The notes beneath the pieces were generated by a model, which saw only the letters and a list, made by a program, of their open reading frames with translations, was not told the DNA's origin and did not search any database. This document shows positions 1 through 64,000 of a stretch of DNA of 64,000 bases, one piece after another (position 1 is the first letter of the stretch; every line of letters starts with the position of its first letter). A program made the translations under genes and the position numbers. Source of the DNA: an uncultured bacterium (GTDB lineage: Bacteria > Omnitrophota > Gorgyraeia > Zapsychrales > Aceulaceae). The stretch lies in contig CALGLP010000022.1 in NCBI GenBank assembly GCA_937930175.1, forward strand, positions 161,360 through 225,359, given 5' to 3'.

Positions 1-1070
1 AAGGCGCTATCCTTGATAATAATGGATCAGCGCTTAATATTGATTCTCTTTCAACAGAATTGATTGCTTTTAGGGGTATTGGCAGTGCTGATGCCCTTGA
101 GACAAGAACAAACATTCTGGATTTTAGGAATATCTCTTTGGGGAATGTTAATATTGATAATATGGTCAATACGCTTGGCGGGAACCTTCAGCTGGGCGAT
201 CTTTACGCCTGGAATACAGGATCTGGTAATATTACTGTCAGAGAACTTATTGGTAGCATGACAGCATTGGATGTCAGGGCGGATAATGGCTTTGTGGATC
301 TTTTTAGCGAGCAAAACATGTCGTTAAAGTCTGTTTTGGCAAATGGTTTGGTCAATATCGAGACGGCCAATGGAGATATTATTTTTGGCGGACCAGGCTT
401 TTCTACGGGAAGAGTTGAATCTTTAACGAGCGGGGTGAACTTATTGGCTGATAATGGATCGGTTCTTGTTCAAACGACACAAACCACACCACATATCATT
501 GCTAAGGGAGATTCTTATATCCGGACTCCGCATGGAAAAATTACTCCCACAGGAACACCCCTGGATGTAAATATTGACGGGAACCTTTATGTTGATCTGA
601 CAAATTCTCAGATTTCTAATGTTGTTAACGCGCCGATCCCTCCGCCGATGGATATTTTCGGGAATATGACTGGAATCGTGACGGGATCGATCACAATCCC
701 ATTTCTTTTAGGGACAAATAATCCGGCGCCTTTAACTCCGCCAGGCTATGTTTATTATAATGGAGTTCAGATATGGCCGCCCAAGATGATTGATTCGGGA
801 GAAAGAGAAAGAATATCGGCTTCCACAGAAAAGATCGAGAAGGCATATTGGGAAATATTAAATCCTTCGCGTTATGTTTCGGTGGATCCGGCAACGCGAA
901 CATTTTATCAATATCATCCGTTAGGGGAAACCGATGATAGCGCGTTTACAGGTATCAATTTAGACGCGGATGCTTATGAATTTATCGAAGAGAATATTAA
1001 TTTAAAGAAGGATTTGGATCCTTATTTTGGTTGGTTGGAAGATCAGAAAAAGGAAGAGGGTCAGAGCTAA
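1..1070 (+). CDS. C-terminal part of a large secreted repeat protein (adhesin or filamentous-hemagglutinin-like beta-helix repeats); 5' partial
   Basis: The frame is open from position 3 with no stop, so the ORF runs off the left edge. Gly/Asn/Ile-rich degenerate repeats (GNVNIDN, GNITV, ANGDIIFGG) are typical of beta-helical adhesins. Confidence 0.4.
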   Translation, partial: GAILDNNGSALNIDSLSTELIAFRGIGSADALETRTNILDFRNISLGNVNIDNMVNTLGGNLQLGDLYAWNTGSGNITVRELIGSMTALDVRADNGFVDLFSEQNMSLKSVLANGLVNIETANGDIIFGGPGFSTGRVESLTSGVNLLADNGSVLVQTTQTTPHIIAKGDSYIRTPHGKITPTGTPLDVNIDGNLYVDLTNSQISNVVNAPIPPPMDIFGNMTGIVTGSITIPFLLGTNNPAPLTPPGYVYYNGVQIWPPKMIDSGERERISASTEKIEKAYWEILNPSRYVSVDPATRTFYQYHPLGETDDSAFTGINLDADAYEFIEENINLKKDLDPYFGWLEDQKKEEGQS

Positions 1071-1225
1071 GTTTGGGATAAAATTTTACGAGTAGGTGTG
1101 ATTAACAAGCGGGAAACCCTGACGGGTTTCCCGTTTCTGATTTTTGAGTTGCAATTGCTTTTAGATACAGTAAGATAAAAGAAATTATTGTTTATTAAAT
1201 ATTCGTTCAAGGAGGGGTGGGTTCG

Positions 1226-1765
1226 ATGAAAAAACTTATGGTTGGTCTGTTGTGTCTTTTTCTTGTGGGGTGTCAAGCCAAAGAGAAGGCTAAGCCGGTG
1301 ATCAGTATTGACAATATCAAGGTGAGCCTTGAAGAATTTCAGAAGGCCTATCAAGCCTCTGCGTTTTCAAGAACATCGACGGAAGCTAAAAAGGAATTCC
1401 TGGATGTTTTTATTTCTAGAAAATTAATGCTGAAGGAAGCCGAACAAATGAGCTTGGATAAAGATCCAGACTTTTTAACGGATATTCAACTTTTCTGGGA
1501 GCAGTCTTTGTTAAAGCGTTTGTTGGCCAAGAAAACACAAGACCCTATTTTTCAATCTGCTGTGACGGAGCAAGAGATTCAAGATTTTTATGTCAAGCAT
1601 CAAGAGAAAGAATTTGTTGGACGCGACCTTGCTCAAGTGCATGAGCAGATCCAGATGATACTTTCTCGAGAGAAACAGCAGGCAAGTCTTCGAGATTGGA
1701 TTACCAAGCTCAAAGGGCAGGCTAATATCTCTATCGATTATCAGTCCTTGGGAATTTCCCCTTAA
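1226..1765 (+). CDS. Lipoprotein with SurA-N/PpiC-like chaperone domain
   Basis: RBS AAGGAGGGG upstream. Signal peptide ending in lipobox LFLVGC. Charged helical domain resembling the SurA N-terminal domain. Confidence 0.45.
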   Translation: MKKLMVGLLCLFLVGCQAKEKAKPVISIDNIKVSLEEFQKAYQASAFSRTSTEAKKEFLDVFISRKLMLKEAEQMSLDKDPDFLTDIQLFWEQSLLKRLLAKKTQDPIFQSAVTEQEIQDFYVKHQEKEFVGRDLAQVHEQIQMILSREKQQASLRDWITKLKGQANISIDYQSLGISP

Positions 1766-1781
1766 TCATTAGGAGGTTTAC

Positions 1782-2351
1782 ATGAAAGAATATCGACGAT
1801 CGCATTATTTTATTGATAAAACGTTTCAGACAAAATTTATTCTGACCTTTGGTTTAATTGTCTTTATCTCGTCAGCTTTAGCCATGGGATTGGTTCTATA
1901 TTTCTCAAGAGAATCCAATACCGTTGCCATCGAGAACACGCAGGTCGTGGTTAAGACAACCGCGGATTTTATTTTGCCGCTGATCTTCCAAACAATTTGC
2001 GTTGTGCTTATTTTTTCTTCGATTGCTTCCATCGCGTTGACGCTTTTATTTTCTCACAAGATTTCAGGTCCACTCGTGCGCTTGACTCAGGAAATTAATG
2101 GATTGAAAGCTGGGGACCTAACTCGCGGTTTTTCGACCCGCGGGACAGATCAGCTTCAGAAGTTTTCTCAGGGCCTTTTTGAGATGGCGGACGCCTTAAA
2201 GGGTCAGGTGATTGATCTTAAGGAGGATTATCAAAAGTTTCAAAGGTATTTGGAAGAAAAGAGCTTTTGTTTAAATCAAGGAAACAAAGAAGAGATTGTC
2301 AGGTTTCTTAAGGCCATCGAAGAAAAATTGTCTCACTTTAAGACATCCTAA
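1782..2351 (+). CDS. Membrane protein with HAMP domain
   Basis: RBS AGGAGG before the ATG. Two predicted TM helices followed by a HAMP-like segment (SGPLVRLTQEINGLKAGDLTRGF). Confidence 0.45.
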   Translation: MKEYRRSHYFIDKTFQTKFILTFGLIVFISSALAMGLVLYFSRESNTVAIENTQVVVKTTADFILPLIFQTICVVLIFSSIASIALTLLFSHKISGPLVRLTQEINGLKAGDLTRGFSTRGTDQLQKFSQGLFEMADALKGQVIDLKEDYQKFQRYLEEKSFCLNQGNKEEIVRFLKAIEEKLSHFKTS

Positions 2352-2354
2352 AGC

Positions 2355-2966
2355 ATGAGAGGTATTTCTTTGCGTCTTTTTCGATATCTTATTATTGTTT
2401 TGATCGTTTGTGTTCTTGCGATCGCATCGCCACAAAGGTGCTTGGCTCAGGAAGAAACGCGTATGATCGCGAGCGGGCAGTATTTTGATGTCTATGGATA
2501 CGCTGGCATCGACATCCCCTCTCTTTTGGCAGCCTTGGATTATCAATCGTTTTACCCGGGAAGCTCCCTTACTGGTGAGCGAGGGGATTTCAGCGCGATC
2601 CTTGCCAAAACGCTCGACGTCATTTATCTTGAGACCTCGGATATCCTAGATATTCATATTTACAGTTATCATGGGGCGATCCAATTTCTTCCTGATGTGT
2701 CCGCGGTGGATTCTATTTTTTATAAATATGCGGGACGCTCCATGCATGAGCGTTCGTTTTATTTTCATGAGAAAAATACCATCTATATTTCCGTACGCGA
2801 TCTAGAGCTAGGGGTTCTTGGCCATGAAATCGCGCATGCGATCATTTCGCACTATTTCGTTGTGCCACCACCGGTTAAGGTTCAAGAAGTGCTTTGTGGG
2901 TATGTTGACTTTAATCTGCGCAAAAGTCGCGGAAAGATCCTCCCTAAGAATAAGCATAAAGATTAA
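2355..2966 (+). CDS. Putative secreted Zn-metallopeptidase-like protein (HExxH)
   Basis: N-terminal signal peptide. HEIAH (HExxH) motif near the C-terminus. No fuller family assignment is possible by eye. Confidence 0.35.
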   Translation: MRGISLRLFRYLIIVLIVCVLAIASPQRCLAQEETRMIASGQYFDVYGYAGIDIPSLLAALDYQSFYPGSSLTGERGDFSAILAKTLDVIYLETSDILDIHIYSYHGAIQFLPDVSAVDSIFYKYAGRSMHERSFYFHEKNTIYISVRDLELGVLGHEIAHAIISHYFVVPPPVKVQEVLCGYVDFNLRKSRGKILPKNKHKD

Positions 2967-3063
2967 AAAGGCATTTTGCCAAGGAACAAGAGTTTTGCCA
3001 CCGTCTTCATTAAAACAATTTCAGAATCAGCTTACGATTCAAAGCCTTAAGGTTTTCCTCAAG

Positions 3064-3915
3064 ATGACGCAATTTTTGCCACGCGGCTGGGCACAGGCTC
3101 TTTTTGGTGTATTGACGCGCTTGGCCTATCTCGGCATCCGCAGTATTAAGCAAATCTGCCGGATAAATTTAAAATTTGTTTATGGAGAAACGAAAACCGC
3201 TCAGGAATATGAGTCGATGGTTAGGGCGTGCTTTGATAATATTCGACGCTGTATGATGGATTTGCTGTATTTTGTGGAGCGGCCCAAGGAACTTTTAAAG
3301 ATAGTGCGTATCCACCATGAAGAGAGGCTCCAGGAAGCGCTCCAGGCTCGTCAGGGCGTGATCGTCGTGACCGCCCATCTTAATAATTTTCCTCTGATGT
3401 TTGTTTCGCTTGTGGTGAAGGGGTATAAGGTCCATGTTATTATCCGCACCATGCGCGAAAAAGGTTTTAGCAAATTCATGTATGATTTATGCGCTTTGTG
3501 GAAGATCAACATGATTGAGACTCTTCCTAAAAAACATTTTATCAAAGAAACGTTTGGCGCTCTGCGTCGCAATGAACTGTTGTTTATCTTGCTCGATGAG
3601 GTTGTCCCAGAAGAGGAGGGCGTCAAGGTTCCTTTCTTGGGTTCGTATGTAACCCGTGCAACAGGGCCTTTGTTGTTTCAGGAGCGTCACGGATCCCCGA
3701 TCGTGCCCATGTTTATTACTCAAGAAAAGGATGGATCCTTTGATATCTTTATTGAAGAACCCCTTGTTCTCGAGCGTACAATGAGCCCTGAGGAAAATAC
3801 GCTTAAGAATATTACTAGCCTGACGATGATCATTGAATCGTTTGTTAAGAAATATCCTACCCAGTGGGGAGGATGGCTCAATAAACGATGGATTTCCTCG
3901 CGTGCCTTAGTCTAG
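3064..3915 (+). CDS. Lipid A biosynthesis acyltransferase (LpxL/HtrB-like, LPLAT family)
   Basis: Overall similarity to Kdo2-lipid IVA lauroyl/myristoyl transferases (membrane-anchor N-terminus, HLNNF region, C-terminal core). Start placed at ATG 3064 to avoid overlap with the preceding gene. The ORF-track start at 2818 is rejected. Confidence 0.55.
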   Translation: MTQFLPRGWAQALFGVLTRLAYLGIRSIKQICRINLKFVYGETKTAQEYESMVRACFDNIRRCMMDLLYFVERPKELLKIVRIHHEERLQEALQARQGVIVVTAHLNNFPLMFVSLVVKGYKVHVIIRTMREKGFSKFMYDLCALWKINMIETLPKKHFIKETFGALRRNELLFILLDEVVPEEEGVKVPFLGSYVTRATGPLLFQERHGSPIVPMFITQEKDGSFDIFIEEPLVLERTMSPEENTLKNITSLTMIIESFVKKYPTQWGGWLNKRWISSRALV

Positions 3916-3974
3916 CGCTGCATAAGGCCGTAAACCCGAGAGTGTAAGTCGTTAAACCTTCCCAGACAATTTAT

Positions 3975-4016
3975 TTGACAAAAAGGTGTTGGTCAGTATA
4001 ATGCACATATGTGCAT
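3975..4016 (+). promoter_or_regulatory. Near-consensus sigma70 promoter plus perfect 16-bp palindrome operator
   Basis: -35 TTGACA at 3975-3980, a 16-nt spacer, -10 TATAAT at 3997-4002. ATGCACATATGTGCAT at 4001-4016 lies immediately 3' of the -10. Confidence 0.6.
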
Positions 4017-4034
4017 AACTAATGGGGAGCAGCC

Positions 4035-4355
4035 GTGAGGCCAAAAAAGACACGATGGGTCAAATGTTGGCCAGGGGAGCGATGCTTCCGTCCTCAATGT
4101 AAACCTTTAAAGAAGCTTCAAGGTGTCAATCTTACCATTGATGAGTTTGAAGCAATCCGTCTTTCGGACCTAGAAAAATTACCTCAGACAAAAGTCGCTA
4201 AAAAGATGAGAGTTCATCGATCGACGATTTCGCGTATTCTTGAATCTGCGCACGAGAAGATCGCGGATGCCTTTGTTAATGTTAAGGCCGTAAGAATTGA
4301 AGGAGGATGTTGTAAGGTTGGGACAGGGATCTTGAGGAGCAAAAAGAGCACATAG
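4035..4355 (+). CDS. DUF134/UPF0251 family predicted DNA-binding protein
   Basis: GTG start after the RBS GGGGAG. N-terminal MRPKK..W..C motif and a C-terminal sigma-70 region-4-like HTH (QTKVAKKMRVHRSTISRILESA) are typical of DUF134. Confidence 0.65.
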   Translation: MRPKKTRWVKCWPGERCFRPQCKPLKKLQGVNLTIDEFEAIRLSDLEKLPQTKVAKKMRVHRSTISRILESAHEKIADAFVNVKAVRIEGGCCKVGTGILRSKKST

Positions 4356-4364
4356 GAGGGGAAC

Positions 4365-5528
4365 ATGCATAATAAAGAGCGTAATATTTCTAGTTTTGAA
4401 AAGTATTTAACGGTATGGGTCGTCGCGTGTATTGGCCTTGGGATTGTGATTGGAACATTTGTCCCGCAATTAGCCAAATATCTTGATAGCCTTGCGATTG
4501 ATGTCAATGGGGCTCCGGTTGTTTCTATTCCCATCGCTATTTGTTTGTTTTTTATGATGTATCCGATCATGGTCAAGATTGATTTTGGCGAAGTCGTTAA
4601 AGCCGGGAAATCTCCTAAGCCGGTATGGTTGACGCTTTTTGTGAATTGGGCAGTCAAGCCTTTTACCATGTATGCAATTGCTTATCTTTTTCTTGGGATT
4701 TTATTTAAAGGATTAATTGGAACCGAAGCTATGGATTTGGTGAAAATGCCACCAGGAGCTGATTGGGCTTTAGGTTCAACCCATGGATCGGGGACAGTTG
4801 TTCTAGAAAACGGGATGAAAATGCTTTCGGTTCCTTTGTGGCGCAGTTATTTCGCTGGGTGCATTTTACTTGGCATTGCGCCTTGTACGGCGATGGTTTT
4901 GGTGTGGGGATTTTTGGCTAAAGGAAATGATGGGCATACGTTAGTGATGGTTGCGATGAACTCCCTGACAATGCTTGTTTTGTATGGACCGCTGGGGGGA
5001 TTTCTTTTAGGTGTGGGACGCATGCCGGTTCCTTGGCAGGCGCTTGTTATCTCGATTGCCATTTATGTAGCGTTACCACTTGTGGCGGGATATCTTTCTC
5101 GAAAATGGATCATTGCAACCAAAGGAGAAAGTTGGTTTAATGAAAAGTTTTTGCATCTTCTCACGCCTGTTTCGATTGTTGCATTACTTTTTACTCTTGT
5201 TCTTTTATTCTCTTTTAAGGGAGAAATAATTCTTGTTAAGCCTTGGACGATCCTGTGGATCGCGATTCCGCTTTTTATTCAGACATGCTTGATCTTTGGC
5301 ATGACCTATTGGCTTGCGAAGAAGCTAAGGCTCAGCTATGAAGACGCGGCTCCATCGGCCATGGTGGGTGCGAGTAATCATTTTGAGGTCGCGATTGCGA
5401 CCGCAACGATGCTTTTTGGCCTTTCGTCCGGTGCGGCCCTGGCAACGGTCGTGGGCGTTTTGATTGAAGTCCCGGTTATGCTGATGCTCGTTAAGTTTTG
5501 TTTGCGCACGAAACAATGGTTTGCTTAG
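4365..5528 (+). CDS. acr3: Arsenite efflux transporter, ACR3 family
   Basis: [12 protein letters not shown] and [23 protein letters not shown] match ACR3 signature regions. The protein is about 10-TM. RBS GGAGGGG is upstream. Confidence 0.75.
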
Positions 5529-5560
5529 AGTTTGCCTTGACTAGAGGGGATATTTATTTT

Positions 5561-5600
5561 TATTGACAAAATAAGGAAAGTCGTGCATACTTGATTTGAG
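5561..5600 (+). promoter_or_regulatory. Candidate cspA promoter (TTATTGACAAAAT element)
   Basis: -35 TTGACA at 5565-5570. The same TTATTGACAAAAT string recurs upstream of the second csp gene near 34790. A long 5' UTR is typical of cold-shock genes. Confidence 0.45.
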
Positions 5601-5626
5601 TTCATAAGGGAAAAGAAGACTTAGGC

Positions 5627-5665
5627 CGGAAGGCAGTCAGGATTTGCCTTGCGGTTTTTTTGTTT
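5627..5665 (+). terminator. Stem-loop plus T-tract (ACR3 terminator or csp leader structure)
   Basis: AAGGCA...TGCCTT stem followed by GCGGTTTTTTTGTTTT. Confidence 0.35.
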
Positions 5666-5713
5666 TCGAGTATGCCATCATGACTCAAGTATTCTTGAAA
5701 GGAGGATAAACAT

Positions 5714-5914
5714 ATGGCAAAAGGAACTGTAAAATGGTTTAATAGTCAAAAAGGTTATGGCTTTATTGCGCCTGAATCTGGTAAAGATGTCTTCGTGCAT
5801 CATAGCGAAATTCAGGGTGATGGGTATAAATCTTTAGATGAAGGACAGGCTGTTGAGTTTGAAATCGCAGAGGGTCCTAAAGGCGAACAAGCCAAGAATG
5901 TAAGAAAAATATAA
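5714..5914 (+). CDS. cspA: Cold-shock protein CspA family
   Basis: [18 protein letters not shown] and [11 protein letters not shown] motifs. RBS AAAGGAGG. Confidence 0.95.
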
Positions 5915-5940
5915 AAATCAACGGTACGTTGTATTTTTAT

Positions 5941-5978
5941 GGGGCTGATGATCTTGTGATCATCAGCCCTTTTTCTTT
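5941..5978 (+). terminator. Rho-independent terminator of cspA
   Basis: GGCTGATGATC-TTGT-GATCATCAGCC perfect stem followed by CTTTTTCTTT. Confidence 0.8.
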
Positions 5979-6095
5979 GGGTGGGCCCTGCAGGGCCCGC
6001 TAACTAAATCCAGGGTGAAGTCTTTGTAGGCGAGAGCTCTCTTATTGGGAAGGTCATGTGGTATAATGACGTTGACTTGAAAAGAAAGGGAGGGA

Positions 6096-6791
6096 ATGAT
6101 GGTCTTAAAGAAATATTCGTCAAATATCGTGAAGTTGTTTATTATTGGGTTTTTGATTGCTGGTGTCTTTTACCTGGGATATCAGGTATATCATAAATAT
6201 GTTTATGAAAAGAAAATTTTAGAAGAGATGGTTAAAAGGCTTCAGGCGGATTCGCGCATTGCCGAAGTCATTGTGACAGATGTCGGTGTTGACGTGGCAA
6301 CTCAGCAGCAGATAACAACGATTAAATTTCTGGAATTTAATAGCCTTGGCCAACCTTTAGCGCCAAAATATTTTACCTTCATGGGTAATATTATTCAGTT
6401 TCAGTCCTTGGTTGTGCGCTTTGTGGATAAGTTTGTTACTTCCGGAGACGCTTTAAAGGGGAAAAGCATTGCACTGTTTTGGAAGGCTTTTGTCCTAGAT
6501 GGTGCACGTACGCAAGAGTATGTGATTACGCCTGTTCGCGAGATTCCCGCAGGGTACAAGATTGAAGGTGTGTCGAGCTCTTTTGAAGAAGAGATTTGGA
6601 GAGAATTTTGGGACTATGCGCTTTATAATAAAAAAGCATCAGTTAAGGGTATTAAGAATGCTCAAATTGAAGCGCCAGGAATGAAGTTTATTCCGGGTAT
6701 TATTTATACCCTCCGGATTGAGCATGATGGTGGGATCCGCATTGACACTGCTCCCATCCCAATGATTTTAAAAGGAGAGATTCTTCGTTAA
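6096..6791 (+). CDS. Hypothetical membrane-anchored protein
   Basis: Single N-terminal TM helix. No recognisable motifs. Confidence 0.4.
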   Translation: MMVLKKYSSNIVKLFIIGFLIAGVFYLGYQVYHKYVYEKKILEEMVKRLQADSRIAEVIVTDVGVDVATQQQITTIKFLEFNSLGQPLAPKYFTFMGNIIQFQSLVVRFVDKFVTSGDALKGKSIALFWKAFVLDGARTQEYVITPVREIPAGYKIEGVSSSFEEEIWREFWDYALYNKKASVKGIKNAQIEAPGMKFIPGIIYTLRIEHDGGIRIDTAPIPMILKGEILR

Positions 6792-6806
6792 GGCTTTTGA
6801 GGTTAG

Positions 6807-7727
6807 TTAGTTTTGATGATTAACCCAGAAGATAATCTTGTTTTTGAGATCTTGGTAGGTCTTTTGGTCAAATAATTTTGTAGCTAAATAAGTGTTTTCA
6901 AAGAAATCAACATTGTCTTCAGTTTTTCGAATGATCAAAACATATCGTCCAGAGTATTTAAATCGTCGGGTTGCTGTAATGGCAATCGCAAAATTTTTAT
7001 GATCAAACTTTCCATCTAGAGTTTCAACAGAAAGAAGAAGGATCCTGTCATTTTTAATCAGAATTGGTGTTCCACCGTCAATGGGGAGTGTGATGTCCTT
7101 GTCTTGATTTTCAATAAATTCGAGATTATCGCGGTTGCCATAAAAGAGATAATTATCAAAACTGTCGAGTGGTCCATACCGGGCAAAGGATGGATCCAGC
7201 AAGAATGTCTTAGTCGGATCAGTTTTGTCGTAGATCATCAGGATTATGTGGCTTGATTGAGGTTGGAGAAAGAATCCGGATTCGGCAACCTGGTGGAATT
7301 TAATGGCATATTGTGGTTCCAGCAGCGGCGCAATTTTTGTGTAGGTGTAGGATGCGAGCTCGCCGCAAAGGCCGTAGCGACCTTCTTCTAGGATGAGATT
7401 GCCATTTTTATCAAAGCGATGAATGTTGGTTAATTGCCATGTTTGAGTTGTAAAGTTAATCAGAAGATTGACCTCGTTGCGTAGTAGTGTCGGTAGACCT
7501 GAGTATTGCAGAGGGCTGATGATAGACATGATTTGACTGTATTGAGGAATACCATTGGTGGGTGGAGAAATGGTTTCTGTGACAGAGTCTTCTTGTTGCT
7601 TTCCGATTTGGTGAGCGAAAAAGAAAGCTGCTCCAATCGATAGGATGCTTATTATGGCAAGCAAAAGCGCAAGGATTTGATAGCTGCGAAGTTTATCTTT
7701 GAATAGGGAATGAAGGAAATGATGCAT
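6807..7727 (-). CDS. Hypothetical membrane-anchored protein
   Basis: N-terminal TM helix. A conserved-looking GLCGELAS segment gives a weak hint of a transglutaminase/papain-like Cys fold. Not assignable. Confidence 0.4.
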   Translation of the reverse strand: MHHFLHSLFKDKLRSYQILALLLAIISILSIGAAFFFAHQIGKQQEDSVTETISPPTNGIPQYSQIMSIISPLQYSGLPTLLRNEVNLLINFTTQTWQLTNIHRFDKNGNLILEEGRYGLCGELASYTYTKIAPLLEPQYAIKFHQVAESGFFLQPQSSHIILMIYDKTDPTKTFLLDPSFARYGPLDSFDNYLFYGNRDNLEFIENQDKDITLPIDGGTPILIKNDRILLLSVETLDGKFDHKNFAIAITATRRFKYSGRYVLIIRKTEDNVDFFENTYLATKLFDQKTYQDLKNKIIFWVNHQN

Positions 7728-7877
7728 AGGTTATTTACTAATTTATATGATCTAGAGGCAGAGTCAATCAAATTTTAGTCTAAATCATTTTGGAGGGGTT
7801 GGCGTAGAGCAGGGAGTTCTGTTCTTGAGTATAGCGCGGCCATTATGGTGATGCTTGAGCAAACTCAAAATAATTTC

Positions 7878-7915
7878 TTGACAATGATTATTACTGAGAT
7901 TATAATTATCTCAGT
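7878..7915 (+). promoter_or_regulatory. Sigma70 promoter with an inverted repeat straddling the -10 (putative Rrf2 operator)
   Basis: -35 TTGACA 7878-7883, 17-nt spacer, -10 TATAAT 7901-7906. Inverted repeat ACTGAGAT (7893-7900) / ATCTCAGT (7908-7915). Confidence 0.55.
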
Positions 7916-7923
7916 CAAAAGGG

Positions 7924-8346
7924 TTGCACATGAAAGTTTTAACCAAAAATACAGACTATGCTATTCGCGCGCTTCTTGAGCTTTCTTTTGAAGACGAGCA
8001 TTTTATCTCAGCTAAAGAAATTGCCCAGAAGCAGGATATTCCTTATGAATTCTTGCGTAAAATCCTTAATCGTCTCATTAGGGAAGGAATCGTGATCTCA
8101 AGAGAGGGAGGACTAGGTGGTTTTCAGCTCAACCTTGCTCCTACTAAAATTAAGCTGACAGATTTGATTAGAATTTTTCAAGGTGAAATTAAGCTTTCTG
8201 AGTGTATGTTTCGTAAAAAGATTTGTCCGAATCGGAAGCATTGCGTTTTGCGCCAGAATATCTTACACGTTGAGAAGAAAGTTATTGATGAATTTCGTTT
8301 GATCACTATTGGAAGTTTAAAAAATCAAATGATAGGTAAGAAATGA
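7924..8346 (+). CDS. Rrf2-family transcriptional regulator (NsrR/IscR-like, Fe-S binding)
   Basis: Rrf2 N-terminal HTH (TDYAIRALLELS). Three Cys with C-x7-C-x5-C spacing near the C-terminus. Stop overlaps the downstream start (ATGA). Confidence 0.8.
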   Translation: MHMKVLTKNTDYAIRALLELSFEDEHFISAKEIAQKQDIPYEFLRKILNRLIREGIVISREGGLGGFQLNLAPTKIKLTDLIRIFQGEIKLSECMFRKKICPNRKHCVLRQNILHVEKKVIDEFRLITIGSLKNQMIGKK

Positions 8347-9044
8347 AGCGTAATATTATTAAAATTAATGAAGAAAAATGTAATGGGTGTGGCCTTTGCA
8401 TTCCTAATTGTCCTGAAGGCGCGCTAAAGATCGTTGATGGTAAGATTAAACTCGTTAGTGAATCTCTCTGTGATGGTCTTGGAGCCTGTGTTGGTCGATG
8501 CCCGACAGGGGCTTTGATCGTGGAAGAGCGCGATGCTCAAGTTTTTGATGAAGCGCAGGCAAAGAAAAATATGGAAAAAGCAAGAGGGCAGCCTCCGCAG
8601 GGCATGGGTGGTTGTCCAGGCTCGATGGCTAGGCAATGGAATAAGCTAAAGGGGGATACTCAGGATGTTGTTGGAAGCTCTGCCTTAGCTCAATGGCCAG
8701 TACAGTTAAAGTTGCTTAATCCCCGTGCTCCGTATTTTCAAAATGCTGATTTGGTTATAGCGGCTGACTGTGTTCCTTTTAGTTATCCTCATTTTCACGC
8801 ACGGTTTCTTAAGGGAAAGATTTTAATTATTTTTTGTCCCAAGCTTGACCATGCTAATGAAGAATATATTGAGACATTGGTTGAAATCTTTAGAATAAAT
8901 ACCATTAAGTCTCTTACGGTTGTACACATGGAAGTTCCATGTTGTTCTGGAACCCTGCACATTATTGAAGAAGCATTAAAAGAGTCTGGGAAGAGTATAA
9001 TAATTAAAGATTATACAATTTCGCTACAGGGAGAAATTATATAA
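8343..9044 (+). CDS. 4Fe-4S dicluster ferredoxin-domain protein
   Basis: CNGCGLCIPNCP and CDGLGACVGRCP cluster motifs, plus a C-terminal Cys-containing domain. Translationally coupled to the Rrf2 gene and upstream of hcp. Confidence 0.6.
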   Translation: MKRNIIKINEEKCNGCGLCIPNCPEGALKIVDGKIKLVSESLCDGLGACVGRCPTGALIVEERDAQVFDEAQAKKNMEKARGQPPQGMGGCPGSMARQWNKLKGDTQDVVGSSALAQWPVQLKLLNPRAPYFQNADLVIAADCVPFSYPHFHARFLKGKILIIFCPKLDHANEEYIETLVEIFRINTIKSLTVVHMEVPCCSGTLHIIEEALKESGKSIIIKDYTISLQGEII

Positions 9045-9137
9045 AGGTAGCTCTGCCTAAAAGGTGGCGGAGTAAACTCTGACATAGAACTTGCAAGCAA
9101 TTCGTTTCGCAAGCTATGTCGTTATTGAAGGAGGGGG

Positions 9138-10781
9138 ATGATGAGCATGTTTTGTTATCAGTGCCAGGAAACAGCAAGAAATACAGGATGTTTGGTTAAG
9201 GGTGTTTGTGGCAAAGACGAGCGTGTATCCAATTTAATGGATCTGCTCATTTATGTTTTACAGGGTATCTCCGTCTCTGCTCAGGAACTTACGCAGCCAC
9301 TCGACCGTCGATACGGCTTTTTTGTTATTAAGTCTCTTTTTGCAACGATTACCAACGCAAATTTTGATGAAGAGCGCATCGTTGCTCTTATTAAAGAAGG
9401 CTTAGGGCTGCGCGAAGAGCTCAAAAAGAAATCAGCGTGTGGTTGTTGCGGCGGCAGCTGTGTTGACGCGCTCGCCTGGTCGGGAAACAGCAAGGAAGAC
9501 ATGCTTAAGAAAGCTGCAACGGTAAGCCCATTATCGTATAGTCAAAATGAAGATATCCGTTCCCTTAAGTCTTTGCTGCTTTATGGCATCAAGGGCGCAG
9601 CAGCTTATGCAGAACATGCTGCCGTTTTAGGTGCTTATGATGATGAAATCTTTACCTTTATGTTTAAGGCGTTAAGCGCGTTGACAAAGAATTTATCAGC
9701 AGATGATCTTACGGCTTTGGTTCTAGAAGCTGGAGCTGTATCGGTGAAGGCGATGGCCCTTTTAGATGGATCTAATACAAGCGCCTATGGCCATCCTGAA
9801 ATCACAAAGGTTAATATAGGCGTTCGCAAGAATCCAGGCATCTTGATTTCTGGCCATGATCTCAAAGACATGGAGGAGCTTTTAAAGCAAACAGAAGGTA
9901 CGGGTGTTGATGTTTATACTCATAGTGAAATGCTTCCATCCAATTATTATCCCGCTTTTAAAAAATACGCTCATCTTGTGGGAAATTATGGTGGTTCCTG
10001 GTGGCATCAAAATAAGGATTTCGAAACCTTTAACGGTCCCATTTTGATGACGACTAATTGTATTATTCCTGTTCAAGATTCTTACAAGGATAGAATTTTT
10101 ACAACTGGAATGGCGGGTTATCCAGGTGTTGTGCATATTGCTGATCGACTGCCTAGCGGTAAAAAAGATTTTTCAAAAATTATTGCTTTGGCCAAGACAT
10201 GTCCGCCACCGCAGGAAATCGAGATGGGAGAAATTGTTGGTGGGTTTGCCCATCACCAGGTTCTCGCGCTTGCGGATCAAGTGGTTGAGGCTGTTAAGAG
10301 TGGAAAGATTAAGCGCTTTGTCGTTATGGCTGGCTGTGATGGACGACAGGCATCGCGCAGGTATTTTACGGATGTTGCCAACGCGCTGCCACAAGATACC
10401 ATTATTTTAACAGCTGGATGCGCGAAGTATCGTTACAACAAACTTGCCTTAGGCGATATCGGTGGTATTCCGCGTGTTTTAGATGCAGGGCAGTGCAATG
10501 ATTCTTATTCTTTGGCTGTGATTGCGTTAAAATTAAAAGAAGTTTTTGGGGTCAAAGACGTTAACGATCTGCCGATCTCTTTTGATATTGCCTGGTATGA
10601 GCAAAAAGCGGTGTGTGTTCTGTTGGCCCTTTTGCATCTTGGTTTTAAAGGGATCCGCTTAGGCCCAACCCTGCCAGGATTTTTAACACCGGGTGTTATT
10701 AAAGTTTTGGTTGAGAATTTTAACATTAAACTTGGAAGCAATGTCCAGGCTGATGTTGAGGCCATGATGGCAGGGCAGTAG
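9138..10781 (+). CDS. hcp: Hybrid-cluster protein (hydroxylamine reductase)
   Basis: N-terminal [16 protein letters not shown] cubane motif. Length about 545 aa and conserved core. RBS GGAGGGGG. Confidence 0.9.
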
Positions 10782-10803
10782 ATCCAAGAAGGAGGTAGGT
10801 GAT

Positions 10804-11844
10804 ATGCAAAAAATCGCTTTTTTTGATACTAAGCCATATGATCAAAAATCGTTTGATGCAGTTAACCAAAGCCACGGTTTTCATATCACCTACTTTCCTT
10901 TGCATCTTAATGAGGGCACCGCGACTTTAGCTAAAGGGTTTGACGTGGTTTGCGCTTTTGTTAACGATACGATGAGTAAGGCGGTTATTAGAACACTTAA
11001 AGAGGGCGGTGTTCAGCTGATTGCCTTGCGATGCGCAGGATATAATAATGTGGATTTAAAAGAGGCTTATGGGAATCTTCATGTTGTGCGGGTTCCGGCG
11101 TATTCTCCCTATGCGGTTGCGGAACATGCGGTTGCTTTGATGATGGGTCTCAATCGCAAAACCCATCGTGCTTATGATCGTGTACGCGATGGCAATTTTT
11201 CCATTAATGGTCTCTTGGGTTTTGACATGCATGGCAAATGGGCAGGGGTCATTGGTGTTGGCAAGATCGGGAAATGTTTAGTTTCCATTCTTAAAGGTTT
11301 TGGCATGGATGTCATCGTTTATGATCAATTTGTCGATGAAGCCTTTGCCAAAGAGAGTGGCGTTCGCTATGTGAGCCTGGAGTCTTTATATGCACAATCA
11401 GATATTATTTCTCTTCATTGTCCTTTGACGCGAGAAACACAGCATATGATTAACGATCAAAGCATTGCTACCATGAAGCCTGGGGTGATGATAATTAATA
11501 CGGGTCGCGGCAAGTTAATCGACACGAAAGCTTTGATCAACGGTCTTAAGACTGGTCAGATTGGCTCTGCGGGATTAGACGTTTATGAAGAAGAAAGCGA
11601 ATACTTTTTTGAAGATTTCTCGTCTTCGGTCATTGGCGACGATGTCCTTGCGCGCTTATTAACCTTTCCTAATGTTTTAATTACATCTCATCAGGGTTTT
11701 TTTACGAAAGAGGCTTTAGGCAATATTGCTGCGACAACACTTGAGAATATTGTTGAGTTCTTCAAGGGTGGGTATTTGAAAAATGAAGTTTGTTATCGCT
11801 GTGAAAAAGAATGCCGCAAGCAAAAAAAACAGCGATGTTTTTAA
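10804..11844 (+). CDS. ldhA: D-lactate dehydrogenase (D-isomer-specific 2-hydroxyacid dehydrogenase)
   Basis: NAD-binding GVIGVGKIGK motif. Catalytic region MIINTGRG..LDVYEEE and HQGFFT. Carries an unusual 14-aa Cys/Lys-rich C-terminal tail. Confidence 0.85.
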   Translation: MQKIAFFDTKPYDQKSFDAVNQSHGFHITYFPLHLNEGTATLAKGFDVVCAFVNDTMSKAVIRTLKEGGVQLIALRCAGYNNVDLKEAYGNLHVVRVPAYSPYAVAEHAVALMMGLNRKTHRAYDRVRDGNFSINGLLGFDMHGKWAGVIGVGKIGKCLVSILKGFGMDVIVYDQFVDEAFAKESGVRYVSLESLYAQSDIISLHCPLTRETQHMINDQSIATMKPGVMIINTGRGKLIDTKALINGLKTGQIGSAGLDVYEEESEYFFEDFSSSVIGDDVLARLLTFPNVLITSHQGFFTKEALGNIAATTLENIVEFFKGGYLKNEVCYRCEKECRKQKKQRCF

Positions 11845-11931
11845 TTGTAGCGTGAAGCACGCTTGCGGTCTTGACAAAAGGCCAAGGTCTGTTAGGATGA
11901 AAGAAATTAATATTAAGGGAGGTGAGTGACC

Positions 11932-12021
11932 ATGGTCGTTAAGAAGAAAAAAGCAGTAAAAAAAGCACCAGCAAAAAGAAAAGCTAAGGCAAAGAAATCA
12001 AGATCTTGCTGCTGCTGTTAA
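11932..12021 (+). CDS. Small 29-aa Lys-rich peptide ending in CCCC (not in ORF track)
   Basis: RBS AAGGGAGG 7 nt before the ATG. Translation MVVKKKKAVKKAPAKRKAKAKKSRSCCCC. Followed by a strong intrinsic terminator. Confidence 0.35.
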   Translation: MVVKKKKAVKKAPAKRKAKAKKSRSCCCC

Positions 12022-12058
12022 TAGGGCGTAGTATGTTTTGGAAGTAATTGTAAACTTT

Positions 12059-12096
12059 AAGGCAGGATTTCTTAAAAGAAATCCTGCCTTTCTTGT
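12059..12096 (+). terminator. Rho-independent terminator
   Basis: GGCAGGATTTCTT/AAGAAATCCTGCC stem followed by TTTCTTG. Confidence 0.75.
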
Positions 12097-12165
12097 AGAC
12101 ATTTGTTTAAATATGTTTTGAAATCATCGATATGGCTGATAACATCGTTTTTTTGTGAGGGTGCG

Positions 12166-12687
12166 ATGATCTTATGGCAATTGTTTCTCGTTTTTTTTCG
12201 GATTGGGCTTTTTGCTTTTGGCGGTGCGTATTCTTTTCTGCCGCTTATTCAAAAAGATGTTGTTGAGCGTTATGCCTGGCTTACCAAGGAAGAATTCTTA
12301 GAAATTTTAGGTATTGTTAAGATATTTCCTGGCGCGATTTCGGTCAAGTTTGCAACGTATGTTGGGCAGAAAATGGCTGGAACTTGGGGGGCGATTGTTG
12401 CCAACCTTGCGAATCTTTTAGCTCCGGTTGTTCTGATTCTAATTGCGACCTATTTTTATAATACTTACAAAGAAGTGCCTCAGCTGAAGAATGCCTTTGC
12501 GATGATTCAGCTAGCTGTTTTCGCCATGATTGTTGCTGTTGCGTTTCAAACAGTTAAAATGACAGATTTGATTGTGTTGAAGAATTTTTTTGTGGTTGTG
12601 GTGGCATTTGTTTTGTTTTTTGTTTTTCATGTTCATCCTGCTTTTATTCTGCTTGGGGCAGGGCTAATCGGGGCATTGCTTGGATGA
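12166..12687 (+). CDS. chrA: Chromate transporter ChrA family (short single-domain form)
   Basis: FGGAYSFLPLIQ and FPGAISVKFATYVG match the CHR domain. Only one half-size unit is present. Confidence 0.65.
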   Translation: MILWQLFLVFFRIGLFAFGGAYSFLPLIQKDVVERYAWLTKEEFLEILGIVKIFPGAISVKFATYVGQKMAGTWGAIVANLANLLAPVVLILIATYFYNTYKEVPQLKNAFAMIQLAVFAMIVAVAFQTVKMTDLIVLKNFFVVVVAFVLFFVFHVHPAFILLGAGLIGALLG

Positions 12688-12769
12688 GAGCAGGGAGATA
12701 AAGGTTTTTCGCGGAACAAGAAAATCGTGCTATGATATAGTAAATTATTTAAACCACAAGGAGGATAAA

Positions 12770-13162
12770 ATGAGCTGTGAACGTTTTGAAATGTATCAGT
12801 GTTCTCAAGATCCAAAATGTCAGTGTTTGGCCCAGATGGTTCGTGGTTGTGGGGAAGAATGCGTAATGACTTGCTGTGGGGCTCCGATGACAAAGGTGCA
12901 ATTTAAAACGGCTGATCAGGGAAAAGAAAAACATGTTCCGGTTATTGAAAAGATCGCTGGGGGTGTCAAGGTTAAGATTGGTTCTGTTCCTCACCCTATG
13001 GAGCCAGATCACTATATTGAATTTATTGAACTTCGTACAGAAAATGAAGTTTATCGTAAGTATTTAAGCCCAGGCATGGCGCCTGAAGCGGTTTTTCAGA
13101 TTAACGCTGGCAACGTCAAGGCTGTTGAGTTTTGTAATAAGCATGGCCTTTGGATTTCTTAA
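12770..13162 (+). CDS. dfx: Desulfoferrodoxin (superoxide reductase, 2Fe-SOR)
   Basis: N-terminal Cys-rich desulforedoxin-like domain. C-terminal neelaredoxin domain with the EKHVPVIE motif. RBS AGGAGG. Confidence 0.85.
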   Translation: MSCERFEMYQCSQDPKCQCLAQMVRGCGEECVMTCCGAPMTKVQFKTADQGKEKHVPVIEKIAGGVKVKIGSVPHPMEPDHYIEFIELRTENEVYRKYLSPGMAPEAVFQINAGNVKAVEFCNKHGLWIS

Positions 13163-13195
13163 CCGGTGTCATAAAATTCTTAGAGGAGGTGCCCT

Positions 13196-13609
13196 ATGAA
13201 TACTTGGATAAAAAGAATTTCTGTCACACATGCTGGGTTAGGAGTTATGCTCTTGCGGCTTTTTCTTGGGTGGGTTTTTCTTAGTTCTGGCTGTGGAAAG
13301 CTTTTTGGCTGGTTTGACGGTTCTGGTATTCAAGGATTTTCTGGATTTTTAGAGAAAATTGGCATTGGCTTTCCTGTTTTTAATGCTTATTTAGTTGGCT
13401 GGGTTGAGCTTATTTGCGGTGTCTTGCTTTTGCTTGGTCTTTGGACGCGCCTTGCCGCGATCTTTATTATCATTGTCATGGTGGTTGCGGTTCTGAAGGT
13501 GCATCCTAACAATTTTAATTATCCTATAACTGTTCTTTTGAGTGCCCTTGCCCTGATTGAGGTTGGAAGCGGAGCCTTTTCGATCGATAGGCTTTTAGCC
13601 AGAAAATAA
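13196..13609 (+). CDS. DoxX family membrane protein
   Basis: RLFLGWVFLSSG..L and GWVELICGVLLLLGLWTRLAA are typical DoxX motifs. Four TM helices. Confidence 0.75.
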   Translation: MNTWIKRISVTHAGLGVMLLRLFLGWVFLSSGCGKLFGWFDGSGIQGFSGFLEKIGIGFPVFNAYLVGWVELICGVLLLLGLWTRLAAIFIIIVMVVAVLKVHPNNFNYPITVLLSALALIEVGSGAFSIDRLLARK

Positions 13610-13630
13610 TAAAACAGCTCAAGGCTTTCC

Positions 13631-14905
13631 GTGCAATCTTTAGTAAAAAATAGAATTTTCATTCTTGGCGGAGGATTTGGCGGCCTTTATACAGCTATGA
13701 GTCTTGAAAAGGCCTTACGCCAAGATCCTTCCATTGACATAACCCTTATTAGCCAAGACAATTTCTTTCTTTTTACGCCGATGTTGCATGAAGTTGTTTC
13801 GAGTAGTCAAGGTGGTATTGCTATTGCCAATCCTATTCGCAAGCTTTTAAGGCATGCCACTTTTATCCAATCCCGCGTCGATAAGGTTGACCTTCAGAAG
13901 AAAATTATTGTAACAACGAATTTCCAGGGAAGTAAAAAAGAGTATAGTTATGATCATGTTGTTTTTGCTTTAGGGCTTGCGCCGAACTTTTTTAATATTC
14001 CTGGATTATCCCAGAAAGCTTTAACAATGAAGTCTTTGCAGGACGGGATTCGTCTTCGTAATCGTCTTATTGCGTGTCTTGAAAAAGCCAACGGCGAGCC
14101 AGATCCCGAAGCTAAGAAAAGGCTTTTGACGTTTTTAGTCGCTGGCGGAGGATTTACAGGCGTTGAGATTTTGGGTGCCATGGATGATTTCTTAAGAGAA
14201 GCAATAAGGTACTATCCTTATGTTTCCAGCGAGGACTTAAGGATGATTTTAGTTCATCTTGGCGACGCTCTTGTGCCGGAGATGCCAAAGAATCTTGGGG
14301 CTTACGTGCAGGAGAAGTTTGAGCAACGTCATGTTAAAGTAAAGCTTAAATGTGGCGTTGTTGCTGTTGAAGGTGATAAAATTATGTTGAGCTCTGGGGA
14401 ACCAATTGTGGCAGAAACGCTTGTCTGGACAGCTGGGAACACAACGCAGCGAGTCGTTGAAACGCTTGCGCTTGAAAGAAAGCAGGGGCGTATCGTGGTC
14501 AATGAATATTTGGAGGTTCCTCAGTATTCTGGCGCTTGGGCTTTAGGAGATTGCGCGTATATTCTTGATCCTAAGGGACAAGGGGCTTATCCGCCAACTG
14601 CGCAGCATGCGATTCGTGAGGCAAAAGCCTTGGCTAAGAACATTGTTTTTGTGATCAAGGGGAAGTCTAAAATAGCTTTTTCGTTCAATGCCCTAGGGTC
14701 GCTTGCTAATTTTGGGCATCAGACTGGAGTTGCCGTGATCTTTGGTTTTAAGATGAAAGGGTTTCTTGCATGGTTGTTGTGGCGCGACGTGTATCTTTGG
14801 AAGCTTCCACGACTTGAAAAGAAAATACGTGTATGGTTGAATTGGATTATGTTATTATTTTTTAAAAGAGATACGATTCAATTTCTCAAGGAAGAGAATT
14901 CATGA
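13631..14905 (+). CDS. ndh: Type II NADH dehydrogenase (NDH-2) / FAD-dependent pyridine nucleotide-disulfide oxidoreductase
   Basis: Two dinucleotide-binding motifs (ILGGGFGGLY, VAGGGFTGVE). C-terminal membrane-anchoring helices. GTG start. Confidence 0.7.
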   Translation: MQSLVKNRIFILGGGFGGLYTAMSLEKALRQDPSIDITLISQDNFFLFTPMLHEVVSSSQGGIAIANPIRKLLRHATFIQSRVDKVDLQKKIIVTTNFQGSKKEYSYDHVVFALGLAPNFFNIPGLSQKALTMKSLQDGIRLRNRLIACLEKANGEPDPEAKKRLLTFLVAGGGFTGVEILGAMDDFLREAIRYYPYVSSEDLRMILVHLGDALVPEMPKNLGAYVQEKFEQRHVKVKLKCGVVAVEGDKIMLSSGEPIVAETLVWTAGNTTQRVVETLALERKQGRIVVNEYLEVPQYSGAWALGDCAYILDPKGQGAYPPTAQHAIREAKALAKNIVFVIKGKSKIAFSFNALGSLANFGHQTGVAVIFGFKMKGFLAWLLWRDVYLWKLPRLEKKIRVWLNWIMLLFFKRDTIQFLKEENS

Positions 14906-15798
14906 AGAAAATATGGATTTTTAGCATGGCGTTTCTTTTGATAGCCAATTGCCTTGCTTCTTCGTTTGACTGGAAAGCTGCTCATGATAAAGCTGACACC
15001 TTATCTCTTGCGCAGGCCATCAGCGAAAACGAGTCGGGTGAGCAATCTGCAGAAACTCTTTATACTTTGGGTCTTGTTTATCTTAATGAATACAAGCATC
15101 TTCACGCCAAAGATGTTTTTCTAAAGATCTTAGCTCTTGATCCTAATTTTTCTGAAGCCAAATGGGGCATAGCGGAATCCTTAAGACGAGAACATCGCTA
15201 CACGGAAAGCGTTCCAATGCTTGAGGCAATTATGAAGGCAAACCCTGATTTTTCTCCGGCCTATATCACGCTTGCGTATATTAAATATGTTCAAGGAAAG
15301 TTTAATGAAAGTGTTGTTTTGGCAGGCAAGGTTATCAATCATTCACAGAAGAATGTCGATAGGGCCAATTTTTTGCGTGCCCATGGGCTTTACGCCGGGG
15401 CGAAGGGCATGATCGCCCATTATGGAGGCCCATTATCGAAAGCGATTAATGGTTCAAGCGTTCTAAAGCATCTTAATATCATTCAGAAATTAGCTCCAAA
15501 TTCGGCGGTGGTTAATTTCGGCTTGGGGAGTTATTACATGCTAACTCCTGCTGCTTTTGGTCGGAATTTAGATAAGGCGAAAGAATATTTGGAGAAAACA
15601 ATTGCCGAGGACCCGCTTTTTCCGGATCCTTATGTACGCCTGGCGCAGATTTATAAGAAAACAGGTGATGAACAGAAGTATGAAGAAAATATGGTAAAGG
15701 CTTTAGCTCTTGATCCACAAAATGAGCTTGCTTTGGATATCAAGACCGGAGCCTGTAAATTTATTTGCTTAAGCCCAAAGGAAAAAGGTGATGAATAG
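14902..15798 (+). CDS. Secreted TPR-repeat protein
   Basis: Signal peptide and repeated 34-aa TPR-like units. Confidence 0.5.
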   Translation: MKKIWIFSMAFLLIANCLASSFDWKAAHDKADTLSLAQAISENESGEQSAETLYTLGLVYLNEYKHLHAKDVFLKILALDPNFSEAKWGIAESLRREHRYTESVPMLEAIMKANPDFSPAYITLAYIKYVQGKFNESVVLAGKVINHSQKNVDRANFLRAHGLYAGAKGMIAHYGGPLSKAINGSSVLKHLNIIQKLAPNSAVVNFGLGSYYMLTPAAFGRNLDKAKEYLEKTIAEDPLFPDPYVRLAQIYKKTGDEQKYEENMVKALALDPQNELALDIKTGACKFICLSPKEKGDE

Positions 15799-17245
15799 AG
15801 CAAGAAAGAAGATTGCAGTGGTTGGTGCTGGGGTTGGTGGACTTGCGACGGCGCTACGTTTGGCTCATCGGGGATGTGATGTTACCGTGTTTGAAAAACT
15901 TTCGCAGTGCGGCGGACGTAATCATATGCTTATTGACAAGAGTTTTAAATTTGATATGGGCCCATCTTTTGTTTTGATGCCAGATTTTTTTAAGGAGGTT
16001 TTTAGGGATTGCGGAAAACAAATTGAAGATTATTTGAATCTTAAGGTTTTGGATATCAATTATAAGATCTTTTATCCCGATCATCGCGTTTTGACTGTTT
16101 TTAAAGATTGCGATAAGACAAAAGAAGAAATTGAGAGCTTTGAAAAAGGAAGCGCGGCGGGTTTTGATAAGTTTATGAAGAAAACAGAAGGGTTTTTTAG
16201 TACCGTGGCGCCGCTTCTTTATCGCTGTTTCACGGTTAAGGATATTGCAAACCCTAAAAATTGGAGCTTACTTTTAACGTTGGAACCCTGGGCAACCTAT
16301 TGGGATCTTGCCAGAAGATTTTTTAAGACTGAAGAGCTTGCTTATGCTTTTACTTTTGAGGCGATGTTTATGGGTGTGTCGCCGTTTGAAGCCCCGGGAT
16401 TTTACAGTGTGATCACCTATGCGGACCATGTTCAGAAAATTGCTCATCCCATGGGGGGGATGTATGAAATTCCAAAAGCTTTGGAGCGTTTCGCACGAGA
16501 AAAGGGTGCCAGGTTTGTTTATGATGCGGAAGTCAAAGCGATTCAGTCCCAAGGCTCTCAGGTTGCGATCGTTGTTGACGCAGAAGAACAGCTATTTGAT
16601 AAGGTTGTTGTAAATGCGGATTATTGTTATGCGCAAAGTGATTTGCTCAAGCGTCCTCTTGCGGATTATCGTTATTCGTGTTCAGTCTTTTTGCTTTATT
16701 TAGGTTTAAAGGGAAAACTGAAGGGTTTGGATCATCACAATCTTTTCTTTGCCAATGATCTAAGAAAGAATTTGCGTGAAATCTTTGAGGAGAATCAAAC
16801 GCCCCAAGACCCTTCTTTTTATGTGCATGTTCCGACGGTGACTGATCCTTCCCTTGCGCCTGAGGGTAAAGATATTGCCTACATCCTTATTCCTGTTTCT
16901 AATCTGAAGGGTCTGCAGGAGCCGTTTAGCTGTGTTGAAGAGTCTTTAAAGAAGAATGTCTTTGAGCGAATGAACGCGGTTACAGGGCAAAGAATTGAGG
17001 ATATGATCGAGGTTGCACATGCCTTTTACCCTGAGGATTTCATCACCCGATACAATCTAAAATATGCCGCGACCTTTGGGCTCGCGCATAATTTGATGCA
17101 AAGCGCATTCTTTAGGCCAGGCAATCAAGATGCAAAAGATAAAAATATTTTTTATGTGGGGGCTAGTACTCAGCCGGGCGGGGGATTGCCTGTTGTGATC
17201 GCGGGGTCCAAGATCGTTGCGGACATGATCACCTCTGAAAGATAA
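15788..17245 (+). CDS. Phytoene/diapophytoene desaturase family oxidoreductase (CrtI/CrtN/CrtD-like)
   Basis: N-terminal FAD motif VVGAGVGGLA. C-terminal YVGASTQPGGGLPVV signature of the CrtI family. Confidence 0.7.
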   Translation: MMNRARKKIAVVGAGVGGLATALRLAHRGCDVTVFEKLSQCGGRNHMLIDKSFKFDMGPSFVLMPDFFKEVFRDCGKQIEDYLNLKVLDINYKIFYPDHRVLTVFKDCDKTKEEIESFEKGSAAGFDKFMKKTEGFFSTVAPLLYRCFTVKDIANPKNWSLLLTLEPWATYWDLARRFFKTEELAYAFTFEAMFMGVSPFEAPGFYSVITYADHVQKIAHPMGGMYEIPKALERFAREKGARFVYDAEVKAIQSQGSQVAIVVDAEEQLFDKVVVNADYCYAQSDLLKRPLADYRYSCSVFLLYLGLKGKLKGLDHHNLFFANDLRKNLREIFEENQTPQDPSFYVHVPTVTDPSLAPEGKDIAYILIPVSNLKGLQEPFSCVEESLKKNVFERMNAVTGQRIEDMIEVAHAFYPEDFITRYNLKYAATFGLAHNLMQSAFFRPGNQDAKDKNIFYVGASTQPGGGLPVVIAGSKIVADMITSER

Positions 17246-18104
17246 AAGATTTTCTCGTAAATCGGTATAAAAGATAAAACAGCGCTGGTATTCTTTCGAT
17301 CATTGGCACAAAGGCACGTTGACGGTATACATCGAAATTGTTTTCTTCTATTTTTTTTAGGATTTTCGCATAAAATTCTAGGATAAGAAATGTTACTAAT
17401 TGACAGCGGGGGTTTTTGATCAGCTTGATGCCTTGGCTGGCTTTCAAGAAGTAATCACGCGCTCTTTTGATCTGAAAGCGCATAAAATCTTTGAAATTCT
17501 TATCAACGTTTTTATTTGCAATATCGTTTTCGTCAATTTGGCATTGGCTCATTTCATCTTGCGGCAGATAAATGCGTCCTCGTGCAAAATCTTCCTGAAT
17601 GTCTCTTAAGATGTTTGTTAATTGAAGCGCAAGGCCTAAATCAACAGCGCACTGTTCTGCCTGAGCATCGTTGCTCTCAAAGATTTTTAGCATCATGAGT
17701 CCAATGACGCCAGCCACACGGTAGGAATATTGATAAAGCTCTTCAAACGTTTCATAGCGATCTTTCGTTAAATCCATGGACATCCCCTTGAGGAGTTCGT
17801 CAAAGTATGCTTTCGGTATTTGGTATTTTGTGACAGTTTCCCGGAAGGCGAGCAGGAGTGGTTTTTCGATGGGGTGAGGGCCAAAGGCTTGGTTAATTTG
17901 TTCTTGAATGTTTTCAAGTTCTTGTTGTTTTTGATCAAGGTTTAAATGCATGCTGTCGACTGATTCGTCGCTCAAGCGACAGAGCGCGTAGATCGCGTAA
18001 GCCGCCAAGCGTTTTTCGCGAGGCAGGAAAAGAGATGTTATATAAAAGGTATGCGCGTTGCGTTTTGTGATGGCTTGCGCTTTTTTAAAGCCTTGGTTTA
18101 TCAT
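17229..18104 (-). CDS. Squalene/phytoene synthase family (CrtB/CrtM/HpnD-like)
   Basis: Isoprenoid synthase regions YAxCRxxDDxVD-like (YALCRLSDESVD) and YxxxVAGVIG are present. Confidence 0.75.
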   Translation of the reverse strand: MINQGFKKAQAITKRNAHTFYITSLFLPREKRLAAYAIYALCRLSDESVDSMHLNLDQKQQELENIQEQINQAFGPHPIEKPLLLAFRETVTKYQIPKAYFDELLKGMSMDLTKDRYETFEELYQYSYRVAGVIGLMMLKIFESNDAQAEQCAVDLGLALQLTNILRDIQEDFARGRIYLPQDEMSQCQIDENDIANKNVDKNFKDFMRFQIKRARDYFLKASQGIKLIKNPRCQLVTFLILEFYAKILKKIEENNFDVYRQRAFVPMIERIPALFYLLYRFTRKSFIFQR

Positions 18105-18150
18105 GGCTTCATTGTATCAAAAATGCGCTTAATCCCAAGTAAAAATTGCC

Positions 18151-18876
18151 TTGAAGCGATCTGTGATTACGGATAGAATAAAAATAACAACTATGGTTAA
18201 GGGAACGTATCTTTTTATCAATTTTGCGATTATTTTTGTTCCGCTTCTTCTTTCTTTTGAGAAAAGAGTTTTCTTTTTTCATAAGTGGTTGAGGGTTTTC
18301 TTTGCCATTGCGATCGTTGGAAGTGTTTATGTTTTTTGGGACGTCTTGGCAACGAACTTGGGGCATTGGTGGTTTAACCCGCGATATGTTTTAGGCTTTA
18401 AGATAGGAATCCTTCCCTTTGAAGAAATCCTCTTTTTTGTTACCGCGCCTTTTAGTTGTTTGTTTATTTATGAAGTGATCAGCTTTTTTCATCAGGACAA
18501 ACCATTTGTTTTTAACCGGCGTATCATGAATCTTTTGATCGTGGCGGTTTTGAGCGCTGGATTTTTGTGTCTTGGGCGGGATTATACAGCGTTGAGCTTT
18601 TGGATGCTGGGACTTTTTCTTTTTATTGGCATGACGTATTTTCGTGCGATGATTGAGATGCAAAATGTTTGGATTTATTTAGGTATTTGTTACCTTCCTT
18701 TTTCTATTTTTAATGGTATTTTGACGAGTCTTCCGATCGTGTCTTATCATCCACGCGCGATTTTGGGCTTGCGCGTTGGCACGATCCCTGTAGAAGATTT
18801 TTTTTATAACCTTGCGTACTTGGGATTTATATTGATTGTTTACAAGGCTATTTACTTTCGAGGGAAGGGTCGATAA
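18151..18876 (+). CDS. Lycopene cyclase domain protein (fused CrtYcd-type)
   Basis: Two repeats each carrying the PxEE/D motif (LPFEEILFF, IPVEDFFY) within multi-TM halves. Confidence 0.6.
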   Translation: MKRSVITDRIKITTMVKGTYLFINFAIIFVPLLLSFEKRVFFFHKWLRVFFAIAIVGSVYVFWDVLATNLGHWWFNPRYVLGFKIGILPFEEILFFVTAPFSCLFIYEVISFFHQDKPFVFNRRIMNLLIVAVLSAGFLCLGRDYTALSFWMLGLFLFIGMTYFRAMIEMQNVWIYLGICYLPFSIFNGILTSLPIVSYHPRAILGLRVGTIPVEDFFYNLAYLGFILIVYKAIYFRGKGR

Positions 18877-18963
18877 GAAAGTATTTTTTTGTGTTGTTTA
18901 TGCTTTCTGAGCACGTTAATATATTTTTATTATTATTTTTAAAGTTTAAAAAAGGAGTTTATC

Positions 18964-20709
18964 ATGATCATTCAAGCTGTCAATCAAGGCATCGAGGATA
19001 TTCGTAAAAGAGGAAGCGGAGTGTTTCGTGAGGGGGCGCATCGCCTTCCCAATATTTCCTTGATGATGGCCGAAGGTGTTTTGAAGAATATCAAGGGCCT
19101 CAAAAAGCCTTTTGTTACAGTTATTAATTCCTATACCAATCAAATTCCTGGGCATGCGCATCTTGATGAGCTTGGGAAAGTTGTTAAGATGGAATTAGAA
19201 AAGCAAGGGGTCAATGTCTGGTATGCCAATATTGGTGGTGCGATCTGCGACGGGATCGCGATGGGGCATTTTGGCATGAAATATTCCCTTGCCTCCAGGG
19301 AACTCATTACGGATCAAATTGAAACAATTATTGGGGCCCATCCTTGTGACGCGTGGATTGGGATCGGCAATTGCGATAAGATCGTGCCGGGGATGTATAA
19401 CGCTATGGTTCGCGTGAATATTCCGGCGATTTATGTTTCAGGTGGGCCGATGTTGGCGGGGTCCAGAGGTACGGATTTGATTTCGATTTTTGAAGGTGTG
19501 GGAAAGTATAGTGCGGGTAACATGAGCCAGGGGGCGCTTGAGCGCTTGACATCATGTGCTTGCCCAAGCTTTGGAAGTTGTTCAGGAATGTTTACAGCAA
19601 ATTCGATGAATTGTTTAGGTGAGGTCTTGGGTTTTGCGCTTCCAGGTAATGGCACGATTACAGCGACTGTTGCCGTTTCGGGGAAACATCAATTTAAAAT
19701 TAATCCTAAGCGCATAGAGCTTGTTCGGCAAGCCGCGAGGCGTTTGCTCTTTTTATTGGAAAAAGATATTCGTCCTCTCGATATTCTAAAAAAGCATTCG
19801 ATCGACAATGCCTTTATTCTGGATATGGCCATGGGTGGGTCAACTAACACTGTCTTGCATGTTTTGGCCTTGGCGCATGAGGCAGGCATTCCTTATGATT
19901 TAAGACGGATTGAAGCGCTTTCAAAAACGACACCCAATGTTATTAAAATCTCACCTTCGCGCATGGATGTGCACCTTGAGGATGTTCATCGTATTGGCGG
20001 TATGGGAGCTATTTTGCGGTCCATTGTCGATGGGAGCAAGTCTGTGTTAAATTTAAAGGCGCAAACTGTCTACGGTACCTTGGGTGATTATGTTAAGAAA
20101 TCACCAAAGCCTGATGGAAAGATCTTGCGTACGGTCAAGAATGCTTTTTCTCAGGAAGGAGGTTTGCGCATTTTATTTGGCAATATCGCGCGCAAGGGTT
20201 CTGTGGTCAAGACCAGTGGTGTCGATAGCGATATGTTTGTTTTTTCTGGTCCTGCAAAGATTTTTGAATCTCAGGAAGAGGCCCTTTCTGGTATTCTGAA
20301 AGGAAAAGTGAAGAACGGGGATGTGGTGGTGATTCGCTATGAAGGTCCCAAGGGTGGCCCTGGCATGCAAGAGATGCTTTCTCCGACATCGGCTTTGAAG
20401 GGTGCAGGGATTCGGGCAGCCTTAATTACCGATGGCCGTTTCTCGGGAGGAACGCGTGGGCTTTGTATTGGTCATGTTTCGCCAGAGGCCGCAGCGGGCG
20501 GAGAGATTGCGATCCTAAAAAATGGCGATATCATTGACATCAATGCGCACAAAGGAACTCTTAGCGTTCGGCTTTCGTCTCGTGAAATCAATACACGTTT
20601 AAAGCGATTAAAACCTTTTCGATCCAAGGTGCGTGGCGGTTGGCTCAGGCGATATGCGAGCGTTGTGACTTCCGCAGATACAGGTGCTGTCTTAGTGAAC
20701 CCCTCATAA
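18964..20709 (+). CDS. ilvD: Dihydroxy-acid dehydratase
   Basis: [16 protein letters not shown] and SGGT motifs. Length 581 aa. RBS AAAGGAG. Confidence 0.9.
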
Positions 20710-20725
20710 CAAAGCGAGACTAAGT

Positions 20726-22042
20726 ATGAAAAAGAATTTTGTCCTTGATACCAATGTGCTGATCCATAATCCTCAGGCCTTGTATTCTTTCGCAGATAAT
20801 AATGTGATCATTCCTCTCATTGTGATCGAGGAGCTTGATCAATTTAAAACTAGTCCGGATAAAAAGGGGATGCATGCCAGGCAGGTTTTGCGTGAAGTTG
20901 ATTCTTTAATCAAGAAGGGGGCCTTGACGAAAGGTGCCAAGATGGCCAATGGTGGAACATTGATCATTTCTTTTGGTCCTAAGGAAGCCATTCCTGATAT
21001 GGATCCCAGTCTTGCCGATAATAAGATCTTAGCTGTAGCGTGGGATTTGCAGGTGAAGAAACAAATCGTTTTCTTTATTTCCAAAGATATTAATGCGCGT
21101 ATTAAGGCAGAAGCCTTGGGGATCAAGTCGGCCGATTATGAAAAAGAAAAGGTTGAGTATTCCAGCCTTTATACTGGCTGGCGTGAGATCAGCTTGCCGA
21201 AGGAGGACATTAATAAGATTTATGCTGACGGAAAGCTCAATGTTAAAGGTTATACCTTTCTAGAAAATGAGCATGTCCTGATTAAGGCTAACGACGATCC
21301 TTCCTCATCTGCGATTTGTCGGTATCAAGGTCAGGACAATACCTTTGTGCCGATTAAAAAAGAATTTTCTGCCATGGGGATTAAACCGTTAAATGTTGAG
21401 CAGCGTTTTGCTTTTGATCTTCTTTTAAATGATGACATCAAGCTTGTCACACTTGTAGGCCAGGCGGGGACGGGAAAGACCTTGATGGCGATTGCATGCG
21501 CGCTTTCCAAGGTGATGGAAAAAGAGTCTCCGTATGAGCGTGTTCTTGTGGCACGGCCAATTATTCCTATGGGCAAAGATATTGGTTACCTTCCTGGCAG
21601 CAAAGAAAAAAAGCTCTCTTACTGGATGCAGCCTATTTACGATAATCTTGAATATATTTTAAAGCGTTCTATTTCGGCGAATATCAATGGTTTGGTCACT
21701 AGTGATTTAACCGCTGAGCATCTGATGAGTTCGGATGTGATCGAAATTGAGGCTTTGACGTATATTCGTGGGCGAAGTATTCCTAATCAGTTTATGATCG
21801 TTGATGAGGCGCAGAATTTAACTCCGCATGAAGTCAAGACGATTGTTTCACGCGCCGGGGAGGGGACTAAGATTGTTTTAACTGGAGATCCGGGGCAAAT
21901 CGATAATCCGTATTTGGATGCCAATTCCAATGGTTTGGCCTATACGGTTGAGCGATTAAAGAAGTACAAGATTTTTGGTCATGTTTTGCTTGCTAAGAGT
22001 GAACGCTCGGAGCTTGCATCCCTTGCGGTGAATGAACTTTAA
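20726..22042 (+). CDS. PIN-domain + PhoH-like ATPase (PhoH2/YlaK family)
   Basis: N-terminal PIN (LDTNVLIH...VIEELD). Walker A GQAGTGKT and a DEAQN box in the PhoH domain. Confidence 0.85.
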   Translation: MKKNFVLDTNVLIHNPQALYSFADNNVIIPLIVIEELDQFKTSPDKKGMHARQVLREVDSLIKKGALTKGAKMANGGTLIISFGPKEAIPDMDPSLADNKILAVAWDLQVKKQIVFFISKDINARIKAEALGIKSADYEKEKVEYSSLYTGWREISLPKEDINKIYADGKLNVKGYTFLENEHVLIKANDDPSSSAICRYQGQDNTFVPIKKEFSAMGIKPLNVEQRFAFDLLLNDDIKLVTLVGQAGTGKTLMAIACALSKVMEKESPYERVLVARPIIPMGKDIGYLPGSKEKKLSYWMQPIYDNLEYILKRSISANINGLVTSDLTAEHLMSSDVIEIEALTYIRGRSIPNQFMIVDEAQNLTPHEVKTIVSRAGEGTKIVLTGDPGQIDNPYLDANSNGLAYTVERLKKYKIFGHVLLAKSERSELASLAVNEL

Positions 22043-22118
22043 TCTAGAAGAAAGTGTCTAGGAATCTCCTCGCGTTGCATGCTTGCGCGGAGTGGTTTTA
22101 CAAAAAGAATGTCAAACC

Positions 22119-22181
22119 AAAAAAGGATAGCTTTTTTAGCTATCCTTTTTTGTTGAGGCGCCCTGCAAAGCAGGGCGCCTC
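22119..22181. terminator. Two tandem hairpins acting as a bidirectional terminator between the convergent phoH-like and ferredoxin genes
   Basis: AAAAGGATAGC...GCTATCCTTTTTT, then GAGGCGCCCTG-CAAAG-CAGGGCGCCTC. T/A tracts flank both sides. Confidence 0.7.
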
Positions 22182-22203
22182 TATTTGAAAACAACAAGAA
22201 TTT

Positions 22204-22374
22204 TTATTCAGCGATGATGGCTTCTGTTGGGCAAACAGCTGCGCAAGCTCCGCAGTCAATGCATTTTTCCGCATCAATCTTGTAGATGGGTGTTCCTTCA
22301 TCGATGGCTTCTACGGGGCACTCCGGTTTACATGTTCCGCAGGCTGTACACTTGTTGGTAATCTTGTGGGTCAT
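22204..22374 (-). CDS. 2x[4Fe-4S] ferredoxin, 56 aa (missed by ORF track, under 60 aa)
   Basis: Translation MTHKITNKCTACGTCKPECPVEAIDEGTPIYKIDAEKCIDCGACAAVCPTEAIIAE with two CxxCxxCxxxCP motifs. AGGA-like RBS on the minus strand. Confidence 0.8.
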   Translation of the reverse strand: MTHKITNKCTACGTCKPECPVEAIDEGTPIYKIDAEKCIDCGACAAVCPTEAIIAE

Positions 22375-22717
22375 GAGTCACATCCTTTCGTTAATGAGTC
22401 CAACTGAGAATTATGGCTAGACGAAATGATTTTGAAAATGTTTACTTTCCTAAAGCTAGCTGCGTGTAAATTTGATAGTGATTTTAACATATTTTATTGA
22501 GATGTCAATCTTTCGAGAGGAGAAATTACTTAAAGGGGTTTTTCGTTCATTTTCATCAGAGATGTTTATTATTACTAATAAATAATATCACTTCATTTAA
22601 AAGTGCAGTATAATAAAGACACCATTTTTAATGTTTGCTCGAGGGTGCGTAGTTGTTGTGTTTGTTTATTTTTTGGTGTTCATGTTTTTTATTCAGCTTA
22701 TTTTTAGGAGCGTGTAG

Positions 22718-25700
22718 GTGAAGATTGGGACTCGTCTTATCTTAGGTTTTCTTATCATAGCCTTTTTCTTGGCGATTTTTGGCTATGCGGCGACAATGAT
22801 CAGTCGTCGTGCTCTAGAAAATGCTATTGGCGAAAGTACGGCAGTCTTAGCGCAAAATGCTTTAAGGGAAATTGATCGAAGTATTTTTAATAAAATAGAG
22901 CTTTTTGAAAGTTTCCTCAGCCGTTCTTCACTTCAAGATTTTTTAATTACCTCTAATCAGCATTTTTCTCAAATATCAAATCGCGACAAGGAGATTGCTC
23001 GCTTAGACGAGCAATGGCAATCCATTCCTGAGCGTGAGTTATCTCCTAGGATGCTAGAATTGTCAAATAATTCTTTAGCCAAAGAGCTCAAGGAAACGCA
23101 GAATTATTATGACAAGAAATATGGATATAAAATTATTGGAGAAATCTTTGTTACGAATCAATATGGCGCACTTGTTGCGCAGACTGGTCGCGCGAGTGAT
23201 TATAATCAGGCGGATGAACAATGGTGGCAGCAAGCAAAGGCTCAAGGCTTATTTGTTGAGGATGTTGCCTTGGACGAAAGCTCTGGGGTTTATGGAATTT
23301 CGTTATGTTTTAAGGTGAGGGATGCCCAAGAGCAGTTTATCGGGGTCATGAAGATCGTTCTTAATGTTCAAGAATTTGGCCGTATTTTGGAGTCTATCAA
23401 GGCTTCATCGATTTTTAATGATCGTAAAATTGCTCAGAAAGAGGTGAGTGACTCCAATCTTACATTGTTAACTCAAGATGGACGAATCATTTATTCAACG
23501 AACAAATATGTGTCGCTTGAAGAATGTCTTTGCTGGAAATCTTTTGTTAAAGGCCTTGTTTCTGGGAAGGGGTATCAGGGTCATGCGATTGTTCATCCGG
23601 TCATGTTTAGTGGTAGGCCGAGATTAATTGCCTATGCAAGATCGGAAGGTGTTGATAACTATCGAGGGCTAGGATGGATCGTTTTTTTTAATTATGATGC
23701 TGAGGATTTGTTTTTTTCTGTTGCTCAGCTGCGAGGCATTCTTTTTGTCCTTTCTTTTTTTCTAATCTTTTTGTCTTTAATCATATCTTTTTTTATTGCA
23801 AAATCGATTGCTAAGCCTTTAGGGGATCTTAAAGATGCCGCGCTTAAAATGGGTCAAGGTGATTTGGATGCGCGTGTTCATTTTTCCCTTAAAGATGAGA
23901 TCGGCATTTTAGGAGAAGCCCTTAATCAGATGGCTTTTAATTTAAAAAAAATCACAGCATCTCGTGATGATCTTAATCGTGAGATTGCCCAGAAAGAAAA
24001 GATTCAGAAGGAGCTTGAAACTCAGAAAGATGTGGCCCAACAGTATTTAGATATTGCTGGCGTGATGATCCTCGTTTTAGGAAAAGAAGGAGAGGTTGTG
24101 CTCGTTAATAGCCGTGCCTGTGAGATCTTAGGATATCCCAAAGATCAGATTTTAGGGAAGAATTGGTTTGATCATTTTCTGCCGCATAAGGCTGTTGCCC
24201 ATGTTAAGAGTGTTTACAACCGTTTGATGTCAGGAGAGGTGGACCTTTTTCAATATCATGAAAATCCGATTATTGATAAAAAAGGAGAAGAGCGAACGAT
24301 CATTTGGAGTAATGCTGTTTTAAGAGATGATCAAGGATCACCTATTGGCTGTTTATCGTCCGGTGAAGATGTGACGGATCGACGTAAAGCAGAAAAAGTC
24401 CTTTCCGTGCAGAGAGATTTGGCGATTTCTTTATCTTCGGCGGTTAATCTGAAAGAGGCTTGTGATAGTCTTTTAGGGGCATTGCTTAAATTTCAAGGGT
24501 TCGATTCTGGAGGAGTTTATGTTTTTGACCAAGTTAAGCAGAGGGGTATTCTTGTGAGTTCGTGTGGCTTGACGCCTGAATTTGTTGAAAATATCAAGTC
24601 TTTTGATTCTGATGCTTTAGAGGTCCAACTCATAAGGCAAGGGAAGCCCCTTTACGCGGATTGTAGTGAAGTTTTGCCAATTCTTGAAAAGGAAAGACGG
24701 GCGGAAGGCTTAACCGCAGGTGCGATTATTCCTATGATCGATCGAGGTTCATTCGTTGGAGCATTTTTTGTTGCTTCTCATTTCTTAAAAGATATTAATT
24801 TGACGCAGCGCCATGCTATCGAAATCCTTGCATCGTCTTTGGGGGGTATTATTGCCCGTCTGAAAGCTGAAGAAAGGCTTAAAGAAAGTGAATATTGTTT
24901 TCGCTCTATCGCAGAGCAGACCGGGCAATTGGTTTATGATTATGATATTGTAGGCAACTCTATCCAGTGGACGGGGGCAGTCGAAACCGTCACGGGATAT
25001 TCGTTGCAAGAATTTCGAGATAATCGCTATGGTGATTGGATCGAGCGTATTCATCCTGAGGACAGGCCAAGGGTTATGGAGCTTTTCAAGGAAACAATGC
25101 GTAAGGGTAGTTCGTATGATGCTGAGTATCGTTTTCAGCGCAAAGACCAGAGTTATATTTTTGTTGAGGAGCATGGCGCCTATTTTACGGATAAAGAGGG
25201 TCAGTCGTATCGCATGGTTGGGACGATCAGCAATATTAATGAACGCAAGCAAACGGAAGTGTTTATTCGTAAGAGCGAAGAGAAATATCGTGTTTTAGTT
25301 GAGAATGCTAATAGTGTTATTTTACGTCTTGATAAAAAAGGGCGAGCGACTTTTTTTAATGAATTTGCGCAGAAGTTTTTTGGCTTTCAAGAGGAGGAAG
25401 TTTTAGGCAGGAGTGTTATTGGGACCATTGTTCCGGCACAGGATGATGCGGGTCTTAATCTTGAGGCGATGATTGAGGATCTTTGTGCGCATCCTGAAAA
25501 ATATGCGTCTAATGAGAATCAGAATATTTGCAAGAATGGTCAGAAAGTTTGGATTGCCTGGAGCAATCGCGCGATTGTGACGGATCAAGGGGAAGATGAA
25601 ATTCTTTGCGTAGGAACAGATATTTCCGCGCGTAAAGTAGCTGAAGAGAAATTAAAGCTTATGTATAGTGATTTGCAAAAAATGCATTTGGATCTCAAGG

Positions 25701-26416
25701 AAGCCCAAAATCAGCTTTTGCAATCGGAAAAGATGTCCGCGATCGGCCAACTTTCCGCTGGGGTTGCGCATGAGGTTAAAAATCCTTTGGCTATTATCCT
25801 TTTAAGCGTTGCAGCCCTGGAGGTGCAGCTTAAAGATTTGAGCGAGGAAAATAAGCGGCATTTGAGGATGATCAGTAATGCTGCGGATCGTGCCAATAAG
25901 GTGATCGTTCAGCTGCTTAATTTTTCACGTTATACCGAAGTGAGCATCAAGCGAGAATCGCTGCATCCGATTCTGGACAATGTCATTTCGCTGGTCAAGA
26001 CAAGTTTTAAAGATAAGATGATCGAATTTCAGAAGGAGTTTATCAATCAAGATCTTTTTGTGGATGTTGACAAGATCTTGATTGAGCAGGCGTTTTTTAA
26101 TTTGATCGCTAACGCGATTGATGCGATGGGCAACAAGGGCAAGGTAACGGTCAAAACACAAGTGATCGAGCTTCTTGATAAGAAAAGAAAAGAGGTGATT
26201 GTGGTTGTTGAAGATACGGGGCCAGGAATTCCTGAGGATGTGCGCTTGAAGATCTTTGAACCATTTTTTACAACCAAAGAGCAGGGCAAGGGCACAGGCT
26301 TGGGTCTTAGTATGGTTTATACGATTTTGGATCGCCATAATGGGCGGATTTCTTTCGAAAGTGAGATAGGTCAAGGGACAAAATTCTTTGTAGGTCTTCC
26401 GTTATCTCAAGGCTAG
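22718..26416 (+). CDS. Large multidomain sensor histidine kinase (periplasmic sensor-TM-HAMP-PAS-GAF-PAS-PAS-HisKA-HATPase)
   Basis: H-box [23 protein letters not shown]-box [10 protein letters not shown] and G-boxes DTGPGI/GTGLGLS. Internal PAS/GAF-like segments. Single TM region near residue 340. Confidence 0.85.
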
Positions 26417-26436
26417 ACCTAGGCTAGAGAGTCGAC

Positions 26437-28200
26437 ATGTATTCAAAGATTCAACTTAAATTATTTATTCTCCTTCTTTTCCTGGTTTTATTTCTTGGGT
26501 CAGGTATTTTGTTTGTTAGCCAATCTCACCAAAGGCAAATTGTCGCCATTGCGGATGATCAGCAGAAGCAACTCCAGGTTTTTATTGATGATATTCTTAA
26601 TCTTAAAGGGCGATCACTTTATACAGTTGTTTTTGATTATACATATTGGGATGAAATGGTTGACTTTGTTAAAGATCCCTGGAATGAGGAGAAGATTCGT
26701 TGGGCGCGGGAGAATATGGGCGGGGCGTTAGCAACGTATAGCGTTCAGCATGCTTGGATTCTCAACAAAAAGAAGGAGCTTGTTTTTGACATTCATGAGC
26801 CAGGGGTTACACCTGTTTCCTTTCCTTTGTTCAGCACAGCATTCCCTAGTATTTTTAGCGGAGGTAATTTTGGACATTTTTATTTTTGGGATGAGGAAGG
26901 CTTGCTTGAGCTTCGCGGGGCAACGATTCATCCAGGGTCAGACATTGTCCGCAAGACACCGGCCCAGGGGTATTTTTTTGTTGCTCGTCGTTGGAATGCG
27001 ATATTCGTAGGTGAATTAGCGCACTTGCTTGGCGGAAAGGTAACTTTAGCGCCTCTTTCTGCTAATGTGTCAGTCAGCGATGCGAGGGATTCTAGCGCTA
27101 ATAAAATCTCTGATAAGATGTATTTTACGCGAGAGTTTAAGGATCTGGGTGGCAACCCGATTGCAGTTCTCACTGTTGAAAGGCCATTTATGTTGGCTGG
27201 TTATGCGGAGCAGTTTTCAAAAGGGTATCGTCGTTTTTATGCTGGGGTCTCGATTGCGTTTGTGATTGTCTTTTTTTTGTTTGGTTTTTTTTGGATTTCT
27301 ATGCCGCTAGCTAAGATTTCTCAGGCCTTGTACAGCGAGGATCAGGTTGCGTTAAAAAGGCTTTCAAGGAGTCATTCAGAGTTTGGGCGTATTTCAGAGC
27401 TCATCATTCGTTTTTTTAAACAAAAAGAAAAGTTATTAAAAGAAATTATTGAACGGCGTAGAACCCAGCGTAAGCTTAAAGATGCGCAGACGCAGCTTTT
27501 GCAGAGCGAGAAGATGGTCGCGGTGGGGCAATTGTCGTCGGGCATTGCCCATGAAATTCGCAATCCCTTGGCAAACATTGTCCTTGCCGTTGATTGTTTA
27601 CGCCAGGAAATTCCTGCTGCAAATGAATCTGTGAATCGGCAAATGGATATCATTCAGAAATCGGCTACGCGTGCCAATAAAGTTGTTGTGGAGCTTCTTA
27701 ATTTTGCCAGAGAGCGGCATCTTAACCTTGAGCAAATTTCATTTAATGTGATGATTGGTGAGACGCTTGACTTAGCGGAAAGCTACATTAAAGCAAAGAA
27801 AATCGCTATCCAAAAGAATTTTTATGCGGGAAAAGAAGTTTTTATCCATGCTGATCGGATTCTTGTTGAGCAGGCGTTGATCAACATCCTTTTTAATGCT
27901 GTGGATGCTATTGAAAGTCAGGGGATGATTACTATCAATACTTTTTTAAAAGGCGCTGGAGAAAGCAAGACGCAGGAGATTGTGGTTGAGATTGTTGATA
28001 CTGGACGAGGCATGACGTCAGAAATTCAAAAGAAGATTTTTGATCCTTTTTTTACAACTAAAGAGCTTGGTTTTGGAACAGGGTTGGGCTTGAGCAATGC
28101 GTATATGATTTTTCAGCGACACCAGGCAAGGGTACAAGTGAGAAGCGAGGCGGGCAAAGGAACAACCTTTGCGATTACGTTCCCTTGCCAGATGGGATAA
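26437..28200 (+). CDS. Sensor histidine kinase with periplasmic domain
   Basis: Two TM regions. H-box SEKMVAVGQLSSGIAHEIRNPL and G-box GFGTGLGLS. Confidence 0.8.
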   Translation: MYSKIQLKLFILLLFLVLFLGSGILFVSQSHQRQIVAIADDQQKQLQVFIDDILNLKGRSLYTVVFDYTYWDEMVDFVKDPWNEEKIRWARENMGGALATYSVQHAWILNKKKELVFDIHEPGVTPVSFPLFSTAFPSIFSGGNFGHFYFWDEEGLLELRGATIHPGSDIVRKTPAQGYFFVARRWNAIFVGELAHLLGGKVTLAPLSANVSVSDARDSSANKISDKMYFTREFKDLGGNPIAVLTVERPFMLAGYAEQFSKGYRRFYAGVSIAFVIVFFLFGFFWISMPLAKISQALYSEDQVALKRLSRSHSEFGRISELIIRFFKQKEKLLKEIIERRRTQRKLKDAQTQLLQSEKMVAVGQLSSGIAHEIRNPLANIVLAVDCLRQEIPAANESVNRQMDIIQKSATRANKVVVELLNFARERHLNLEQISFNVMIGETLDLAESYIKAKKIAIQKNFYAGKEVFIHADRILVEQALINILFNAVDAIESQGMITINTFLKGAGESKTQEIVVEIVDTGRGMTSEIQKKIFDPFFTTKELGFGTGLGLSNAYMIFQRHQARVQVRSEAGKGTTFAITFPCQMG

Positions 28201-28222
28201 GGTTAGTAAACCGGGAGAGTTT

Positions 28223-28690
28223 ATGGCAAAAAAGAAAGTTGTCATTATTGATGATGAAGAAGATTTTTGTTTTCTACTTTCAAAGCTTTTGGAGTCTAGC
28301 GGATATTTTGAAGTTTTCTTAGCCTATGATGGTGAGCGAGGGAAAAATCTTGTCCTTGAGCAAAAACCAGACCTTATCTTTTTAGATTATGTGATGCCAA
28401 AGATGAGGGGGGATGAAATTCTTACGATCTTTAAAAACGATGAACGCATCAAACGCATTCCTATTATTATGACGAGTGGTCTTGGGGAAGCTGCGTATGT
28501 GGCAAAGATTATTCAAAGGGATAAGGGTGATCATAGTTTGATCGGGCGATTGCCCCTTCCTCGTGACCTGAGCAGGGAAGAAGCTTTAAAGCTTAATCAA
28601 GAACTTGGAGTTGAGGCTTTTTTAGAAAAGCCTTTTTCTCGGCAAATGCTTTTTCAAGCGATAGAAAAGATTTTAGGAAATCTTTCTTGA
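28223..28690 (+). CDS. Stand-alone response-regulator receiver protein
   Basis: KKVVIIDDEED...LDYVMPKMRGDE receiver motifs with no output domain. Start placed at ATG 28223. Confidence 0.7.
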   Translation: MAKKKVVIIDDEEDFCFLLSKLLESSGYFEVFLAYDGERGKNLVLEQKPDLIFLDYVMPKMRGDEILTIFKNDERIKRIPIIMTSGLGEAAYVAKIIQRDKGDHSLIGRLPLPRDLSREEALKLNQELGVEAFLEKPFSRQMLFQAIEKILGNLS

Positions 28691-28832
28691 AGGCGCTCGA
28701 GGTGGCTTACGGAAGAAGGCCTTGGTTTAGCAGAAAAAAGACTTTTCAAAGCACAGGAATGCCGATATCATGAGTGGGGGTATTGATGAGATTGGTGGTT
28801 TGGGGTTATCTGATTCTTGAAAGGTTCAATAG

Positions 28833-29564
28833 ATGACGGATAAAAGAATTCAGCAAAGGGTGAAAGCTAATTTGATAGGACGCTTTAAAGCGGCCGAGGG
28901 GGCAGGTGATTATTGCGAGACAACGATTGTGAATGTGAGCCCTGAAGGGCTTGGTTTTTATTCGGAGAAAAAGCTTCAAGATGGCCAGGCGTTTAATCTT
29001 GAAGTCCAGCTTGATCAGGAAAAATGGATTAAACTCAGCGGCGTGGTGGCGTGGTCGAATCAAAAGAGCGCCTCGGATCCTTATCGTGTAGGCTTTAAGA
29101 TCGTTGCAACAGGCAGTGAAGATGAAAGAAATCTTCTTGATTTTTATTTTGAAAAGGTCGCGGAAGAAAAGAAGTTTAAGGGGAAGATTTTGGTCATTGA
29201 TGATGAAAAAGATTTGGTCACATTATTGTCGTTTCATTTGAGCCAGGCAGGGTATGAGGTTGTCGTGGCATTTGATGGAGAAGAGGGTTATCAGGCCTAT
29301 CAAGACCAAACGCCAGATTTGATTATTTTAGATCTCAAGATGCCTAGGCTCAATGGGTTTGAGGTTTGTCGCAAGATTCGTCGGGAGAAAAAAGACACGC
29401 AAATTCCTATTATTATGTTGACCGCACTTCAAGATGATGCGGATCGTTTAATTGGTAAAGTCGTCGGGGCCCAACGTTATATGACGAAGCCTTTTCAGGT
29501 TGAAGATCTTTTAAAAGAAGTTGAGTGGTTAATGCCCACAGATTTTTTTATGGATCCAGAATAA
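28833..29564 (+). CDS. PilZ-domain + receiver-domain fusion protein
   Basis: N-terminal QQRVKANL...DGQAF PilZ-like RxxxR / DxSxxG-type motifs. C-terminal REC (ILVIDDEKD...ILDLKMPRLNGFEV...K). Confidence 0.65.
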   Translation: MTDKRIQQRVKANLIGRFKAAEGAGDYCETTIVNVSPEGLGFYSEKKLQDGQAFNLEVQLDQEKWIKLSGVVAWSNQKSASDPYRVGFKIVATGSEDERNLLDFYFEKVAEEKKFKGKILVIDDEKDLVTLLSFHLSQAGYEVVVAFDGEEGYQAYQDQTPDLIILDLKMPRLNGFEVCRKIRREKKDTQIPIIMLTALQDDADRLIGKVVGAQRYMTKPFQVEDLLKEVEWLMPTDFFMDPE

Positions 29565-29621
29565 AAGGCTTGCTTTTGTTTTTGTTTTGTTTAAAATATT
29601 TTAAATAAATGAGGAGGAATT

Positions 29622-30119
29622 ATGTTAGCATTTTTTCTTTTGATTTTTGGTGTTATCATGCGCTTGATGGTTCATCCGGCGAACTTCACCCCTGTGTTGG
29701 CTCTTATTTTGTTTGGGGGAGTTTACTGCAACAAAAAGTATGCGTTGTTTTTGCCGCTTGCGCTCATGATGTTGACTGACGCTATTTTGGGTGTTCATGA
29801 TTTGATCTTTTTTACGTGGGGAAGTTTGATGCTGGTTGGCCTGATGGGTCTCTGGCTTAGAGAGCGTCATGATTGGCGGCATGTGGCCGGCGTAAGTTTA
29901 GCATCAGCTGTTTTATTTTATATCGCGACAAACCTTGGTGTATGGCTTTTGGGATATTATCCGATGAATCTCAAGGGACTGATTGATTGTTATGTCTTGG
30001 CTATTCCTTTTTTCCGAACAATGCTTGTGAGTACGCTGGTGTATAGTTTTGTATTTTTTGGTTTATATGAGCTTATTGCTTCGCGCATTAAAAAGACTCG
30101 TTACGCGTGTGTGCTCTAG
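29622..30119 (+). CDS. Hypothetical polytopic membrane protein
   Basis: Five predicted TM helices. RBS GAGGAGG. Confidence 0.4.
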   Translation: MLAFFLLIFGVIMRLMVHPANFTPVLALILFGGVYCNKKYALFLPLALMMLTDAILGVHDLIFFTWGSLMLVGLMGLWLRERHDWRHVAGVSLASAVLFYIATNLGVWLLGYYPMNLKGLIDCYVLAIPFFRTMLVSTLVYSFVFFGLYELIASRIKKTRYACVL

Positions 30120-30149
30120 ATGAATTTTTGTTCTTTTAATAGTTTTAGG

Positions 30150-30375
30150 CGCTCAAAGAAAAGTTGAGCTTAAGAGGGAAATTCGGTGCAAGGCAATATG
30201 GCCTTTAGTCCGAAGCAGTCCCGCTACTGTAGTCTCGGCAGAAATTGTCGGGAGAGCCAGAATGCCTGCCTAAAACCGGTGTTGATATGCTGCGCGAAAC
30301 AGCATAAAAACAAAACGTTGTGGATTTACAGGGTATGCTCCCAACTGATTTAATCGGTTGGGAGTTTTTTTGTTT
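30150..30375 (+). ncRNA. Cobalamin (B12) riboswitch with terminator-type expression platform
   Basis: AGAGGGAA..GGTG, B12-box-like GTCCCGCTACTGTAG and GGGAGAGCCAGAATGCCTGCC all match conserved cobalamin-aptamer elements. Downstream hairpin CTCCCAAC...GTTGGGAG plus T7 at 30339-30372 lies before the btuB-like start. Confidence 0.75.
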
Positions 30376-30430
30376 CGATGTGAAATGCATCGAAATACTC
30401 CGAGCAACAGGCGAGGAGATAGGAGTAGGA

Positions 30431-32449
30431 ATGCACAAGGGAAAGATTTTTTGTTGGGTCGTTATTTTTCTGGGGTGCGTAAGCGTCGTGTTTGCCCAAA
30501 GTCATAGCCTAGATTTAGGGGAGATTAGTATCCTTGCTACACGCACAGGCATGATGGTTTCGGATGTGAGCCAAGGATTGACGGTCATTACACAAGAGGA
30601 TATCCAAAAATCAACGGCGACTTCTTTGGTCGATGTGATTGCTGCGCAAAGCGGTATTTTTGTCACAAATTATACAGGAAATCCTAAGGGAGTCAAGGTG
30701 GACGTCCGTGGGTTTGGCGAAGCAAGCGTCTCTAACCTTCTTGTCTTGGTGGATGGCCGGCGTACAAATCAAGCGGATCTCTCTGGCGTAGATTGGGGAC
30801 AGCTTCATTTAGGAAGTGTTGAGCGTATTGAAATCCTTAAAGGCCCATCAACTGTTCTTTACGGTGATAATGCCACCGCAGGCGTTATTAATATTGTGAC
30901 AAAAAAAGGATATCAATCCAAAGAAGCGCCGATCAAGGTAGGGGTTGAAGGAGGCAGCTTTAATTATCAGAAGGCCTTTGTTTCAGCGCAAGGAACGGCC
31001 AAGACCGTTGATTATTTTTTTGATGTTGCGCATCAATCAAAGGATGGTTATCGCGTTAACAGTGATTATTGGGCTAATGATTTCTTGGGAAATATTAAGG
31101 CAAGCCTTACGGATCAATCCTCTGTTGATTTCTCAAGTGGTTATCATCGTGACCATTATGGTATGCCAGGCGCTCTTTTTGATTCAGATATTCTTACCCT
31201 TGGGCGAAGGGGTAGCAAATACCCGGAAGATCAGGGATGGACCTCGGATGTTTTTGTCAACGTGGATCCCAAGATCCTTTTTTCGATCAATGATCAGGAG
31301 GCAGAGCTTTCTGGGTTTATATCGTATCGTAAACGATTTAATAAATCTTTAAGCGTGTCACCGTTTGGGCGTTATGAAACAGCCCATGAAATTAATTCAT
31401 TTGAATGGCGTCCTAAGCTTTCCCTGGAGGGTTCGATGGGAGAATGGTGGAAAAATAATTTGACCACGGGGGTCGATTATTTTTATGCCGATGATCATGT
31501 GCGAAGCGGGAACCAGGCCTTGGCTCAAGATGTTGTTAGTATTGTTAAACAGACCTTGGGGGTTTATGCGCTAGAGCGCATGGAATACAAGGAAAGGTTT
31601 CTGGTTAATATCGGGGGTCGTGCGATCTGGGCGGATTATAATTTCGATCAGACCCAGGTTGTTGCTAACACCGAAGAAAAAAAGATAGCTGATGGCGCCC
31701 TGAATGCCGGGGTAGGATATAAATATGGCAAGAATTCTCAAGTGTATTTTGACTATGCCCGCGCTTTTCGTTTGCCTGCCACCGATGAGTATTATCAAAA
31801 CAAATACGAGAGTCTTTGGGGGAGCGGCGGAGGGCTCAATACGGATCTTAAACATCAGGTTTCGCATAATTATGAACTGGGGATACGTGATTTTTCTTTG
31901 CCTTGGCTTAAAACTGATATGAATTTATTTTTGATGGATGTTAAAAATGAGATTTATTATGATCCGATCACGTATAAAAATGCAAATTATAGCCCAATGA
32001 CGCGTCATTGGGGTTTTGAGCTTGAAGGCAAGGCGCAAGTTTTTAGGAATACGCTTGAGCCTTTTATCAATTGGACATGGCAGGATGCTTTTTTTAAAGG
32101 GGGAGAATATGGCGGACACAAGGTTCCTTTTGTGCCGCAGAACAAGATTTCTTCGGGTGTGAGTGTTAACGTTTGCCGTGACCTAAAGACAACTTTTTCG
32201 GTGAATTATGTTGGAAAAAGTTTTGCCATCAGCGATCAAGCCAATGCCCAGGCGAAATTGAATTCTTACGTGACTTTTGATTTTAAGATAGACTACAGCT
32301 ATAAAGGGGCCAAGATGTGGTTTGGCGTTAAGAATATGTTTGATTGCCATTATGAGGCTTATGGTGTATATTCCTCAGGCGCTGATAAGGTAGGGTTTTA
32401 TCCTGCGGAAGTGCGTAGCTTTCTGGCGGGGATGAGCTATGAATTTTAG
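30431..32449 (+). CDS. btuB: TonB-dependent outer-membrane receptor, BtuB-like (cobalamin uptake inferred from riboswitch)
   Basis: Signal peptide and plug-domain motifs (LTVITQEDI, VDGRRTNQ). C-terminal beta-barrel ending in ...SYEF. Start set at ATG 30431 downstream of the riboswitch terminator. Confidence 0.8.
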   Translation: MHKGKIFCWVVIFLGCVSVVFAQSHSLDLGEISILATRTGMMVSDVSQGLTVITQEDIQKSTATSLVDVIAAQSGIFVTNYTGNPKGVKVDVRGFGEASVSNLLVLVDGRRTNQADLSGVDWGQLHLGSVERIEILKGPSTVLYGDNATAGVINIVTKKGYQSKEAPIKVGVEGGSFNYQKAFVSAQGTAKTVDYFFDVAHQSKDGYRVNSDYWANDFLGNIKASLTDQSSVDFSSGYHRDHYGMPGALFDSDILTLGRRGSKYPEDQGWTSDVFVNVDPKILFSINDQEAELSGFISYRKRFNKSLSVSPFGRYETAHEINSFEWRPKLSLEGSMGEWWKNNLTTGVDYFYADDHVRSGNQALAQDVVSIVKQTLGVYALERMEYKERFLVNIGGRAIWADYNFDQTQVVANTEEKKIADGALNAGVGYKYGKNSQVYFDYARAFRLPATDEYYQNKYESLWGSGGGLNTDLKHQVSHNYELGIRDFSLPWLKTDMNLFLMDVKNEIYYDPITYKNANYSPMTRHWGFELEGKAQVFRNTLEPFINWTWQDAFFKGGEYGGHKVPFVPQNKISSGVSVNVCRDLKTTFSVNYVGKSFAISDQANAQAKLNSYVTFDFKIDYSYKGAKMWFGVKNMFDCHYEAYGVYSSGADKVGFYPAEVRSFLAGMSYEF

Positions 32450-32482
32450 AGTATTGTTAGAAAAAGGAGTGTCTTTTTTTGT

Positions 32483-32513
32483 GGGCTGCCTGATCCTCAG
32501 GCAGCCCTTTTTT
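32483..32513 (+). terminator. Rho-independent terminator
   Basis: GGGCTGCCTGA-TCC-TCAGGCAGCCC followed by TTTTTT. Confidence 0.85.
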
Positions 32514-32617
32514 AGTAATTTTTCTTTCAATTCCTCCGTTGCAAAAGTTTTCGAATTTGTTATAATGACTGCAACTTCATATCAAAAGTATATTTATTAA
32601 AGAAAGGTCACCTTCCC

Positions 32618-34726
32618 ATGTCACTTAAAGATCTCTTTCATTTTAATCAGAAGAATTCTTATGATCAAAATCACACCAAAGATCTAGGCGCTGTTTTTAA
32701 GCCTAAGGGGATTGCCGTTGTTGGTGCCTCGTCGAAGCCGGGTAAGGTCGGGTATCAGATCCTTAAGAATATTATTGATTGCGGCTATGAGGGCAATATT
32801 TATCCGGTTAATCCTAAGGATGAAGAAGTTTTAGGACGAAAAGCGTACAAAACGGTTGAGGAAATTCCTGGTGAGGTTGATACGGCGATCATTTCGATTC
32901 CAGCACCCTTGGTTATCCAAACGCTAGAAGGTTGTGCGCGTAAAGGTGTTAAAGGTGTTGCGGTGATCACCTCTGGCTTTGGCGAAGTTGGCAATATGGA
33001 TGAAGAGCTGCAGCTTAAGAAGATTGCGGATAAGCATAATATCGCGCTTTTAGGTCCGAACATGTTTGGTTATGTTTATACCCCTTCTAAACTTAACGCG
33101 AGTTTTGGCCCAGCTGATATTCGTCCTGGAAAGATCGCGTTTATTTCTCAAAGCGGCGCTTTGGCGATTTCGTTGATGGGCTGGACCGCCATGGAAAAAA
33201 TTGGCTTAGCATCGTTGGTCAATCTTGGCAACAAATCAGATATTGATGAGAAAGATCTGATCGATTATTTCAATAATGATGAAAATGTGGATGCTATCTT
33301 AATTTATATGGAAGGCATTAAAGAGGGTAGAAAGTTTCTAGAAACAGAGATTAAAAAGCCGGTTGTTATTTTAAAGGTGGGATCCTCTAATCGTGGCGCC
33401 AAAGCGGCTGCTTCGCATACGGGATCTTTGTCAGGATCAGATAAGATTTATGAAGGAGTTTTTAAACAATTAGGCCTTTTGCGAGCGAGTACGTTTACGC
33501 AGGCTTTTGATTGGGCCAGAGCTTTTTCTCTGCCGCTTCCTAAGGGTGATGAAACGATTATTATTACCAACGGCGGAGGCATTGGCGTTGCGACGACGGA
33601 CGAATGCGAAACTGCAGGGATGATTCTTCTTGATGATGCAGCCTGGCTTGAGGAAAAGTTTAGAAAAACCATGCCGGATTTTGGCAGCACAAAGAATCCT
33701 GTGGATATTACGGGGCAGGGAGGCGTTGTCGGTTATCGCGAGGCAACGAAAATCGCTTTTCATGAGGACAAGATTAAGTCCGTGATCATTCTTTATTGCG
33801 AAACGGCGGTGACTGATCCTATGGATATTGCGAAAGCGGTTCAAGAGGAATATAAGGCTGTCGGTCGCAATAAGCCTGTTGTTGTTGCCATGGTTGGTGG
33901 TCATCGCACACAGGAAGCTTTGCATTATCTTAATGATCATCATATTCCAGCTTTTACTGAGGTTAGCGAAGCCGTTTCTGCGCTCAAAGCCCTTTATAAG
34001 TGGAGAGAAATTTCAGGACGCAAGAAAGAGATCGCCAAGATTGATCCTGCGCCTCAAGAAGTGATCGACATCATTGATAAAATTAAAGCTGCGGGTCGAA
34101 CTATTTTGCTTGAGCATGAAGCGCGCAAGGTTCTTGAACTTTGTGGCGTTCCCACGCCCAAGTGGGGATTTGCCCGCAATATTGAAGAAGCTGTCGTGAA
34201 AGCCAAGGACATGTATCCTTTAGCGATGAAAATTGCTTCTCCAGAGATTATTCATAAGTCCGATGTCGGCGGGGTTGCTGTTAATATTCAGAGCGAAGAA
34301 CAGCTACGGACACAATTTGACAAAATGATGAACAAGGTTTCCGCAGCCGTTCCTGATGCCAATATCCTTGGGGTGAACTTGATCCAGATGATGAAGGGGA
34401 TTGAGTGTATCGTGGGTTTAAGTAATGATCCTCAATTTGGACCTGTGGTGATGTTTGGTTTAGGAGGTGTTTTTGTGGAGGCCTTAAAAGATGTATCTTT
34501 TCGTATTGTTCCGTTTGGTAAGATGGAGGCCGGGCGGCTTATCAATGATATTAAGACAGCAAAGATCCTTGATGGGTTTCGTGGGATTCAAGCGGATAAG
34601 GCATCAATTGTGCAGACGATTTACTCGATTCAGAAGCTGGCCCCGTTGGTCAAAGAAATTGACATCAATCCTCTTATTACGAACAAAGATGGAAGCTTTG
34701 CCGTCGATGCAAGGATTATTCTTTAG
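32618..34726 (+). CDS. acd: Acetate--CoA ligase (ADP-forming) / NDP-forming acyl-CoA synthetase, fused alpha-beta
   Basis: N-terminal CoA-binding GIAVVGAS..GKVG. Succinyl-CoA-synthetase-like flavodoxin domain. C-terminal ATP-grasp. Upstream promoter TTGCAA-17-TTATAAT. Confidence 0.85.
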   Translation: MSLKDLFHFNQKNSYDQNHTKDLGAVFKPKGIAVVGASSKPGKVGYQILKNIIDCGYEGNIYPVNPKDEEVLGRKAYKTVEEIPGEVDTAIISIPAPLVIQTLEGCARKGVKGVAVITSGFGEVGNMDEELQLKKIADKHNIALLGPNMFGYVYTPSKLNASFGPADIRPGKIAFISQSGALAISLMGWTAMEKIGLASLVNLGNKSDIDEKDLIDYFNNDENVDAILIYMEGIKEGRKFLETEIKKPVVILKVGSSNRGAKAAASHTGSLSGSDKIYEGVFKQLGLLRASTFTQAFDWARAFSLPLPKGDETIIITNGGGIGVATTDECETAGMILLDDAAWLEEKFRKTMPDFGSTKNPVDITGQGGVVGYREATKIAFHEDKIKSVIILYCETAVTDPMDIAKAVQEEYKAVGRNKPVVVAMVGGHRTQEALHYLNDHHIPAFTEVSEAVSALKALYKWREISGRKKEIAKIDPAPQEVIDIIDKIKAAGRTILLEHEARKVLELCGVPTPKWGFARNIEEAVVKAKDMYPLAMKIASPEIIHKSDVGGVAVNIQSEEQLRTQFDKMMNKVSAAVPDANILGVNLIQMMKGIECIVGLSNDPQFGPVVMFGLGGVFVEALKDVSFRIVPFGKMEAGRLINDIKTAKILDGFRGIQADKASIVQTIYSIQKLAPLVKEIDINPLITNKDGSFAVDARIIL

Positions 34727-34905
34727 CGTTTTGCTTGCTAGCTTTTGGGATGCAGCAGGGGCTTAAAAGAAGTGCTTTTTTCGAAGAATCTTTATTGACA
34801 AAATTTGTTTCGCAGGGTAATGTTATAAAAGGTTAAGTTTATCGAGAAGAAAAGACAGATTGTTCTTTGATTCTCAAAATCTTTTTAAAAAGGTAGGTAG
34901 TCAGA

Positions 34906-35108
34906 TGGTAAAAGGTAAAGTCAAGTGGTTTAATGCAAAAAAGGGTTATGGGTTTATTGCAGCGGATAGCGGTGAAGACGTGTTCGTTCACTTTAGCGAA
35001 ATTCAACAGGAGTCTGGGTATAAGGCACTTGATGAAGGCCAAGCCGTTGAATTTGAGATGGTTAATGATGATAAAGGACTTAAAGCTAAGAACGTTGTCA
35101 AGGCTTAA
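34906..35108 (+). CDS. Cold-shock protein CspA family
   Basis: [26 protein letters not shown]. Promoter TTGACA-17-TAATGT upstream. Confidence 0.9.
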
Positions 35109-35134
35109 AGCATATAGTAGGTGATAATCATAGA

Positions 35135-35170
35135 AAAAGGGCTAGCAGATTCTGCTAGCCCTTTTTCTTT
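35135..35170. terminator. Bidirectional rho-independent terminator (csp / hydA convergent)
   Basis: AAAAGGGCTAGCAGA/TCTGCTAGCCCTTTT perfect stem with A and T tracts on either side. Confidence 0.85.
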
Positions 35171-35190
35171 ATTTTAAGATTCTTTTATAG

Positions 35191-36963
35191 TTATTTTAAG
35201 TATGATTTTCGTGCAATGTAGCTGGTGTGGAGAAGGTGATGGGATTTTTCAGAAAGCGGTTTGCCAAGAAACTCATCGTAAAGTTTCTGGATATAAGGAT
35301 TGTCATGGCAGCAGCGCACTTTCTGGTCACGATCATCTTGATAAAGCCCTTGGGCGCGTTTGATGCGTAAGTCGTCGGTAACTCCGTAGGGTTGTCCGCC
35401 TCCGGCCACGCAACCTCCAGAGCAAGCCATTACTTCAATAAAATGATACGGCATGTCTTGGCCATTCTTTTTAGCCTCAAGAACTTTGTTCATCACGTAA
35501 CCAACATTTCCTAAGCCATGCGCAACCGCTACTTTGACTTGTGTGCCTTTGATGTTGATCGTTCCCTCCTTGACTCCTTGAAGTCCGCGGACCATGTCGA
35601 TCTCAACATTTTTTAAGTTTTCTTGGGTGATCATGTTGTAGGCTGTTCGCAGAGCTGCTTCCATAACGCCGCCCGTGGTCCCGAAGATGGTTCCACCGCC
35701 AGCATAATCTCCTAAGATGTGATCAGGCTCTTCATCGGGTAAATTTTTAAAGTCAATTCCCGCCTGGCGGATCATGCGCGCAAGTTCACGCGTTGTGAGG
35801 GACAAGTCGACATCTTGCTGTCCGGAAGAGAACATTTCTTTGGATCGTATAATCTCGAATTTCTTGGCCGTGCAAGGCATGATCGAGACAACGAAAATAC
35901 GTTTGGGATCAATTTTGTTTTTTTCAGCAAAATATGTCTTAGCAAGGGCTCCGACCATTTCGTGAGGCGATTTACACGAGGAGAAAAATTCAATAGCGCC
36001 GTGGATATACTTTTCCATAAAATCGACCCAGGATGGGCAGCAGCTTGTGATCAAGGGCAAGGGCCCTTTTTTGTGAACAAAGCGTTGAACAAACTCTGTG
36101 GCCTCTTCGATGATGGTAACATCGGCACCAAAGTTTGTATCAAAGACAGCTTTAAAGCCAAGTCGGCGTAGGACAGCGTAAAGTTTTTTGGTTAAATTGG
36201 TTCCAATCGGATAGCCAAAGCTTTCTCCAATAGCGACGCGAACCGCAGGTGCAATCTGTGCAACGCAATAATTGTTTTCATCACGTAGCTTCGCCCATGT
36301 TGATTCGGTTTGGTCGTATTCGAAGATAGCGCCGGTAGGGCAGTGGGCAGAGCATTGGCCGCAGCGAACACACGGCGAGTCTGCTAAATTGATGTTGGCG
36401 GTTTCGAGGTCTCCTGCAGGGGCAATGCGCATATGGATACCGCGTCCTAAGAATCCTAACGCCCAGACATCTTGAATTTGTTGACAGACTTCAACACAAC
36501 GGCCGCATTTGATACATTTGGCAGGTTCCAAGACGATGCTTTTTGTTGAGATATCTTTTGTTTTGTTCTTGATAACTTTCTCAAAAAGTTCTTCTTGGAT
36601 TGCAAAGTCTGCGGTGAGTTTTTGGAGTTCACAATAATAGCTTCGTCCGCACTGAAGACAATCGTTGGGATGGTTGGATAAAATAAGCTCCAGAACGGTT
36701 TTGCGGACTTCAACGATTTCCGGATCATGGGTGATGATCTCCATGCCATCTTCAAGCGTGGTACAGCAAGAACGGAGAAGTTTTTTAGAGCCTTTAATTT
36801 TGACAATACATAGGCCGCACGCCGCTGTGGCGGGAAGGTCCGGATGTTTACAGAGGGTGGGGATTCTGATGTGAGCTTGTTTTGCAGCATCGAGAATGCT
36901 CAAACCCGCTGGGACGCGAACATTTTTATCATTAATTTTAGCTTTGATTGTTTTTGCTTGCAT
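35191..36963 (-). CDS. hydA: [FeFe]-hydrogenase catalytic subunit (HydA/HndD-like, multimeric NAD(P)-linked type)
   Basis: H-cluster motifs TSCCPSW, MPCTAKKFE and EVMACSGGCVAGGGQP. N-terminal 2Fe-2S domain and two 4Fe-4S ferredoxin motifs. Confidence 0.9.
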   Translation of the reverse strand: MQAKTIKAKINDKNVRVPAGLSILDAAKQAHIRIPTLCKHPDLPATAACGLCIVKIKGSKKLLRSCCTTLEDGMEIITHDPEIVEVRKTVLELILSNHPNDCLQCGRSYYCELQKLTADFAIQEELFEKVIKNKTKDISTKSIVLEPAKCIKCGRCVEVCQQIQDVWALGFLGRGIHMRIAPAGDLETANINLADSPCVRCGQCSAHCPTGAIFEYDQTESTWAKLRDENNYCVAQIAPAVRVAIGESFGYPIGTNLTKKLYAVLRRLGFKAVFDTNFGADVTIIEEATEFVQRFVHKKGPLPLITSCCPSWVDFMEKYIHGAIEFFSSCKSPHEMVGALAKTYFAEKNKIDPKRIFVVSIMPCTAKKFEIIRSKEMFSSGQQDVDLSLTTRELARMIRQAGIDFKNLPDEEPDHILGDYAGGGTIFGTTGGVMEAALRTAYNMITQENLKNVEIDMVRGLQGVKEGTINIKGTQVKVAVAHGLGNVGYVMNKVLEAKKNGQDMPYHFIEVMACSGGCVAGGGQPYGVTDDLRIKRAQGLYQDDRDQKVRCCHDNPYIQKLYDEFLGKPLSEKSHHLLHTSYIARKSYLK

Positions 36964-36965
36964 GA

Positions 36966-38762
36966 TTAACCTCGTGTGATCGCTTTAAATTTACATCGTT
37001 CGAAACATAGGCCGCATTTGATACATTTGGTGTGATCAATGAGATAGCCTTTTTCGCGGTCTCCGGAGATGGCTCCCACAGGGCATGCCTTGGCACAAAG
37101 ACCGCATTTAATACATTTTTCTATGAGAATGTCGAATTTGAGTAAATGACTACATTTGTGGGCGCGGCATTTATGATTTTGAATGTGCTCGGTATATTCC
37201 TCTGTAAAATATTTCATCGTTGATAAAACAGGGTTGCTTGCCGTTTGCCCTAGGCCGCATAGCGATGCCTTTTGCATGGCCTGGGATATCCTTGAAAGTT
37301 TATCAAGGTGGTCCATGGATCCATTGCCGTTGGTGATTTTTTCAAGGAGATGAAGCAGCTGATAGCCTCCAATGCGGCAGGGTGCGCATTTGCCACAAGA
37401 TTCATCAACAGAAAATTGTAAATAAAACTTTGTAATGTCCACAATACAATCATCTTCATCCATGACGATCATGCCGCCAGATCCCATCATCGAGCCAATG
37501 GCAATTAGGTTGTCATAATCGATGGGGGTGTCTAAGAATTGCGCGGGGATGACGCCTCCTGAAGGGCCTCCGGTTTGTGCAGCTTTGAATTGTTTGCCAT
37601 CTTTGATCCCGCCACCGATATCAAAGATGATCTCTCGCAGGGTTGTTCCCATGGGGACTTCGATAAGGCCAGAGTTGTTGATTTTTCCTGTTAAGGCAAA
37701 GACCTTTGTGCCTTTTGACTTTTCGGTCCCTATTTTAGCAAACCATGCGGCACCTCTTAAGATGATGACGGGGATGTTGGCCCAGGTCTCAACATTATTG
37801 ATAACAGTTGGTTTACCCCAAAGTCCTTTGACCGCAGGAAAAGGAGGTCGAGGCCGTGGCATGCCACGTTCACCTTCAAGAGAGGCTAAGAGCGCTGTTT
37901 CTTCGCCGCAAACAAAGGCGCCAGCTCCTAATCGGATTTCAATGTCAAAGCTAAAGGAACTTCCTAAGAGATTTTCACCTAAGAGTCCATAATCACGGGC
38001 TTGCGCTATGGCGATGTTGAGTCGCTCGATGGCGAGCGGGTATTCTGCGCGAATATAAATAAAGCCTTTGTTGGCATTAACCGCATAACCGGCAATGGTC
38101 ATTGCTTCGAGGATGGAGTGGGGGTCACCTTCAAGCGTGCTTCTGTCCATATAGGCTCCAGGATCGCCTTCGTCCGCGTTGCAGACAATATATTTGATGT
38201 CGCTAGGAGCTTTTTTTGTGAATGACCATTTCATGCCTGTTGGGAATCCTGCGCCACCGCGTCCGCGTAGGCCTGATTTGGTGACTTCCTCAATGACTTG
38301 GTCAGGGGTCATCTCAAAGAGGACTTTTTCAAGCGCCTTGTAGCCATCGCGGGCAATGTATTCATCGATTTTTTCAGGATCGATCACGCCGCAGTTTCTT
38401 AAGACAATGCGAAATTGTTTTTGATAGAAATCGATATTGGCCACGTCGGTCATAGGGTGGCGGCCTTTGTCGTCTTTGGGGTTGTACAAAAGACGCTTGA
38501 CCATTCGTCCTTTAATAATGTTTTCTTCGATGATCTCGCGAACATCTTCAGGCTTGAGTCGCACATAAAAGGCATTGTCGGGTAAGACTTTAACAATGGG
38601 TCCTTGTTCGCAAAAGCCAAAACAACCTGTTTTAACAACTTGGACATCATTTTCAAGCTGATGGTCTTTGATTTCTTTCATGAAATGATCATGGATTTCG
38701 CGCGAGCGACTTGATTCGCAGGCCGTTCCAGAACAAATAAGAATATAATGTTTATAGGGCAT
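36966..38762 (-). CDS. hydB: NuoF-like NAD(P)H-binding flavoprotein subunit (HydB/HndC)
   Basis: N-terminal thioredoxin-like 2Fe-2S. NuoF FMN/NADH motifs (GRGGAGFPTG, ADEGDPGA). SLBB and C-terminal 2x4Fe-4S (CIKCGLC...). Confidence 0.9.
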   Translation of the reverse strand: MPYKHYILICSGTACESSRSREIHDHFMKEIKDHQLENDVQVVKTGCFGFCEQGPIVKVLPDNAFYVRLKPEDVREIIEENIIKGRMVKRLLYNPKDDKGRHPMTDVANIDFYQKQFRIVLRNCGVIDPEKIDEYIARDGYKALEKVLFEMTPDQVIEEVTKSGLRGRGGAGFPTGMKWSFTKKAPSDIKYIVCNADEGDPGAYMDRSTLEGDPHSILEAMTIAGYAVNANKGFIYIRAEYPLAIERLNIAIAQARDYGLLGENLLGSSFSFDIEIRLGAGAFVCGEETALLASLEGERGMPRPRPPFPAVKGLWGKPTVINNVETWANIPVIILRGAAWFAKIGTEKSKGTKVFALTGKINNSGLIEVPMGTTLREIIFDIGGGIKDGKQFKAAQTGGPSGGVIPAQFLDTPIDYDNLIAIGSMMGSGGMIVMDEDDCIVDITKFYLQFSVDESCGKCAPCRIGGYQLLHLLEKITNGNGSMDHLDKLSRISQAMQKASLCGLGQTASNPVLSTMKYFTEEYTEHIQNHKCRAHKCSHLLKFDILIEKCIKCGLCAKACPVGAISGDREKGYLIDHTKCIKCGLCFERCKFKAITRG

Positions 38763-38772
38763 AAAAACCTCG

Positions 38773-39162
38773 TTAATGTTTTACAATGTCAATAGAAGGT
38801 TTGTCTTGAATATGATCATCGAGTAGCGCTTTGTCGATAATATGTTTCTGGATAATCTTACGCGCAGTATCTTCTGTGACGTTTCCATAGAGAGTCGTTG
38901 GCATGTCGGGCATGAAGATCTCAACGGTCGGCTCAACATTGCAATTGCCCATACAGCCGGTTTGTTTAACCGCAATATTCTTAAGGTTACGTTTGTTGAG
39001 TTCATCGATGAAGGCATTTAAGGTTTTTTTGGCTCCTGCAGCAATTCCGCAAGTTCCCATGCCAACCACGATACGGGTATCTTGTTGGCTATCGCGCTTG
39101 TCCATGTCTATTTTGAGCGATTCGCGCATTTTTCGTAAATCATCAAGAGTAAGTTTGCTCAT
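38773..39162 (-). CDS. Small thioredoxin-like 2Fe-2S ferredoxin subunit (HndB/HydD-like)
   Basis: GMGTCGIAAGA...GCMGNCNVEP cluster-binding pattern. Sits between the ATPase and NuoF-like genes. Confidence 0.7.
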   Translation of the reverse strand: MSKLTLDDLRKMRESLKIDMDKRDSQQDTRIVVGMGTCGIAAGAKKTLNAFIDELNKRNLKNIAVKQTGCMGNCNVEPTVEIFMPDMPTTLYGNVTEDTARKIIQKHIIDKALLDDHIQDKPSIDIVKH

Positions 39163-39171
39163 AGTTATCTC

Positions 39172-39714
39172 CTAGAGATTGATAATGTCTTGTTCTAAGC
39201 TAATGAGATATTTCTGGGCTAGCATTAAGTTGCCAGCGCGAGAGAGATCTCCGAGTGTTTTTTTCAAATCATTACGAACAATAGTATATTTTTGTTCGCC
39301 GTATGATCGGTTGATGACCAATTCATGATTGCCATCAAAGATCATTAACTGCAACATTGTCTGCGGTACGTCGCCAAGCGGGGGAGTATCCACATGGGAT
39401 TTATGAAACGTAAAGGAAACTGATGTTCCAAAATCTTTTTCAGATCGAATATCCCAGGTGCCGCAACCCTGTTCTACGGCTTGCGCTAAGAACGATAATC
39501 CAAGGCCTTGCGTGCGTTTATGTTTTTTGCCATTGGTTATAAAAGGATCTTGCGCCTTGGCTAAGGTTTTGGGATCCATGCCTTTACCATTATCTGCGAC
39601 CAGAAACTTATATTTTTCCTTTGTTTCGATGACATCAACAACAATGAGCGTCGCTTCGGATTCAATAGAGTTTTGAACAATGTCGCTTAAAAAGTCACAG
39701 AGCGTTAAATGCAT
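39172..39714 (-). CDS. Histidine-kinase-like ATPase (HATPase_c only) associated with hydrogenase operon
   Basis: N-box-like IVQNSIES, DNGKGMD, GLGLS G-boxes. No HisKA or receiver domain. Confidence 0.65.
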   Translation of the reverse strand: MHLTLCDFLSDIVQNSIESEATLIVVDVIETKEKYKFLVADNGKGMDPKTLAKAQDPFITNGKKHKRTQGLGLSFLAQAVEQGCGTWDIRSEKDFGTSVSFTFHKSHVDTPPLGDVPQTMLQLMIFDGNHELVINRSYGEQKYTIVRNDLKKTLGDLSRAGNLMLAQKYLISLEQDIINL

Positions 39715-39716
39715 TG

Positions 39717-40189
39717 CTAATACTTAGAAAGAATTTCTGGAAGTTGGCTTTTGAGAAGCTTTCCGTAGACGGTTCCGTTGATGGACATGACGGGAGCGAG
39801 TCCACAGCAGCCTAAGCAGCGTACAGCTTCAACCGAAAATTTTCCATCCGGGGTCATATCATTGAGGCCTACTCCTAAGATGGTTTCAAGCTCTTTGATG
39901 ATGTCTTCGCCGCCCTTAAGATAACAGGCTGTTCCCATGCAAACGGCAATAATGTTTTTTCCTCGTTTTTCTAATTTAAAGTAATGATAAAAAGTAATCA
40001 CGCCATAAATTTTGGCGAGAGGAACATCGAGAACTTCGGCGAGTTTGAAAGCAACATTGCGAGGAATAAAGCCATATTCTTCTTGGGCCTTGTGTAAGAT
40101 CATGATGAGATTGCCGGGCTTGTCTTTCCATTGAGCAATATAATCTAAAAGCCCAGGTGTGAGTTCAAGATTTTTGATCGTTTCCATTT
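39717..40189 (-). CDS. hydC: NuoE-like 2Fe-2S subunit (HydC/HndA)
   Basis: CMGTACYLKGGE...CLGCCGLAPV thioredoxin-like 2Fe-2S motifs. GGAGGA RBS on the minus strand. Start at ATG 40189. Confidence 0.85.
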
Positions 40190-40348
40190 TAAATCCTCCA
40201 GTGAGAAGCTTAAGAATAGGGCAAATTATAAAGGAAAGAGGGGAACTAATCAAGAGAAATCTTTTGTTACTATGAGAACTTTTAATTTGACATATTGATA
40301 TCTTATGTTACTATTGTGACATAAAAATAGAGAAAGGAGAGTGTTATT

Positions 40349-41011
40349 GTGACTGAAAGCAAGGAATTGATATCACGATTGCTCAAATATAAGAATGTTT
40401 TAACAAATTTCAAAAAACTTGGGATGGTCAAGATCTTTTCGGACAATCTTGGGGATGCTACGGGGTTGTCCTCGTCGCAGGTGCGTAAGGATTTTAGCGC
40501 CCTCAAGATCACCGGCAATAAGCGTGGCGGTTATGATGTTGATCATTTGGTTGTGCGGCTTAATCAAATCTTAGTTGGTGACCGTAAGCAGAAGGTGATC
40601 GTGGTCGGTTGTGGCAATATTGGCCGTGCCTTGATTGAATATAACGGATTTCATTGCGAGAGTCTAAAAATCGTTGCGGGGTTTGATATTAGCAAAGGGA
40701 AATGGGATCCTGAGGCTAAGGTGCCGATCTATCCATTAGAAAAAATGGAAGAGTATGTTAAGAAGAATCAGATCAAGGTTGGCGTTGTTGCTGTCCCTGA
40801 GAATGAGGCATCTTCGGTTTGCGACAAGATGATCGCCGCAGGTATTAAGGGTATTTTAAATTTTGCACGTGTTTATATTCGCGAGACCGAAGGGGCTGTG
40901 GTGGATACGGTTAACATTGAGCTCAAGATCGAGAATTTGTTTTATTTCGCCAATGCCCTAACCAAAGAACATGATTATTCTAAGATTAAGAGGCAACTCC
41001 ATGAAGATTGA
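40349..41011 (+). CDS. rex: Redox-sensing transcriptional repressor Rex
   Basis: Winged-helix N-terminus (ISRLLKYKNVL...ATGLSSSQVRKDFS) and Rossmann VIVVGCGNIGRAL. GTG start after AAGGAGAG. Confidence 0.85.
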   Translation: MTESKELISRLLKYKNVLTNFKKLGMVKIFSDNLGDATGLSSSQVRKDFSALKITGNKRGGYDVDHLVVRLNQILVGDRKQKVIVVGCGNIGRALIEYNGFHCESLKIVAGFDISKGKWDPEAKVPIYPLEKMEEYVKKNQIKVGVVAVPENEASSVCDKMIAAGIKGILNFARVYIRETEGAVVDTVNIELKIENLFYFANALTKEHDYSKIKRQLHED

Positions 41012-41342
41012 TCAACTTATCAAAGCATTAGATTGTGAGGTGGTGCACCGCCGCAAAGAAACAGGCGTTAAAGATCTCAAGCATTTTGTTGTTTCGGATC
41101 TTATGAGCGATGTCCTTCTTGTCGATGGCGATGTGGATCTTTTGATCACGTCGTTAGCGACAACGCAGGCGATACGCACCGCTGATATCGTAAGTGCGAT
41201 TGGCGTTATTGTTGTTAATGGCAAGGCGGTAACCGCGGATATGAAAGTTTCTGCCAAAGAGCTTGATGTCACGTTGCTGAAGACAAAGCTATCTTCTTTT
41301 GAGGTTTGCGGCACCATTCATCATCTGAAAGGACAAGAGTGA
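41001..41342 (+). CDS. DRTGG domain protein
   Basis: Small protein with a DRTGG-like core (LLITSLATTQAIRTADIVSAIGVIVVNGK). Confidence 0.55.
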   Translation: MKIDQLIKALDCEVVHRRKETGVKDLKHFVVSDLMSDVLLVDGDVDLLITSLATTQAIRTADIVSAIGVIVVNGKAVTADMKVSAKELDVTLLKTKLSSFEVCGTIHHLKGQE

Positions 41343-42283
41343 TGACGGATAAAGGCATTCCGATCAAGATGGAAGAATCGACATCGTTGATCTTGGACTT
41401 GATCTATCAACTCAAGATTAAAGATGTCATGACTCGCAATCTGGTCATTGCTTCTCCTGAGGATTCCTTGGATCATATTAAGACATTAATGAAGCAAAGA
41501 AATGTTACCGGTATTCCGATTGTGAAGAAAGATCGGCTTTTGGGTATCTTGAGTATTGATGATATTTTTAAGGCTTTAGATAGTGGCTATATGCAAGAGC
41601 TTGCAGAAAAGCATATGTCTAAGAAGCTTGTCATGCTCGAAGAGGACATGCCGCTTGCCTTTGCGATTTCTTATTTTGATAAATTTAAGTATGGTCGTTT
41701 TCCTGTGGTTGATAAAAACAATCTTTTGGTAGGGATGATCACGAGCCGTGATATTAATGTTGGACTTTTGATGGCCATCAACAAAGAAGTTGCGCGCATG
41801 GAAGAACTTTTGGCCCAGACGACTCCTGTTGATGCGCATCATATTCGCAAGATGTTCCGTATCCGTAAGTATGATTTTGAACATGCCGGGAACGCGTCAA
41901 ATCGGATTAAAAAGCTTCTTGTGGAGCGTAAGTTGGATCCCAAAGATATTCGACGTGTTGCGGTCGCGATGTATGAGCTCGAGATTAACATTGCTGTCCA
42001 TTCTGACGGAGGAACATTGACGGTGATCATTGATCAAGATCATGCGGAGATTACTGCCAAGGACTCAGCGCCTGGGATCGAACATCCGGAACTCGCGCTT
42101 CAGGAAGGATATTCAACAGCCAACGAATGGATTAAGTCTTTGGGTTTTGGGGCCGGCATGGGGTTAGCCAATATTCGTCGTGTTTCCGATAGTTTTGATT
42201 TTCAGTCGGCGCTTGGCAAGGGAACGACCGTTCGAGCGGTTATTCATTTTAAACGAAAGGAAGAGAAAAGCCATGACCATTAG
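41342..42283 (+). CDS. CBS-pair + histidine-kinase-like ATPase (anti-sigma-factor-type Ser kinase fold)
   Basis: Two CBS motifs (VMTRNLVIASPED, PVVDKNNLLVGMITSRDI). C-terminal HATPase (GFGAGMGLANI, GKGTTV). Confidence 0.65.
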   Translation: MTDKGIPIKMEESTSLILDLIYQLKIKDVMTRNLVIASPEDSLDHIKTLMKQRNVTGIPIVKKDRLLGILSIDDIFKALDSGYMQELAEKHMSKKLVMLEEDMPLAFAISYFDKFKYGRFPVVDKNNLLVGMITSRDINVGLLMAINKEVARMEELLAQTTPVDAHHIRKMFRIRKYDFEHAGNASNRIKKLLVERKLDPKDIRRVAVAMYELEINIAVHSDGGTLTVIIDQDHAEITAKDSAPGIEHPELALQEGYSTANEWIKSLGFGAGMGLANIRRVSDSFDFQSALGKGTTVRAVIHFKRKEEKSHDH

Positions 42284-42608
42284 TGAGATGACAAAGCTTA
42301 CAGAACTTACGCTTGTGCAGAAGGAATTTGAGGATGGTGTGATTTCCGGAGGATACACATCTGATCTTTTGAGCGATGTGATCGCCAATGCTGAGGCGAA
42401 TAATATCTTGATCACAATCCAAGCGCATATTAACACCGTAGCCGTATCAAAATTGGTTGGGATTCGTGCTATTGTTATTGCTAATCATAGAGAAGTTCCT
42501 ATTGATATGGTGGAAGCGGCTCAAAAAGAAAAGATTGCCCTTTTTTCATCAACGCTTAGCCAGTTCTCCTTGTCTGTCTTGATTGGCAAGCATATCCATA
42601 AACAATGA
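42273..42608 (+). CDS. DRTGG domain protein (second copy)
   Basis: ILITIQAHINTVAVSKLVGIRAIVIANHREVPIDMVEAAQKEKIALF. Start overlaps the preceding stop. Confidence 0.55.
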   Translation: MTISEMTKLTELTLVQKEFEDGVISGGYTSDLLSDVIANAEANNILITIQAHINTVAVSKLVGIRAIVIANHREVPIDMVEAAQKEKIALFSSTLSQFSLSVLIGKHIHKQ

Positions 42609-43327
42609 TGCGCATAAAAGCGGATCTCCATATCCATTCGACAGTTTCACCTTGTGCTACTCTTTTGATGTCGCCGAAGAATATTGTTAGCGTTGCGAAG
42701 GCCAAGGGATTGTCTCTTGTGGCCCTGACCGACCATAATTGTACGCGCAATTGTCCTGCATTTTTTTCGTTGTGCAAACGTGAAAATTTATTTTGCTTGG
42801 GCGGGGCTGAAGTGACAACCGTTGAGGAATGTCATGTCCTTTGCCTTTTTGATAATCTCAAGATTATTATGGAATTTGGCCAGTACGTCGAATCCCGCTT
42901 GCCTGATGTGCCTAATCAAAGAGATCTTTTTGGTGATCAGGTTTATGTCAATGACCAGGAGGAGATCTTAGGTTCTGTGGAAAAGTATCTGGGTAATGCC
43001 ACCAGTATTAGCGTCTCTGAGCTTTGTAGGGCTGTGCATGAGCGAGGTGGTATTATTATTCCTGCGCATGTGGATCGTCCTGTTTTTGGAATGATCGCCC
43101 AATTAGGCTTTATTCCGCAGGAGCCTTTTGACGCCCTTGAGATCTATCGAAATAATAAGAGTGCCGCTATTGGCGCAGAAGAAAAGTATCCTCTTATTTC
43201 TAATTCGGATTCGCATATGCCAGATGAAGTTGGTTGTGTTTATACGGCAATGGAGATGCCGGAGATATCCTTTATCAATTTGAAAGAGGCATTGAAGCGT
43301 GGGGCAGTTTTTATTGAGCGGGGATAG
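42605..43327 (+). CDS. PHP-domain metal-dependent phosphoesterase
   Basis: ADLHIHST...ALTDHN...PAHVDRP His/Asp motifs of the PHP family. Confidence 0.75.
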   Translation: MMRIKADLHIHSTVSPCATLLMSPKNIVSVAKAKGLSLVALTDHNCTRNCPAFFSLCKRENLFCLGGAEVTTVEECHVLCLFDNLKIIMEFGQYVESRLPDVPNQRDLFGDQVYVNDQEEILGSVEKYLGNATSISVSELCRAVHERGGIIIPAHVDRPVFGMIAQLGFIPQEPFDALEIYRNNKSAAIGAEEKYPLISNSDSHMPDEVGCVYTAMEMPEISFINLKEALKRGAVFIERG

Positions 43328-43506
43328 CGGTCTTTAGCAAAGAGCAAGAATTACGACTAGATAGTTAAGACTTAAAAAACATTTTTGATTTCTAGTATTT
43401 TGTGTATAATATTTTAATTGATCGAGACAAGGTATTGCATTTTTTAACGAGCAAGGGGTGTGGGGTTGAATAAAGATGATTTTATTTTTTGGTTAAAGAA
43501 ACATGT

Positions 43507-43542
43507 GCCGGCTTACCATGAAAGGTGAGCCGGTTTTATTTT
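43507..43542 (+). terminator. Intrinsic terminator/attenuator ending 23 nt before the nuoE-like start codon
   Basis: GCCGGCTTACC-ATGAAA-GGTGAGCCGG stem followed by TTTTATTTT. RBS AAAAAGGAGG and GTG 43566 follow directly. Confidence 0.6.
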
Positions 43543-43565
43543 ATGGATTTTAAAAAGGAGGCGTT

Positions 43566-44129
43566 GTGAAGCAAATAAGCCAAGGTTTGTCAAAAGATCA
43601 GCCTGTTGGTTCCTGTTGTTGTGGTGAGTTCTCCGAACCAGAAATGTTAAAACGTCTCGATGAGATTATTGATACGTATAAGTCTGCGGATGGGGCCTTG
43701 ATCCCGATCTTGCAAACAGCTCAAAATTTATTTGGATATCTTCCGAAAAATATTTTGCGTCGGATTGGCGAACGATTGCGGATCCCGTATAGTCAAGTCG
43801 CTGGCGTTGTGTCGTTTTATTCTTTTTTCTCAACAAATCCTCGGGGTAAGAATTTAGTGCGTGTGTGTCTGGGAACCGCGTGCTATGTGCGTGGAGGCAA
43901 GGAGGTTTTGTCAACGATGCAAAAAACCCTTGGCATTAATGTTGGTGAAACAACAGCTGATAAAATGTTTTCGCTGGAGGTTGGGCGTTGTTTTGGTGCC
44001 TGTGGTTTGGCGCCTGTTGTGATGATCAACGAGGATGTTCATCAGCGGGTTAAGCCAGCAAAGATAAAAGAACTTCTAAGCTTTTATCGTGAGGCAAAGT
44101 CACAGACACAGGAGGCCGCCGCATGTTAA
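43566..44129 (+). CDS. hydC: NuoE-like 2Fe-2S subunit (HydC/HndA), second locus
   Basis: CLGTACYVRGG...CFGACGLAPV. Confidence 0.85.
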   Translation: MKQISQGLSKDQPVGSCCCGEFSEPEMLKRLDEIIDTYKSADGALIPILQTAQNLFGYLPKNILRRIGERLRIPYSQVAGVVSFYSFFSTNPRGKNLVRVCLGTACYVRGGKEVLSTMQKTLGINVGETTADKMFSLEVGRCFGACGLAPVVMINEDVHQRVKPAKIKELLSFYREAKSQTQEAAAC

Positions 44130-47100
44130 CTGACAAGATTTTATCCTTGAAAGATTTAAATCGTATCAAAGATGCTGCGGTTGCGGAAAAGGTCAAACGT
44201 AGTATTTATAAAGAGGTTTTGATCTGTGCTGGGGGAGGATGTATTGCTAGCGGTTCGCTGCAGATTAAGAAACGCTTGGAAGAGAAGATTGAGAAGAATG
44301 GAGTTGTCATCGATATTGTCGAGACAGGATGTTTAGGTCCTTGCGCTAAGGGGCCTGTGATGGTCGTAAACCCTGGGCATGTCTTTTATGAGAATGTTAC
44401 CCTTGATGATGTTGATCAAATTTTTGAGGAACATCTTTTTAAGGGGAAAATTGTTGAGCGGCTTTTGCATCGCAATTTTGAAACGAATAAACCTGTTTCT
44501 GACATCAAGGATGTTGATTTTTTTAAACGACAAACAAAAATTGTTTTGCGGAATTGCGGAACGATCGATCCTCAGAATATTGTTGATTATATTCGCGTGG
44601 ATGGATATCAGGCTTTGGCCAAGGCTTTGACGATGATGTCGGCTGATCAGATTATTGATGAGGTTAAAAAGTCAGGGCTCCGCGGCCGTGGAGGAGCAGG
44701 GTTTTCTACTGGAATGAAATGGGAATTTACACGTAAAGCGCCCGGCAGTGTTAAATACGCGATTTGCAACGCGGATGAAGGAGATCCTGGGGCTTTCATG
44801 AATCGAAGCGTTCTTGAGGGAGATCCTCATAGCGTGATCGAAGGGATGATGATCGCGGGTTTTGCGATTGGGGCTAAACAAGGATTTGTTTATGTGCGGG
44901 CGGAGTATCCGTTGGCGGTTTCACGATTGATGAAGGCGATCGAGCAGGCTCGGGCGTGTGGCCTTTTAGGAAAAAATATTCTTGGAACGGATTTTTCATT
45001 TGATTTGGATATCCGCATGGGTTCTGGGGCGTTTGTGTGCGGAGAAGAAACTGCTTTGATGGCATCATTGGAGGGAAAGCGTGGAGAGCCGCGTCCGCGT
45101 CCACCTTTTCCAGCTATTAAAGGACTTTGGGGTAAGCCGAGCTTGCTCAATAACGTTGAGACATATGTTAATGTGCCGATCATTCTCCTTAAAGGGGCCG
45201 ATTGGTTTGCGTCGATGGGAACGGAAAAAAGCAAGGGAACCAAGGTGTTTGCCTTAGCAGGGGCTGTGAACAATACAGGGCTTGTGGAGGTTCCTATTGG
45301 GACGTCGCTTGGGGAGTTAATTTATGATATTGGCGGTGGGATCAAAAATGGAAAAGAATTTAAGGCCGCTCAAATTGGAGGGCCCTCGGGAGGCTGTATC
45401 CCTAAGCAACATCTTAATGTTCCATTGGACTACGACACGCTTGTTGAGTTGGGCGCTATCATGGGATCAGGCGGGCTCATTGTGATGGATGATGATTCGT
45501 GTATTGTGGATGTGGCGCGTTTTTTTCTTGAATTTGTGCAAGATGAATCGTGCGGAAAATGTGTGCCGTGTCGTGTTGGGTCAAAACGGATGCTTGAGAT
45601 CCTTGAGAAAATTTGTAAAGGAGAAGGTAAACCAGAGCATATTAAGAAATTGCTTGAATTGGGTGAAGGAATAAAAGATGCTTCGCTTTGTGGGTTAGGC
45701 TATACCTCGGCTAATCCTGTGCGTTCAACCTTGCGTCATTTTCCTAAAGAATATGAAGAGCATATTCGTGATAAACATTGTGAGGCTGGGGTTTGCCCTG
45801 ATCTCGTGCGGGCCCCGTGCCAGAGCGCTTGCCCAGCCGGTGTTGACATTCCAGGTTTTATTGCTTTAACAGGGGAAGAACGCTACGCGGAAGCGCTCAA
45901 GCTTCATCGTGAACGCAATCCTTTTGCGGCTGTGTGCGCAAGAGTTTGTTTTCACACTTGCGAGGATAAATGTCGCCGCGCTACGCTCGATACATCGGTT
46001 TCGATTCGTGGGATCAAGCGTTTTATGGTGGACCAAGAGATTGTCGTCCAAATCCCGGAGATTCATCATAACGAGGCAAATGCTAAGAGAAAGATCGCGA
46101 TTGTTGGGGCGGGGCCTGCCGGACTGTCTTGTGCGTATTTTCTTGCGCGCTTAGGTTATCGTCCTACGGTTTTTGAGAAAGAAATGCGTCCTGGAGGGAT
46201 GCTTGTTCAAACTATTCCTGCGTATCGTTTGCCACGAGAAACCTTAGCCCGTGAAATCCGCATGATTGAGCAGCTTGGTGTTGAAATTGAAACCGGAAAG
46301 GCGCTGGGACGTGATTTTACGATTGATTCGTTAAAGAAGCATGGTTATGAGGCGATCTTTATTGCCGTAGGAGCTCCGGAAAGTGTGCGCCTTGGGCTTG
46401 ACGGCGAAGCCTCGGGAGGGGTTGTTGATGCCCTTGATTTTTTAAGAACTTATAATATCAGGGGATCTGTTCCTGTGGGTAAGAAAGTTGTTGTTGTAGG
46501 AGGTGGGAATGCCGCGATTGATGCCTCGCGGAGCGCGTTGCGTTTAGGGGCCCAAGAAGTGACGGTTGTTTATCGTCGTAGTCAAAATGAAATGCCAGCG
46601 TACGCGGAAGAAGTGGACGAGGCTTTGCATGAAGGTGTCAAGATCTTGCCTTTAACTCACCCTATCGAGATCAAAAAGGATAAGGATGGGAAAGTCTGTG
46701 GATTAAAGTGTATTCACATGAAGCTTGGGGATTTTGATCAGACAGGGCGACGACGCCCAACCGCGAACGCGGAAGATGTTTTCGATATGGAAACGGATCA
46801 AGTGATTGTTGCGATTGGACAGAAAATGGATGTTAAAAAGCTTCTTGATGGGGTAACGATGAAGCTTTCAGAGAGAAATTTTATTTATGCGGATCCGGTT
46901 TTAGGAAAAACTTCGGTGGAGGGAATTTTTGCCGGAGGGGATGCCACGACGGGTCCTTCCTCAGTTGTGATGGCGATTTCTTCAGGAGAACATGCGGCAG
47001 TTGGGATTGATCAATATTTGACCGGAGAAGAACATGCATTTTGGCGTGTGCAGAAAGCTGTTAAGGTTGATTTTGATCCCGATGCGGACCCTGCTCCATA

Positions 47101-47260
47101 TCCGCGAGATCCGTTGCGATTGATTGATGTGGCGCGTCGCAAACATAATTTTGATGAAGTTGAACAATCGTGGAATGAAGGCGTAGCTAGGCGGCAAGCC
47201 AAGCGATGTTTGCGCTGCGATTATGGAAAATGTTTAGATGAGAAAGGGGGTAAGGCGTAA
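44123..47260 (+). CDS. hydB: NuoF-like flavoprotein subunit (HydB) fused to a C-terminal GltD/NfnB-like NAD(P)H:FAD oxidoreductase domain
   Basis: The N-terminal 600 aa are collinear with the first-locus HydB (GRGGAGFSTG, ADEGDPGA, 4Fe-4S motifs). The C-terminal 440 aa carry the GltD-type Cys motifs, IVGAGPAGL and a second VVVGGGNAA dinucleotide fold. Confidence 0.85.
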   Translation: MLTDKILSLKDLNRIKDAAVAEKVKRSIYKEVLICAGGGCIASGSLQIKKRLEEKIEKNGVVIDIVETGCLGPCAKGPVMVVNPGHVFYENVTLDDVDQIFEEHLFKGKIVERLLHRNFETNKPVSDIKDVDFFKRQTKIVLRNCGTIDPQNIVDYIRVDGYQALAKALTMMSADQIIDEVKKSGLRGRGGAGFSTGMKWEFTRKAPGSVKYAICNADEGDPGAFMNRSVLEGDPHSVIEGMMIAGFAIGAKQGFVYVRAEYPLAVSRLMKAIEQARACGLLGKNILGTDFSFDLDIRMGSGAFVCGEETALMASLEGKRGEPRPRPPFPAIKGLWGKPSLLNNVETYVNVPIILLKGADWFASMGTEKSKGTKVFALAGAVNNTGLVEVPIGTSLGELIYDIGGGIKNGKEFKAAQIGGPSGGCIPKQHLNVPLDYDTLVELGAIMGSGGLIVMDDDSCIVDVARFFLEFVQDESCGKCVPCRVGSKRMLEILEKICKGEGKPEHIKKLLELGEGIKDASLCGLGYTSANPVRSTLRHFPKEYEEHIRDKHCEAGVCPDLVRAPCQSACPAGVDIPGFIALTGEERYAEALKLHRERNPFAAVCARVCFHTCEDKCRRATLDTSVSIRGIKRFMVDQEIVVQIPEIHHNEANAKRKIAIVGAGPAGLSCAYFLARLGYRPTVFEKEMRPGGMLVQTIPAYRLPRETLAREIRMIEQLGVEIETGKALGRDFTIDSLKKHGYEAIFIAVGAPESVRLGLDGEASGGVVDALDFLRTYNIRGSVPVGKKVVVVGGGNAAIDASRSALRLGAQEVTVVYRRSQNEMPAYAEEVDEALHEGVKILPLTHPIEIKKDKDGKVCGLKCIHMKLGDFDQTGRRRPTANAEDVFDMETDQVIVAIGQKMDVKKLLDGVTMKLSERNFIYADPVLGKTSVEGIFAGGDATTGPSSVVMAISSGEHAAVGIDQYLTGEEHAFWRVQKAVKVDFDPDADPAPYPRDPLRLIDVARRKHNFDEVEQSWNEGVARRQAKRCLRCDYGKCLDEKGGKA

Positions 47261-49038
47261 TGGTGAAGTTAACAATTGATCGTAACATGGTCGAAGTTCC
47301 CCCTGAGATGACGATTTTGCAGGCCGCGCGACAAATGGGCATTATTATTCCTACGTTGTGTTATCTAGAAGGTAAGGATCCTATTGGTGCCTGTCGGGTG
47401 TGCGTTGTTGAGGTGCAAGGTGGTCGTAATTTGGTATCATCTTGTTCAACGCCTGTTGCGGAAGGCATGGTTGTTTTTACCAATAGCCCCCGTGTTCGTA
47501 GAGCTCGTAAATTAGTTGTTGAGCTTCTTTTGAGTGAGCATGAAGGAGATTGTCAAATTTGTGACCGCAGTGAGGATTGCGAATTAAAATCCTTGGCTTA
47601 TAGCTTAGGAATTCGCGAGCCGCATTATGAGGGTGAAAAGCCAGAAAGGTTTTTGGATGTAAGTTCTTCCGCGCTTGTTCGAGATTCTGGCAAGTGCATA
47701 AAATGTCGTCGCTGTGTTACGGTTTGCAACGAAATTCAACACGTGGGAGCCCTTTTTCCTCAGAATCGTGGATATAAAACATTGATCGGACCTGCGTTTG
47801 CTCTAGGCCTTGAAGATGTACCTTGCGTTCAATGTGGGCAGTGTGCAGCGGTTTGTCCTGTGGGCGCGATCATTGAGAAAAGCCATGTGGATATGGTTTG
47901 GGCAGCGCTTGAGGACAAGACTAAACATGTCGTTGTGCAAACCGCTCCCGCGATTCGTGCGGCGCTAGGGGAGTGTTTTGATTATCCACCAGGAACTCTT
48001 GTGACAGGAAAAATGATCACCGCGCTTCGTCTTATGGGATTTGATGCGGTTTTTGATACTAATTTTGCGGCGGATTTGACGATCATGGAAGAAGGCACAG
48101 AGCTTTTGTTGCGTCTTAAAAAGGCGCTCGTTGAAAAACAACCCGTGGCCTTGCCTCAATTTTCAAGTTGTTCGCCGGGATGGATCAAGTTTACCGAATA
48201 TTTTTATCCAGAGTTTCTGCCGAATCTATCTTCTTGTAAGTCACCGCAACAAATGTTTGGCGCGATCGCGAAGACGTTTTATGCGCAAAAGAAGGGCTTG
48301 CGTCCTGAAGATATTGTTGTTGTGTCGGTTATGCCGTGTACGGCGAAAAAGTTTGAATCCAGCCGTCCTGAGATGAATAGTAGCGGCGTCAGAGACGTGG
48401 ATTATGTTTTGACAACACGCGAATTAGGTCAGATGATCACGGCGGCCGGTATTCATTTTACAGCGTTAGAAGACGGACAGACGGATTCGCCTCTTGGGCT
48501 TTCGTCGGGTGCCGCGGATATTTTTGCTAATAGCGGTGGGGTTATGGAGGCGGCTATCCGTACGGCTTACGAGATCGTGACAGGTCGTGAGCTTCCACTT
48601 GTAAATCTTCATGTTGAACCTTTGGCAGGGCTAAAGGGAATTAAAGAAGCAGCCCTTAAGCTTGAGCAGGTTCTTCCGGCGTGGTCTTTTTTAGAAGGTG
48701 TTGAATTAAAAGTCGCCGTCGCGCATAGCTTATCCAATGCCGCGGCCTTGCTTGATCTCATCAAGGCGGGTCAGGCCCATTATCATTTTGTTGAGGTCAT
48801 GACATGTCCTGGGGGATGTATTGGTGGAGGAGGCCAGCCGCGATTTACAACTGATGAAGTCCGTCGGGCGCGCATCAATGCGATCTACAAGGAAGACGAA
48901 GGCAAGGCAATGCGCAAATCCCATGACAATCCGGACGTAAAAAAGCTCTATGCAGAGTTTTTGACTGATGGCCCTTGTGGTCATCAAAGCCATAAGCTTT
49001 TGCATACGCATTATGTTGACCGTGGGGATAAAATTTGA
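47260..49038 (+). CDS. hydA: [FeFe]-hydrogenase catalytic subunit, second locus, with variant L1 motif
   Basis: MPCTAKKFE and EVMTCPGGCIGGGGQP are conserved. L1 reads FSSCSPGW instead of TSCCPxW. N-terminal 2Fe-2S plus ferredoxin domains. ATG overlaps the hydB stop. Confidence 0.9.
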   Translation: MVKLTIDRNMVEVPPEMTILQAARQMGIIIPTLCYLEGKDPIGACRVCVVEVQGGRNLVSSCSTPVAEGMVVFTNSPRVRRARKLVVELLLSEHEGDCQICDRSEDCELKSLAYSLGIREPHYEGEKPERFLDVSSSALVRDSGKCIKCRRCVTVCNEIQHVGALFPQNRGYKTLIGPAFALGLEDVPCVQCGQCAAVCPVGAIIEKSHVDMVWAALEDKTKHVVVQTAPAIRAALGECFDYPPGTLVTGKMITALRLMGFDAVFDTNFAADLTIMEEGTELLLRLKKALVEKQPVALPQFSSCSPGWIKFTEYFYPEFLPNLSSCKSPQQMFGAIAKTFYAQKKGLRPEDIVVVSVMPCTAKKFESSRPEMNSSGVRDVDYVLTTRELGQMITAAGIHFTALEDGQTDSPLGLSSGAADIFANSGGVMEAAIRTAYEIVTGRELPLVNLHVEPLAGLKGIKEAALKLEQVLPAWSFLEGVELKVAVAHSLSNAAALLDLIKAGQAHYHFVEVMTCPGGCIGGGGQPRFTTDEVRRARINAIYKEDEGKAMRKSHDNPDVKKLYAEFLTDGPCGHQSHKLLHTHYVDRGDKI

Positions 49039-49097
49039 TAGATTAGCGTAGCTATTGGGGAATGTTTTTTTAACGTTGGTAATCAGGAGGACAAGCG

Positions 49098-49442
49098 ATG
49101 GCATATGATCCAAAAGCGATTCTAAAGAATTTTAATAAATGCATGACCGATATCCGCAAGGCTGTGCCGTCGGAATATGACGCATTTATGCAAGAAAAAG
49201 AGATTATTTTAAAGTCAAATCGTCTTCCTGAGAAAACAAAATGGTTGTTATTGTTGGTTTCGAGCGTAAGTCAAAAATGTCCTGTTTGTTTGACGCGCGC
49301 GGTGACGCACTGTCTCAAGCAGGGATGGACAAAAAAGGAAATGCTTGAAGCGTGTATGGTCGCGGTTTTGGTTGGTGGCGCAAGCACTATGACCTATGTG
49401 ACGATGGTTGATCAGGCGATTGATGAGTTGACGAAAGGCTAA
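49098..49442 (+). CDS. Carboxymuconolactone decarboxylase / AhpD-like family protein
   Basis: CPVCLTRAVTHC (CxxC...H) core typical of the AhpD-like fold. RBS AGGAGG. Confidence 0.6.
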   Translation: MAYDPKAILKNFNKCMTDIRKAVPSEYDAFMQEKEIILKSNRLPEKTKWLLLLVSSVSQKCPVCLTRAVTHCLKQGWTKKEMLEACMVAVLVGGASTMTYVTMVDQAIDELTKG

Positions 49443-49567
49443 GAAATATTTGGTGCTCTTTCTGATAGCATAATTCGTTACATTGACCTACGGACAAGGG
49501 GCGTCAAAGCCCTGTGGCTAAGGGATCAACTCGCAGCAAATATTTGTTGGTGAGTTGTGTTTTTTAG

Positions 49568-49610
49568 AATCCCGGGTTTCCGTTAACAGGCAATCCGGGA
49601 TTTTTATTTT
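49568..49610 (+). terminator. Intrinsic terminator/attenuator ending 18 nt before the hydrogenase-maturation operon start
   Basis: AATCCCGG...CCGGGATT stem with a 19-nt loop followed by TTTTTATTTT. RBS GGAG and ATG 49629 follow. Confidence 0.55.
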
Positions 49611-49628
49611 ATTGATAGGAGAAATATA

Positions 49629-49877
49629 ATGAAAAATCGTTTAGGTTTTATTGGGATTATTATTCATGATCGGGATAAGAGTGCTGAAAAGGTTAATCAT
49701 ATTTTGCATCAGCACGCCAAAATGTTCGTCGGGCGCATGGGTATTCCGTACAAGGAAAAGAATGTGGGTGTTATTACCTTGATTGTCGATGCGGATACGG
49801 ATGACATTGGCGCCCTTACGGGCCGACTTGGCGAGATTGAAGGTGTTTCTGTTAAATCAGCGTTAGTTAAAGAATAG
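49629..49877 (+). CDS. Putative iron-only hydrogenase system regulator (TM1266-like small ACT-type protein)
   Basis: About 80-aa protein at the head of a hydEFG cluster. Sequence and context match the TM1266-like family. Confidence 0.6.
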   Translation: MKNRLGFIGIIIHDRDKSAEKVNHILHQHAKMFVGRMGIPYKEKNVGVITLIVDADTDDIGALTGRLGEIEGVSVKSALVKE

Positions 49878-49888
49878 AAAAGGTACAA

Positions 49889-58274: not shown

Positions 58275-60794
58275 ATGTTAAAGAAATTGATTACTTTTTC
58301 TCTTCATCGTCCGCGCGCCATTATGTGGGTCACGCTTGTGTGTGTTGGGCTTGCCCTGATGCAGTATCCAAAAATGAAAGTGGATACAGATCCCGAAAAC
58401 ATGCTTCCCGAAAATGCCCCGGTGCGTGTTTTTCATCGGGACATCAAGAAAGAATTTTCTGTCTACGACATGGTGGTTGTGGGGATAGTTAATCATAAAA
58501 ATGCAGAAGGTGTTTTTAATGTCAAAACATTGACAAAGATTTACAACATTACCGAGGAGATCAAGGGAATCAAGGGCGTGATCGCAGGGGAAATTTATTC
58601 TCTGTCAACGAAAGACAATGTTCAGCAAGGAGGCGTCGGGGAGGTTCGCTTTAATTGGCTCATGCCAAGTCCTCCGCAGACACAGCAAGAGGCCTTGGAG
58701 ATCCGTGATCAGGCGCAAAATAATCCTATGTTTTACGGAACAGTTGTTTCCGAAGACGGTAAGGCGCTGTGTTTGTATATTCCCGTAGAGCGTAAGAATT
58801 TAAGCTATGGTGTTGTGCAAGCCATTAAGAAGATCGTGGCCAAGTATCCTGGTGAAGAAGAGTTTCATTTTACAGGATTACCCGTGGCCAATGATCAATT
58901 TGGTGTTGAAATGTTTAAGCAGATGGCGATTTCAGCGCCGCTTGCTGGGCTGGTTATCTTCCTTTTGTTATGGTTTTTCTTTAAGTCTGTAATTTTAATT
59001 GTGGCACCTATGTTGATCGCTATGGCGACGGTGATTATCACCATGGGGCTTTTGATCGGGTTTGGTTTTCCTGTGCACATCATGAGCTCGATGATCCCGA
59101 TTTTCTTGATGCCAATTGCTGTTTTAGATTCGGTTCATGTGTTGAGTGATTTTTTTGAGAAGTATCCTTTATATAATGATCGGCGAAAAACGATCTCAGC
59201 GGTCATGGAAGAATTGTTTTTCTCTATGCTCTATACCTCACTGACAACTTTTGCTGGTTTCTTCTCTTTGTCCTTTACGCCTATTCCGCCGGTTCAGGTT
59301 TTTGGAATCGCGGTGGCGATCGGCGTGGCGATCGCGTGGGTCTTGACCATGACCTTTATTCCAGCTTACATCATGTTGATGAATTCCAAGATCTTTGCCA
59401 ATTTCCATTCTTCGGCGGATCAGGAAAAAAGTCCTTATTTGGATAAGGTTTTGGGTTTTATTCGACGTGTTGTTTCTAGACATTTTAGGCTCGTGCTCAT
59501 CGTGACCGTGTTTTTTGTGGGTGCCGCTTTTTATGGGATTAGCCGCATTCAGGTCAATGACAATCCGGTGCGATGGTTTGAAGCGAAGCATCCGATTCGC
59601 GTCGCGGATCGTATTTTAAACAAACATTTTGCAGGAACCTATGAGTCGTATTTGGTTTTTGAAGCTAAGGATCAGCAACGAGAGATCTTTATTGAGCCGC
59701 AGATGTTACGTTATGTCGAGGGCTTGCAGAAAGCAATGCTCACAACAGGTTTGGTTGGGAAAACAACGTCTTTAGCGGATGTCGTCAAAAAGATTTACTA
59801 TGAGCTTTTGGGGGGTGATAAAGTCAACAATGTTGTTCCGCCAACGAAGCAAGCGGTTGCGCAGTGCTTGATTTCGTTTGAAAATTCTCATAAGCCTGAT
59901 GACCTTTGGCATATGACAACACCCGATTATTCAAAAATCAATATTTGGGTTCAATTAAGGAGTGGGGACAATAAAAATATGCAAAAGGTTGCCCAGCATG
60001 TCGCACAATACATCAAAAGCAATCCTCCGCCGATGGACGTTACCTTTAACTGGGCAGGTTTGACGTATATCAATGTTATTTGGCAGAACAACATGGTTGG
60101 TGGCATGCTGAACAACTTTCTAGGAAGCTTTATGATCGTTTTGTTCATGATGCTCTTTTTGTTTCGTTCGCCGATCAAGGCCTTGATCTCCATGATCCCC
60201 TTGACGGTCACGATCCTTTTTATTTATAGCCTTCTTGGTTTCTTTGGTAAAGATTATGATATGCCCGTAGCTGTTTTGTCGGCGCTGACCCTGGGGCTTT
60301 CCGTGGACTTTGCCATTCACTATATCCAGAGGGTTAATGATGTTAATGCCCAGAAGAACGACTGGCGCACATCAACCGAAGAGATGTTTGAAGGCCCTGG
60401 TCGTGCGATTATTCGTAACGCCTTAGTGGTGGCGATTGGATTTTTGCCGCTTTTATTCGCACCGTTGGTGCCGTATAAAACAGTTGGGTTTTTTATGTTC
60501 ACGATCATGGCATTTTCTAGCGTGGCAACGCTTTTTATCTTGCCTGCGATTGTTTATTGGAAGCCGCAGTGGGTTTTTGAACAACAAGGGAAGGGCGTTA
60601 CATGTCGATGTAGCAGTTGTCTGCTTGTCGCTTTTTTCGTTGCTTGTGCTGTGGCGTATGTCCTCTTGGGATATACACCGCTGGGGTGGAAATTGACAAC
60701 ATGGTTGAGTATTTTTGTGATCGTTCTTTCTGCTGGGTTATGCCATTTAGCATCAAAAAGAAGAATCTGTTTAAATCAAGGAGGTCAGAAATGA
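58275..60794 (+). CDS. MMPL/RND-superfamily exporter (predicted lipid exporter)
   Basis: Twelve TM helices in two 6-TM bundles, each followed by a large periplasmic loop. SSD-like region. Confidence 0.75.
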   Translation: MLKKLITFSLHRPRAIMWVTLVCVGLALMQYPKMKVDTDPENMLPENAPVRVFHRDIKKEFSVYDMVVVGIVNHKNAEGVFNVKTLTKIYNITEEIKGIKGVIAGEIYSLSTKDNVQQGGVGEVRFNWLMPSPPQTQQEALEIRDQAQNNPMFYGTVVSEDGKALCLYIPVERKNLSYGVVQAIKKIVAKYPGEEEFHFTGLPVANDQFGVEMFKQMAISAPLAGLVIFLLLWFFFKSVILIVAPMLIAMATVIITMGLLIGFGFPVHIMSSMIPIFLMPIAVLDSVHVLSDFFEKYPLYNDRRKTISAVMEELFFSMLYTSLTTFAGFFSLSFTPIPPVQVFGIAVAIGVAIAWVLTMTFIPAYIMLMNSKIFANFHSSADQEKSPYLDKVLGFIRRVVSRHFRLVLIVTVFFVGAAFYGISRIQVNDNPVRWFEAKHPIRVADRILNKHFAGTYESYLVFEAKDQQREIFIEPQMLRYVEGLQKAMLTTGLVGKTTSLADVVKKIYYELLGGDKVNNVVPPTKQAVAQCLISFENSHKPDDLWHMTTPDYSKINIWVQLRSGDNKNMQKVAQHVAQYIKSNPPPMDVTFNWAGLTYINVIWQNNMVGGMLNNFLGSFMIVLFMMLFLFRSPIKALISMIPLTVTILFIYSLLGFFGKDYDMPVAVLSALTLGLSVDFAIHYIQRVNDVNAQKNDWRTSTEEMFEGPGRAIIRNALVVAIGFLPLLFAPLVPYKTVGFFMFTIMAFSSVATLFILPAIVYWKPQWVFEQQGKGVTCRCSSCLLVAFFVACAVAYVLLGYTPLGWKLTTWLSIFVIVLSAGLCHLASKRRICLNQGGQK

Positions 60795-61570
60795 AACGAT
60801 TAGGCGTCGCTGTTTTCTTGTTTTTGATGTTGGTATCGCCGGTTTCTGCTCAAACGGTTGATGAAATTATTAATAAAGCGAATCTGGCTGCCTATTATGC
60901 GGGGCAAAGCGGCCAGTCGGATGTTGTGATGACCATTACGGATGCGCAGGGTCGTCAGCGCACGCGAGAGTTCCGCATCTTGCGGCTAAATGTGAAAGAA
61001 GGCGCGGAGCAAAAATTTTATGTTTATTTTAAGCGCCCGACGGATGTGGAGCGCATGGTGTATATGGTATGGAAAAATATCGGCAAGGATGATGACCGAT
61101 GGCTTTATTTGCCAGCCTTAGATTTGGTCAAGCGTATTGCCGCGAGCGACAAGCGTTCAAGTTTTGCGGGGTCCCATTTTGTTTATGAAGATGTGTCTGG
61201 TCGGGGTGTGACTGCGGATACCCATGAGCTTCTTGGGGAAGAGGGGAATCTTTACAAAATAAAAAATATGCCCAAAGATACCAAGGGTGTCGATTTCGCC
61301 TATTACCTTGTATGGATCGATAAAAATAATTTTCTACCGATGAAGGCTGAATACTATAATACCGGTGGAAAGCTTGTGCGCACGGTTGAGGCTCTGGAGA
61401 TCAAAGATATTCAAGGTTATCCGACAGCGATAAAATCAAAAGCAGTTGACCTTGAGCGCAAGGGCGAAACTGTCATTGATTTTACTAATGTTGTTTATGA
61501 TGCCGGGCTTGAGGATAGTATTTTTACTGAGCGCTATTTGCGTCAACCCCCAACCCAATGGATCAAATAA
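60791..61570 (+). CDS. LolA-like outer-membrane lipoprotein-sorting family protein
   Basis: Signal peptide. ATG overlaps the MMPL stop (ATGA). Resembles the family that typically pairs with MMPL exporters. Confidence 0.55.
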   Translation: MKRLGVAVFLFLMLVSPVSAQTVDEIINKANLAAYYAGQSGQSDVVMTITDAQGRQRTREFRILRLNVKEGAEQKFYVYFKRPTDVERMVYMVWKNIGKDDDRWLYLPALDLVKRIAASDKRSSFAGSHFVYEDVSGRGVTADTHELLGEEGNLYKIKNMPKDTKGVDFAYYLVWIDKNNFLPMKAEYYNTGGKLVRTVEALEIKDIQGYPTAIKSKAVDLERKGETVIDFTNVVYDAGLEDSIFTERYLRQPPTQWIK

Positions 61571-61571
61571 G

Positions 61572-62843
61572 ATGAAACGTATTTTCCTTATCTTTCTGCT
61601 TGTTATGTCGCTATCCTCTGCGGCGCAGGCTGGTTTTTCTGGCCTACATGGGTTTATTGAAAACGACGTCGGGATCAAGTTGAGCGATGACACCACCAAG
61701 CGCGACAACTACAATATGTTTGAACAGCGCTTGCAGCTGAAGTCCAATTATTACGCGCAAGGCGAAAGCTATTGGGCGCGCAAGGGAATGGTGGTGAATT
61801 TTCGCGGTGATTTTACCGTGGATGAATACTACAGCGGAAAGACGGATTTTGATCTTCGTGAATTCAATACATCCTTGAGCCCTTTTCGCTCTATGGATCT
61901 TAAAGTGGGCCGCCAAGTTTTAACATGGGGGACAGGGGACTATCTTTTTATTAATGATATGTTCCCTAAAGATTACGAGTCGTTTTTTATTGGTCGCGAC
62001 GATGAGTATCTTAAGAAGCCCTCGGATGCTGTAAAGGCTTCGTTTTATCCAAAATTTGCGAATATCGATCTTATTGCGATTCCGTCTTTTACGCCCAACA
62101 CCATCGCCACCGGGGATCGGCTATCATTTTTTGATAGCTTCCAAGGCGGCATTGCTGGCACCAATTCCGACCGTCATATTATTGAACCACCATTTCAGAT
62201 GTCCAATAATGAATATGCCCTGCGCGCATATCGCAATTTTGGCAGCAATGAAGCCGCTTTTTATTATTTCCATGGCTTTGATAAGAATCCTCGTAGTTAC
62301 AAGAATGAAGCCGAGCGCCAACTTTATTACCAACCCCTTGATGTTTACGGCGCAAGCCTTCAGGGGCCCTTTGCCAAGGGGATTGGCAATCTTGAGCTTG
62401 GCTATGGCCGCTCGCGTGACGATGCCAATGGTACCAATCGGATGGTGGAGAATTCGTGGTTAAAAATGATGGGAGGGTACAGCAAAGACCTTGGCAATGA
62501 CTTGAGAGTGGGTTTCCAATATCTAGTCGAAGAGCGACTGAACCAGGGCGCCTATGAGGACCATCTTTTGCCCAATGATTATCGCTGGGATGAGTTTCGT
62601 CATGTCCTCACCAACCGCCTCACCAAATTATTTAAGAATCAAACGGTCAACGTGACCTTGTTTACTTTTTATTCTCCGTCGGATAAGGATGGATACGTGC
62701 GGCCGTCGGTGAGCTATGATATGACCGATCAGTGGAAGGTGACCCTTGGTGCGAGCTTGCCCTGGGGCGAAGATGACCACACCGAATTTGGCCAGATGAA
62801 GCGCAACAAAAACGTGTACTTACGGGTACGGTATAGTTTTTAA
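61572..62843 (+). CDS. Outer-membrane beta-barrel protein (DUF1302-like porin partner of MMPL systems)
   Basis: Signal peptide. Alternating amphipathic strands. C-terminal ...VRYSF aromatic terminus. Confidence 0.5.
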   Translation: MKRIFLIFLLVMSLSSAAQAGFSGLHGFIENDVGIKLSDDTTKRDNYNMFEQRLQLKSNYYAQGESYWARKGMVVNFRGDFTVDEYYSGKTDFDLREFNTSLSPFRSMDLKVGRQVLTWGTGDYLFINDMFPKDYESFFIGRDDEYLKKPSDAVKASFYPKFANIDLIAIPSFTPNTIATGDRLSFFDSFQGGIAGTNSDRHIIEPPFQMSNNEYALRAYRNFGSNEAAFYYFHGFDKNPRSYKNEAERQLYYQPLDVYGASLQGPFAKGIGNLELGYGRSRDDANGTNRMVENSWLKMMGGYSKDLGNDLRVGFQYLVEERLNQGAYEDHLLPNDYRWDEFRHVLTNRLTKLFKNQTVNVTLFTFYSPSDKDGYVRPSVSYDMTDQWKVTLGASLPWGEDDHTEFGQMKRNKNVYLRVRYSF

Positions 62844-62883
62844 CTTGCTCCTTTTGATAAGGAGATCAACGAAAGGATCGACG

Positions 62884-63063
62884 ATGGAAAGGATCTTACG
62901 CGGTATCGCAGGTGTCTTTATTTTGATCAGCTTAGCCTTGGCGGTTTGGGTTGACAGCCGATGGTTGTGGTTTACAGCTTTTGTTGGTGCTAATCTTTTG
63001 CAGTCAGCATTTACCAATTGGTGCCCCATGATAACTATTTTAAAGAAATGTGGTGTTAAATAA
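62884..63063 (+). CDS. DUF2892 (YgaP-like) small membrane protein
   Basis: GANLLQSAFTNWCPM motif typical of DUF2892. Confidence 0.6.
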   Translation: MERILRGIAGVFILISLALAVWVDSRWLWFTAFVGANLLQSAFTNWCPMITILKKCGVK

Positions 63064-63200
63064 GTTTAGGTTGGGATGATTTGATAGCCGATGTCTCAAG
63101 CCCCTTGTGATATTAATTGCGAGGGGTTTTTATTTGTGTTAGATTGGATGGCGAGAGATAGATTTACAAGATAAAACATTTAATACAAAGGAGGAAGAGG

Positions 63201-64000
63201 ATGAATATTCTTTATTTGGTTATCGCGGGTGCGGTTGTTATCTTTTTTATGGGCATCAGGATCGTTCGTCCGACGCATCGCGGACTTGTCGAGCGATTTG
63301 GTAAGTACAGCCGTTTTGCTAATCCGGGTTTTAACTGGATCATTCCCGTTGTTGAAGTTGTTTACCAGGTCAATGTTACTGAGCAAATGGTGGATGCGGA
63401 ACCCCAGGAAATTATTACCAATGACAACTTGAACGCCAAGGTTGACGCGCAGGTTTATTTCAAAGTGAAGGCGGATGAAACGAGTGTCAAGAGCTGCCAA
63501 TACAATGTGAATAATTATCAGTGGCAGATCGTGAATTTAGCAAGGACTACTTTAAGAAATATTATCGGTACGCTGACTTTAAAGTCCGCCAATAGTGAAC
63601 GCGGCAAGATCAACGCCGAGCTGCATCGCACGCTGTGTGACGAAACAGCGAGCTGGGGCCTGGAAATTGTCCGTACAGAGCTCAAAGAGATCGATCCGCC
63701 CAAGGACGTTCAAGAAACGATGAATAAGGTTGTGAAGGCCGAGAATGAGAAGATTGCCGCCATTGATTTTGCTACAGCGACAGAGACAGCCGCGGATGGT
63801 CAGAAGCGCGCCGAGATCAAAAAGGCTGAAGGCATCAAGCAGGCGCGTATTCTTGAGGCCGAAGGCGAAGCCGCAGCCATTAAGCTCGTGAATGAAGCTG
63901 CAGAAAATTATTTTGTGGGTAATGCGCAAGTTTTGAGAAAGCTTGAAGCCGTTGAAAAGTCCTTGCAACATAATGCCAAGATCGTTGTTCCTGCTAACAC
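63201..64000 (+). CDS. SPFH/band-7 (stomatin/prohibitin-like) membrane protein, 3' partial (absent from ORF track)
   Basis: RBS GGAGGAAGAGG. N-terminal TM helix then an SPFH core (PTHRGLVERFGKY...NLNAKVDAQVYFKV...WGLEIVRTELKEIDPP). The ORF runs off the window end. Confidence 0.8.
   Translation, partial: MNILYLVIAGAVVIFFMGIRIVRPTHRGLVERFGKYSRFANPGFNWIIPVVEVVYQVNVTEQMVDAEPQEIITNDNLNAKVDAQVYFKVKADETSVKSCQYNVNNYQWQIVNLARTTLRNIIGTLTLKSANSERGKINAELHRTLCDETASWGLEIVRTELKEIDPPKDVQETMNKVVKAENEKIAAIDFATATETAADGQKRAEIKKAEGIKQARILEAEGEAAAIKLVNEAAENYFVGNAQVLRKLEAVEKSLQHNAKIVVPAN

Follow-up and report, generated by a model that had tools for sequence, protein, structure and literature searches.

In the window (the whole 64-kb stretch of DNA that was analysed), rex is followed by four small genes, referred to below as DRTGG1, CBS-GHKL, DRTGG2 and PHP. 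All five are consecutive on the (+) strand with overlapping starts and stops, and according to the gene list of the window and the Pfam and NCBIfam searches, the cassette lies between two [FeFe]-hydrogenase operons:

35191–40187, minus strand, hydrogenase operon 1, divergent from rex (Pfam/NCBIfam)
35191–36963, minus strand, HydA1
36966–38762, minus strand, HydB
38773–39162, minus strand, 2Fe-2S ferredoxin-like protein
39172–39714, minus strand, second, stand-alone GHKL protein of 180 aa in hydrogenase operon 1 (Pfam HATPase_c, 47.2 bits)
39717–40187, minus strand, HydC/NuoE-like protein, 156 aa by gene call
40264–40281, second Rex-like box, degenerate
40287–40322, plus strand, predicted promoter-like site TTGACA-16-TACTAT with TG (promoter scan)
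40305–40322, plus strand, Rex-like palindrome ATGTTAC-TATT-GTGACAT over the −10 box, a putative operator (alignment with L001–L003)
40349–41011, plus strand, rex, gene for a redox-sensing repressor and first in the operon (NCBIfam and Pfam)
41001–41342, plus strand, DRTGG1, divergent DRTGG-domain protein of 113 aa (Pfam, orthologue matches, gene call, alignment)
41342–42283, plus strand, CBS-GHKL, CBS pair with SpoIIAB-like GHKL kinase/ATPase (Pfam, conserved motifs, AF2, Foldseek)
42273–42608, plus strand, DRTGG2, DRTGG1 paralogue of 111 aa (hhalign, orthologue matches, synteny)
42605–43327, plus strand, PHP-family metal-dependent phosphoesterase, PHP + PHP_C, 240 aa (Pfam, invariant ligands, AF2)
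43507–43544, plus strand, terminator-like hairpin with U-tract, conserved in L001–L003
43566–49038, plus strand, hydrogenase operon 2 (Pfam and NCBIfam)
43566–44129, plus strand, NuoE-like protein
44123–47260, plus strand, NuoF fused to a GltD-like domain
47260–49038, plus strand, HydA2

The rex stop codon (41009–41011) and the DRTGG1 ATG at 41001 overlap by 11 nt, the DRTGG1 stop and the CBS-GHKL start share the TGATG sequence (1 nt), the CBS-GHKL stop at 42283 and the DRTGG2 ATG at 42273 again overlap by 11 nt, and DRTGG2 and PHP are joined by an ATGA (4 nt). The preliminary description had noted four small proteins with overlapping, coupled starts between rex and the hydrogenase structural genes, and both statements hold, with hydrogenase genes found on both flanks. 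Of the range 40971–43327 given there, the end and the gene content were correct, while the start of the first gene is most likely 41001 rather than 40971, since an AAGAGG ribosome-binding site lies upstream of 41001, the homologues begin at the same place in the alignment, and independent gene calls on identical contigs agree (113, 313, 111 and 240 aa for the four cassette proteins).

The product of rex matched the NCBIfam equivalog NF003996 with 214.8 bits (cut-off 138) and the Pfam families Put_DNA-bind_N and CoA_binding. The palindrome at 40305–40322 has the core TGTTA-N6-TGACA; a perfect version, ATGTTAC-TATT-GTAACAT, occurs at the aligned place in L001, and L002 and L003 carry a Rex box with one mismatch at the upstream position. 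The window itself contains only degenerate Rex palindromes (the reference operator is of the TTGTGAA-N4-TTCACAA type), which emerged only through the alignment with relatives: no canonical box with up to three mismatches was found in the rex/hydC intergenic region, and the five boxes detected by the canonical scan of the whole window are no excess over chance. Rex would be co-transcribed with the cassette and is probably autoregulatory. The hairpin at 43507–43544 lies ahead of hydrogenase operon 2, downstream of a conserved TATAAT (approximately 43404–43409), and may represent either the end of the rex operon or an attenuator of the downstream one. Apart from this hairpin, the leader of the NuoE-like gene of operon 2 did not fold better than its shuffled versions (z = −1.6), and Rfam gave no match at E ≤ 1 over the 38–52 kb region.

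The CBS-GHKL protein consists of a CBS pair (residues ~20–145), a long linker helix (135–160) and a GHKL domain (~172–305), with Pfam scores of 92.8 bits for CBS, 36.5 bits for HATPase_c and 33.9 bits for HATPase_c_2 (PF13581, gathering score 27.4). The GHKL invariants (N-box E212/N216/H220, G1 D241xxPG, G2 GFGAGMGL) are present, and the ATP-binding boxes are unchanged in 78 sequences, 50–89% identical, from Omnitrophota, Spirochaetota, Margulisbacteria, Fibrobacterota, Kiritimatiellia and Desulfobacterota. The CBS pair shows canonical ribose-binding motifs (GILSIDDI and GMITSRDI). The protein was modelled with AF2 (pLDDT 83.8), and the best Foldseek match of the GHKL half was SpoIIAB (1TIL/1L0O, TM 0.82–0.83, ranks 24 and 33 overall), which was also at the top of the PDB sequence search with an E value of 0.03. 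Given this likeness to SpoIIAB, it is reasonable to regard the kinase half as a serine kinase or as a switch that depends on ATP. Neither this protein nor the one encoded at 39172–39714 matched HisKA in Pfam, as had been stated earlier, and no response regulator lies beside the cassette in the window; a two-component histidine kinase was therefore rejected.

The domain searches recovered the predicted CBS, HATPase and PHP domains, while the DRTGG assignment is weak for the window proteins and holds at the family level. DRTGG1 scored 20.6 bits against Pfam DRTGG (PF07085), under the gathering score of 25.2, and DRTGG2 of the window gave no DRTGG match and a weak match to Hpr_kinase_N alone. Among the orthologues, PF07085 was matched at E ≤ 0.1 by 27 of 29 DRTGG1 (best E 8e-9) and 26 of 30 DRTGG2 proteins (best E 4e-7), and all 30 of the latter matched Hpr_kinase_N. 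A comparison with hhalign identified the two families as paralogues (probability 99.2%); their alignments revealed that the eponymous DR and TGG motifs are replaced, and the motifs found are SDLMSDVL in DRTGG1 and YTSDLLSDV and TIQAHxNT in DRTGG2. Neither protein gave a STAS match in Pfam or in the orthologue searches. The single proteins found no match in the PDB by sequence search, and the only entries below E 0.1 with the family profiles were 3L2B/3L31, that is, the CBS-DRTGG part of a CBS-pyrophosphatase.

In the PHP protein (Pfam PHP 32.6 bits, PHP_C 34.4 bits) the HxH, H, E, H, H and DxH motifs are complete (H9/H11, D43-H44, E69, H77, H155, D202/H204), and the metal ligands D7, H9, H11, D43, H44, E69, H77, H155, D202 and H204 together with C17 are invariant in sets of 39 and 64 sequences. 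The AF2 model, built with database homologues, reached a pLDDT of 94.4. Its nearest structures are EndoQ, TM0559, BAD_1165 and RNase AM, the closest relatives by sequence or structure also include pAp phosphatase-like enzymes and polymerase PHP domains, and PHP-type protein phosphatases (CpsB/YwqE) do not occur among the top 50 structural matches. Since the nearest relatives are nucleic-acid and nucleotide phosphoesterases, the phosphatase logic previously ascribed to PHP is, in the sense of a protein phosphatase, only inferred.

Comparison of the neighbourhoods of the 80 best-scoring genome loci, a phylogenetically redundant sample, indicated that the cassette order recurs far beyond chance. 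The kinase-DRTGG2-PHP order was found in most of them, with DRTGG2 following the kinase gene in 75/78, PHP in 62/71 and DRTGG1 in 31/69 loci. Hydrogenase genes occur in the flank of 28 of the 56 loci with enough flank and of 16 of the 23 with at least 8 kb on each side, so the suggested tie to hydrogenases is frequent but not universal. The adjacency was seen in at least seven phyla in varied arrangements, and the divergent orientation of hydrogenase operon 1 recurs in several phyla. In about half of the loci, mostly from termite-gut Treponema MAGs, no hydrogenase was present within the fetched flank; the Treponema-type loci include an additional HAD phosphatase (not PP2C) and the cassette is near parAB. 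Rex aside, the cassette has no conserved output component, be it a sigma factor or a DNA-binding domain.

Orthologous cassettes with a PAS-less HydS-type hydrogenase, in which the kinase is stand-alone or fused, were identified in Bacteroidota, Planctomycetota, Spirochaetota and Armatimonadota, in agreement with the likeness to components of hydrogenase loci (there, clostridial ones) proposed in the preliminary description. Three Bacteroidota loci (L081–L083) contain genes for DRTGG, the kinase (136 aa), HydS with a C-terminal Cx2Cx4Cx16C motif, DRTGG, PHP, GHKL, HydB, HydA and HydC, in this order. L086 and L087 encode DRTGG1, a kinase-HydS fusion, DRTGG2, PHP, GHKL, NuoE, Fdx, NuoF/GltD and HydA, so the GltD-fused operon type follows the cassette there as well, and L088 has a cassette without PHP, then HydE/G/F. 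The HydS proteins of L081–L088 were taken as HydDB C1/'group D' on the basis of domain content and the Cx2Cx4Cx16C motif, not phylogeny. The HydS-type and window proteins are 42% (kinase), 36% (DRTGG1), 35% (DRTGG2) and 36% (180-aa GHKL, compared with L081 10735–11271) identical, and profile searches confirmed which DRTGG is which. In HydS-type loci the orthologue of the 180-aa GHKL gene is located directly 3′ of the PHP gene, and the two overlap in L081 and L087. The 64-kb window has no HydS-like gene, as already observed: tblastn with the L081 HydS found only HydA1 and HydA2, weakly (24–26% identity). Among the best 150 kinase-domain representatives there were 42 CBS-kinase, 42 kinase-HydS, 6 DRTGG-kinase and 1 kinase-DRTGG fusions, and fusions of the kinase with a hydrogenase-type sensor domain form a family of 1799 proteins at E ≤ 1e-10. 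The neighbour-joining tree of the kinase domain was too noisy to show whether the CBS fusion has a single origin (22 state changes, with fragments probably mis-scored as 'alone'), and the sole conclusion drawn from it is that the HydS-fused kinases group together. Considering the orthologous HydS cassettes of other phyla and the kinase fusions, we concluded that the window carries a variant of a hydrogenase-associated signalling cassette in which CBS has taken the place of HydS as the sensor.

The M2e/'group D' HydS cassettes have the same order of DRTGG1, GHKL kinase, DRTGG2, PHP and second GHKL beside HydABC-type genes, whereas the window lacks HydS, its kinase has an N-terminal CBS pair, and the cassette is merged into the rex operon. 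PAS-less HydS, such as that of Thermoanaerobacter mathranii (TamHydS, M2e/'group D'), is described as low in activity and "putatively sensory", and its signalling route was called an open question (PMC8163306, PMC10407848); HydDB lists the C1 class as "histidine kinase-linked (putative)" with an undetermined role (PMC5037454). Operon detail is absent from the TamHydS supplement, our literature search found no description of the cassette, and searches for DRTGG with hydrogenase gave nothing relevant. The combination of PHP domain, Rex and hydrogenase led only to a Rex-site table listing the 'PHP domain protein' Tsac_1856; no indexed paper mentions the locus tags next to it. The PAS-type HydS proteins (HydDB C3; Ruminococcus albus, Thermoanaerobacterium hfsABCD) are putative regulators linked to [FeFe] hydrogenase genes and are often Rex-controlled (PMC11837493, PMC5886521). 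These systems rely on a PAS domain together with a PP2C-type serine phosphatase and contain no orthologue of the DRTGG or PHP genes described here.

The SpoIIAB/SpoIIAA/SpoIIE and RsbW/RsbV/RsbU modules share with the cassette a small serine-kinase-type GHKL domain that belongs to HATPase_c_2 and folds like SpoIIAB, and they are likewise encoded by compact operons of a kinase, small alpha/beta partners and a metal-dependent phosphoesterase. However, in the window cassette the partners are DRTGG and not STAS proteins, PHP is the sole hydrolase (no PP2C was found by Pfam), the kinase is fused to a sensor, and neither the operon nor its conserved neighbourhood includes a sigma factor gene. The kinase agrees with the Ser/Thr partner switching suggested earlier, but with no antagonist of the STAS type, no PP2C and no sigma factor, the cassette is not a canonical partner-switching module. 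CBS and DRTGG domains are also paired in the CBS-DRTGG-CBS insert of family II CBS-pyrophosphatases (3L2B/3L31), although in our case they are on separate polypeptides and the effector is a GHKL domain rather than a DHH phosphatase.

On balance, we favour the view that the four genes form a cytoplasmic signalling cassette mainly serving multimeric [FeFe] hydrogenases, for which a phospho-switch mechanism is plausible. The SpoIIAB-type GHKL domain would serve either as a serine kinase or as a binding switch that depends on ATP, and the paralogous DRTGG1 and DRTGG2 would bind to it. The input domain appears interchangeable, being an adjacent or fused PAS-less HydS in many phyla and here a CBS pair acting via the long helix. 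Ligand binding by CBS may alter the ATP-dependent kinase activity on the DRTGG partners, with the invariant serine in the motif D-[LM]-[LMI]-S-D-V as candidate acceptor, PHP would reset the state, and the state of the DRTGG/kinase complex would tune the expression or activity of both flanking hydrogenases. With a CBS pair as input, the Omnitrophota version would thus report an adenosine-nucleotide-type metabolite (energy/redox), not H2. DRTGG domains are not known as kinase substrates, and in CBS-pyrophosphatases they are regulatory or dimerisation domains; therefore, the DRTGG proteins are possibly co-sensors, and the fusions with the kinase are no less compatible with a regulatory domain than with a substrate.

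A more specific version, which we put forward tentatively and with more doubt than belief, is that the cassette is the signalling path of PAS-less HydS and a new partner switch, where the kinase phosphorylates the Ser of the DRTGG motif and PHP is the phospho-Ser phosphatase. Since the sensor, HydS or CBS, would be modular, the window version would turn a metabolite signal into the same hydrogenase-controlling output. If true, DRTGG would be a new acceptor fold and PHP a new class of phospho-Ser protein phosphatase, and SpoIIAB-type kinases and PHP enzymes would gain new partner classes.

It is unlikely that the cassette helps assembly or maturation, with the GHKL proteins as ATP-driven clamps or chaperones, the DRTGG proteins as adaptors and PHP processing a nucleotide-derived cofactor or intermediate for the flavin/Fe-S hydrogenase complex. 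The second GHKL gene is within the structural hydrogenase operon in every phylum seen, HydE/G/F follow the cassette in L088, and the PHP relatives act on nucleotides or nucleic acids, but the kinase domain is SpoIIAB-like, not Hsp90- or MutL-like, it is fused to classic sensor domains of the CBS or putatively sensory HydS type (PMC8163306, PMC10407848), and many loci are far from any hydrogenase gene. A nucleotide-messenger loop also seems improbable, in which PHP degrades an adenosine signal (pAp, Ap4A, cyclic or linear dinucleotide) bound by CBS and/or DRTGG, and GHKL reads the ligand state without protein phosphorylation. Although the ribose-binding motifs of the CBS pair, the CBS-pyrophosphatase matches of the DRTGG profiles and the similarity of PHP to pAp phosphatase-like enzymes and RNase AM would suit such a loop, HydS-type cassettes that lack CBS contain PHP and both DRTGG proteins just the same, and the cassette includes no conserved nucleotide cyclase or synthase. 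It is very unlikely that this is a general metabolic regulator whose hydrogenase adjacency reflects the Rex regulon only: rex is adjacent in only 17/63 loci, which, like the half of the loci lacking flanking hydrogenases and the parAB-associated Treponema type with its HAD phosphatase, speaks for a wider role, but the recurrence of different arrangements in several phyla, the large kinase-sensor fusion family and the overlap of PHP with the hydrogenase-operon GHKL gene argue for a functional tie. Anti-phage defence or mobile-element cargo is effectively refuted, as despite the occurrence of CBS, GHKL and PHP domains in defence systems and weak partial matches of CBS and PHP to the NCBIfam models DS11, Ppl and TrlF, far under the cut-offs, PADLOC found no match for the five proteins, the base composition is like that of the surroundings, and the syntenic association with genes of core energy metabolism persists from phylum to phylum.

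Little is understood about how electron-bifurcating and related [FeFe] hydrogenases, the enzymes that set the redox balance in fermenters, syntrophs and gut and sediment anaerobes, are regulated. The favoured signalling cassette provides a candidate pathway for PAS-less HydS signalling that is conserved and consists of four or five proteins, all small and soluble. The natural fusions point to components working together, the exchange of HydS for CBS separates input from output, and the CBS pair in place of HydS may reveal how such sensors relay their signal. Components of the cassette occur in cultured bacteria, among them Breznakiella homolactica, Spirochaeta cellobiosiphila, Sediminispirochaeta and Chitinispirillum.

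The four genes lying between rex and the second hydrogenase operon were delimited from the ORF listing and by direct reading. They continue a five-gene run headed by rex, along which the successive overlaps are 11, 1 (TGATG), 11, and 4 (ATGA) nt. The surrounding region is organized as follows.

35191–40187, − strand: HydC(NuoE)–GHKL(180 aa)–ferredoxin–HydB–HydA, divergent from rex
40349–41011, + strand: rex
41001–41342, + strand: DRTGG1, 113-aa protein
41342–42283, + strand: CBS-GHKL, 313-aa protein
42273–42608, + strand: DRTGG2, 111-aa protein
42605–43327, + strand: PHP, 240-aa protein
43566–49038, + strand: NuoE-like protein, NuoF fused to a GltD-like domain, and second HydA, 238 nt past the cassette
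within 49098–55016: AhpD/peroxidase-like protein, downstream of HydA2
49629–49877: putative TM1266-family 'iron-only hydrogenase system regulator', downstream of HydA2
49889–51286: aspartase-like (aspartate ammonia-lyase-like) gene, overlapping HydF
within 49098–55016: HydF, HydG, and HydE, beyond the TM1266-family and aspartase-like genes

The module of four genes recognized in the preliminary description is real, but the start given there for its first gene, 40971, was corrected to 41001. Position 40971 is an in-frame ATG upstream of the likelier start, the ATG at 41001 is preceded by an AAGAGG ribosome-binding site, the aligned homologues begin at the same place, and gene calls made independently on identical metagenomic contigs yielded proteins of 113, 313, 111, and 240 aa, that is, they used the 41001 start. 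As hydrogenase operons stand on both sides and the TM1266-family gene and HydF/HydG/HydE follow, the cassette lies centrally within a complete [FeFe]-hydrogenase island. The 49098–55016 segment contains a full maturation set with the lyase gene embedded in it. The nearest genomes were Candidatus Omnitrophota MAGs with 85–91% protein identity.

In the 313-aa protein, two CBS motifs (92.8 bits) precede a GHKL domain at the C-terminus, which scores above the gathering thresholds of both HATPase_c and HATPase_c_2. The Bergerat-fold boxes (E212-x3-N216-x3-H220, D241-x2-P-G, and G-F-G-A-G-M-G-L) were invariant in 78 homologues, and identity remained 50–57% across Spirochaetota, Margulisbacteria, Fibrobacterota, Kiritimatiellia, and Desulfobacterota. 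The AlphaFold model (pLDDT 83.8) consists of the CBS pair, a 26-residue helix (135–160), and the GHKL domain, and the best PDB match of the GHKL half was the anti-sigma factor/serine kinase SpoIIAB (1TIL, 1L0O; TM 0.82–0.83), which was likewise the top PDB match by sequence. The two small proteins gave marginal DRTGG matches when taken singly, while PF07085 was matched in 27/29 and 26/30 members of the DRTGG1 and DRTGG2 orthologue families, respectively. These families are clear paralogues (hhalign 99.2%) sharing a D-[LM]-[LMI]-S-D-V motif in which the Ser is invariant, and they diverge where the classical 'DR' and 'TGG' motifs stand. The 240-aa protein belongs to the PHP/PHP_C phosphoesterases (model pLDDT 94.4), and its metal ligands were all invariant in the alignments. 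Its closest relatives by sequence and structure were Endonuclease Q, TM0559, BAD_1165, RNase AM, and polymerase PHP domains, and PHP-type protein-tyrosine phosphatases were not close to it in the same comparisons. Besides the metal ligands, an HS-x-x-SPC motif (S15, P16, C17) was invariant in the PHP family (alignments A5 and A6), and the orthologue set also conserves cysteines at C13 (where the window has Thr) and C57; these residues may mark a redox-sensitive or extra metal site beside the active centre.

The scan of GTDB species genomes detected more than 551 relatives, and the best 80 loci were examined. Among loci with enough flank, the kinase gene was followed by DRTGG2 in 75/78 and by PHP in 62/71 cases, DRTGG1 preceded it in 31/69, rex was directly upstream in 17/63, and hydrogenase genes flanked the cassette in 28/56 (16/23 where at least 8 kb was available on each side), fractions that are descriptive only, since the sample is redundant and biased to close relatives. 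The divergent HydC–GHKL–Fdx–HydB–HydA/rex–cassette layout occurred in Omnitrophota, Spirochaetota, Margulisbacteria, and Kiritimatiellia. In Fibrobacterota and at one more spirochaete-type locus, the divergent hydrogenase operon was retained with no rex between, and in loci labelled Lentisphaerales or Akkermansia the cassette lies downstream of the hydrogenase operon. Loci without a nearby hydrogenase came mostly from termite-gut Treponema MAGs. In 34 Treponema-type loci, a Cof-type HAD phosphatase gene, a second hydrolase in these cassettes, is inserted between DRTGG1 and the CBS-kinase (e.g., L025, 9139–9999); such loci usually adjoin parAB and not hydrogenase genes.

A Bacteroidota locus found through its PHP homologue encodes, in order, a DRTGG protein (114 aa), a stand-alone HATPase_c_2 kinase (136 aa), a 462-aa Fer4/Fe_hyd_lg_C/FeS protein, a DRTGG protein (112 aa), PHP, GHKL (178 aa), a 132-aa protein, HydB, HydA, and HydC. 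The 462-aa protein has no PAS domain and terminates in Cx2Cx4Cx16C, as described for the M2e ('group D') putative sensory hydrogenase TamHydS (PMC8163306). Component by component, this cassette is homologous to that of the window: over a stretch of 130 residues the kinase shares 42% identity with residues 172–301 of CBS-GHKL, and the identities were 36% for DRTGG1, 35% for DRTGG2, and 36% for the second GHKL. The kinase domain alone, searched against 1.8 billion cluster representatives, retrieved 422 at E ≤ 1e-10, the best 150 of which comprised 42 CBS-kinases, 42 kinase–HydS fusions, 44 kinases alone, six DRTGG–kinase fusions, one kinase–DRTGG fusion, and 15 with short extensions or unassigned. 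The kinase–HydS fusion family included 1799 proteins at E ≤ 1e-10. Fusion loci of Planctomycetota and Spirochaetota read DRTGG1, kinase–HydS, DRTGG2, PHP, GHKL, NuoE, Fdx, NuoF/GltD, HydA, and in an Armatimonadota locus HydE, HydG, and HydF come after a cassette lacking PHP. Profile searches of HydS-type loci invariably placed the small gene upstream with DRTGG1 and that downstream with DRTGG2. The preliminary description had likened the module to components beside some clostridial hydrogenase loci; the homologies above establish the likeness for HydS-type loci of Bacteroidota, Planctomycetota, Spirochaetota, and Armatimonadota. The 64-kb window contains no HydS gene. We concluded that the window cassette is a HydS-type cassette in which a CBS pair replaces the HydS sensor.

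Two observations concern the fusion loci. In L086, from a Brocadia-like planctomycete, a 438-aa protein with an N-terminal hydrophobic stretch and no Pfam match is encoded between the kinase–HydS fusion and DRTGG2 (9679–10995). The HydB (NuoF) of the second window hydrogenase (44123–47260, 1045 aa), fused to a GltD-like NAD(P)H/FAD domain, matches the uncharacterised HydDB type 'A2, glutamate synthase-linked', which also follows the HydS-type cassette in L086 and L087.

Across these loci, a SpoIIAB-like ATP-binding domain and its sensor (CBS or HydS) share one polypeptide or are encoded by adjacent genes. Conserved gene order, together with fusions of either orientation, ties the kinase to DRTGG proteins, a catalytically intact PHP hydrolase accompanies it, and the cassette occurs preferentially alongside genes for multimeric [FeFe] hydrogenases. 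A two-component kinase was rejected, as HisKA domains are absent from both CBS-GHKL and the 180-aa GHKL protein, in agreement with the preliminary description. Its proposal of partner-switching or phosphatase logic acting on hydrogenases held in part: the kinase is SpoIIAB-like, but STAS, PP2C, and sigma factor are missing and the PHP protein is nuclease-like. The cassette works like a partner-switching module, yet it is not a member, since three of the four defining features fail. Apart from the missing sensor, it belongs with the cassettes of the PAS-less HydS hydrogenases. We consider it moderately probable that the cassette is a regulatory one directed at hydrogenases, with its sensor exchanged. 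In such a system, the CBS pair would sense an adenosine-type ligand, the kinase would phosphorylate its DRTGG partner or bind it ATP-dependently, the invariant Ser of the DRTGG motif being the candidate acceptor, PHP would reset the system, and the output would fall on hydrogenase expression or activity. This specific phospho-switch is proposed tentatively, at a fairly low probability. Weak points are that the cassette encodes no recognisable output component and that PHP resembles nucleases and nucleotide phosphoesterases, and the DRTGG domains may be co-sensors instead of substrates. The TamHydS papers go no further than mentioning a histidine-kinase-like ATPase in the flank, and how the signal is passed on is left open there (PMC8163306, PMC10407848); the searchable literature yielded no paper that connects hydrogenases with DRTGG or PHP genes. 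The cassette is real, conserved, and for the most part undescribed, a variant form of a known kind of signalling logic that is new in this makeup.

A conserved TATAAT at about 43404–43409 is followed, about 100 nt on, by a conserved GC-rich hairpin of 10–11 bp with a U-tract (43507–43544), immediately upstream of the ribosome-binding site and GTG of the NuoE2–NuoF/GltD–HydA2 operon. The window relatives L001–L003 retain the hairpin, with both arms changed and pairing kept (C:G in the window, U:A in L001), and no Rfam family was found in this region. It may be an attenuator of the second hydrogenase operon or merely the rex-operon terminator. The assignment of the 40349–41011 product as Rex was unambiguous. 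Rex probably regulates its own gene: in the best-matching promoter, the −10 is overlapped by a Rex-like palindrome, and the relatives carry near-consensus boxes where they align with it. Of all Rex-operator matches in the window, the best (TTATGAAAATTTTCACAA, 1 mismatch) is found at 55389–55406, at the start of a thioredoxin ORF (55369–55689) that is followed by a CoA-disulfide reductase-like gene (56217–57926); this match and the genes there suggest putative Rex control of thiol redox genes.

Follow-up and report, generated by a model that had tools for sequence, protein, structure and literature searches.

A conserved promoter and terminator leader with a putative upstream reading frame before a hydrogenase operon of Omnitrophota

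The question raised by the locus described here is how transcription reaches a hydrogenase operon whose first gene is closely preceded by what looks like an intrinsic terminator. The window, which is the whole stretch of 64,000 nucleotides (64 kb) that was analysed, has MAGs of Candidatus Omnitrophota as its closest database relatives. It carries on the forward strand a regulatory cluster (40349-43327) headed by rex (40349-41011) and comprising further genes with DRTGG, CBS-HATPase, DRTGG-like and PHP domains, of which the PHP-domain gene (42605-43327, assigned from Pfam) is the last. The synteny of this cluster is the same in L174, L175, L176 and L162, the window. A first hydrogenase operon is divergent from rex. 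Behind the cluster, and on the same strand, follow three genes assigned from Pfam, namely hydC (NuoE-like, 43566-44129), hydB (a NuoF-GltD fusion of 1045 aa, 44123-47260) and hydA ([FeFe] hydrogenase, 47260-49038). HydB joins a NuoF-like module (Complex1_51K, NADH_4Fe-4S) to a GltD-like or pyridine-nucleotide-disulfide-oxidoreductase module, and all relatives of the 'second' hydrogenase share this fusion. Behind hydA lie a CMD-family gene, a second terminator, a TM1266-like regulator gene, an aspartase (Lyase_1) and hydF, hydG and hydE.

Between the stop codon of the PHP gene (43327) and the GTG start of hydC (43566) there is an intergenic region of 238 nt. We tentatively propose, at somewhat less than an even chance, that its part from 43373 to 43565 is a ribosome-gated leader of the pyrBI/ampC type that would attenuate transcription of hydCBA and would also terminate the rex-PHP operon.

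Promoter, terminator and ribosome binding site of the leader

The hairpin before hydC was identified by a terminator scan at 43507-43534 on the forward strand (GCCGGCTTACC-ATGAAA-GGTGAGCCGGT), with a loop of 6 nt and a stem of 11 pairs that includes 7 G-C pairs. On folding, its GC-rich core of 10-11 bp (43508-43533, CCGGCTTACC/GGTGAGCCGG) has a stability of -18.4 kcal/mol. The stem is directly abutted by a T-tract, TTTTATTTT (43534-43542, forward strand), which gives 8 U in 9. The 23 nt that remain up to the GTG (43543-43565) contain the hydC ribosome binding site AAAGGAGG (43554-43561, forward strand), at a spacing of 4 nt from the start codon. The original prediction had placed a hairpin and T-tract ending 23 nt before GTG 43566, and all of its coordinates were found to be correct when they were re-derived.

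The hairpin and T-tract have the form of an intrinsic (Rho-independent) terminator and are predicted to terminate transcription. The strength of the hairpin matches that of the operon-end terminators of the same window, which a scan of the 64 kb located at 1107, 5942, 12061, 32483, 35139, 49570 and 63101, all with T-tracts and with stabilities of -16 to -22 kcal/mol. A generic terminator scan of 41-46 kb returned 5 sites against 5.1 expected from shuffles, and a site of this kind is not statistically special on its own; among the five, the hydC-leader hairpin far exceeds the others in strength. Two other identities of the hairpin were considered and rejected. The hairpin sequence occurs in a single copy in the 64 kb window, with 0 chance matches, and it is therefore not a dispersed palindromic repeat. 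It is also not a bidirectional terminator, since on the minus strand no T-tract follows the hairpin.

Upstream of the hairpin, the best-conserved block of the intergenic region consists of a TATAAT hexamer with about 30 nt before it. This block, TAAAAAACATTTTTGATTTCTAGTATTTTGTGTATAATA (43373-43411, forward strand; alignment columns 44-82), is 79-92% identical in pairwise comparisons. TATAAT occupies 43405-43410, within TGTGTATAAT at 43401-43410, and could serve as the -10 element; TTTTTG is found 17 nt upstream of it and a canonical TTGACA is absent. A consensus promoter scan omitted the site because no TTGACA-like -35 element lies at 16-18 nt. From the sequence and its conservation we infer promoter activity for this block, with a transcription start presumed near 43417. 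No better promoter candidate was found between the PHP stop at 43327 and the hairpin, which agrees with the earlier claim that the only obvious promoter is TGTGTATAAT, upstream of the hairpin. In its 5' part (43417-43452, forward strand) the leader is conserved neither in sequence (31-50% pairwise) nor in structure.

With only 23 nt from the T-tract to the GTG, there is no room for a separate hydC promoter. A promoter downstream of the hairpin has therefore been rejected, the candidates that overlap the hairpin being poor and not conserved. Transcripts that reach hydCBA, whether they begin at the TATAAT promoter or in the rex-PHP operon, must consequently pass the hairpin. The earlier statement that transcription of hydC-hydB-hydA has to pass a terminator is thus supported by the conserved upstream promoter together with this short gap. 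Terminator scans found no other terminator between the PHP stop and the leader hairpin, so the same hairpin would also end the transcripts of the upstream rex-PHP operon.

Conservation and distribution among Omnitrophota

Genome and metagenome scans, a protein search and a comparison of contigs yielded a set of seven leader haplotypes from four deep lineages of Candidatus Omnitrophota. These are the window (L162), L001 (identical to L081, with the variant L178), L082 (identical to L083, with the variant L176) and L003 (identical to L084 and L174, with the variant L175). HydC is 84-91% identical between the four lineages, and the 4-fold degenerate sites of hydC are 40-59% identical, so that unconstrained DNA has been nearly randomised between them. 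Against this background four intergenic blocks are conserved, namely the promoter, the hairpin, the T-tract and the hydC ribosome binding site, which together are 67-100% identical, the rest of the intergenic region being 21-50% identical. The hairpin is 67-83% identical between lineages and the block with the hydC ribosome binding site 71-94%; the stretch after the PHP stop is 28-40% identical in pairwise comparisons, and the spacer after the T-tract 21-67% identical and hence unconstrained.

All the lineages have a T-tract, in the form of TTTTATTTT, TTTTTTT(T)A or TTTTTCTTTT. In the RNAalifold alignment 10 pairs of the hairpin are kept; in one pair both partners have changed (C-G to U-A) and in three only one partner has, and the changes include C-G to U-G and U-A to U-G, the latter added by L175. 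Blocks conserved amid near-saturated divergence indicate that the promoter, the predicted terminator and their order are under selection, and this is the strongest result of the analysis.

The leader hairpin is not a general feature of hydC. Upstream regions of HydC homologues were compared in 132 distinct cases from many phyla, and the strong hairpin occurs only in the four close lineages, the other 128 regions being without the module. Three relatives with 72-76% HydC identity (L168, L172 and L163) share a TATAAT or TATAGT promoter and a T-rich stretch close to the ribosome binding site; their leaders are about 55-60 nt shorter and have no module of Shine-Dalgarno-like motif, upstream reading frame and hairpin. 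L163 has only a weak AU-rich hairpin of -11.6 kcal/mol. In other cases the gene arrangement itself differs, with hydC directly behind another hydA in L161, L164-167, L173 and L085/86 and behind rex in L170. As the relatives share the promoter and the region of the ribosome binding site but not the module, the module appears to be a recent, clade-specific addition to a leader that existed before it.

The corresponding regions of these three relatives (L168 2292-2400, L172 1440-1560, L163 730-825) carry a conserved canonical promoter, TTGAAA-N16/17-TACAAT, followed by a short transcript region, a small hairpin with a T-run and a second TATAAT-type promoter that aligns with that of the window. 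This layout may represent a tandem promoter or a short-RNA arrangement.

A different kind of control is indicated in more distant Omnitrophota. L004, L089, L008 and L087 have a canonical promoter and a TTGTNNN-N4-TTCACAA box before hydC, as expected of the Rex-operator control of [FeFe]-hydrogenase operons that is also known in Firmicutes. The window clade has the same type of operon and the same neighbourhood, with rex heading the cluster, but its leader contains no Rex box and has the uORF-terminator module instead. The five weak Rex-box matches in the whole window equal the chance expectation. The best of the Rex-box-like sites of the window, TTATGAAAATTTTCACAA at 55389-55406, has 1 mismatch to TTGTGAA-N4-TTCACAA and lies upstream of an ORF starting at 55693, just behind the hyd maturase genes. 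Between rex and the first hydrogenase operon, the divergent promoter region (40254-40348) contains the inverted repeat ATGTTAC-TATT-GTGACAT (40305-40322), and TTGTTATTACAATAACA is found at the corresponding place in L174 (6627-6817). These two elements may be variant Rex operators.

The upstream reading frame and control of read-through

A short open reading frame (uORF) that extends into the hairpin has been identified in the leader. In the window a Shine-Dalgarno-like AAGGGG (43453-43458, forward strand) lies 7 nt upstream of a TTG that opens a frame of 20 codons (MNKDDFIFWLKKHVPAYHER; 43466-43528, forward strand), with its TGA (43526-43528) in the 3' arm of the hairpin; GTG 43460 is an alternative start. 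Orthologous leaders have AAGGAG, CAGGAG or ACGGAG at the same place, and in sequence and spacing the motif resembles the Shine-Dalgarno sequences of real genes of the window, such as AAAGGAGG of hydC. In 7/7 haplotypes the motif and TTG are found 53-56 nt after the -10 hexamer, the TTG being 4-7 nt behind the motif, and in all seven the uORF, of 18-30 codons, runs into the hairpin, so that the 5' arm lies inside it. The window and L082/L176 have the stop codon in the 3' arm and L003/L175 have it in the loop, whereas in L001/L178 it comes only behind the T-tract, with 15 nt left to the hydC GTG; the frame of L001 is confirmed by the independent assembly L178. Between the start of the uORF and the T-tract there are 68-74 nt.

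The peptide itself does not appear to matter. The predicted products (MNKDDFIFWLKKHVPAYHER, MLVDMLFSF..., MLEDMLSLAC... and MRRASFAYRQQLFFPVYR) have no common codon run, the body of the uORF is 25-62% identical in nucleotides, and the peptides vary in sequence, in length and in their frame with respect to the hairpin. A conserved leader peptide was rejected, the P-A/V-Y residues common to the peptides being the translated hairpin arm; in L001 the frame homologous to the other uORFs is not the one that the TTG opens. Purifying selection on the peptide, as for a stand-alone small protein gene, was not observed across these lineages, length and frame being variable. The single substitution in the uORF of L176 is synonymous, which counts in favour of the proposed attenuator; L003 and L175 differ by two non-synonymous changes, which count against it. 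Every uORF contains T-runs (43481-43491 in the window, immediately ahead of the hairpin in L082 and L003), at positions that are not conserved. If the uORF is of importance, it would be the act of translation, which is predicted here, that counts. Other reading frames are also open across the leader in some lineages. The public gene call P0122, from an L082-like contig, extends HydC by 27 residues through the ribosome binding site, T-tract and hairpin (214 aa against 187), an annotation artefact that results from such an open frame.

A conserved Shine-Dalgarno-like motif and TTG uORF that enters the hairpin point to ribosome-mediated attenuation rather than to metabolite sensing. The original prediction had offered attenuation or riboswitch-like control, or regulated read-through from the PHP gene; attenuation is plausible, riboswitch-like control is not, and read-through from the PHP gene may occur. 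The motif and uORF had been overlooked in that prediction. In the attenuator that we propose, the order of elements would be the TATAAT promoter, an unconserved stretch of about 35 nt, the Shine-Dalgarno-like motif with the TTG uORF, the terminator (43507-43542) and the 23 nt with the hydC ribosome binding site. RNA polymerase would stop at about 43541-43543 unless the 5' arm of the hairpin is covered by a ribosome translating the uORF while the T-tract is transcribed, and read-through into hydCBA would be set by how closely the first ribosome trails the polymerase. Such a kinetic race would make an antiterminator helix unnecessary, as in E. coli pyrBI and pyrE. With only 68-74 nt between the uORF start and the T-tract, the outcome would depend on this race. 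Candidate signals are the translational or energy status of the cell, polymerase pauses within the T-rich uORF, or blockage of its Shine-Dalgarno sequence by some factor.

Precedents for the influence of ribosome position on intrinsic terminators are available. At E. coli tR2, termination fell from about 90% to under 10% when the stop codon was moved from 28 bp to 5 bp upstream, and the relief by a nearby stop codon was lost when translation was removed (PMC4824070). In E. coli a terminator is still active when it lies in the first 100 bp of an ORF, the first ribosome having not yet caught up (PMC4824070), and this would leave the race a range over which to regulate. The pyrBI attenuator is reported to follow the same logic of a race between ribosome and polymerase (Roland et al. 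1988).

Several observations nevertheless speak against the attenuator. The uORF is short, and over so small a distance the ribosome would need a pause of the polymerase in order to reach it, the T-runs present in every uORF having no conserved position; the Shine-Dalgarno-like motif could serve another purpose; and there is no obvious reason for coupling the expression of a hydrogenase to translation. The variability of the peptide and of its frame relative to the hairpin is a further point against it, as are the other frames that are open in some lineages. In dinucleotide shuffles the chance of an ORF with a Shine-Dalgarno-like motif and start codon was 0.47, 0.145, 0.021 and 0.038 in the leaders of the four lineages. 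The product, 5.5e-5, is no more than suggestive, as the test is post hoc, the lineages are related and not fully independent, and the window alone, at 0.47, is unremarkable.

This unremarkable value for the window is in keeping with another explanation, in which the hairpin would be a constitutive and partly leaky terminator or insulator that ends the rex-PHP operon and short transcripts from the TATAAT promoter, the uORF would be incidental, and hydCBA would be expressed from the fraction of transcripts that read through, with no switch. The absence of any other terminator after the PHP stop and of a conserved sensing structure fits this explanation, as does the second terminator at 49570-49600, which also abuts a ribosome binding site and is conserved in L174, so that terminators before genes are perhaps a habit of the lineage. 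A hairpin of -18 kcal/mol with 8 U in 9 is, however, expected to stop most transcripts, and with the only conserved promoter upstream of it, most initiation there would be wasted. The position of the Shine-Dalgarno-like motif and TTG is moreover kept in all lineages amid randomised sequence, and we regard a merely leaky terminator as doubtful, though it deserves serious consideration.

Antitermination by a factor acting in trans, in which the polymerase would be made to ignore the hairpin by a protein or small RNA that either modifies it or binds to the leader, is considered unlikely. The leader is situated directly downstream of the five-gene regulatory cluster, which is syntenic in all lineages, and a partner of its DRTGG, CBS-HATPase and PHP module or Rex would be candidates, along with a cold-shock protein whose csp gene adjoins the hydrogenase cluster here and in L174. 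The conserved purine block that resembles a Shine-Dalgarno sequence could be a binding site, and no switch made of RNA only was found. Yet Pfam assigns no recognised RNA-binding or antiterminator domain to the neighbouring proteins, the leader has no Rex box, and no EAR, nut or ops-like family was detected by Rfam in the leader and orthologous loci; the case is one argued purely by exclusion.

It is also improbable that the conserved promoter and terminator belong to an independent small gene, for a micropeptide or an sRNA of about 125 nt, with hydCBA transcribed from an unrecognised promoter that overlaps the hairpin and T-tract, for example TTACCA-N18-TATTTT. A conserved promoter and terminator with a variable body are typical of small RNA genes, another stand-alone micro-gene is present in the window at 11872-12096, and weak hexamers like -35 and -10 elements are seen by inspection across the hairpin and T-tract. 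But the sequence and length of the peptide are not conserved, the overlapping promoter matches at best 8/12 and is absent in L003 and L082, the spacer after the T-tract (21-67%) is unconstrained, and a transcription start there would give a 5' UTR of 15 nt or less.

Searches for RNA elements in the leader were negative throughout. At the gathering threshold, Rfam gave no match to the leader in a search of the whole window, the only hit being an unrelated cobalamin riboswitch at 30130; with E up to 10 the best match of the leader was GibS, at 25.5 bits against the 115 required and driven by the terminator. The orthologous leaders of L081, L082 and L084 gave no Rfam match either. Neither T-box nor PyrR was matched with E up to 10 in the window leader and three orthologous loci. 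In L082 the purine block GUCAGGAGAGCCUUG looks by eye like a PyrR loop, which the window and L003 do not have; occurring in L082 only and with no support from the models, the PyrR or T-box identity of the block was rejected.

RNAalifold found no conserved structure besides the terminator, proposing only one weak helix of 5 pairs between the Shine-Dalgarno-like block and a U-rich stretch. When the 3' arm of the hairpin was blocked, the folds differed in every lineage. RNAduplex pairings of the upstream leader with the 5' arm reached -6.5 to -10.6 kcal/mol, the same as in shuffles, and helices of the trp/his type, with a 2:3 antiterminator against a 3:4 terminator, were not found in the leader. 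None of the alternative antiterminator structures predicted is thus conserved or above the level of shuffles. Single-sequence folds of the leader have z = -2.4 to -4.4 against shuffles, a stability that comes mostly from the terminator. The riboswitch-like control suggested originally is therefore not supported, Rfam giving no match, the 5' leader being at neutral level (31-50%) and only the terminator being conserved. A new metabolite-binding riboswitch with the terminator as its expression platform is very improbable, for although a leader of about 125 nt with a terminator abutting the ribosome binding site fits the general layout and its single-sequence folds exceed shuffles in stability, the part that would form the aptamer is no more conserved than neutral DNA, no helices other than the terminator are common to the four lineages of the window, L081, L082 and L084, and no alternative pairing of the terminator arms exceeds chance.

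Relation to known systems and neighbouring elements

The attenuator proposed here resembles E. coli pyrBI (with pyrL) and pyrE in a leader ORF that is rich in T/U and reaches or overlaps an intrinsic terminator just upstream of the structural genes, and in requiring no antiterminator helix, as the ribosome itself would block the hairpin. In L001 the uORF passes the T-tract and ends shortly ahead of the ribosome binding site, as pyrL does. The Omnitrophota uORF differs in being 18-30 codons long, against 44 in pyrL, and in having its stop inside the hairpin in three lineages; its T-runs are not conserved in position and a UTP-sensitive pause is not evident. The operon is hydC-hydB-hydA and not a set of UTP-responsive pyrimidine genes. 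There is no sequence homology between them, and the likeness is one of functional analogy and not of family membership.

A single hairpin with two roles is also reported from E. coli, where the frd terminator is said to be the ampC attenuator (work of Jaurin, Grundström, Normark and co-workers in the early 1980s). The ampC promoter reportedly lies upstream of the hairpin and inside the upstream gene, the leader has a minimal start-stop ORF at which ribosome binding was proposed to modulate read-through, and control is said to follow growth rate. The order of the PHP stop (43327), TATAAT (43405-43410) and hairpin (43507-43534) is comparable, the differences being a uORF of 18-30 codons and a hydC promoter that is intergenic and not within the upstream gene. 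With the trp, his, leu and pheA attenuators the leader shares a short ORF, whose translation is predicted, followed by an intrinsic terminator upstream of an operon, but it has no regulatory codon run and no 2:3 antiterminator, and the uORF overlaps the terminator itself and not an upstream segment.

The control of hydrogenase operons acts, to our knowledge, on the initiation of transcription, through Rex, sigma-54 activators or H2-sensing hydrogenase-like proteins. Literature searches on DRTGG, PHP and hydrogenase returned nothing, and those on Omnitrophota, hydrogenase and Rex returned no paper on this leader. An attenuator before hydCBA would add a layer of control after initiation. It would be a compact natural terminator gated by ribosome position alone, in a phylum with no cultured representatives. 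Ribosome-gated attenuation itself is already known, and it is probably the hydrogenase setting that is new. Gene callers mis-handle the region, as P0122 shows, and operon predictions would be mistaken whether they take rex to hydA as a single unit or let the hyd operon begin at hydC.

There is a slim chance that the module is a genuine switch which ties the [FeFe]-hydrogenase, an enzyme linked to NAD(P)H and probably electron-bifurcating, to the translational or energy state of the cell, or to a DRTGG, CBS-HATPase or PHP factor acting on the Shine-Dalgarno sequence of the uORF, and which has replaced the Rex-operator control of the relatives. It would then be the first case of attenuation in a hydrogenase operon, and the first lead to the function of a widespread regulatory gene cluster associated with hydrogenases. 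If the hairpin is merely a leaky terminator, the finding is an ordinary one.

The second strong terminator behind hydA (49570-49600, -16.4 kcal/mol, TTTTTATTTTATT) ends about 5 nt before the ribosome binding site of the TM1266-like gene, an 'iron-only hydrogenase system regulator' that starts at ATG 49629 and is followed by the aspartase gene and hydF/G/E. In the intergenic region of about 190 nt to which it belongs (49443-49629; L174 15874-16084) small hairpins are conserved, and in L174 the terminator shows covariation. From GTG 49514 there runs an ORF with no Shine-Dalgarno sequence, which stops 2 nt before the 49570 hairpin. The 15-mer TTTTATTTTAT[G/T]GAT and the motif ACGRRCAAGGGG in this region resemble the hydC leader.

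A cold-shock-domain gene (34905-35108; L174 1318-1521) adjoins the 3' end of the first hydrogenase operon, from which it is separated by a bidirectional terminator (35139-35161), and the adjacency is kept in L174. The cobalamin riboswitch of the window (30130-30364, Rfam RF00174, 57.4 bits) has its own terminator at 30338-30364. For the ORF behind it the first-start rule gives 30320, which lies inside the expression platform, and ATG 30432 is a likelier start. The micro-gene at 11872-12096 consists of a promoter (TTGACA-N17-TAGGAT), a ribosome binding site (AAGGGAGG), an ORF of 29 codons (MVVKKKKAVKKAPAKRKAKAKKSRSCCCC*, 11933-12022) and a terminator (12061-12088).

Follow-up and report, generated by a model that had tools for sequence, protein, structure and literature searches.

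A HydB-like hydrogenase subunit carrying a GltD/NfnL-like module in place of the ferredoxin-site domain

The fused gene and its surroundings

The window analysed in this study, a DNA stretch of 64,000 nucleotides, contains a three-gene hydrogenase operon in which the gene of the flavoprotein subunit, hydB::gltD, lies between hydC and hydA (Table 1). The 3' end of hydC overlaps the start of hydB::gltD by 7 nt, the stop codon of hydB::gltD overlaps the start of hydA (TAATG), and the three genes are translationally coupled. The hydC leader carries a promoter-like element and a conserved hairpin followed by a T-tract, and a comparison of this region with Rfam returned no family match. Kinase-like and PHP genes were found upstream of the operon, and the genes of the H-cluster maturases HydF, HydG and HydE downstream of it. 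A canonical HydABC copy, whose HydB has Fer4/Fer4_7 matches at residues 548-594 (Pfam), is situated 3 kb from the fused operon, and a Rex-like gene is placed between the two hydrogenase loci, as it also is in the related locus L084. Canonical ferredoxin-type HydABC genes accompany the fused operon in loci L003, L019, L084 and others as well, a co-occurrence that speaks for the fused enzyme having a separate, non-redundant role.

Table 1. Positions of the genes and sequence features discussed in the text
Feature	Position	Strand	Remarks
Canonical paralogous hydrogenase set	35191..40253	-	
Paralogous hydA	35191-36963	-	TSCCPSW
Paralogous hydB	36966-38762	-	598 aa, Fer4 dicluster C-terminal domain
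Small 2Fe-2S protein gene of paralogous set	38773-39162	-	
HATPase_c gene of paralogous set	39172-39714	-	
Paralogous hydC	39717-40253	-	
Rex-like redox-sensing regulator gene	40349..41011	+	Pfam Put_DNA-bind_N + CoA_binding
Promoter-like element, hydC leader	within 43386..43545	+	TTGATT-N14-TGTGTATAAT
Conserved hairpin + T-tract, hydC leader	43507-43534	+	
hydC	43566..44129	+	NuoE-like [2Fe-2S] subunit, 187 aa, GTG start; Pfam 2Fe-2S_thioredx 1e-50, NCBIfam HoxE/NuoE
hydB::gltD	44123..47260	+	fused flavoprotein subunit, 1045 aa
Thioredoxin-like [2Fe-2S] domain, cluster B5	44213..44431	+	C35/C40/C70/C74; Pfam
FMN/NADH domain	44663..45178	+	GLRGRGGAGF loop (185-194), GAFM (223-226), F304
SLBB domain	45248..45394	+	GGPSG marker (419-423)
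Four-helix-bundle [4Fe-4S] domain, cluster B1	45509..45763	+	C477/C480/C483/C523; Pfam NADH_4Fe-4S
Junction, putative Zn hinge with C460	45761..45820	+	H547-x5-C553-x4-C558-x7-C566
Fer4_20 region	45770..46039	+	ligands C566/C570/C609/C613/C617/K632 of two [4Fe-4S] clusters
FAD + NADP(H) Rossmann domains	46091..46987	+	GxGxxG 662-667, R702, GxGxxA 793-798, YRR 817-819
C-terminal tail, supplies CxxC ligands	47111..47221	+	RRKHNFDEVE...RC1029LRC1032
hydA, [FeFe] hydrogenase catalytic subunit	47260..49038	+	592 aa; NCBIfam FeFe_hydrog_A6, Pfam Fe_hyd_lg_C 1.5e-92
H-cluster motif L1 of window HydA	48163..48183	+	SSCSPGW, Ser at second Cys of canonical TSCCPxW
H-cluster maturases hydF, hydG, hydE	51270..55016	+	Pfam HydF_dimer/tetramer, Radical_SAM+BATS, Radical_SAM

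The initial annotation had described the subunit as a NuoF-like HydB, about 450 aa longer than its paralogue, fused to an NAD(P)H oxidoreductase domain of GltD/NfnB-like kind, and the domain searches with Pfam and NCBIfam agree with this description; the actual difference in length is 447 aa. Pfam recognised 2Fe-2S_thioredx (31-103), Complex1_51K (181-352, 6e-43), SLBB (376-424, 5.6e-8), NADH_4Fe-4S (463-547, 1.8e-33), Fer4_20 (550-639, 3e-22) and Pyr_redox_2 (657-955, 5e-34), and NCBIfam assigned nuoF_fam to residues 149-548 and the GltD-like models PRK12771/PRK12814 to residues 518-1039. The motifs quoted in that annotation are likewise in place, namely the Cys clusters C558-PDLVRAP-C566-QSA-C570-P and AVC605ARVC609FHTC613EDKC617 and the nucleotide-binding motifs IVGAGPAGL (660-668) and VVVGGGNAA (790-798). 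The refuting case named there, that the frame is in truth two genes split by a stop or frameshift, was not borne out: the frame runs from an ATG through 1045 codons without interruption, and the identical domain set occurs in more than 120 independent protein clusters (1015-1060 aa, 66-100% identity). At the 50% identity level, at least 15 clusters span both halves. An erroneous merging of a hydB and an adjacent gltD-like gene during sequencing or assembly is scarcely credible, being ruled out by the more than 120 clusters of the same length, by the junction encoded in one frame at 80 reference-genome loci and by the invariant junction length (unchanged in 83 of 84 sequences).

Predicted cofactor sites of the two halves

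Judged by its sequence, the N-terminal half (residues 1-558) is a complete bifurcating-type HydB/BfuB core. The membership criteria followed Schut et al. 2022 and Losey et al. 2020, with the marker sites A/E and M in the NADH region and a Phe near FMN. Enzymes of the Bfu family link a third substrate to NAD(H) and ferredoxin by way of electron bifurcation. The B5 cysteines are invariant within the near clade, the NuoF-type FMN/NADH domain (IPR011538) is present as Complex1_51K with an invariant GLRGRGGAGF loop, the SLBB domain (IPR019554) carries an invariant GGPSG, and the four cysteines of the NuoF-type [4Fe-4S] cluster B1 (IPR019575) are invariant in 83/83 loci. The bifurcating-type residues G-A224-F-M226 and F304 do not vary across 91 sequences, and the fused HydB carries each of the three bifurcating-subunit markers of Losey. 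Against solved bifurcating HydB, StnB and NfnB(Bfu) chains this half scored 650-770 bits, the alignments ending at about residue 565, short of the Fer4 C-terminal domain; Foldseek comparisons with HydB chains gave target-normalised TM-scores of 0.83-0.93 and 49-59% identity in the structure-based alignment. The adjoining hydC supplies the NuoE-like [2Fe-2S] partner of BfuC/HydC type (IPR002023). In the fused protein itself, no Fer4-family Pfam match corresponding to the C-terminal ferredoxin-type dicluster (IPR017896, B3/B4) was found.

The two halves meet at a short junction in which the first GltD cluster ligand follows directly after a putative Zn hinge. Three cysteines and one histidine (C460/H547/C553/C558) are the same in every fused sequence and are also present in the canonical paralogue. 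The Zn hinge of Thermotoga maritima HydB is likewise made up of three Cys plus one His (PMC9499530), and from this composition and position the four residues are the putative Zn ligands of the B2 site. The AF2 model consists of two confident halves (pTM 0.56) with a confidence dip at residues 559-562, a predicted pattern that fits a hinged module.

Residues 563-1033, on the same kind of evidence, are a GltD/NfnL-like module predicted to hold FAD, a pair of [4Fe-4S] clusters and a GxGxxA/YRR site of NADPH type. The features of the GltD/NfnL/DPD-domain-II family were all found, including seven invariant cysteines, Fer4_20, the FAD GxGxxG motif and an NAD(P)H Rossmann fold. The non-Cys ligand position is occupied by K632, replaced by His in one subclade; C605 varies and is therefore not regarded as a cluster ligand. 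C1029 and C1032 (RCLRC, 1028-1032) are invariant, and the fused proteins end 2-31 residues past this CxxC motif. Since the tail aligns to residues 7-43 of 4ylf_B, that is, to the N-terminus of classical NfnB, the module is circularly permuted. The module scored 377 bits against Csac NfnA, 352 against Tsib NfnA, 326 against Sporomusa ovata StnC, 297 against T. maritima NfnB and 189 against GltD. K632 aligns to StnC K170, where NfnB has a Glu cluster ligand, and R702 aligns to StnC R239; at the position of StnC C114 the module, like NfnB, has Ile (Ile576). The module thus has the Stn/Nfn-Bfu features of a proximal Lys, an Arg near FAD, GxGxxA and a permuted order with a terminal CxxC. Of the features of classical bifurcating NfnB, neither the proximal Glu ligand nor an NfnA/NfnS-like partner gene was found, the latter neither in the operon nor adjoining the fused gene. 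By these sequence features the module is of the non-bifurcating Stn/NfnABC type, so that the earlier GltD/NfnB-like label holds for the family and fails for the bifurcating NfnB (NfnSL) type. The GxGxxA and YRR motifs are conserved in more than 80 loci and, at residues 793-798 and Y817-R818-R819, align to NADPH-binding NfnB and StnC; a preference for NADPH over NADH at the second site is suggested by these motifs and by homology. The proposed second nicotinamide site was thus supported by NADPH-type motifs, but it is not a simple addition, as the B3/B4 ferredoxin domain is absent and replaced.

The partner HydA scored 863 bits against NCBIfam FeFe_hydrog_A6 (cutoff 765), and neither Pfam nor NCBIfam detected a PAS or sensory domain in it. 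Among the H-cluster motifs sought (L1 TSCCPxW, L2 MPCxxKxxE, L3 ExMxCxxGCxxG), L2 (MPCTAKKFE) and L3 (EVMTCPGGCIGG) are intact, whereas the proton-relay Cys of L1 is replaced by Ser. HydA partners of the fusion usually carry this Cys-to-Ser replacement in the form TSCSPGW. Engineered substitutions at this Cys are said in PMC3485046 to impair activity strongly, and thus turnover or catalytic bias of the natural Ser variant may be unusual.

Known systems and distribution

The closest known counterparts of the operon are the HydABC enzymes of T. maritima, of T. kivui and of A. woodii (PDB 7p5h, 8a6t, 7q4v; FeFe Bfu members), with which it shares the three-gene hydC-hydB-hydA order, B5, FMN, B1, the Zn hinge, GAFM, F304, GGPSG and a HydA with an H-cluster domain; in the comparison with their chains the HydB core scored 625-770 bits. 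In HydABC/Bfu enzymes, the C-terminal domain with the two [4Fe-4S] clusters B3/B4 serves as the ferredoxin site (PMC11829005, PMC9499530); the window HydB lacks this domain and has a GltD-like FAD/NADPH module of about 480 aa instead, and the window and related HydA partners have SSCSPGW/TSCSPGW rather than TSCCPxW. The same kind of module, giving the best matches (326-377 bits), is found in the Stn/NfnABC enzymes of S. ovata (8oh5), C. saccharolyticus (9bov) and T. sibiricus (9n5u), which also have the proximal Lys, the circular permutation, the CxxC at the module end and a HydBC-like bifurcating core. In those enzymes, however, the module is inserted in a NuoG-like A subunit, replacing the hydrogenase as the entry of the third substrate, with the ferredoxin domain retained on the B subunit, whereas in the window protein the module sits at the C-terminus of the B subunit, in the place of the ferredoxin domain, beside a real hydrogenase A subunit. 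The large subunit of classical NfnAB/NfnSL (4ylf_B; P. furiosus 5jca_L) shares the fold, the two [4Fe-4S] clusters, FAD and the YRR NADPH site (267-297 bits, target-normalised TM-scores 0.79-0.82), but differs in its NfnA/NfnS partner, in the bifurcation-linked Glu ligand where the module has Lys, and in its unpermuted order. HydAB of Syntrophus aciditrophicus and Hyd1ABC of Syntrophomonas wolfei are also without B3/B4 and ferredoxin-independent; their beta subunits lack B5 and show the non-bifurcating markers (T/S and K/S/A, Tyr, no GGPSG), in contrast to the window protein with its bifurcating pattern and extra NADPH module.

The survey proposed in the initial annotation revealed a widespread architecture, present in at least 15 phyla (84 sequences were compared for the junction). 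Nearly all related loci have HydC immediately 5' of the fused gene, the order HydC-fusion-HydA was found in 39 loci of many phyla, and the fused B subunit pairs mostly with HydA but also with formate dehydrogenases. A matching architecture in the second trimeric hydrogenase of Vallitalea guaymasensis L81 (peg.3894-3896) was noted in one sentence by Schouw et al. 2018 (PMC6163223), an annotation remark in which the authors speculated on a link to glutamate metabolism; the likeness to the window protein is drawn from this published description rather than from a sequence comparison. The module analysis and distribution survey presented here go beyond that remark.

Proposed function

On the basis of this anatomy, we consider it somewhat better than an even chance that the complex is a HydABC-type (Bfu) hydrogenase interconverting H2 with NAD(H)/NADP(H), in which the NADP(H) module replaces the mobile ferredoxin-docking domain B3/B4. 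Electrons from H2 would enter via HydA and reach the B1-FMN-C1 site, where one branch would reduce NAD+ at FMN. The gated branch, whose normal course is from C1 over B3/B4 to ferredoxin, would, as far as topology indicates, be rerouted through the distal GltD cluster (C1029, C1032, C566, C617), the proximal cluster (C570, C609, C613, K632) and FAD to NADP+. The module would then be a plain, non-bifurcating electron entry or exit, any bifurcation or confurcation taking place at the FMN flavobicluster. In a fermenter, NADPH would act as the low-potential and NADH as the high-potential partner for joint H2 evolution without ferredoxin. With in vivo potentials of about -380 mV for NADPH and about -280 mV for NADH (Table 1 of PMC9304861), simple arithmetic would place the equilibrium at about 150 Pa H2 for NADPH plus NADH, compared with about 3 Pa when NADH acts alone. 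Several points run against this proposal: at high H2 the reduction of NAD+ and NADP+ needs no coupling, so that there is no obvious need for a complete bifurcating core; the partner HydA has Ser at the proton-relay Cys position; and ferredoxin could still dock on an exposed GltD cluster, as in NfnSL.

The latter point leads to a four-substrate enzyme, in which ferredoxin is retained, docked on the distal GltD cluster or elsewhere, and HydABC and Stn-like transhydrogenase chemistry together link H2, NAD(H), NADP(H) and ferredoxin. NfnSL ferredoxin is believed to dock close to the distal [4Fe-4S] cluster of the homologous subunit (PMC5861303), the module of StnABC passes electrons from NADPH to a HydBC-like core reducing NAD+ and ferredoxin, and every marker of the bifurcating core is kept in the fusion. 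We nevertheless regard such an enzyme as unlikely: the ferredoxin site of Stn/NfnABC is the C-terminal domain of the B subunit with B3/B4, precisely the domain absent here, the proximal cluster is of the wire-like Lys type of StnC and not of the low-potential Glu type of NfnB, and the distal cluster, being built from hinge-adjoining residues and the C-terminal tail, probably faces the HydB core. The combined hydrogenase and Nfn-like transhydrogenase logic read from the fusion in the initial annotation needs ferredoxin and so is not suggested by the anatomy. Rather doubtful, too, is a non-bifurcating dual-cofactor hydrogenase with FMN and FAD as independent entries on one wire, for which either NADH or NADPH alone would suffice and whose usefulness would be confined to very low H2. 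NADH-only non-bifurcating HydAB enzymes working at 2-40 Pa H2 are described in PMC7311640, loss of B3/B4 is among the listed features of non-bifurcating homologues (PMC9304861), and the reduction of NAD+ and of NADP+ by H2 is exergonic in both cases; yet the fusion keeps the three diagnostic bifurcating markers, B5 and the Zn hinge, whereas non-bifurcating beta subunits are without B5 and the hinge, and HydC with its gating C1 cluster is kept throughout.

A role of the module outside NADP(H) turnover, in polysulfide or Fe(III) reduction (SudA/Nso/Sfr-like) or as a redox sensor with a slow or sensing Ser-variant HydA, is very improbable. Proteins related to the module were originally isolated as sulfide dehydrogenase, NADPH sulfur oxidoreductase and Fe(III) reductase (PMC7483475), and the TSCSPGW form of HydA L1 and the upstream kinase-like and PHP genes also speak for such a role. 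However, the FAD/NADPH motifs and every cluster ligand are strictly conserved across phyla, the window HydA lies above the NCBIfam cutoff for catalytic group A and has no sensory domain, and the pairing of the fused B subunit with formate dehydrogenases fits a general redox-coupling core, not a sensor.

The preferred reading, a hydrogenase with NADP(H) in the place of ferredoxin, can be extended, more tentatively, to a ferredoxin-free Bfu branch in at least 15 phyla, its fused subunit pairing with hydrogenases, formate dehydrogenases and other modules. In such a branch NADPH would be the low-potential partner, H2 or formate would be made by confurcation from NADH and NADPH, or the reaction would run backwards, and HydA would have co-adapted through the proton-relay Ser. 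The branch was probably missed by the 2022 family census, because a ferredoxin-type domain was required there. If this holds, NADPH would substitute for ferredoxin across a whole branch of bifurcating enzymes.

Architecture and genomic setting of the fused subunit

The hydB::gltD gene was found to be a single 1045-codon frame with an ATG start and no interruption. Its start overlaps the 3' end of the 187-aa NuoE-like gene by 7 nt, and its stop overlaps the ATG of the gene for a 592-aa [FeFe] hydrogenase (TAATG). The initial annotation had described a HydB subunit about 450 aa longer than its paralogue; this excess is correct, because the minus-strand paralogous HydB comprises 598 aa. The GltD-type Cys clusters and the motifs IVGAGPAGL and VVVGGGNAA quoted there were all located (residues 558-573, 603-617, 660-668 and 790-798), and the domain search proposed as a check assigned NuoF, SLBB, Fer4_20 and GltD-like/Pyr_redox_2 domains. 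Because the frame is uninterrupted and GltD-like domains are assigned, the ORF is not two split genes and its C-terminal region is indeed GltD/NfnB-like.

Genes of the window, with the hydrogenase island in order, and domains of the fused protein (Pfam/NCBIfam)
Feature	Position	Strand or remark
Hybrid-cluster (prismane) protein gene	9138-10781	followed by D-2-hydroxyacid dehydrogenase gene
ADP-forming acetyl-CoA synthetase gene	32618-34726	
Island 1: canonical hydC-HATPase-2Fe2S-hydB-hydA	35191-40253	minus
Paralogous hydB	36966-38762	minus
Island 2: Rex-like regulator gene	40349-41011	
Island 3: CBS/HATPase protein gene, PHP protein gene		
Island 4: hydC, hydB::gltD, hydA		
hydC leader	43386-43545	
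Leader hairpin and T-tract	43507-43534	
NuoE-like gene (hydC)	43566-44129	Cys-rich N-terminus 43566-43640
hydB::gltD	44123-47260	plus
[FeFe] hydrogenase gene (hydA)	47260-49038	SSCSPGW 48163-48183
Island 5: CMD-family gene, Lyase_1 gene		Lyase_1 49889-51286
Island 6: hydF, hydG, hydE		
Thioredoxin-like 2Fe-2S	aa 31-103	
Nuo51 FMN domain	aa 181-352	
SLBB	aa 376-424	
NuoF 4Fe-4S	aa 463-547	
Fer4_20	aa 550-639	
Pyr_redox_2	aa 657-955	
PRK12771/PRK12814 (GltD-like models)	aa 518-1039	

The fused operon is located in a full hydrogenase island, an arrangement also found in a relative of 91% identity that belongs to a different assembly. The two hyd sets of the window are paralogous yet diverged, with identities of 57% (HydB cores), 45% (HydA) and 39% (HydC). 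The Lyase_1 gene, of the aspartase/fumarase family, lies after the hydrogenase operon and before hydF; the otherwise syntenic locus L084 lacks it and has only a TM1266-like gene at that place. The acetyl-CoA synthetase gene adjoins the canonical hydrogenase and, like the prismane and D-2-hydroxyacid dehydrogenase genes, is compatible with an anaerobic fermentative lifestyle. Control of the hyd operons by Rex is no more than a guess based on gene position; when the window was scanned for the Rex operator (TTGTGAAN6TTCACAA, at most three mismatches), four matches were returned against six expected by chance, and none of the four was near a hyd promoter. The hydC leader contains a promoter-like element (TTGATT-N14-TGTGTATAAT) and, approximately 90 nt past it, an 11-bp GC-rich hairpin with a T-tract, only approximately 30 nt upstream of the hydC start. 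The hairpin is kept in the 91%-identical L084 with a compensatory C-G to T-A exchange, the flanks having diverged, and it could act as a transcription attenuator. An Rfam search of the leader gave one sub-threshold match at chance level and no family. The N-terminus of HydC carries the motif GSCCCGE, with a similar CCxC in L003, L014, L018 and L022; it was dropped as a family feature because a minority of partner HydCs carry it.

Bifurcating-type core and C-terminal module

Residues 28-565 of the fused protein align with solved electron-bifurcating B subunits in the PDB, namely the NiFe-HydB of A. mobile (772 bits), HydB of A. woodii (762), T. kivui (670) and T. maritima (626) and StnB of S. 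ovata (667), and also with the NfnB(Bfu) chains of C. saccharolyticus and T. sibiricus. All these alignments end right before the C-terminal ferredoxin-like domain of the target. The N-terminal 2Fe-2S ligands (C35, C40, C70 and C74) and the FMN loop GLRGRGGAGF are present and invariant in the near clade, and the ligands of cluster B1 (C477, C480, C483 and C523) and a set comprising three Cys plus a single His (C460, H547, C553 and C558) are invariant both there and in all 83 related loci. A Zn site made up of three Cys plus a single His, located where the four-helix bundle of T. maritima HydB ends, has been suggested to act as the hinge for the mobile C-terminal domain (PMC9499530), and the latter set is probably its counterpart. 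Moreover, Losey et al. defined three sequence criteria separating bifurcating from non-bifurcating beta subunits; all three bifurcating-type markers (Ala and Met in GAFM, Phe in GSGAFVCGEE, and GGPSG) were found in the fused protein and are invariant in 91 homologues.

The C-terminus of the paralogue is a Fer4 dicluster (Pfam Fer4/Fer4_7, residues 548-594), that is, the B3/B4 domain, whereas Pfam detected no such domain in the fused protein, where the GltD module is entered at C566, eight residues past the last hinge cysteine, C558. In the models of HydABC, Stn and NfnABC, B3/B4 is the mobile ferredoxin-reducing outlet and is reached from the HydC cluster C1 (PMC9499530, PMC10482914, PMC11829005). 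Since this outlet domain is missing, the extension replaces the ferredoxin site and is not an addition to a complete HydB, which the initial annotation overlooked. Its observation of a HydB-GltD fusion was confirmed by the single frame, the domains and independent homologues; its interpretation held for a GltD-like NADPH/FAD module in a hydrogenase operon and failed in reading a replaced ferredoxin domain as an extended subunit.

In the PDB, the C-half matched best the NfnL-like modules that form part of Bfu-type transhydrogenase A subunits, namely those in C. saccharolyticus NfnA (377 bits, residues 101-570), T. sibiricus NfnA (352) and S. ovata StnC (326). Scores were lower for classical NfnB (T. 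maritima 297, P. furiosus 267), with 189 for GltD and 182 for DPD. Judged from the sequence, the module is of the Stn/Nfn-Bfu type in four details: permutation, Lys632, R702 and the GxGxxA-YRR motif. The tail RRKHNFDEVE...RC1029LRC1032 aligns with the N-terminus of T. maritima NfnB (residues 7-43), so that the module is circularly permuted relative to NfnB, as in StnC/NfnA. Position 632 is Lys, aligned with K170 of the non-bifurcating StnC, whereas NfnB has at this place a Glu ligand of the proximal cluster that is tied to low potential and bifurcation. R702 aligns with R239 of StnC, and the second Rossmann motif reads GxGxxA with YRR after it, the pattern of NADPH-binding NfnB and StnC. Over the 83 loci, seven Cys are conserved, as are YRR and the Lys (replaced by His in one subclade); C605 is variable and therefore presumably no ligand. 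Following the DPD/NfnB ligand pattern, we take C1029, C1032, C566 and C617 to hold the distal cluster and C570, C609, C613 and K632 the proximal one. Being made of hinge-adjacent residues and the extreme C-terminus, the distal cluster would occupy the topological position of B3. In an AlphaFold2 model (mean pLDDT 80.9) both halves were confident, whereas global confidence was only moderate (pTM 0.56) and dipped locally at 559-562; in a PDB structure search no chain spanned both halves, the best query-normalised TM-score being 0.51.

Partners, distribution and family status

The HydA paired with the fused HydB carries SSCSPGW (aa 302-308), whereas canonical group-A enzymes, including the other HydA of the window (TSCCPSW), have TSCCPxW; its L2 and L3 H-cluster motifs are intact. 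T/SSCSPGW was also found in 36 of the 39 HydAs downstream of a fused HydB in other genomes (HydA genes within loci L001-L081). PMC3485046 describes the replaced Cys as the conserved proton donor to the H-cluster. The TSCSPGW variant has been remarked once, in trimeric hydrogenases of Melainabacteria, with no link to the B subunit (PMC3787301).

The phylogenetic survey suggested with the initial annotation, run with the junction-spanning residues 470-720, revealed the architecture across many phyla. By the MAG labels of full-length junction matches, the carriers were Spirochaetota, Chitinivibrionales, Verrucomicrobiota/Kiritimatiellae, Planctomycetota/Phycisphaerae/Sedimentisphaerales, Actinomycetota, Firmicutes/Clostridia/Halanaerobiales, Chloroflexota (Caldilineaceae, Dehalococcoidia), Armatimonadota, Syntrophales/Smithella, Desulfobacterota, Bacteroidales, Cloacimonadota, Acidobacteriota, Aminicenantales, Omnitrophota, Firestonebacteria and one Promethearchaeota MAG. 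At 66-100% identity, over 120 clusters of proteins with 1015-1060 aa carry the full domain set, at least 15 clusters at the 50% identity level cover both halves, and the junction is in frame in 80 reference-genome loci. The junction H-x5-C-x4-C-x7-C-x3-CP has identical length in 83 of 84 sequences, which argues for a single origin or strong constraint, and the fused proteins terminate 2-31 residues beyond RCLxC. An assembly artefact was rejected on the basis of the same-architecture clusters, the in-frame loci and this invariant length. In a crude neighbour-joining tree of the N-halves without support values, the fused proteins were not monophyletic, with 13 canonical HydBs nested inside. An exact look-up of the fused protein gave no record, and a 100%-identical cluster (P0001) was among the homologue matches listed; of the homologues with names, those nearest come from Candidatus Omnitrophota MAGs.

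Directly downstream of the fused gene, 39 of the 83 loci encode a HydA that has an H-cluster domain, and 17 (plus seven truncated) have a NuoG-like A subunit without H-cluster. Among the latter are Mo/W formate dehydrogenases (L054, L061), apparently Sec-containing in L048 and L058, where the ORF stops after DHCARL, a NuoG-HdrA-like fusion (L077) and small HoxU-like proteins (L065, L073, L080). The non-hydrogenase partners lie at about 5.6-8.7 kb in each locus, one of them in the Promethearchaeota MAG. A second canonical HydC-HydB(-HydA) set immediately follows the fused gene in six of the 83 loci, and the fused subunit is often beside a canonical ferredoxin-type enzyme. Such adjoining sets were observed in L020, L029, L039, L043, L044, L069, L003, L019 and the window; five or six loci have the order C, B::GltD, C', B', A with a single HydA, a hint that the complex may be larger or shared. 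Given this variety of partners, the fused subunit acts as a modular variant of the BfuBC core.

Two further groups of proteins were noted. Distant NuoF-GltD fusions of 1000-1130 aa (P0128, P0132, P0133, P0138, P0141, P0154, P0171 and P0226) retain the GltD clusters and the C-H-C-C hinge, and have a degenerate FMN loop, often together with degenerate B1 and B5; these proteins may form a family of their own in which the NuoF domain is dead. Proteins of approximately 650 aa (P0211, P0233, P0242 and P0245), with the uninformative names 'formate dehydrogenase beta subunit' and 'FAD-dependent oxidoreductase', match only query residues from about 420 to 1033. They consist of the NuoF four-helix [4Fe-4S] domain, hinge and GltD, with the junction region in common, and possibly represent a Geobacter SfrB-like family.

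One direct precedent was found in the literature search, a passing mention in the genome paper of Schouw et al. (PMC6163223) on Vallitalea guaymasensis L81 (peg.3894-3896). By word search, a GltD-fused B subunit is unmentioned in the Bfu, Stn, Nfn-review, Buckel-Thauer, Losey and Hydrogenedentota papers; those on NfnABC, the distribution of NfnAB and non-bifurcating HydAB are likewise silent on the fusion. In the Bfu family paper, BfuB is delimited with four InterPro domains, among them the ferredoxin-type IPR017896, and all Bfu cores are stated to interact with ferredoxin (PMC9304861); lacking a Pfam Fer4 domain, the fused type may have been lost from the census through this filter. The gene belongs to a large, phylogenetically broad and essentially uncharacterised HydABC/Bfu variant.

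Proposed electron routing and its significance

At the sequence level, the enzyme combines a complete bifurcating-type core and a real hydrogenase partner with a module of the wire-like Stn type that is intact in its NADPH/FAD/2x[4Fe-4S] sites and hinged at the usual place of the ferredoxin domain. We propose that the gated C1 branch would end at NADP(H). The combined hydrogenase and Nfn logic of the initial annotation, with ferredoxin use retained, is unlikely; the core that it needs is kept, and the ferredoxin outlet is the part that is gone. Slightly less probable still is a simple dual-cofactor, non-bifurcating enzyme: the B-subunit core bears all the bifurcating-type markers. A non-nicotinamide or sensing role of the GltD-like module seems very improbable beside the conserved YRR motif.

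The proposed NADP(H) branch can be placed energetically with the potentials of Schut et al. (NADH -280, NADPH -380, H2 -414 and ferredoxin -500 mV; PMC9304861). In our own arithmetic from these values, with 29.6 mV per decade of H2 pressure, equilibrium lies at approximately 3 Pa H2 for NADH alone, 150 Pa for NADH plus NADPH (mean -330 mV) and 0.15 bar for NADH plus ferredoxin (mean -390 mV). A ferredoxin-free hydrogenase confurcating NADH and NADPH would therefore occupy an intermediate thermodynamic niche, and it would also balance both nicotinamide pools.

Where and how HydABC/Bfu enzymes bifurcate electrons is still under debate, and current models assign the ferredoxin outlet to the mobile B3/B4 domain. 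With B3/B4 swapped for a covalent two-electron NADP(H) module and the core otherwise kept, the fused enzymes offer a ready-made test of these models, and Vallitalea guaymasensis L81, a cultured carrier, makes the question directly testable. If the proposal is true, fermenters and syntrophs could shed both NADH and NADPH as H2 or formate and would need neither ferredoxin nor a separate transhydrogenase to do so, and hydrogenase genes labelled just 'NuoF' and 'group A [FeFe]' would read differently when metabolic models are drawn up from metagenomes for Omnitrophota, Spirochaetota, Planctomycetota, Verrucomicrobiota, Syntrophales and others.

What the first reader, a model, noticed from the sequence alone, without database searches (positions are those of the whole stretch)
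48163..48186. Second HydA carries FSSCSPGW in place of the canonical TSCCPxW H-cluster L1 motif
- In prototypical [FeFe]-hydrogenases the two adjacent Cys of TSCCPxW serve as the proton-relay Cys and as a ligand to the [4Fe-4S] subcluster.
- Here the codons TCA AGT TGT TCG CCG encode S-S-C-S-P, so one of the two Cys is replaced by Ser.
- The L2 and L3 motifs are intact.
- The paralogue at 35191-36963 has the normal TSCCPSW.
- Taken together, this is a candidate sensory/regulatory or catalytically altered hydrogenase, or a Ser-ligated variant.
- It could also be a sequencing artefact, since TCG vs TGC is a dinucleotide swap.
Basis: seen in the sequence. Interest (0 to 1): 0.7.

Follow-up and report, generated by a model that had tools for sequence, protein, structure and literature searches.

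The report
Natural serine-ligated [FeFe]-hydrogenase H-cluster variant
The second hydrogenase gene really does have a serine where one iron-sulfur-binding cysteine normally sits, but this is a conserved, widespread natural variant already seen in the active Acetobacterium woodii enzyme, so it is neither an error nor a sign of a sensory or crippled enzyme.

Summary
ORF 47260-49038 (+) encodes a 592-aa M3-type HydA whose L1 motif reads F301-S-S-C304-S305-P-G-W308. This lies at 48160-48183, so the given coordinates are 3 nt off.

Ungapped alignments to solved HydA structures place Cys304 on the proton-relay Cys (CpI C299). They place Ser305 on the [4Fe-4S]H ligand Cys (CpI C300). L2, L3 and the proton-pathway residues are intact.

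It is not an artefact:
- The identical 1779-nt gene, TCG included, occurs in four other assemblies.
- 117 of the 120 closest homologue clusters carry SCSPGW.
- Across 75 genomes from many phyla the Ser is encoded by all six Ser codons.

It is also not new:
- A. woodii HydA1 (PDB 7Q4V) has TSCSPGW. Katsyv et al. 2023 report Ser301 replacing this cluster ligand, with normal FTIR signatures and activity.
- A 2024 Hydrogenedentota study notes that Ser is common at this position in BfuA.
- The engineered CrHydA1 C170S variant is active.

The surrounding operon is NuoE-like HydC, a NuoF-GltD fused HydB, then HydA, with HydFGE downstream. This matches the published "sub-type I BfuABC".

Verdict: a functional Ser-ligated catalytic hydrogenase and a new member of a known kind, of low interest. 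The sensory reading is not supported.

The parts
48160..48183 (+). L1/P1 H-cluster motif FSSCSPGW (F301-W308) of HydA2
   Evidence: Direct reading and translation. Aligned without gaps to TSCCPGW of CpI, TSCCPSW of T. kivui HydA1 and TSCSPGW of A. woodii HydA1.
48172..48174 (+). Ser305 codon TCG, at the position of the [4Fe-4S]H ligand Cys (CpI C300, T. kivui C299, A. woodii Ser301)
   Evidence: Identical in four other assemblies. All six Ser codons are used at this site across 75 related loci.
48169..48171 (+). Cys304 codon TGT, the retained proton-relay Cys (CpI C299 position)
   Evidence: Alignment to CpI. Invariant in alignment A1.
48331..48357 (+). L2 motif MPCTAKKFE (C360 is a [4Fe-4S]H ligand)
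48793..48840 (+). L3 motif EVMTCPGGCIGGGGQP (C516 and C520; one of them bridges to the [2Fe] subsite)
47260..49038 (+). hydA2 (bfuA), an M3-type [FeFe]-hydrogenase catalytic subunit of 592 aa
   Evidence: Pfam Fer2_4, NADH-G_4Fe-4S_3, Fer4, Fe_hyd_lg_C and Fe_hyd_SSU. NCBIfam NF040763 at 863 bits. PDB 8a6t_A E=8e-179 and 7q4v_A E=2e-172.
44123..47260 (+). hydB2 (bfuB), 1045 aa. It comprises a thioredoxin-like 2Fe-2S domain, the NuoF FMN core and a GltD-like module (DPD_II 2x[4Fe-4S] plus FAD/NAD(P)) in place of the usual C-terminal B3/B4 ferredoxin domain. Its stop overlaps the hydA2 start.
   Evidence: It matches the "sub-type I BfuB" described in PMC11406978.
43566..44129 (+). hydC2 (bfuC), a NuoE-like [2Fe-2S] subunit. 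It overlaps the hydB2 start.
   Evidence: NCBIfam NuoE/HoxE models.
51270..55016 (+). H-cluster maturases: hydF (51270-52523), hydG (52527-54017) and hydE (54024-55016)
   Evidence: TIGR03918 527 bits, TIGR03955 476 bits and TIGR03956 362 bits, all above their cutoffs.
35191..36963 (-). Paralogue hydA1 with canonical TSCCPSW, in a separate Hnd-like cluster (35191-40253)

Best explanation
HydA2 is a functional catalytic [FeFe]-hydrogenase subunit of a HydABC/BfuABC-type complex. It belongs to a large natural lineage in which the [4Fe-4S]H ligand at the second Cys of TSCCPxW is Ser (TSCSPGW type).

Shown by sequence: Cys304 keeps the proton-relay role position next to the [2Fe] subsite. Cys360, Cys516 and Cys520 supply the other three ligand positions.

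Inferred by homology to the A. woodii HydA1 cryo-EM structure: Ser305 O-gamma takes the fourth coordination position of the cubane.

The enzyme is expected to assemble a normal H-cluster with the adjacent HydEFG and to turn over H2. Any effect of the O-ligand would be a modest tuning of cluster potential, maturation kinetics or catalytic bias, not a loss of catalysis or a switch to sensing. That last step is inference.
For: - Ungapped alignment puts S305 on CpI C300 / T. kivui C299 / A. woodii S301, and C304 on CpI C299.
- A. woodii HydA1 (7q4v_A, E=1.8e-172) reads LPMITSCSPGWIKF against the window's LPQFSSCSPGWIKF.
- Katsyv et al. 2023 state that in A. woodii HydABC this cluster ligand is replaced by Ser301. 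They report no apparent influence on the FTIR signature and similar activity (PMC10021017).
- The engineered CrHydA1 C170S keeps the [4Fe-4S] cluster, accepts the [2Fe] subsite and is the most active ligand variant (PMC5855289).
- The proton pathway is conserved: E278, E281, R285 and S324 (mapped). L2 and L3 are conserved.
- 117 of the 120 nearest homologue clusters have SCSPGW. So do 26 of the best 150 50%-identity representatives.
- All six Ser codons occur at this site in 75 loci from Omnitrophota, Planctomycetota, Verrucomicrobiota, Spirochaetota, Bacteroidota, Bacillota, Syntrophia, Armatimonadota and Melainabacteria.
- The DNA is identical in four other assemblies.
- The gene sits in a translationally coupled hydC-hydB-hydA operon, with hydF, hydG and hydE downstream.
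- PMC11406978 reports Ser as common at this P1 position in four of five BfuA sub-types.
Against: - No experiment exists on this protein. Direct O-Fe ligation is inferred from one cryo-EM structure of a roughly 50%-identical homologue.
- CrHydA1 C170S matured slowly and had reduced activity (0.2-32% of wild type across variants). A Ser ligand is therefore not automatically neutral.
- Close relatives co-vary at C239 and T515. This leaves room for a slightly different local arrangement than in A. woodii, which has E and A at those positions.
Confidence: 0.85

Rival explanations
1. Sequencing or assembly artefact: the true codon is TGC/TGT (Cys) and TCG is a dinucleotide error.
For: TCG and TGC differ by a swap of two adjacent bases. 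Raw reads could not be inspected here.
Against: The identical 1779-nt gene, with TCG, was recovered by at least three different assembly pipelines or records. 117 of 120 homologue clusters have Ser. All six Ser codons, including AGY, are used at the site in 75 loci. The nearest genome uses TCA. TCG is a common Ser codon in this operon, 31 of 150.
Confidence: 0.01
2. Sensory/regulatory (HydS-like) or catalytically dead hydrogenase paralogue that has lost a cluster ligand.
For: It is the second HydA in the window. Regulatory genes (Rex, a CBS-HATPase protein) lie just upstream. The canonical L1 motif is broken.
Against: No PAS or other sensor domain is present; the architecture is the M3 catalytic one. 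The group A models score above their cutoffs. The proton-relay Cys and the E278/E281/R285/S324 pathway are conserved. It is co-transcribed with NuoE/NuoF-type electron-transfer subunits. The A. woodii enzyme with the same motif is a fully active bidirectional bifurcating hydrogenase.
Confidence: 0.04
3. Ser305 is not the fourth ligand. Another residue (for example the clade-enriched Cys239) or solvent completes the cubane, or the cluster is three-coordinate by protein with Ser only hydrogen-bonding.
For: Cys239 is present in 40 of 54 SCSP sequences sampled but in only 6 of 78 SCCP sequences. CrHydA1 C170A still holds about 60% [4Fe-4S], showing that the site tolerates a missing ligand.
Against: The sample of 54 SCSP sequences is dominated by close relatives, so the C239 association is largely phylogenetic. 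A. woodii HydA1 has Glu at that position and still uses Ser301. 14 of 54 SCSP sequences lack Cys239. C170A cannot accept the [2Fe] subsite whereas C170S can, which argues that the hydroxyl is functionally needed. Ser is under strict purifying selection.
Confidence: 0.08

Closest known systems
[quoted passage not shown] 2023, PMC10021017)
   Same: M3-type HydA with the same L1 variant (TSCSPGWIKF). Ser301 occupies the [4Fe-4S]H ligand position. L2, L3 and the proton-relay Cys are intact, and it has NuoE/NuoF-type partners. Match E=1.8e-172 over residues 10-586.
   Different: The motif begins with Ser instead of Thr here (FSSCSPGW). HydA2 has two insertions, at about residues 289-296 and 468-480. 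The partner HydB carries a GltD-like NAD(P)/FAD module instead of the C-terminal 2x[4Fe-4S] ferredoxin domain. This protein has not been characterised.
"Sub-type I BfuABC" [FeFe]-hydrogenases described in silico in Hydrogenedentota and related phyla (PMC11406978)
   Same: BfuB has the B3/B4 domain replaced by DPD_II plus a C-terminal FAD/NAD(P)-binding domain. BfuA is of the M3a type, with Ser common at the fifth P1 position. There is no BfuD subunit. Relatives occur in Spirochaetota, Planctomycetota and Verrucomicrobiota (compare).
   Different: The host lineage differs: the nearest genome is an Omnitrophota MAG. Membership rests on domain architecture only. I did not place the window proteins in that paper's tree.
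Canonical group A HydA: Clostridium pasteurianum CpI, Thermoanaerobacter kivui HydA1 (8A6T), Thermotoga maritima HydA (7P5H)
   Same: Same fold and domain order, same L2 and L3 motifs and proton pathway. T. kivui HydA1 is the best PDB match (E=7.8e-179).
   Different: These have TSCCPxW with an all-Cys [4Fe-4S]H.
Engineered Chlamydomonas reinhardtii HydA1 C170S (Kertess et al. 2017, PMC5855289)
   Same: The same ligand position changed from Cys to Ser. The cluster and [2Fe] subsite still assemble and the enzyme is active.
   Different: It is an artificial point mutant in an M1 enzyme. It matures slowly, has lowered activity and is biased toward H2 evolution. The natural lineage has presumably adapted its second sphere.
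Cys-to-Ser or Cys-to-Ala changes at the FIRST Cys (proton relay), as in group B (CpIII-type) and sensory group C/D hydrogenases (from my own knowledge of the field; not tested here)
   Same: Also a one-residue departure from TSCCP.
   Different: A different residue is affected. Those lose the proton-relay Cys (TSSCP-type; examples such as P0234 LITSSCPAW appear). The window keeps that Cys and loses the cluster ligand.

Membership tests
[FeFe]-hydrogenase group A catalytic subunit (HydA, M3 architecture) | H-domain (Fe_hyd_lg_C plus small-subunit domain) preceded by an F-domain with 2Fe-2S and 4Fe-4S clusters | tested here: met
   Pfam PF02906 310 bits, PF02256, PF13510, PF10588 and Fer4. TIGR02512 510 bits vs cutoff 406, and NF040763 863 vs 765.
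[FeFe]-hydrogenase group A catalytic subunit (HydA, M3 architecture) | Canonical L1 motif TSCCPxW with both Cys | tested here: not met
   The motif is FSSCSPGW: the second Cys is Ser305. The relaxed BfuA P1 consensus xTSCxPxWx used in PMC11406978 is met apart from the conservative Thr-to-Ser change at its T position (S302).
[FeFe]-hydrogenase group A catalytic subunit (HydA, M3 architecture) | L2 (MPCxxKxxE) and L3 (ExMxCxxGCxxGGGQP) motifs | tested here: met
   VMPCTAKKFE and EVMTCPGGCIGGGGQP. These residues are invariant in A1.
[FeFe]-hydrogenase group A catalytic subunit (HydA, M3 architecture) | Proton-transfer pathway residues (CpI C299, E279, S319, E282, R286) | tested here: met
   C304, E278, S324, E281 and R285, by ungapped alignment to CpI. 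Invariant or nearly invariant in A1.
[FeFe]-hydrogenase group A catalytic subunit (HydA, M3 architecture) | HydE, HydF and HydG maturases available | tested here: met
   TIGR03918, TIGR03955 and TIGR03956 all score above cutoff at 51270-55016.
Natural Ser-ligated H-cluster HydA (A. woodii HydA1 type) | Ser at the position aligned without gaps to A. woodii Ser301, with the other three ligand Cys present | tested here: met
   alignment (LPMITSCSPGWIKF vs LPQFSSCSPGWIKF). C360, C516 and C520 are present.
Natural Ser-ligated H-cluster HydA (A. woodii HydA1 type) | Ser O-gamma actually coordinates an Fe of [4Fe-4S]H; the enzyme is active | not testable with these tools
   This needs a structure, spectroscopy or assays. 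It is reported for A. woodii only.
Sub-type I BfuABC hydrogenase (PMC11406978) | BfuB with the B3/B4 ferredoxin domain replaced by DPD_II plus a C-terminal FAD/NAD(P)-binding domain | tested here: met
   PF14691 at 550-639 directly after PF10589 at 463-547, then Pyr_redox_2 at 657-955, with no Fer4 dicluster domain. The GltD part matches 9bov_A, 9n5u_A and 8oh5_C.
Sub-type I BfuABC hydrogenase (PMC11406978) | NuoE-like BfuC and M3a BfuA in one gene cluster | tested here: met
   Order is hydC (43566-44129), hydB (44123-47260), hydA (47260-49038), with overlapping stops and starts.
Sub-type I BfuABC hydrogenase (PMC11406978) | Phylogenetic placement within that paper's sub-type I clade | not tested
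   The paper's sequences were not retrieved. There is only indirect support: relatives with the same fused HydB in Planctomycetota, Verrucomicrobiota and Spirochaetota.
Sensory [FeFe]-hydrogenase (HydS, groups C/D) | C-terminal PAS or other signalling domain | tested here: not met
   No such domain in the Pfam scan; the protein ends with Fe_hyd_SSU at 532-588.
Sensory [FeFe]-hydrogenase (HydS, groups C/D) | Loss of the proton-relay Cys and proton-pathway residues (a feature known to me from the literature) | tested here: not met
   C304, E278, E281, R285 and S324 are all conserved.

The most novel reading that the evidence does not exclude
The Cys/Ser choice at the [4Fe-4S]H ligand may be an adaptive dial rather than a neutral polymorphism. 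Lineages appear to have switched between TSCCP and TSCSP repeatedly; for example, SCCP revertants sit among SCSP relatives that share the same NuoF-GltD HydB. Such switching could tune the cubane potential, maturation or catalytic bias of Bfu-type hydrogenases.

In this operon the Ser form is paired with a HydB whose ferredoxin-reducing domain is replaced by an NADP(H)/FAD module. That complex could couple H2 to both NAD and NADP, or hold a second bifurcating flavin. No such activity has been shown biochemically.
Probability: 0.2. Interest if true: 0.55.

Novelty: new member of a known kind. Interest (0 to 1): 0.22.

Why it matters
For annotation, TSCSPGW should not be read as a broken or sensory H-cluster motif. 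It marks a large, cross-phylum set of catalytic HydA/BfuA proteins, and motif-based filters that demand TSCCP would wrongly discard them.

For enzymology, the value is modest. A natural O-ligated [4Fe-4S]H is already documented in A. woodii. The breadth and strict conservation seen here would justify a systematic Ser/Cys swap study. The uncharacterised NuoF-GltD partner is the more open question in this operon.

Tried and rejected
- **Artefact hypothesis: rejected.** Identical DNA in four other assemblies and six-codon conservation.
- **Register-shift hypothesis: rejected.** The nearest alignment gap lies upstream of the invariant P299, and the motif holds only one Cys.
- **Sensory HydS reading: rejected.** Domain content and a conserved proton pathway argue against it.
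- **Single monophyletic "Ser clade": not upheld.** A rough NJ tree of 147 H-domains, with the motif columns excluded, needs about 19 state changes at this column. It shows SCCP sequences nested among SCSP ones and the reverse. The tree is approximate, so I claim only "several switches".
- **Obligatory co-varying residues: none found.** C239, T515 and the two insertions track the close-relative clade but are absent from A. woodii HydA1, so they are phylogenetic rather than compensatory.
- **Link between Ser and HydB type: none.** SCSP occurs with NuoF-GltD fusions, with conventional HydB and with short NuoF-like partners.
- **Literature searches.** "TSCSP" gave one relevant hit, Melainabacteria. 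The search "Bfu + GltD + NuoF + hydrogenase" gave nothing. The Schut 2022 Bfu paper does not mention GltD.
- **Structure prediction: not run.** The tool returns no coordinates, so it could not test ligand geometry.
Full report
**Observation**

The window at 48160-48183 reads TTT TCA AGT TGT TCG CCG GGA TGG. This translates to F301 S302 S303 C304 S305 P306 G307 W308 in the frame of ORF 47260..49038 (+), which is 592 aa. The finding's coordinates (48163-48186) are shifted by one codon and cover SSCSPGWI. The Ser codon at issue is TCG at 48172-48174.

L2 (VMPCTAKKFE, C360) and L3 (EVMTCPGGCIGGGGQP, C516 and C520) are intact. The paralogue on the minus strand (35191..36963) has LITSCCPSW and is 45% identical. 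A tblastn of HydA2 against the window finds only these two HydA genes.

**Which cysteine is lost**

A phmmer search against all PDB chains gives full-length matches to T. kivui HydA1 (8a6t_A, E=7.8e-179), A. woodii HydA1 (7q4v_A, E=1.8e-172) and C. pasteurianum CpI (E about 1e-136). In all three alignments the stretch from the invariant Pro before the motif through L2 is ungapped. The nearest gap, six residues, lies upstream of P299.

Counting along the CpI row puts C304 on CpI C299, the proton-relay Cys, and S305 on CpI C300, the [4Fe-4S]H ligand. The other proton-pathway residues map to E278, E281, R285 and S324. These are invariant or nearly invariant in a 27-sequence alignment of relatives. 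The ligand Cys is therefore the one replaced. No register shift can restore two cysteines, because the motif contains only one.

**Not an artefact**

- The exact protein is in the public collection on several contigs.
- Four of those contigs were retrieved: NCBI GCA_036722365.1, ENA ERZ724082 and ERZ724083, and a Logan assembly of SRR3330211. All carry a gene identical to the window over all 1779 nt, including TCG. I cannot tell whether all of them derive from independent read sets, but they come from different assembly pipelines.
- Of the 120 best homologue clusters (69-91% identity, 90%-identity clusters), 117 have [TS]SCSPGW and 23 have the S-S-C-S-P form (FSSCSPGW 22, LSSCSPGW 1).
- Among the best 150 representatives of 50%-identity clusters, 26 carry SCSP and 98 carry SCCP.
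- A scan of one genome per GTDB species returned more than 600 matching stretches. The best 80 span Omnitrophota, Planctomycetota, Verrucomicrobiota, Spirochaetota, Bacteroidota, Bacillota (including Thermoanaerobacter thermocopriae and Desulfotruncus alcoholivorax), Syntrophus/Smithella, Armatimonadota, Ignavibacteria-type lineages and a Melainabacteria-type MAG. One of the two search patterns was the SCSP motif itself, so the proportion in this set is biased. The codon usage within it is not.
- In the 75 loci with Ser, the codons are TCG 21, TCT 16, AGC 15, TCA 13, AGT 7 and TCC 3. Use of both the TCN and AGY codon families is the signature of long-term selection for serine.
- The closest genome (Omnitrophota MAG JBAYLJ010000180, 91% amino-acid identity) uses TCA where the window uses TCG.

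**Already described**

- The A. woodii HydA1 chain in the PDB reads LPMITSCSPGWIKF. Katsyv et al. [quoted passage not shown] - Di Rienzi et al. 2013 (PMC3787301) noted TSCSPGW in Melainabacteria confurcating hydrogenases.
- A 2024 survey of Hydrogenedentota (PMC11406978) writes the BfuA P1 motif as xTSCxPxWx. It reports that Ser is common at the fifth position in four of five sub-types, and that the functional effect is unknown for lack of biochemistry.
- Kertess et al. 2017 (PMC5855289) made the equivalent CrHydA1 C170S mutant. It keeps the [4Fe-4S] cluster, accepts the [2Fe] subsite slowly, is the most active of the ligand variants and is biased toward H2 evolution, whereas C170A cannot be matured.

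**Context**

HydA2 is the last gene of a translationally coupled hydC-hydB-hydA operon.

- The first gene is a NuoE-like protein (43566-44129).
- The second is a 1045-aa HydB (44123-47260).
- The third is HydA2 itself (47260-49038).

HydB2 has the thioredoxin-like 2Fe-2S domain, the Nuo51 FMN domain, SLBB and NADH_4Fe-4S. These are followed directly by a DPD_II two-cluster domain and a pyridine-nucleotide/FAD oxidoreductase domain. It has no C-terminal ferredoxin-type dicluster domain.

The NuoF part is most similar to bifurcating HydB subunits (7t2r_B, 7q4v_B). It keeps the GGPSG motif that Losey et al. associate with bifurcating beta subunits (sequence). The GltD-like part is most similar to the NADPH-binding domains of the Stn and Nfn-Bfu transhydrogenases (9bov_A, 9n5u_A, 8oh5_C).

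This is the architecture PMC11406978 calls sub-type I BfuB. That paper postulates, without data, a second possible bifurcating flavin.

Downstream lie a CMD-family protein, a TM1266-family ACT protein, an aspartate-ammonia-lyase homologue, and then HydF, HydG and HydE, all above the NCBIfam cutoffs. Upstream lie Rex, a CBS-HATPase protein and a PHP-domain protein. On the opposite strand is a second, Hnd-like hydrogenase cluster with the canonical HydA1.

**Distribution of the character**

Ser at this site is not tied to one partner type. In the 80 genome loci it occurs next to NuoF-GltD fusions (about 30 loci), next to conventional HydB (Clostridia, Thermoanaerobacter) and next to short NuoF-like proteins (Bacteroidales). 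Four loci with the NuoF-GltD HydB have reverted to, or retained, TSCCP (L010, L011, L014, L039).

A neighbour-joining tree of 147 H-domains, built without the motif columns, needs about 19 changes at this column. It shows Cys forms nested in Ser clades and the reverse. The tree is crude, so I conclude only that the exchange happened several times.

Positions that differ most between the Ser and Cys sets are C239, T515 and two insertions at about 289-296 and 468-480. These follow the close-relative clade and are absent from A. woodii HydA1. They are therefore not obligatory compensations.

**Interpretation**

The best-supported reading is a functional catalytic HydA whose cubane is ligated by three Cys and Ser305, as in A. 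woodii HydA1.

- Shown: the residue identity, its homology to the A. woodii Ser ligand, the conservation, the intact remainder of the catalytic machinery, and the operon and maturases.
- Inferred: actual O-Fe coordination and activity in this protein, and any tuning of potential or bias.

The sensory, inactive and artefact readings are not supported. A minor rival, that another residue or solvent is the fourth ligand, cannot be excluded without a structure. It is disfavoured by the strict selection for Ser and by the C170A versus C170S contrast.

**Novelty and score**

The variant, its structural basis in one enzyme and even the fused HydB architecture are in the literature. This gene is one more uncharacterised member. 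Interest is low (0.22).

What remains open, and is only lightly touched in the literature, is why Ser is so widely and strictly maintained. The reaction catalysed by the NuoF-GltD type complex is also unknown.

Noticed in passing
window 44123-47260 (+): HydB2 is a 1045-aa fusion of a bifurcating-type NuoF/HydB core with a GltD/NfnB-like module (DPD_II 2x[4Fe-4S] plus FAD/NAD(P)), which replaces the usual ferredoxin-type B3/B4 domain. The GltD part is most similar to the NADPH domains of the Stn and Nfn-Bfu transhydrogenases. The same architecture is "sub-type I BfuB" in PMC11406978, and it was seen in about 30 of 80 related genome loci. Its substrate coupling (NAD, NADP or Fd) is biochemically unknown.
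   Followed up: partly
window 48124-48147 and 48661-48699 (+), HydA2 residues ~289-296 and ~468-480: Two insertions relative to all solved HydA structures (T. kivui, A. woodii, CpI). They are shared by the close-relative clade and may be contact surfaces for the fused HydB module, but this is unexplained.
   Followed up: partly
window 47974-47976 (Cys239) and 48802-48804 (Thr515): Cys239 (CpI L240 position) and Thr515 (just before the L3 ligand Cys516; Ala in most HydA) are enriched in SCSP-type relatives. A. woodii HydA1 has Glu and Ala at these positions, so the association looks phylogenetic rather than compensatory.
   Followed up: partly
window 35191-40253 (-): A second, Hnd-like hydrogenase cluster. 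It comprises a NuoE-like protein (39717-40253), a small HATPase_c protein (39172-39714), a thioredoxin-like 2Fe-2S protein (38773-39162), a conventional HydB with a C-terminal 2x[4Fe-4S] domain (36966-38762) and the canonical TSCCPSW HydA1 (35191-36963).
   Followed up: partly
window 40349-43327 (+): A regulatory-looking block between the two hydrogenase clusters. It holds Rex (40349-41011), a CBS-pair plus HATPase_c protein (41306-42283), a PHP-domain protein (42605-43327) and two small ORFs (40971-41342, 42180-42608) with no Pfam hit.
   Followed up: no
window 49098-51286 (+): Between hydA2 and hydF lie a CMD-family (peroxidase-like) protein, a TM1266-family putative hydrogenase regulator and an aspartate-ammonia-lyase homologue that overlaps the hydF start. 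All three lie immediately upstream of hydFGE; the first two are also found downstream of hydA2 in other assemblies.
   Followed up: no
loci L010, L011, L014, L039 (match regions): These HydA genes sit next to the same NuoF-GltD fused HydB but carry canonical TSCCP (TGT/TGC). This shows that the Cys and Ser states interconvert within one operon type.
   Followed up: partly
proteins P0234, P0235, P0248, P0266, P0181: A few more distant representatives have Ser at the first Cys (TSSCP-type, loss of the proton relay). This is a different substitution from the one in the window.
   Followed up: no
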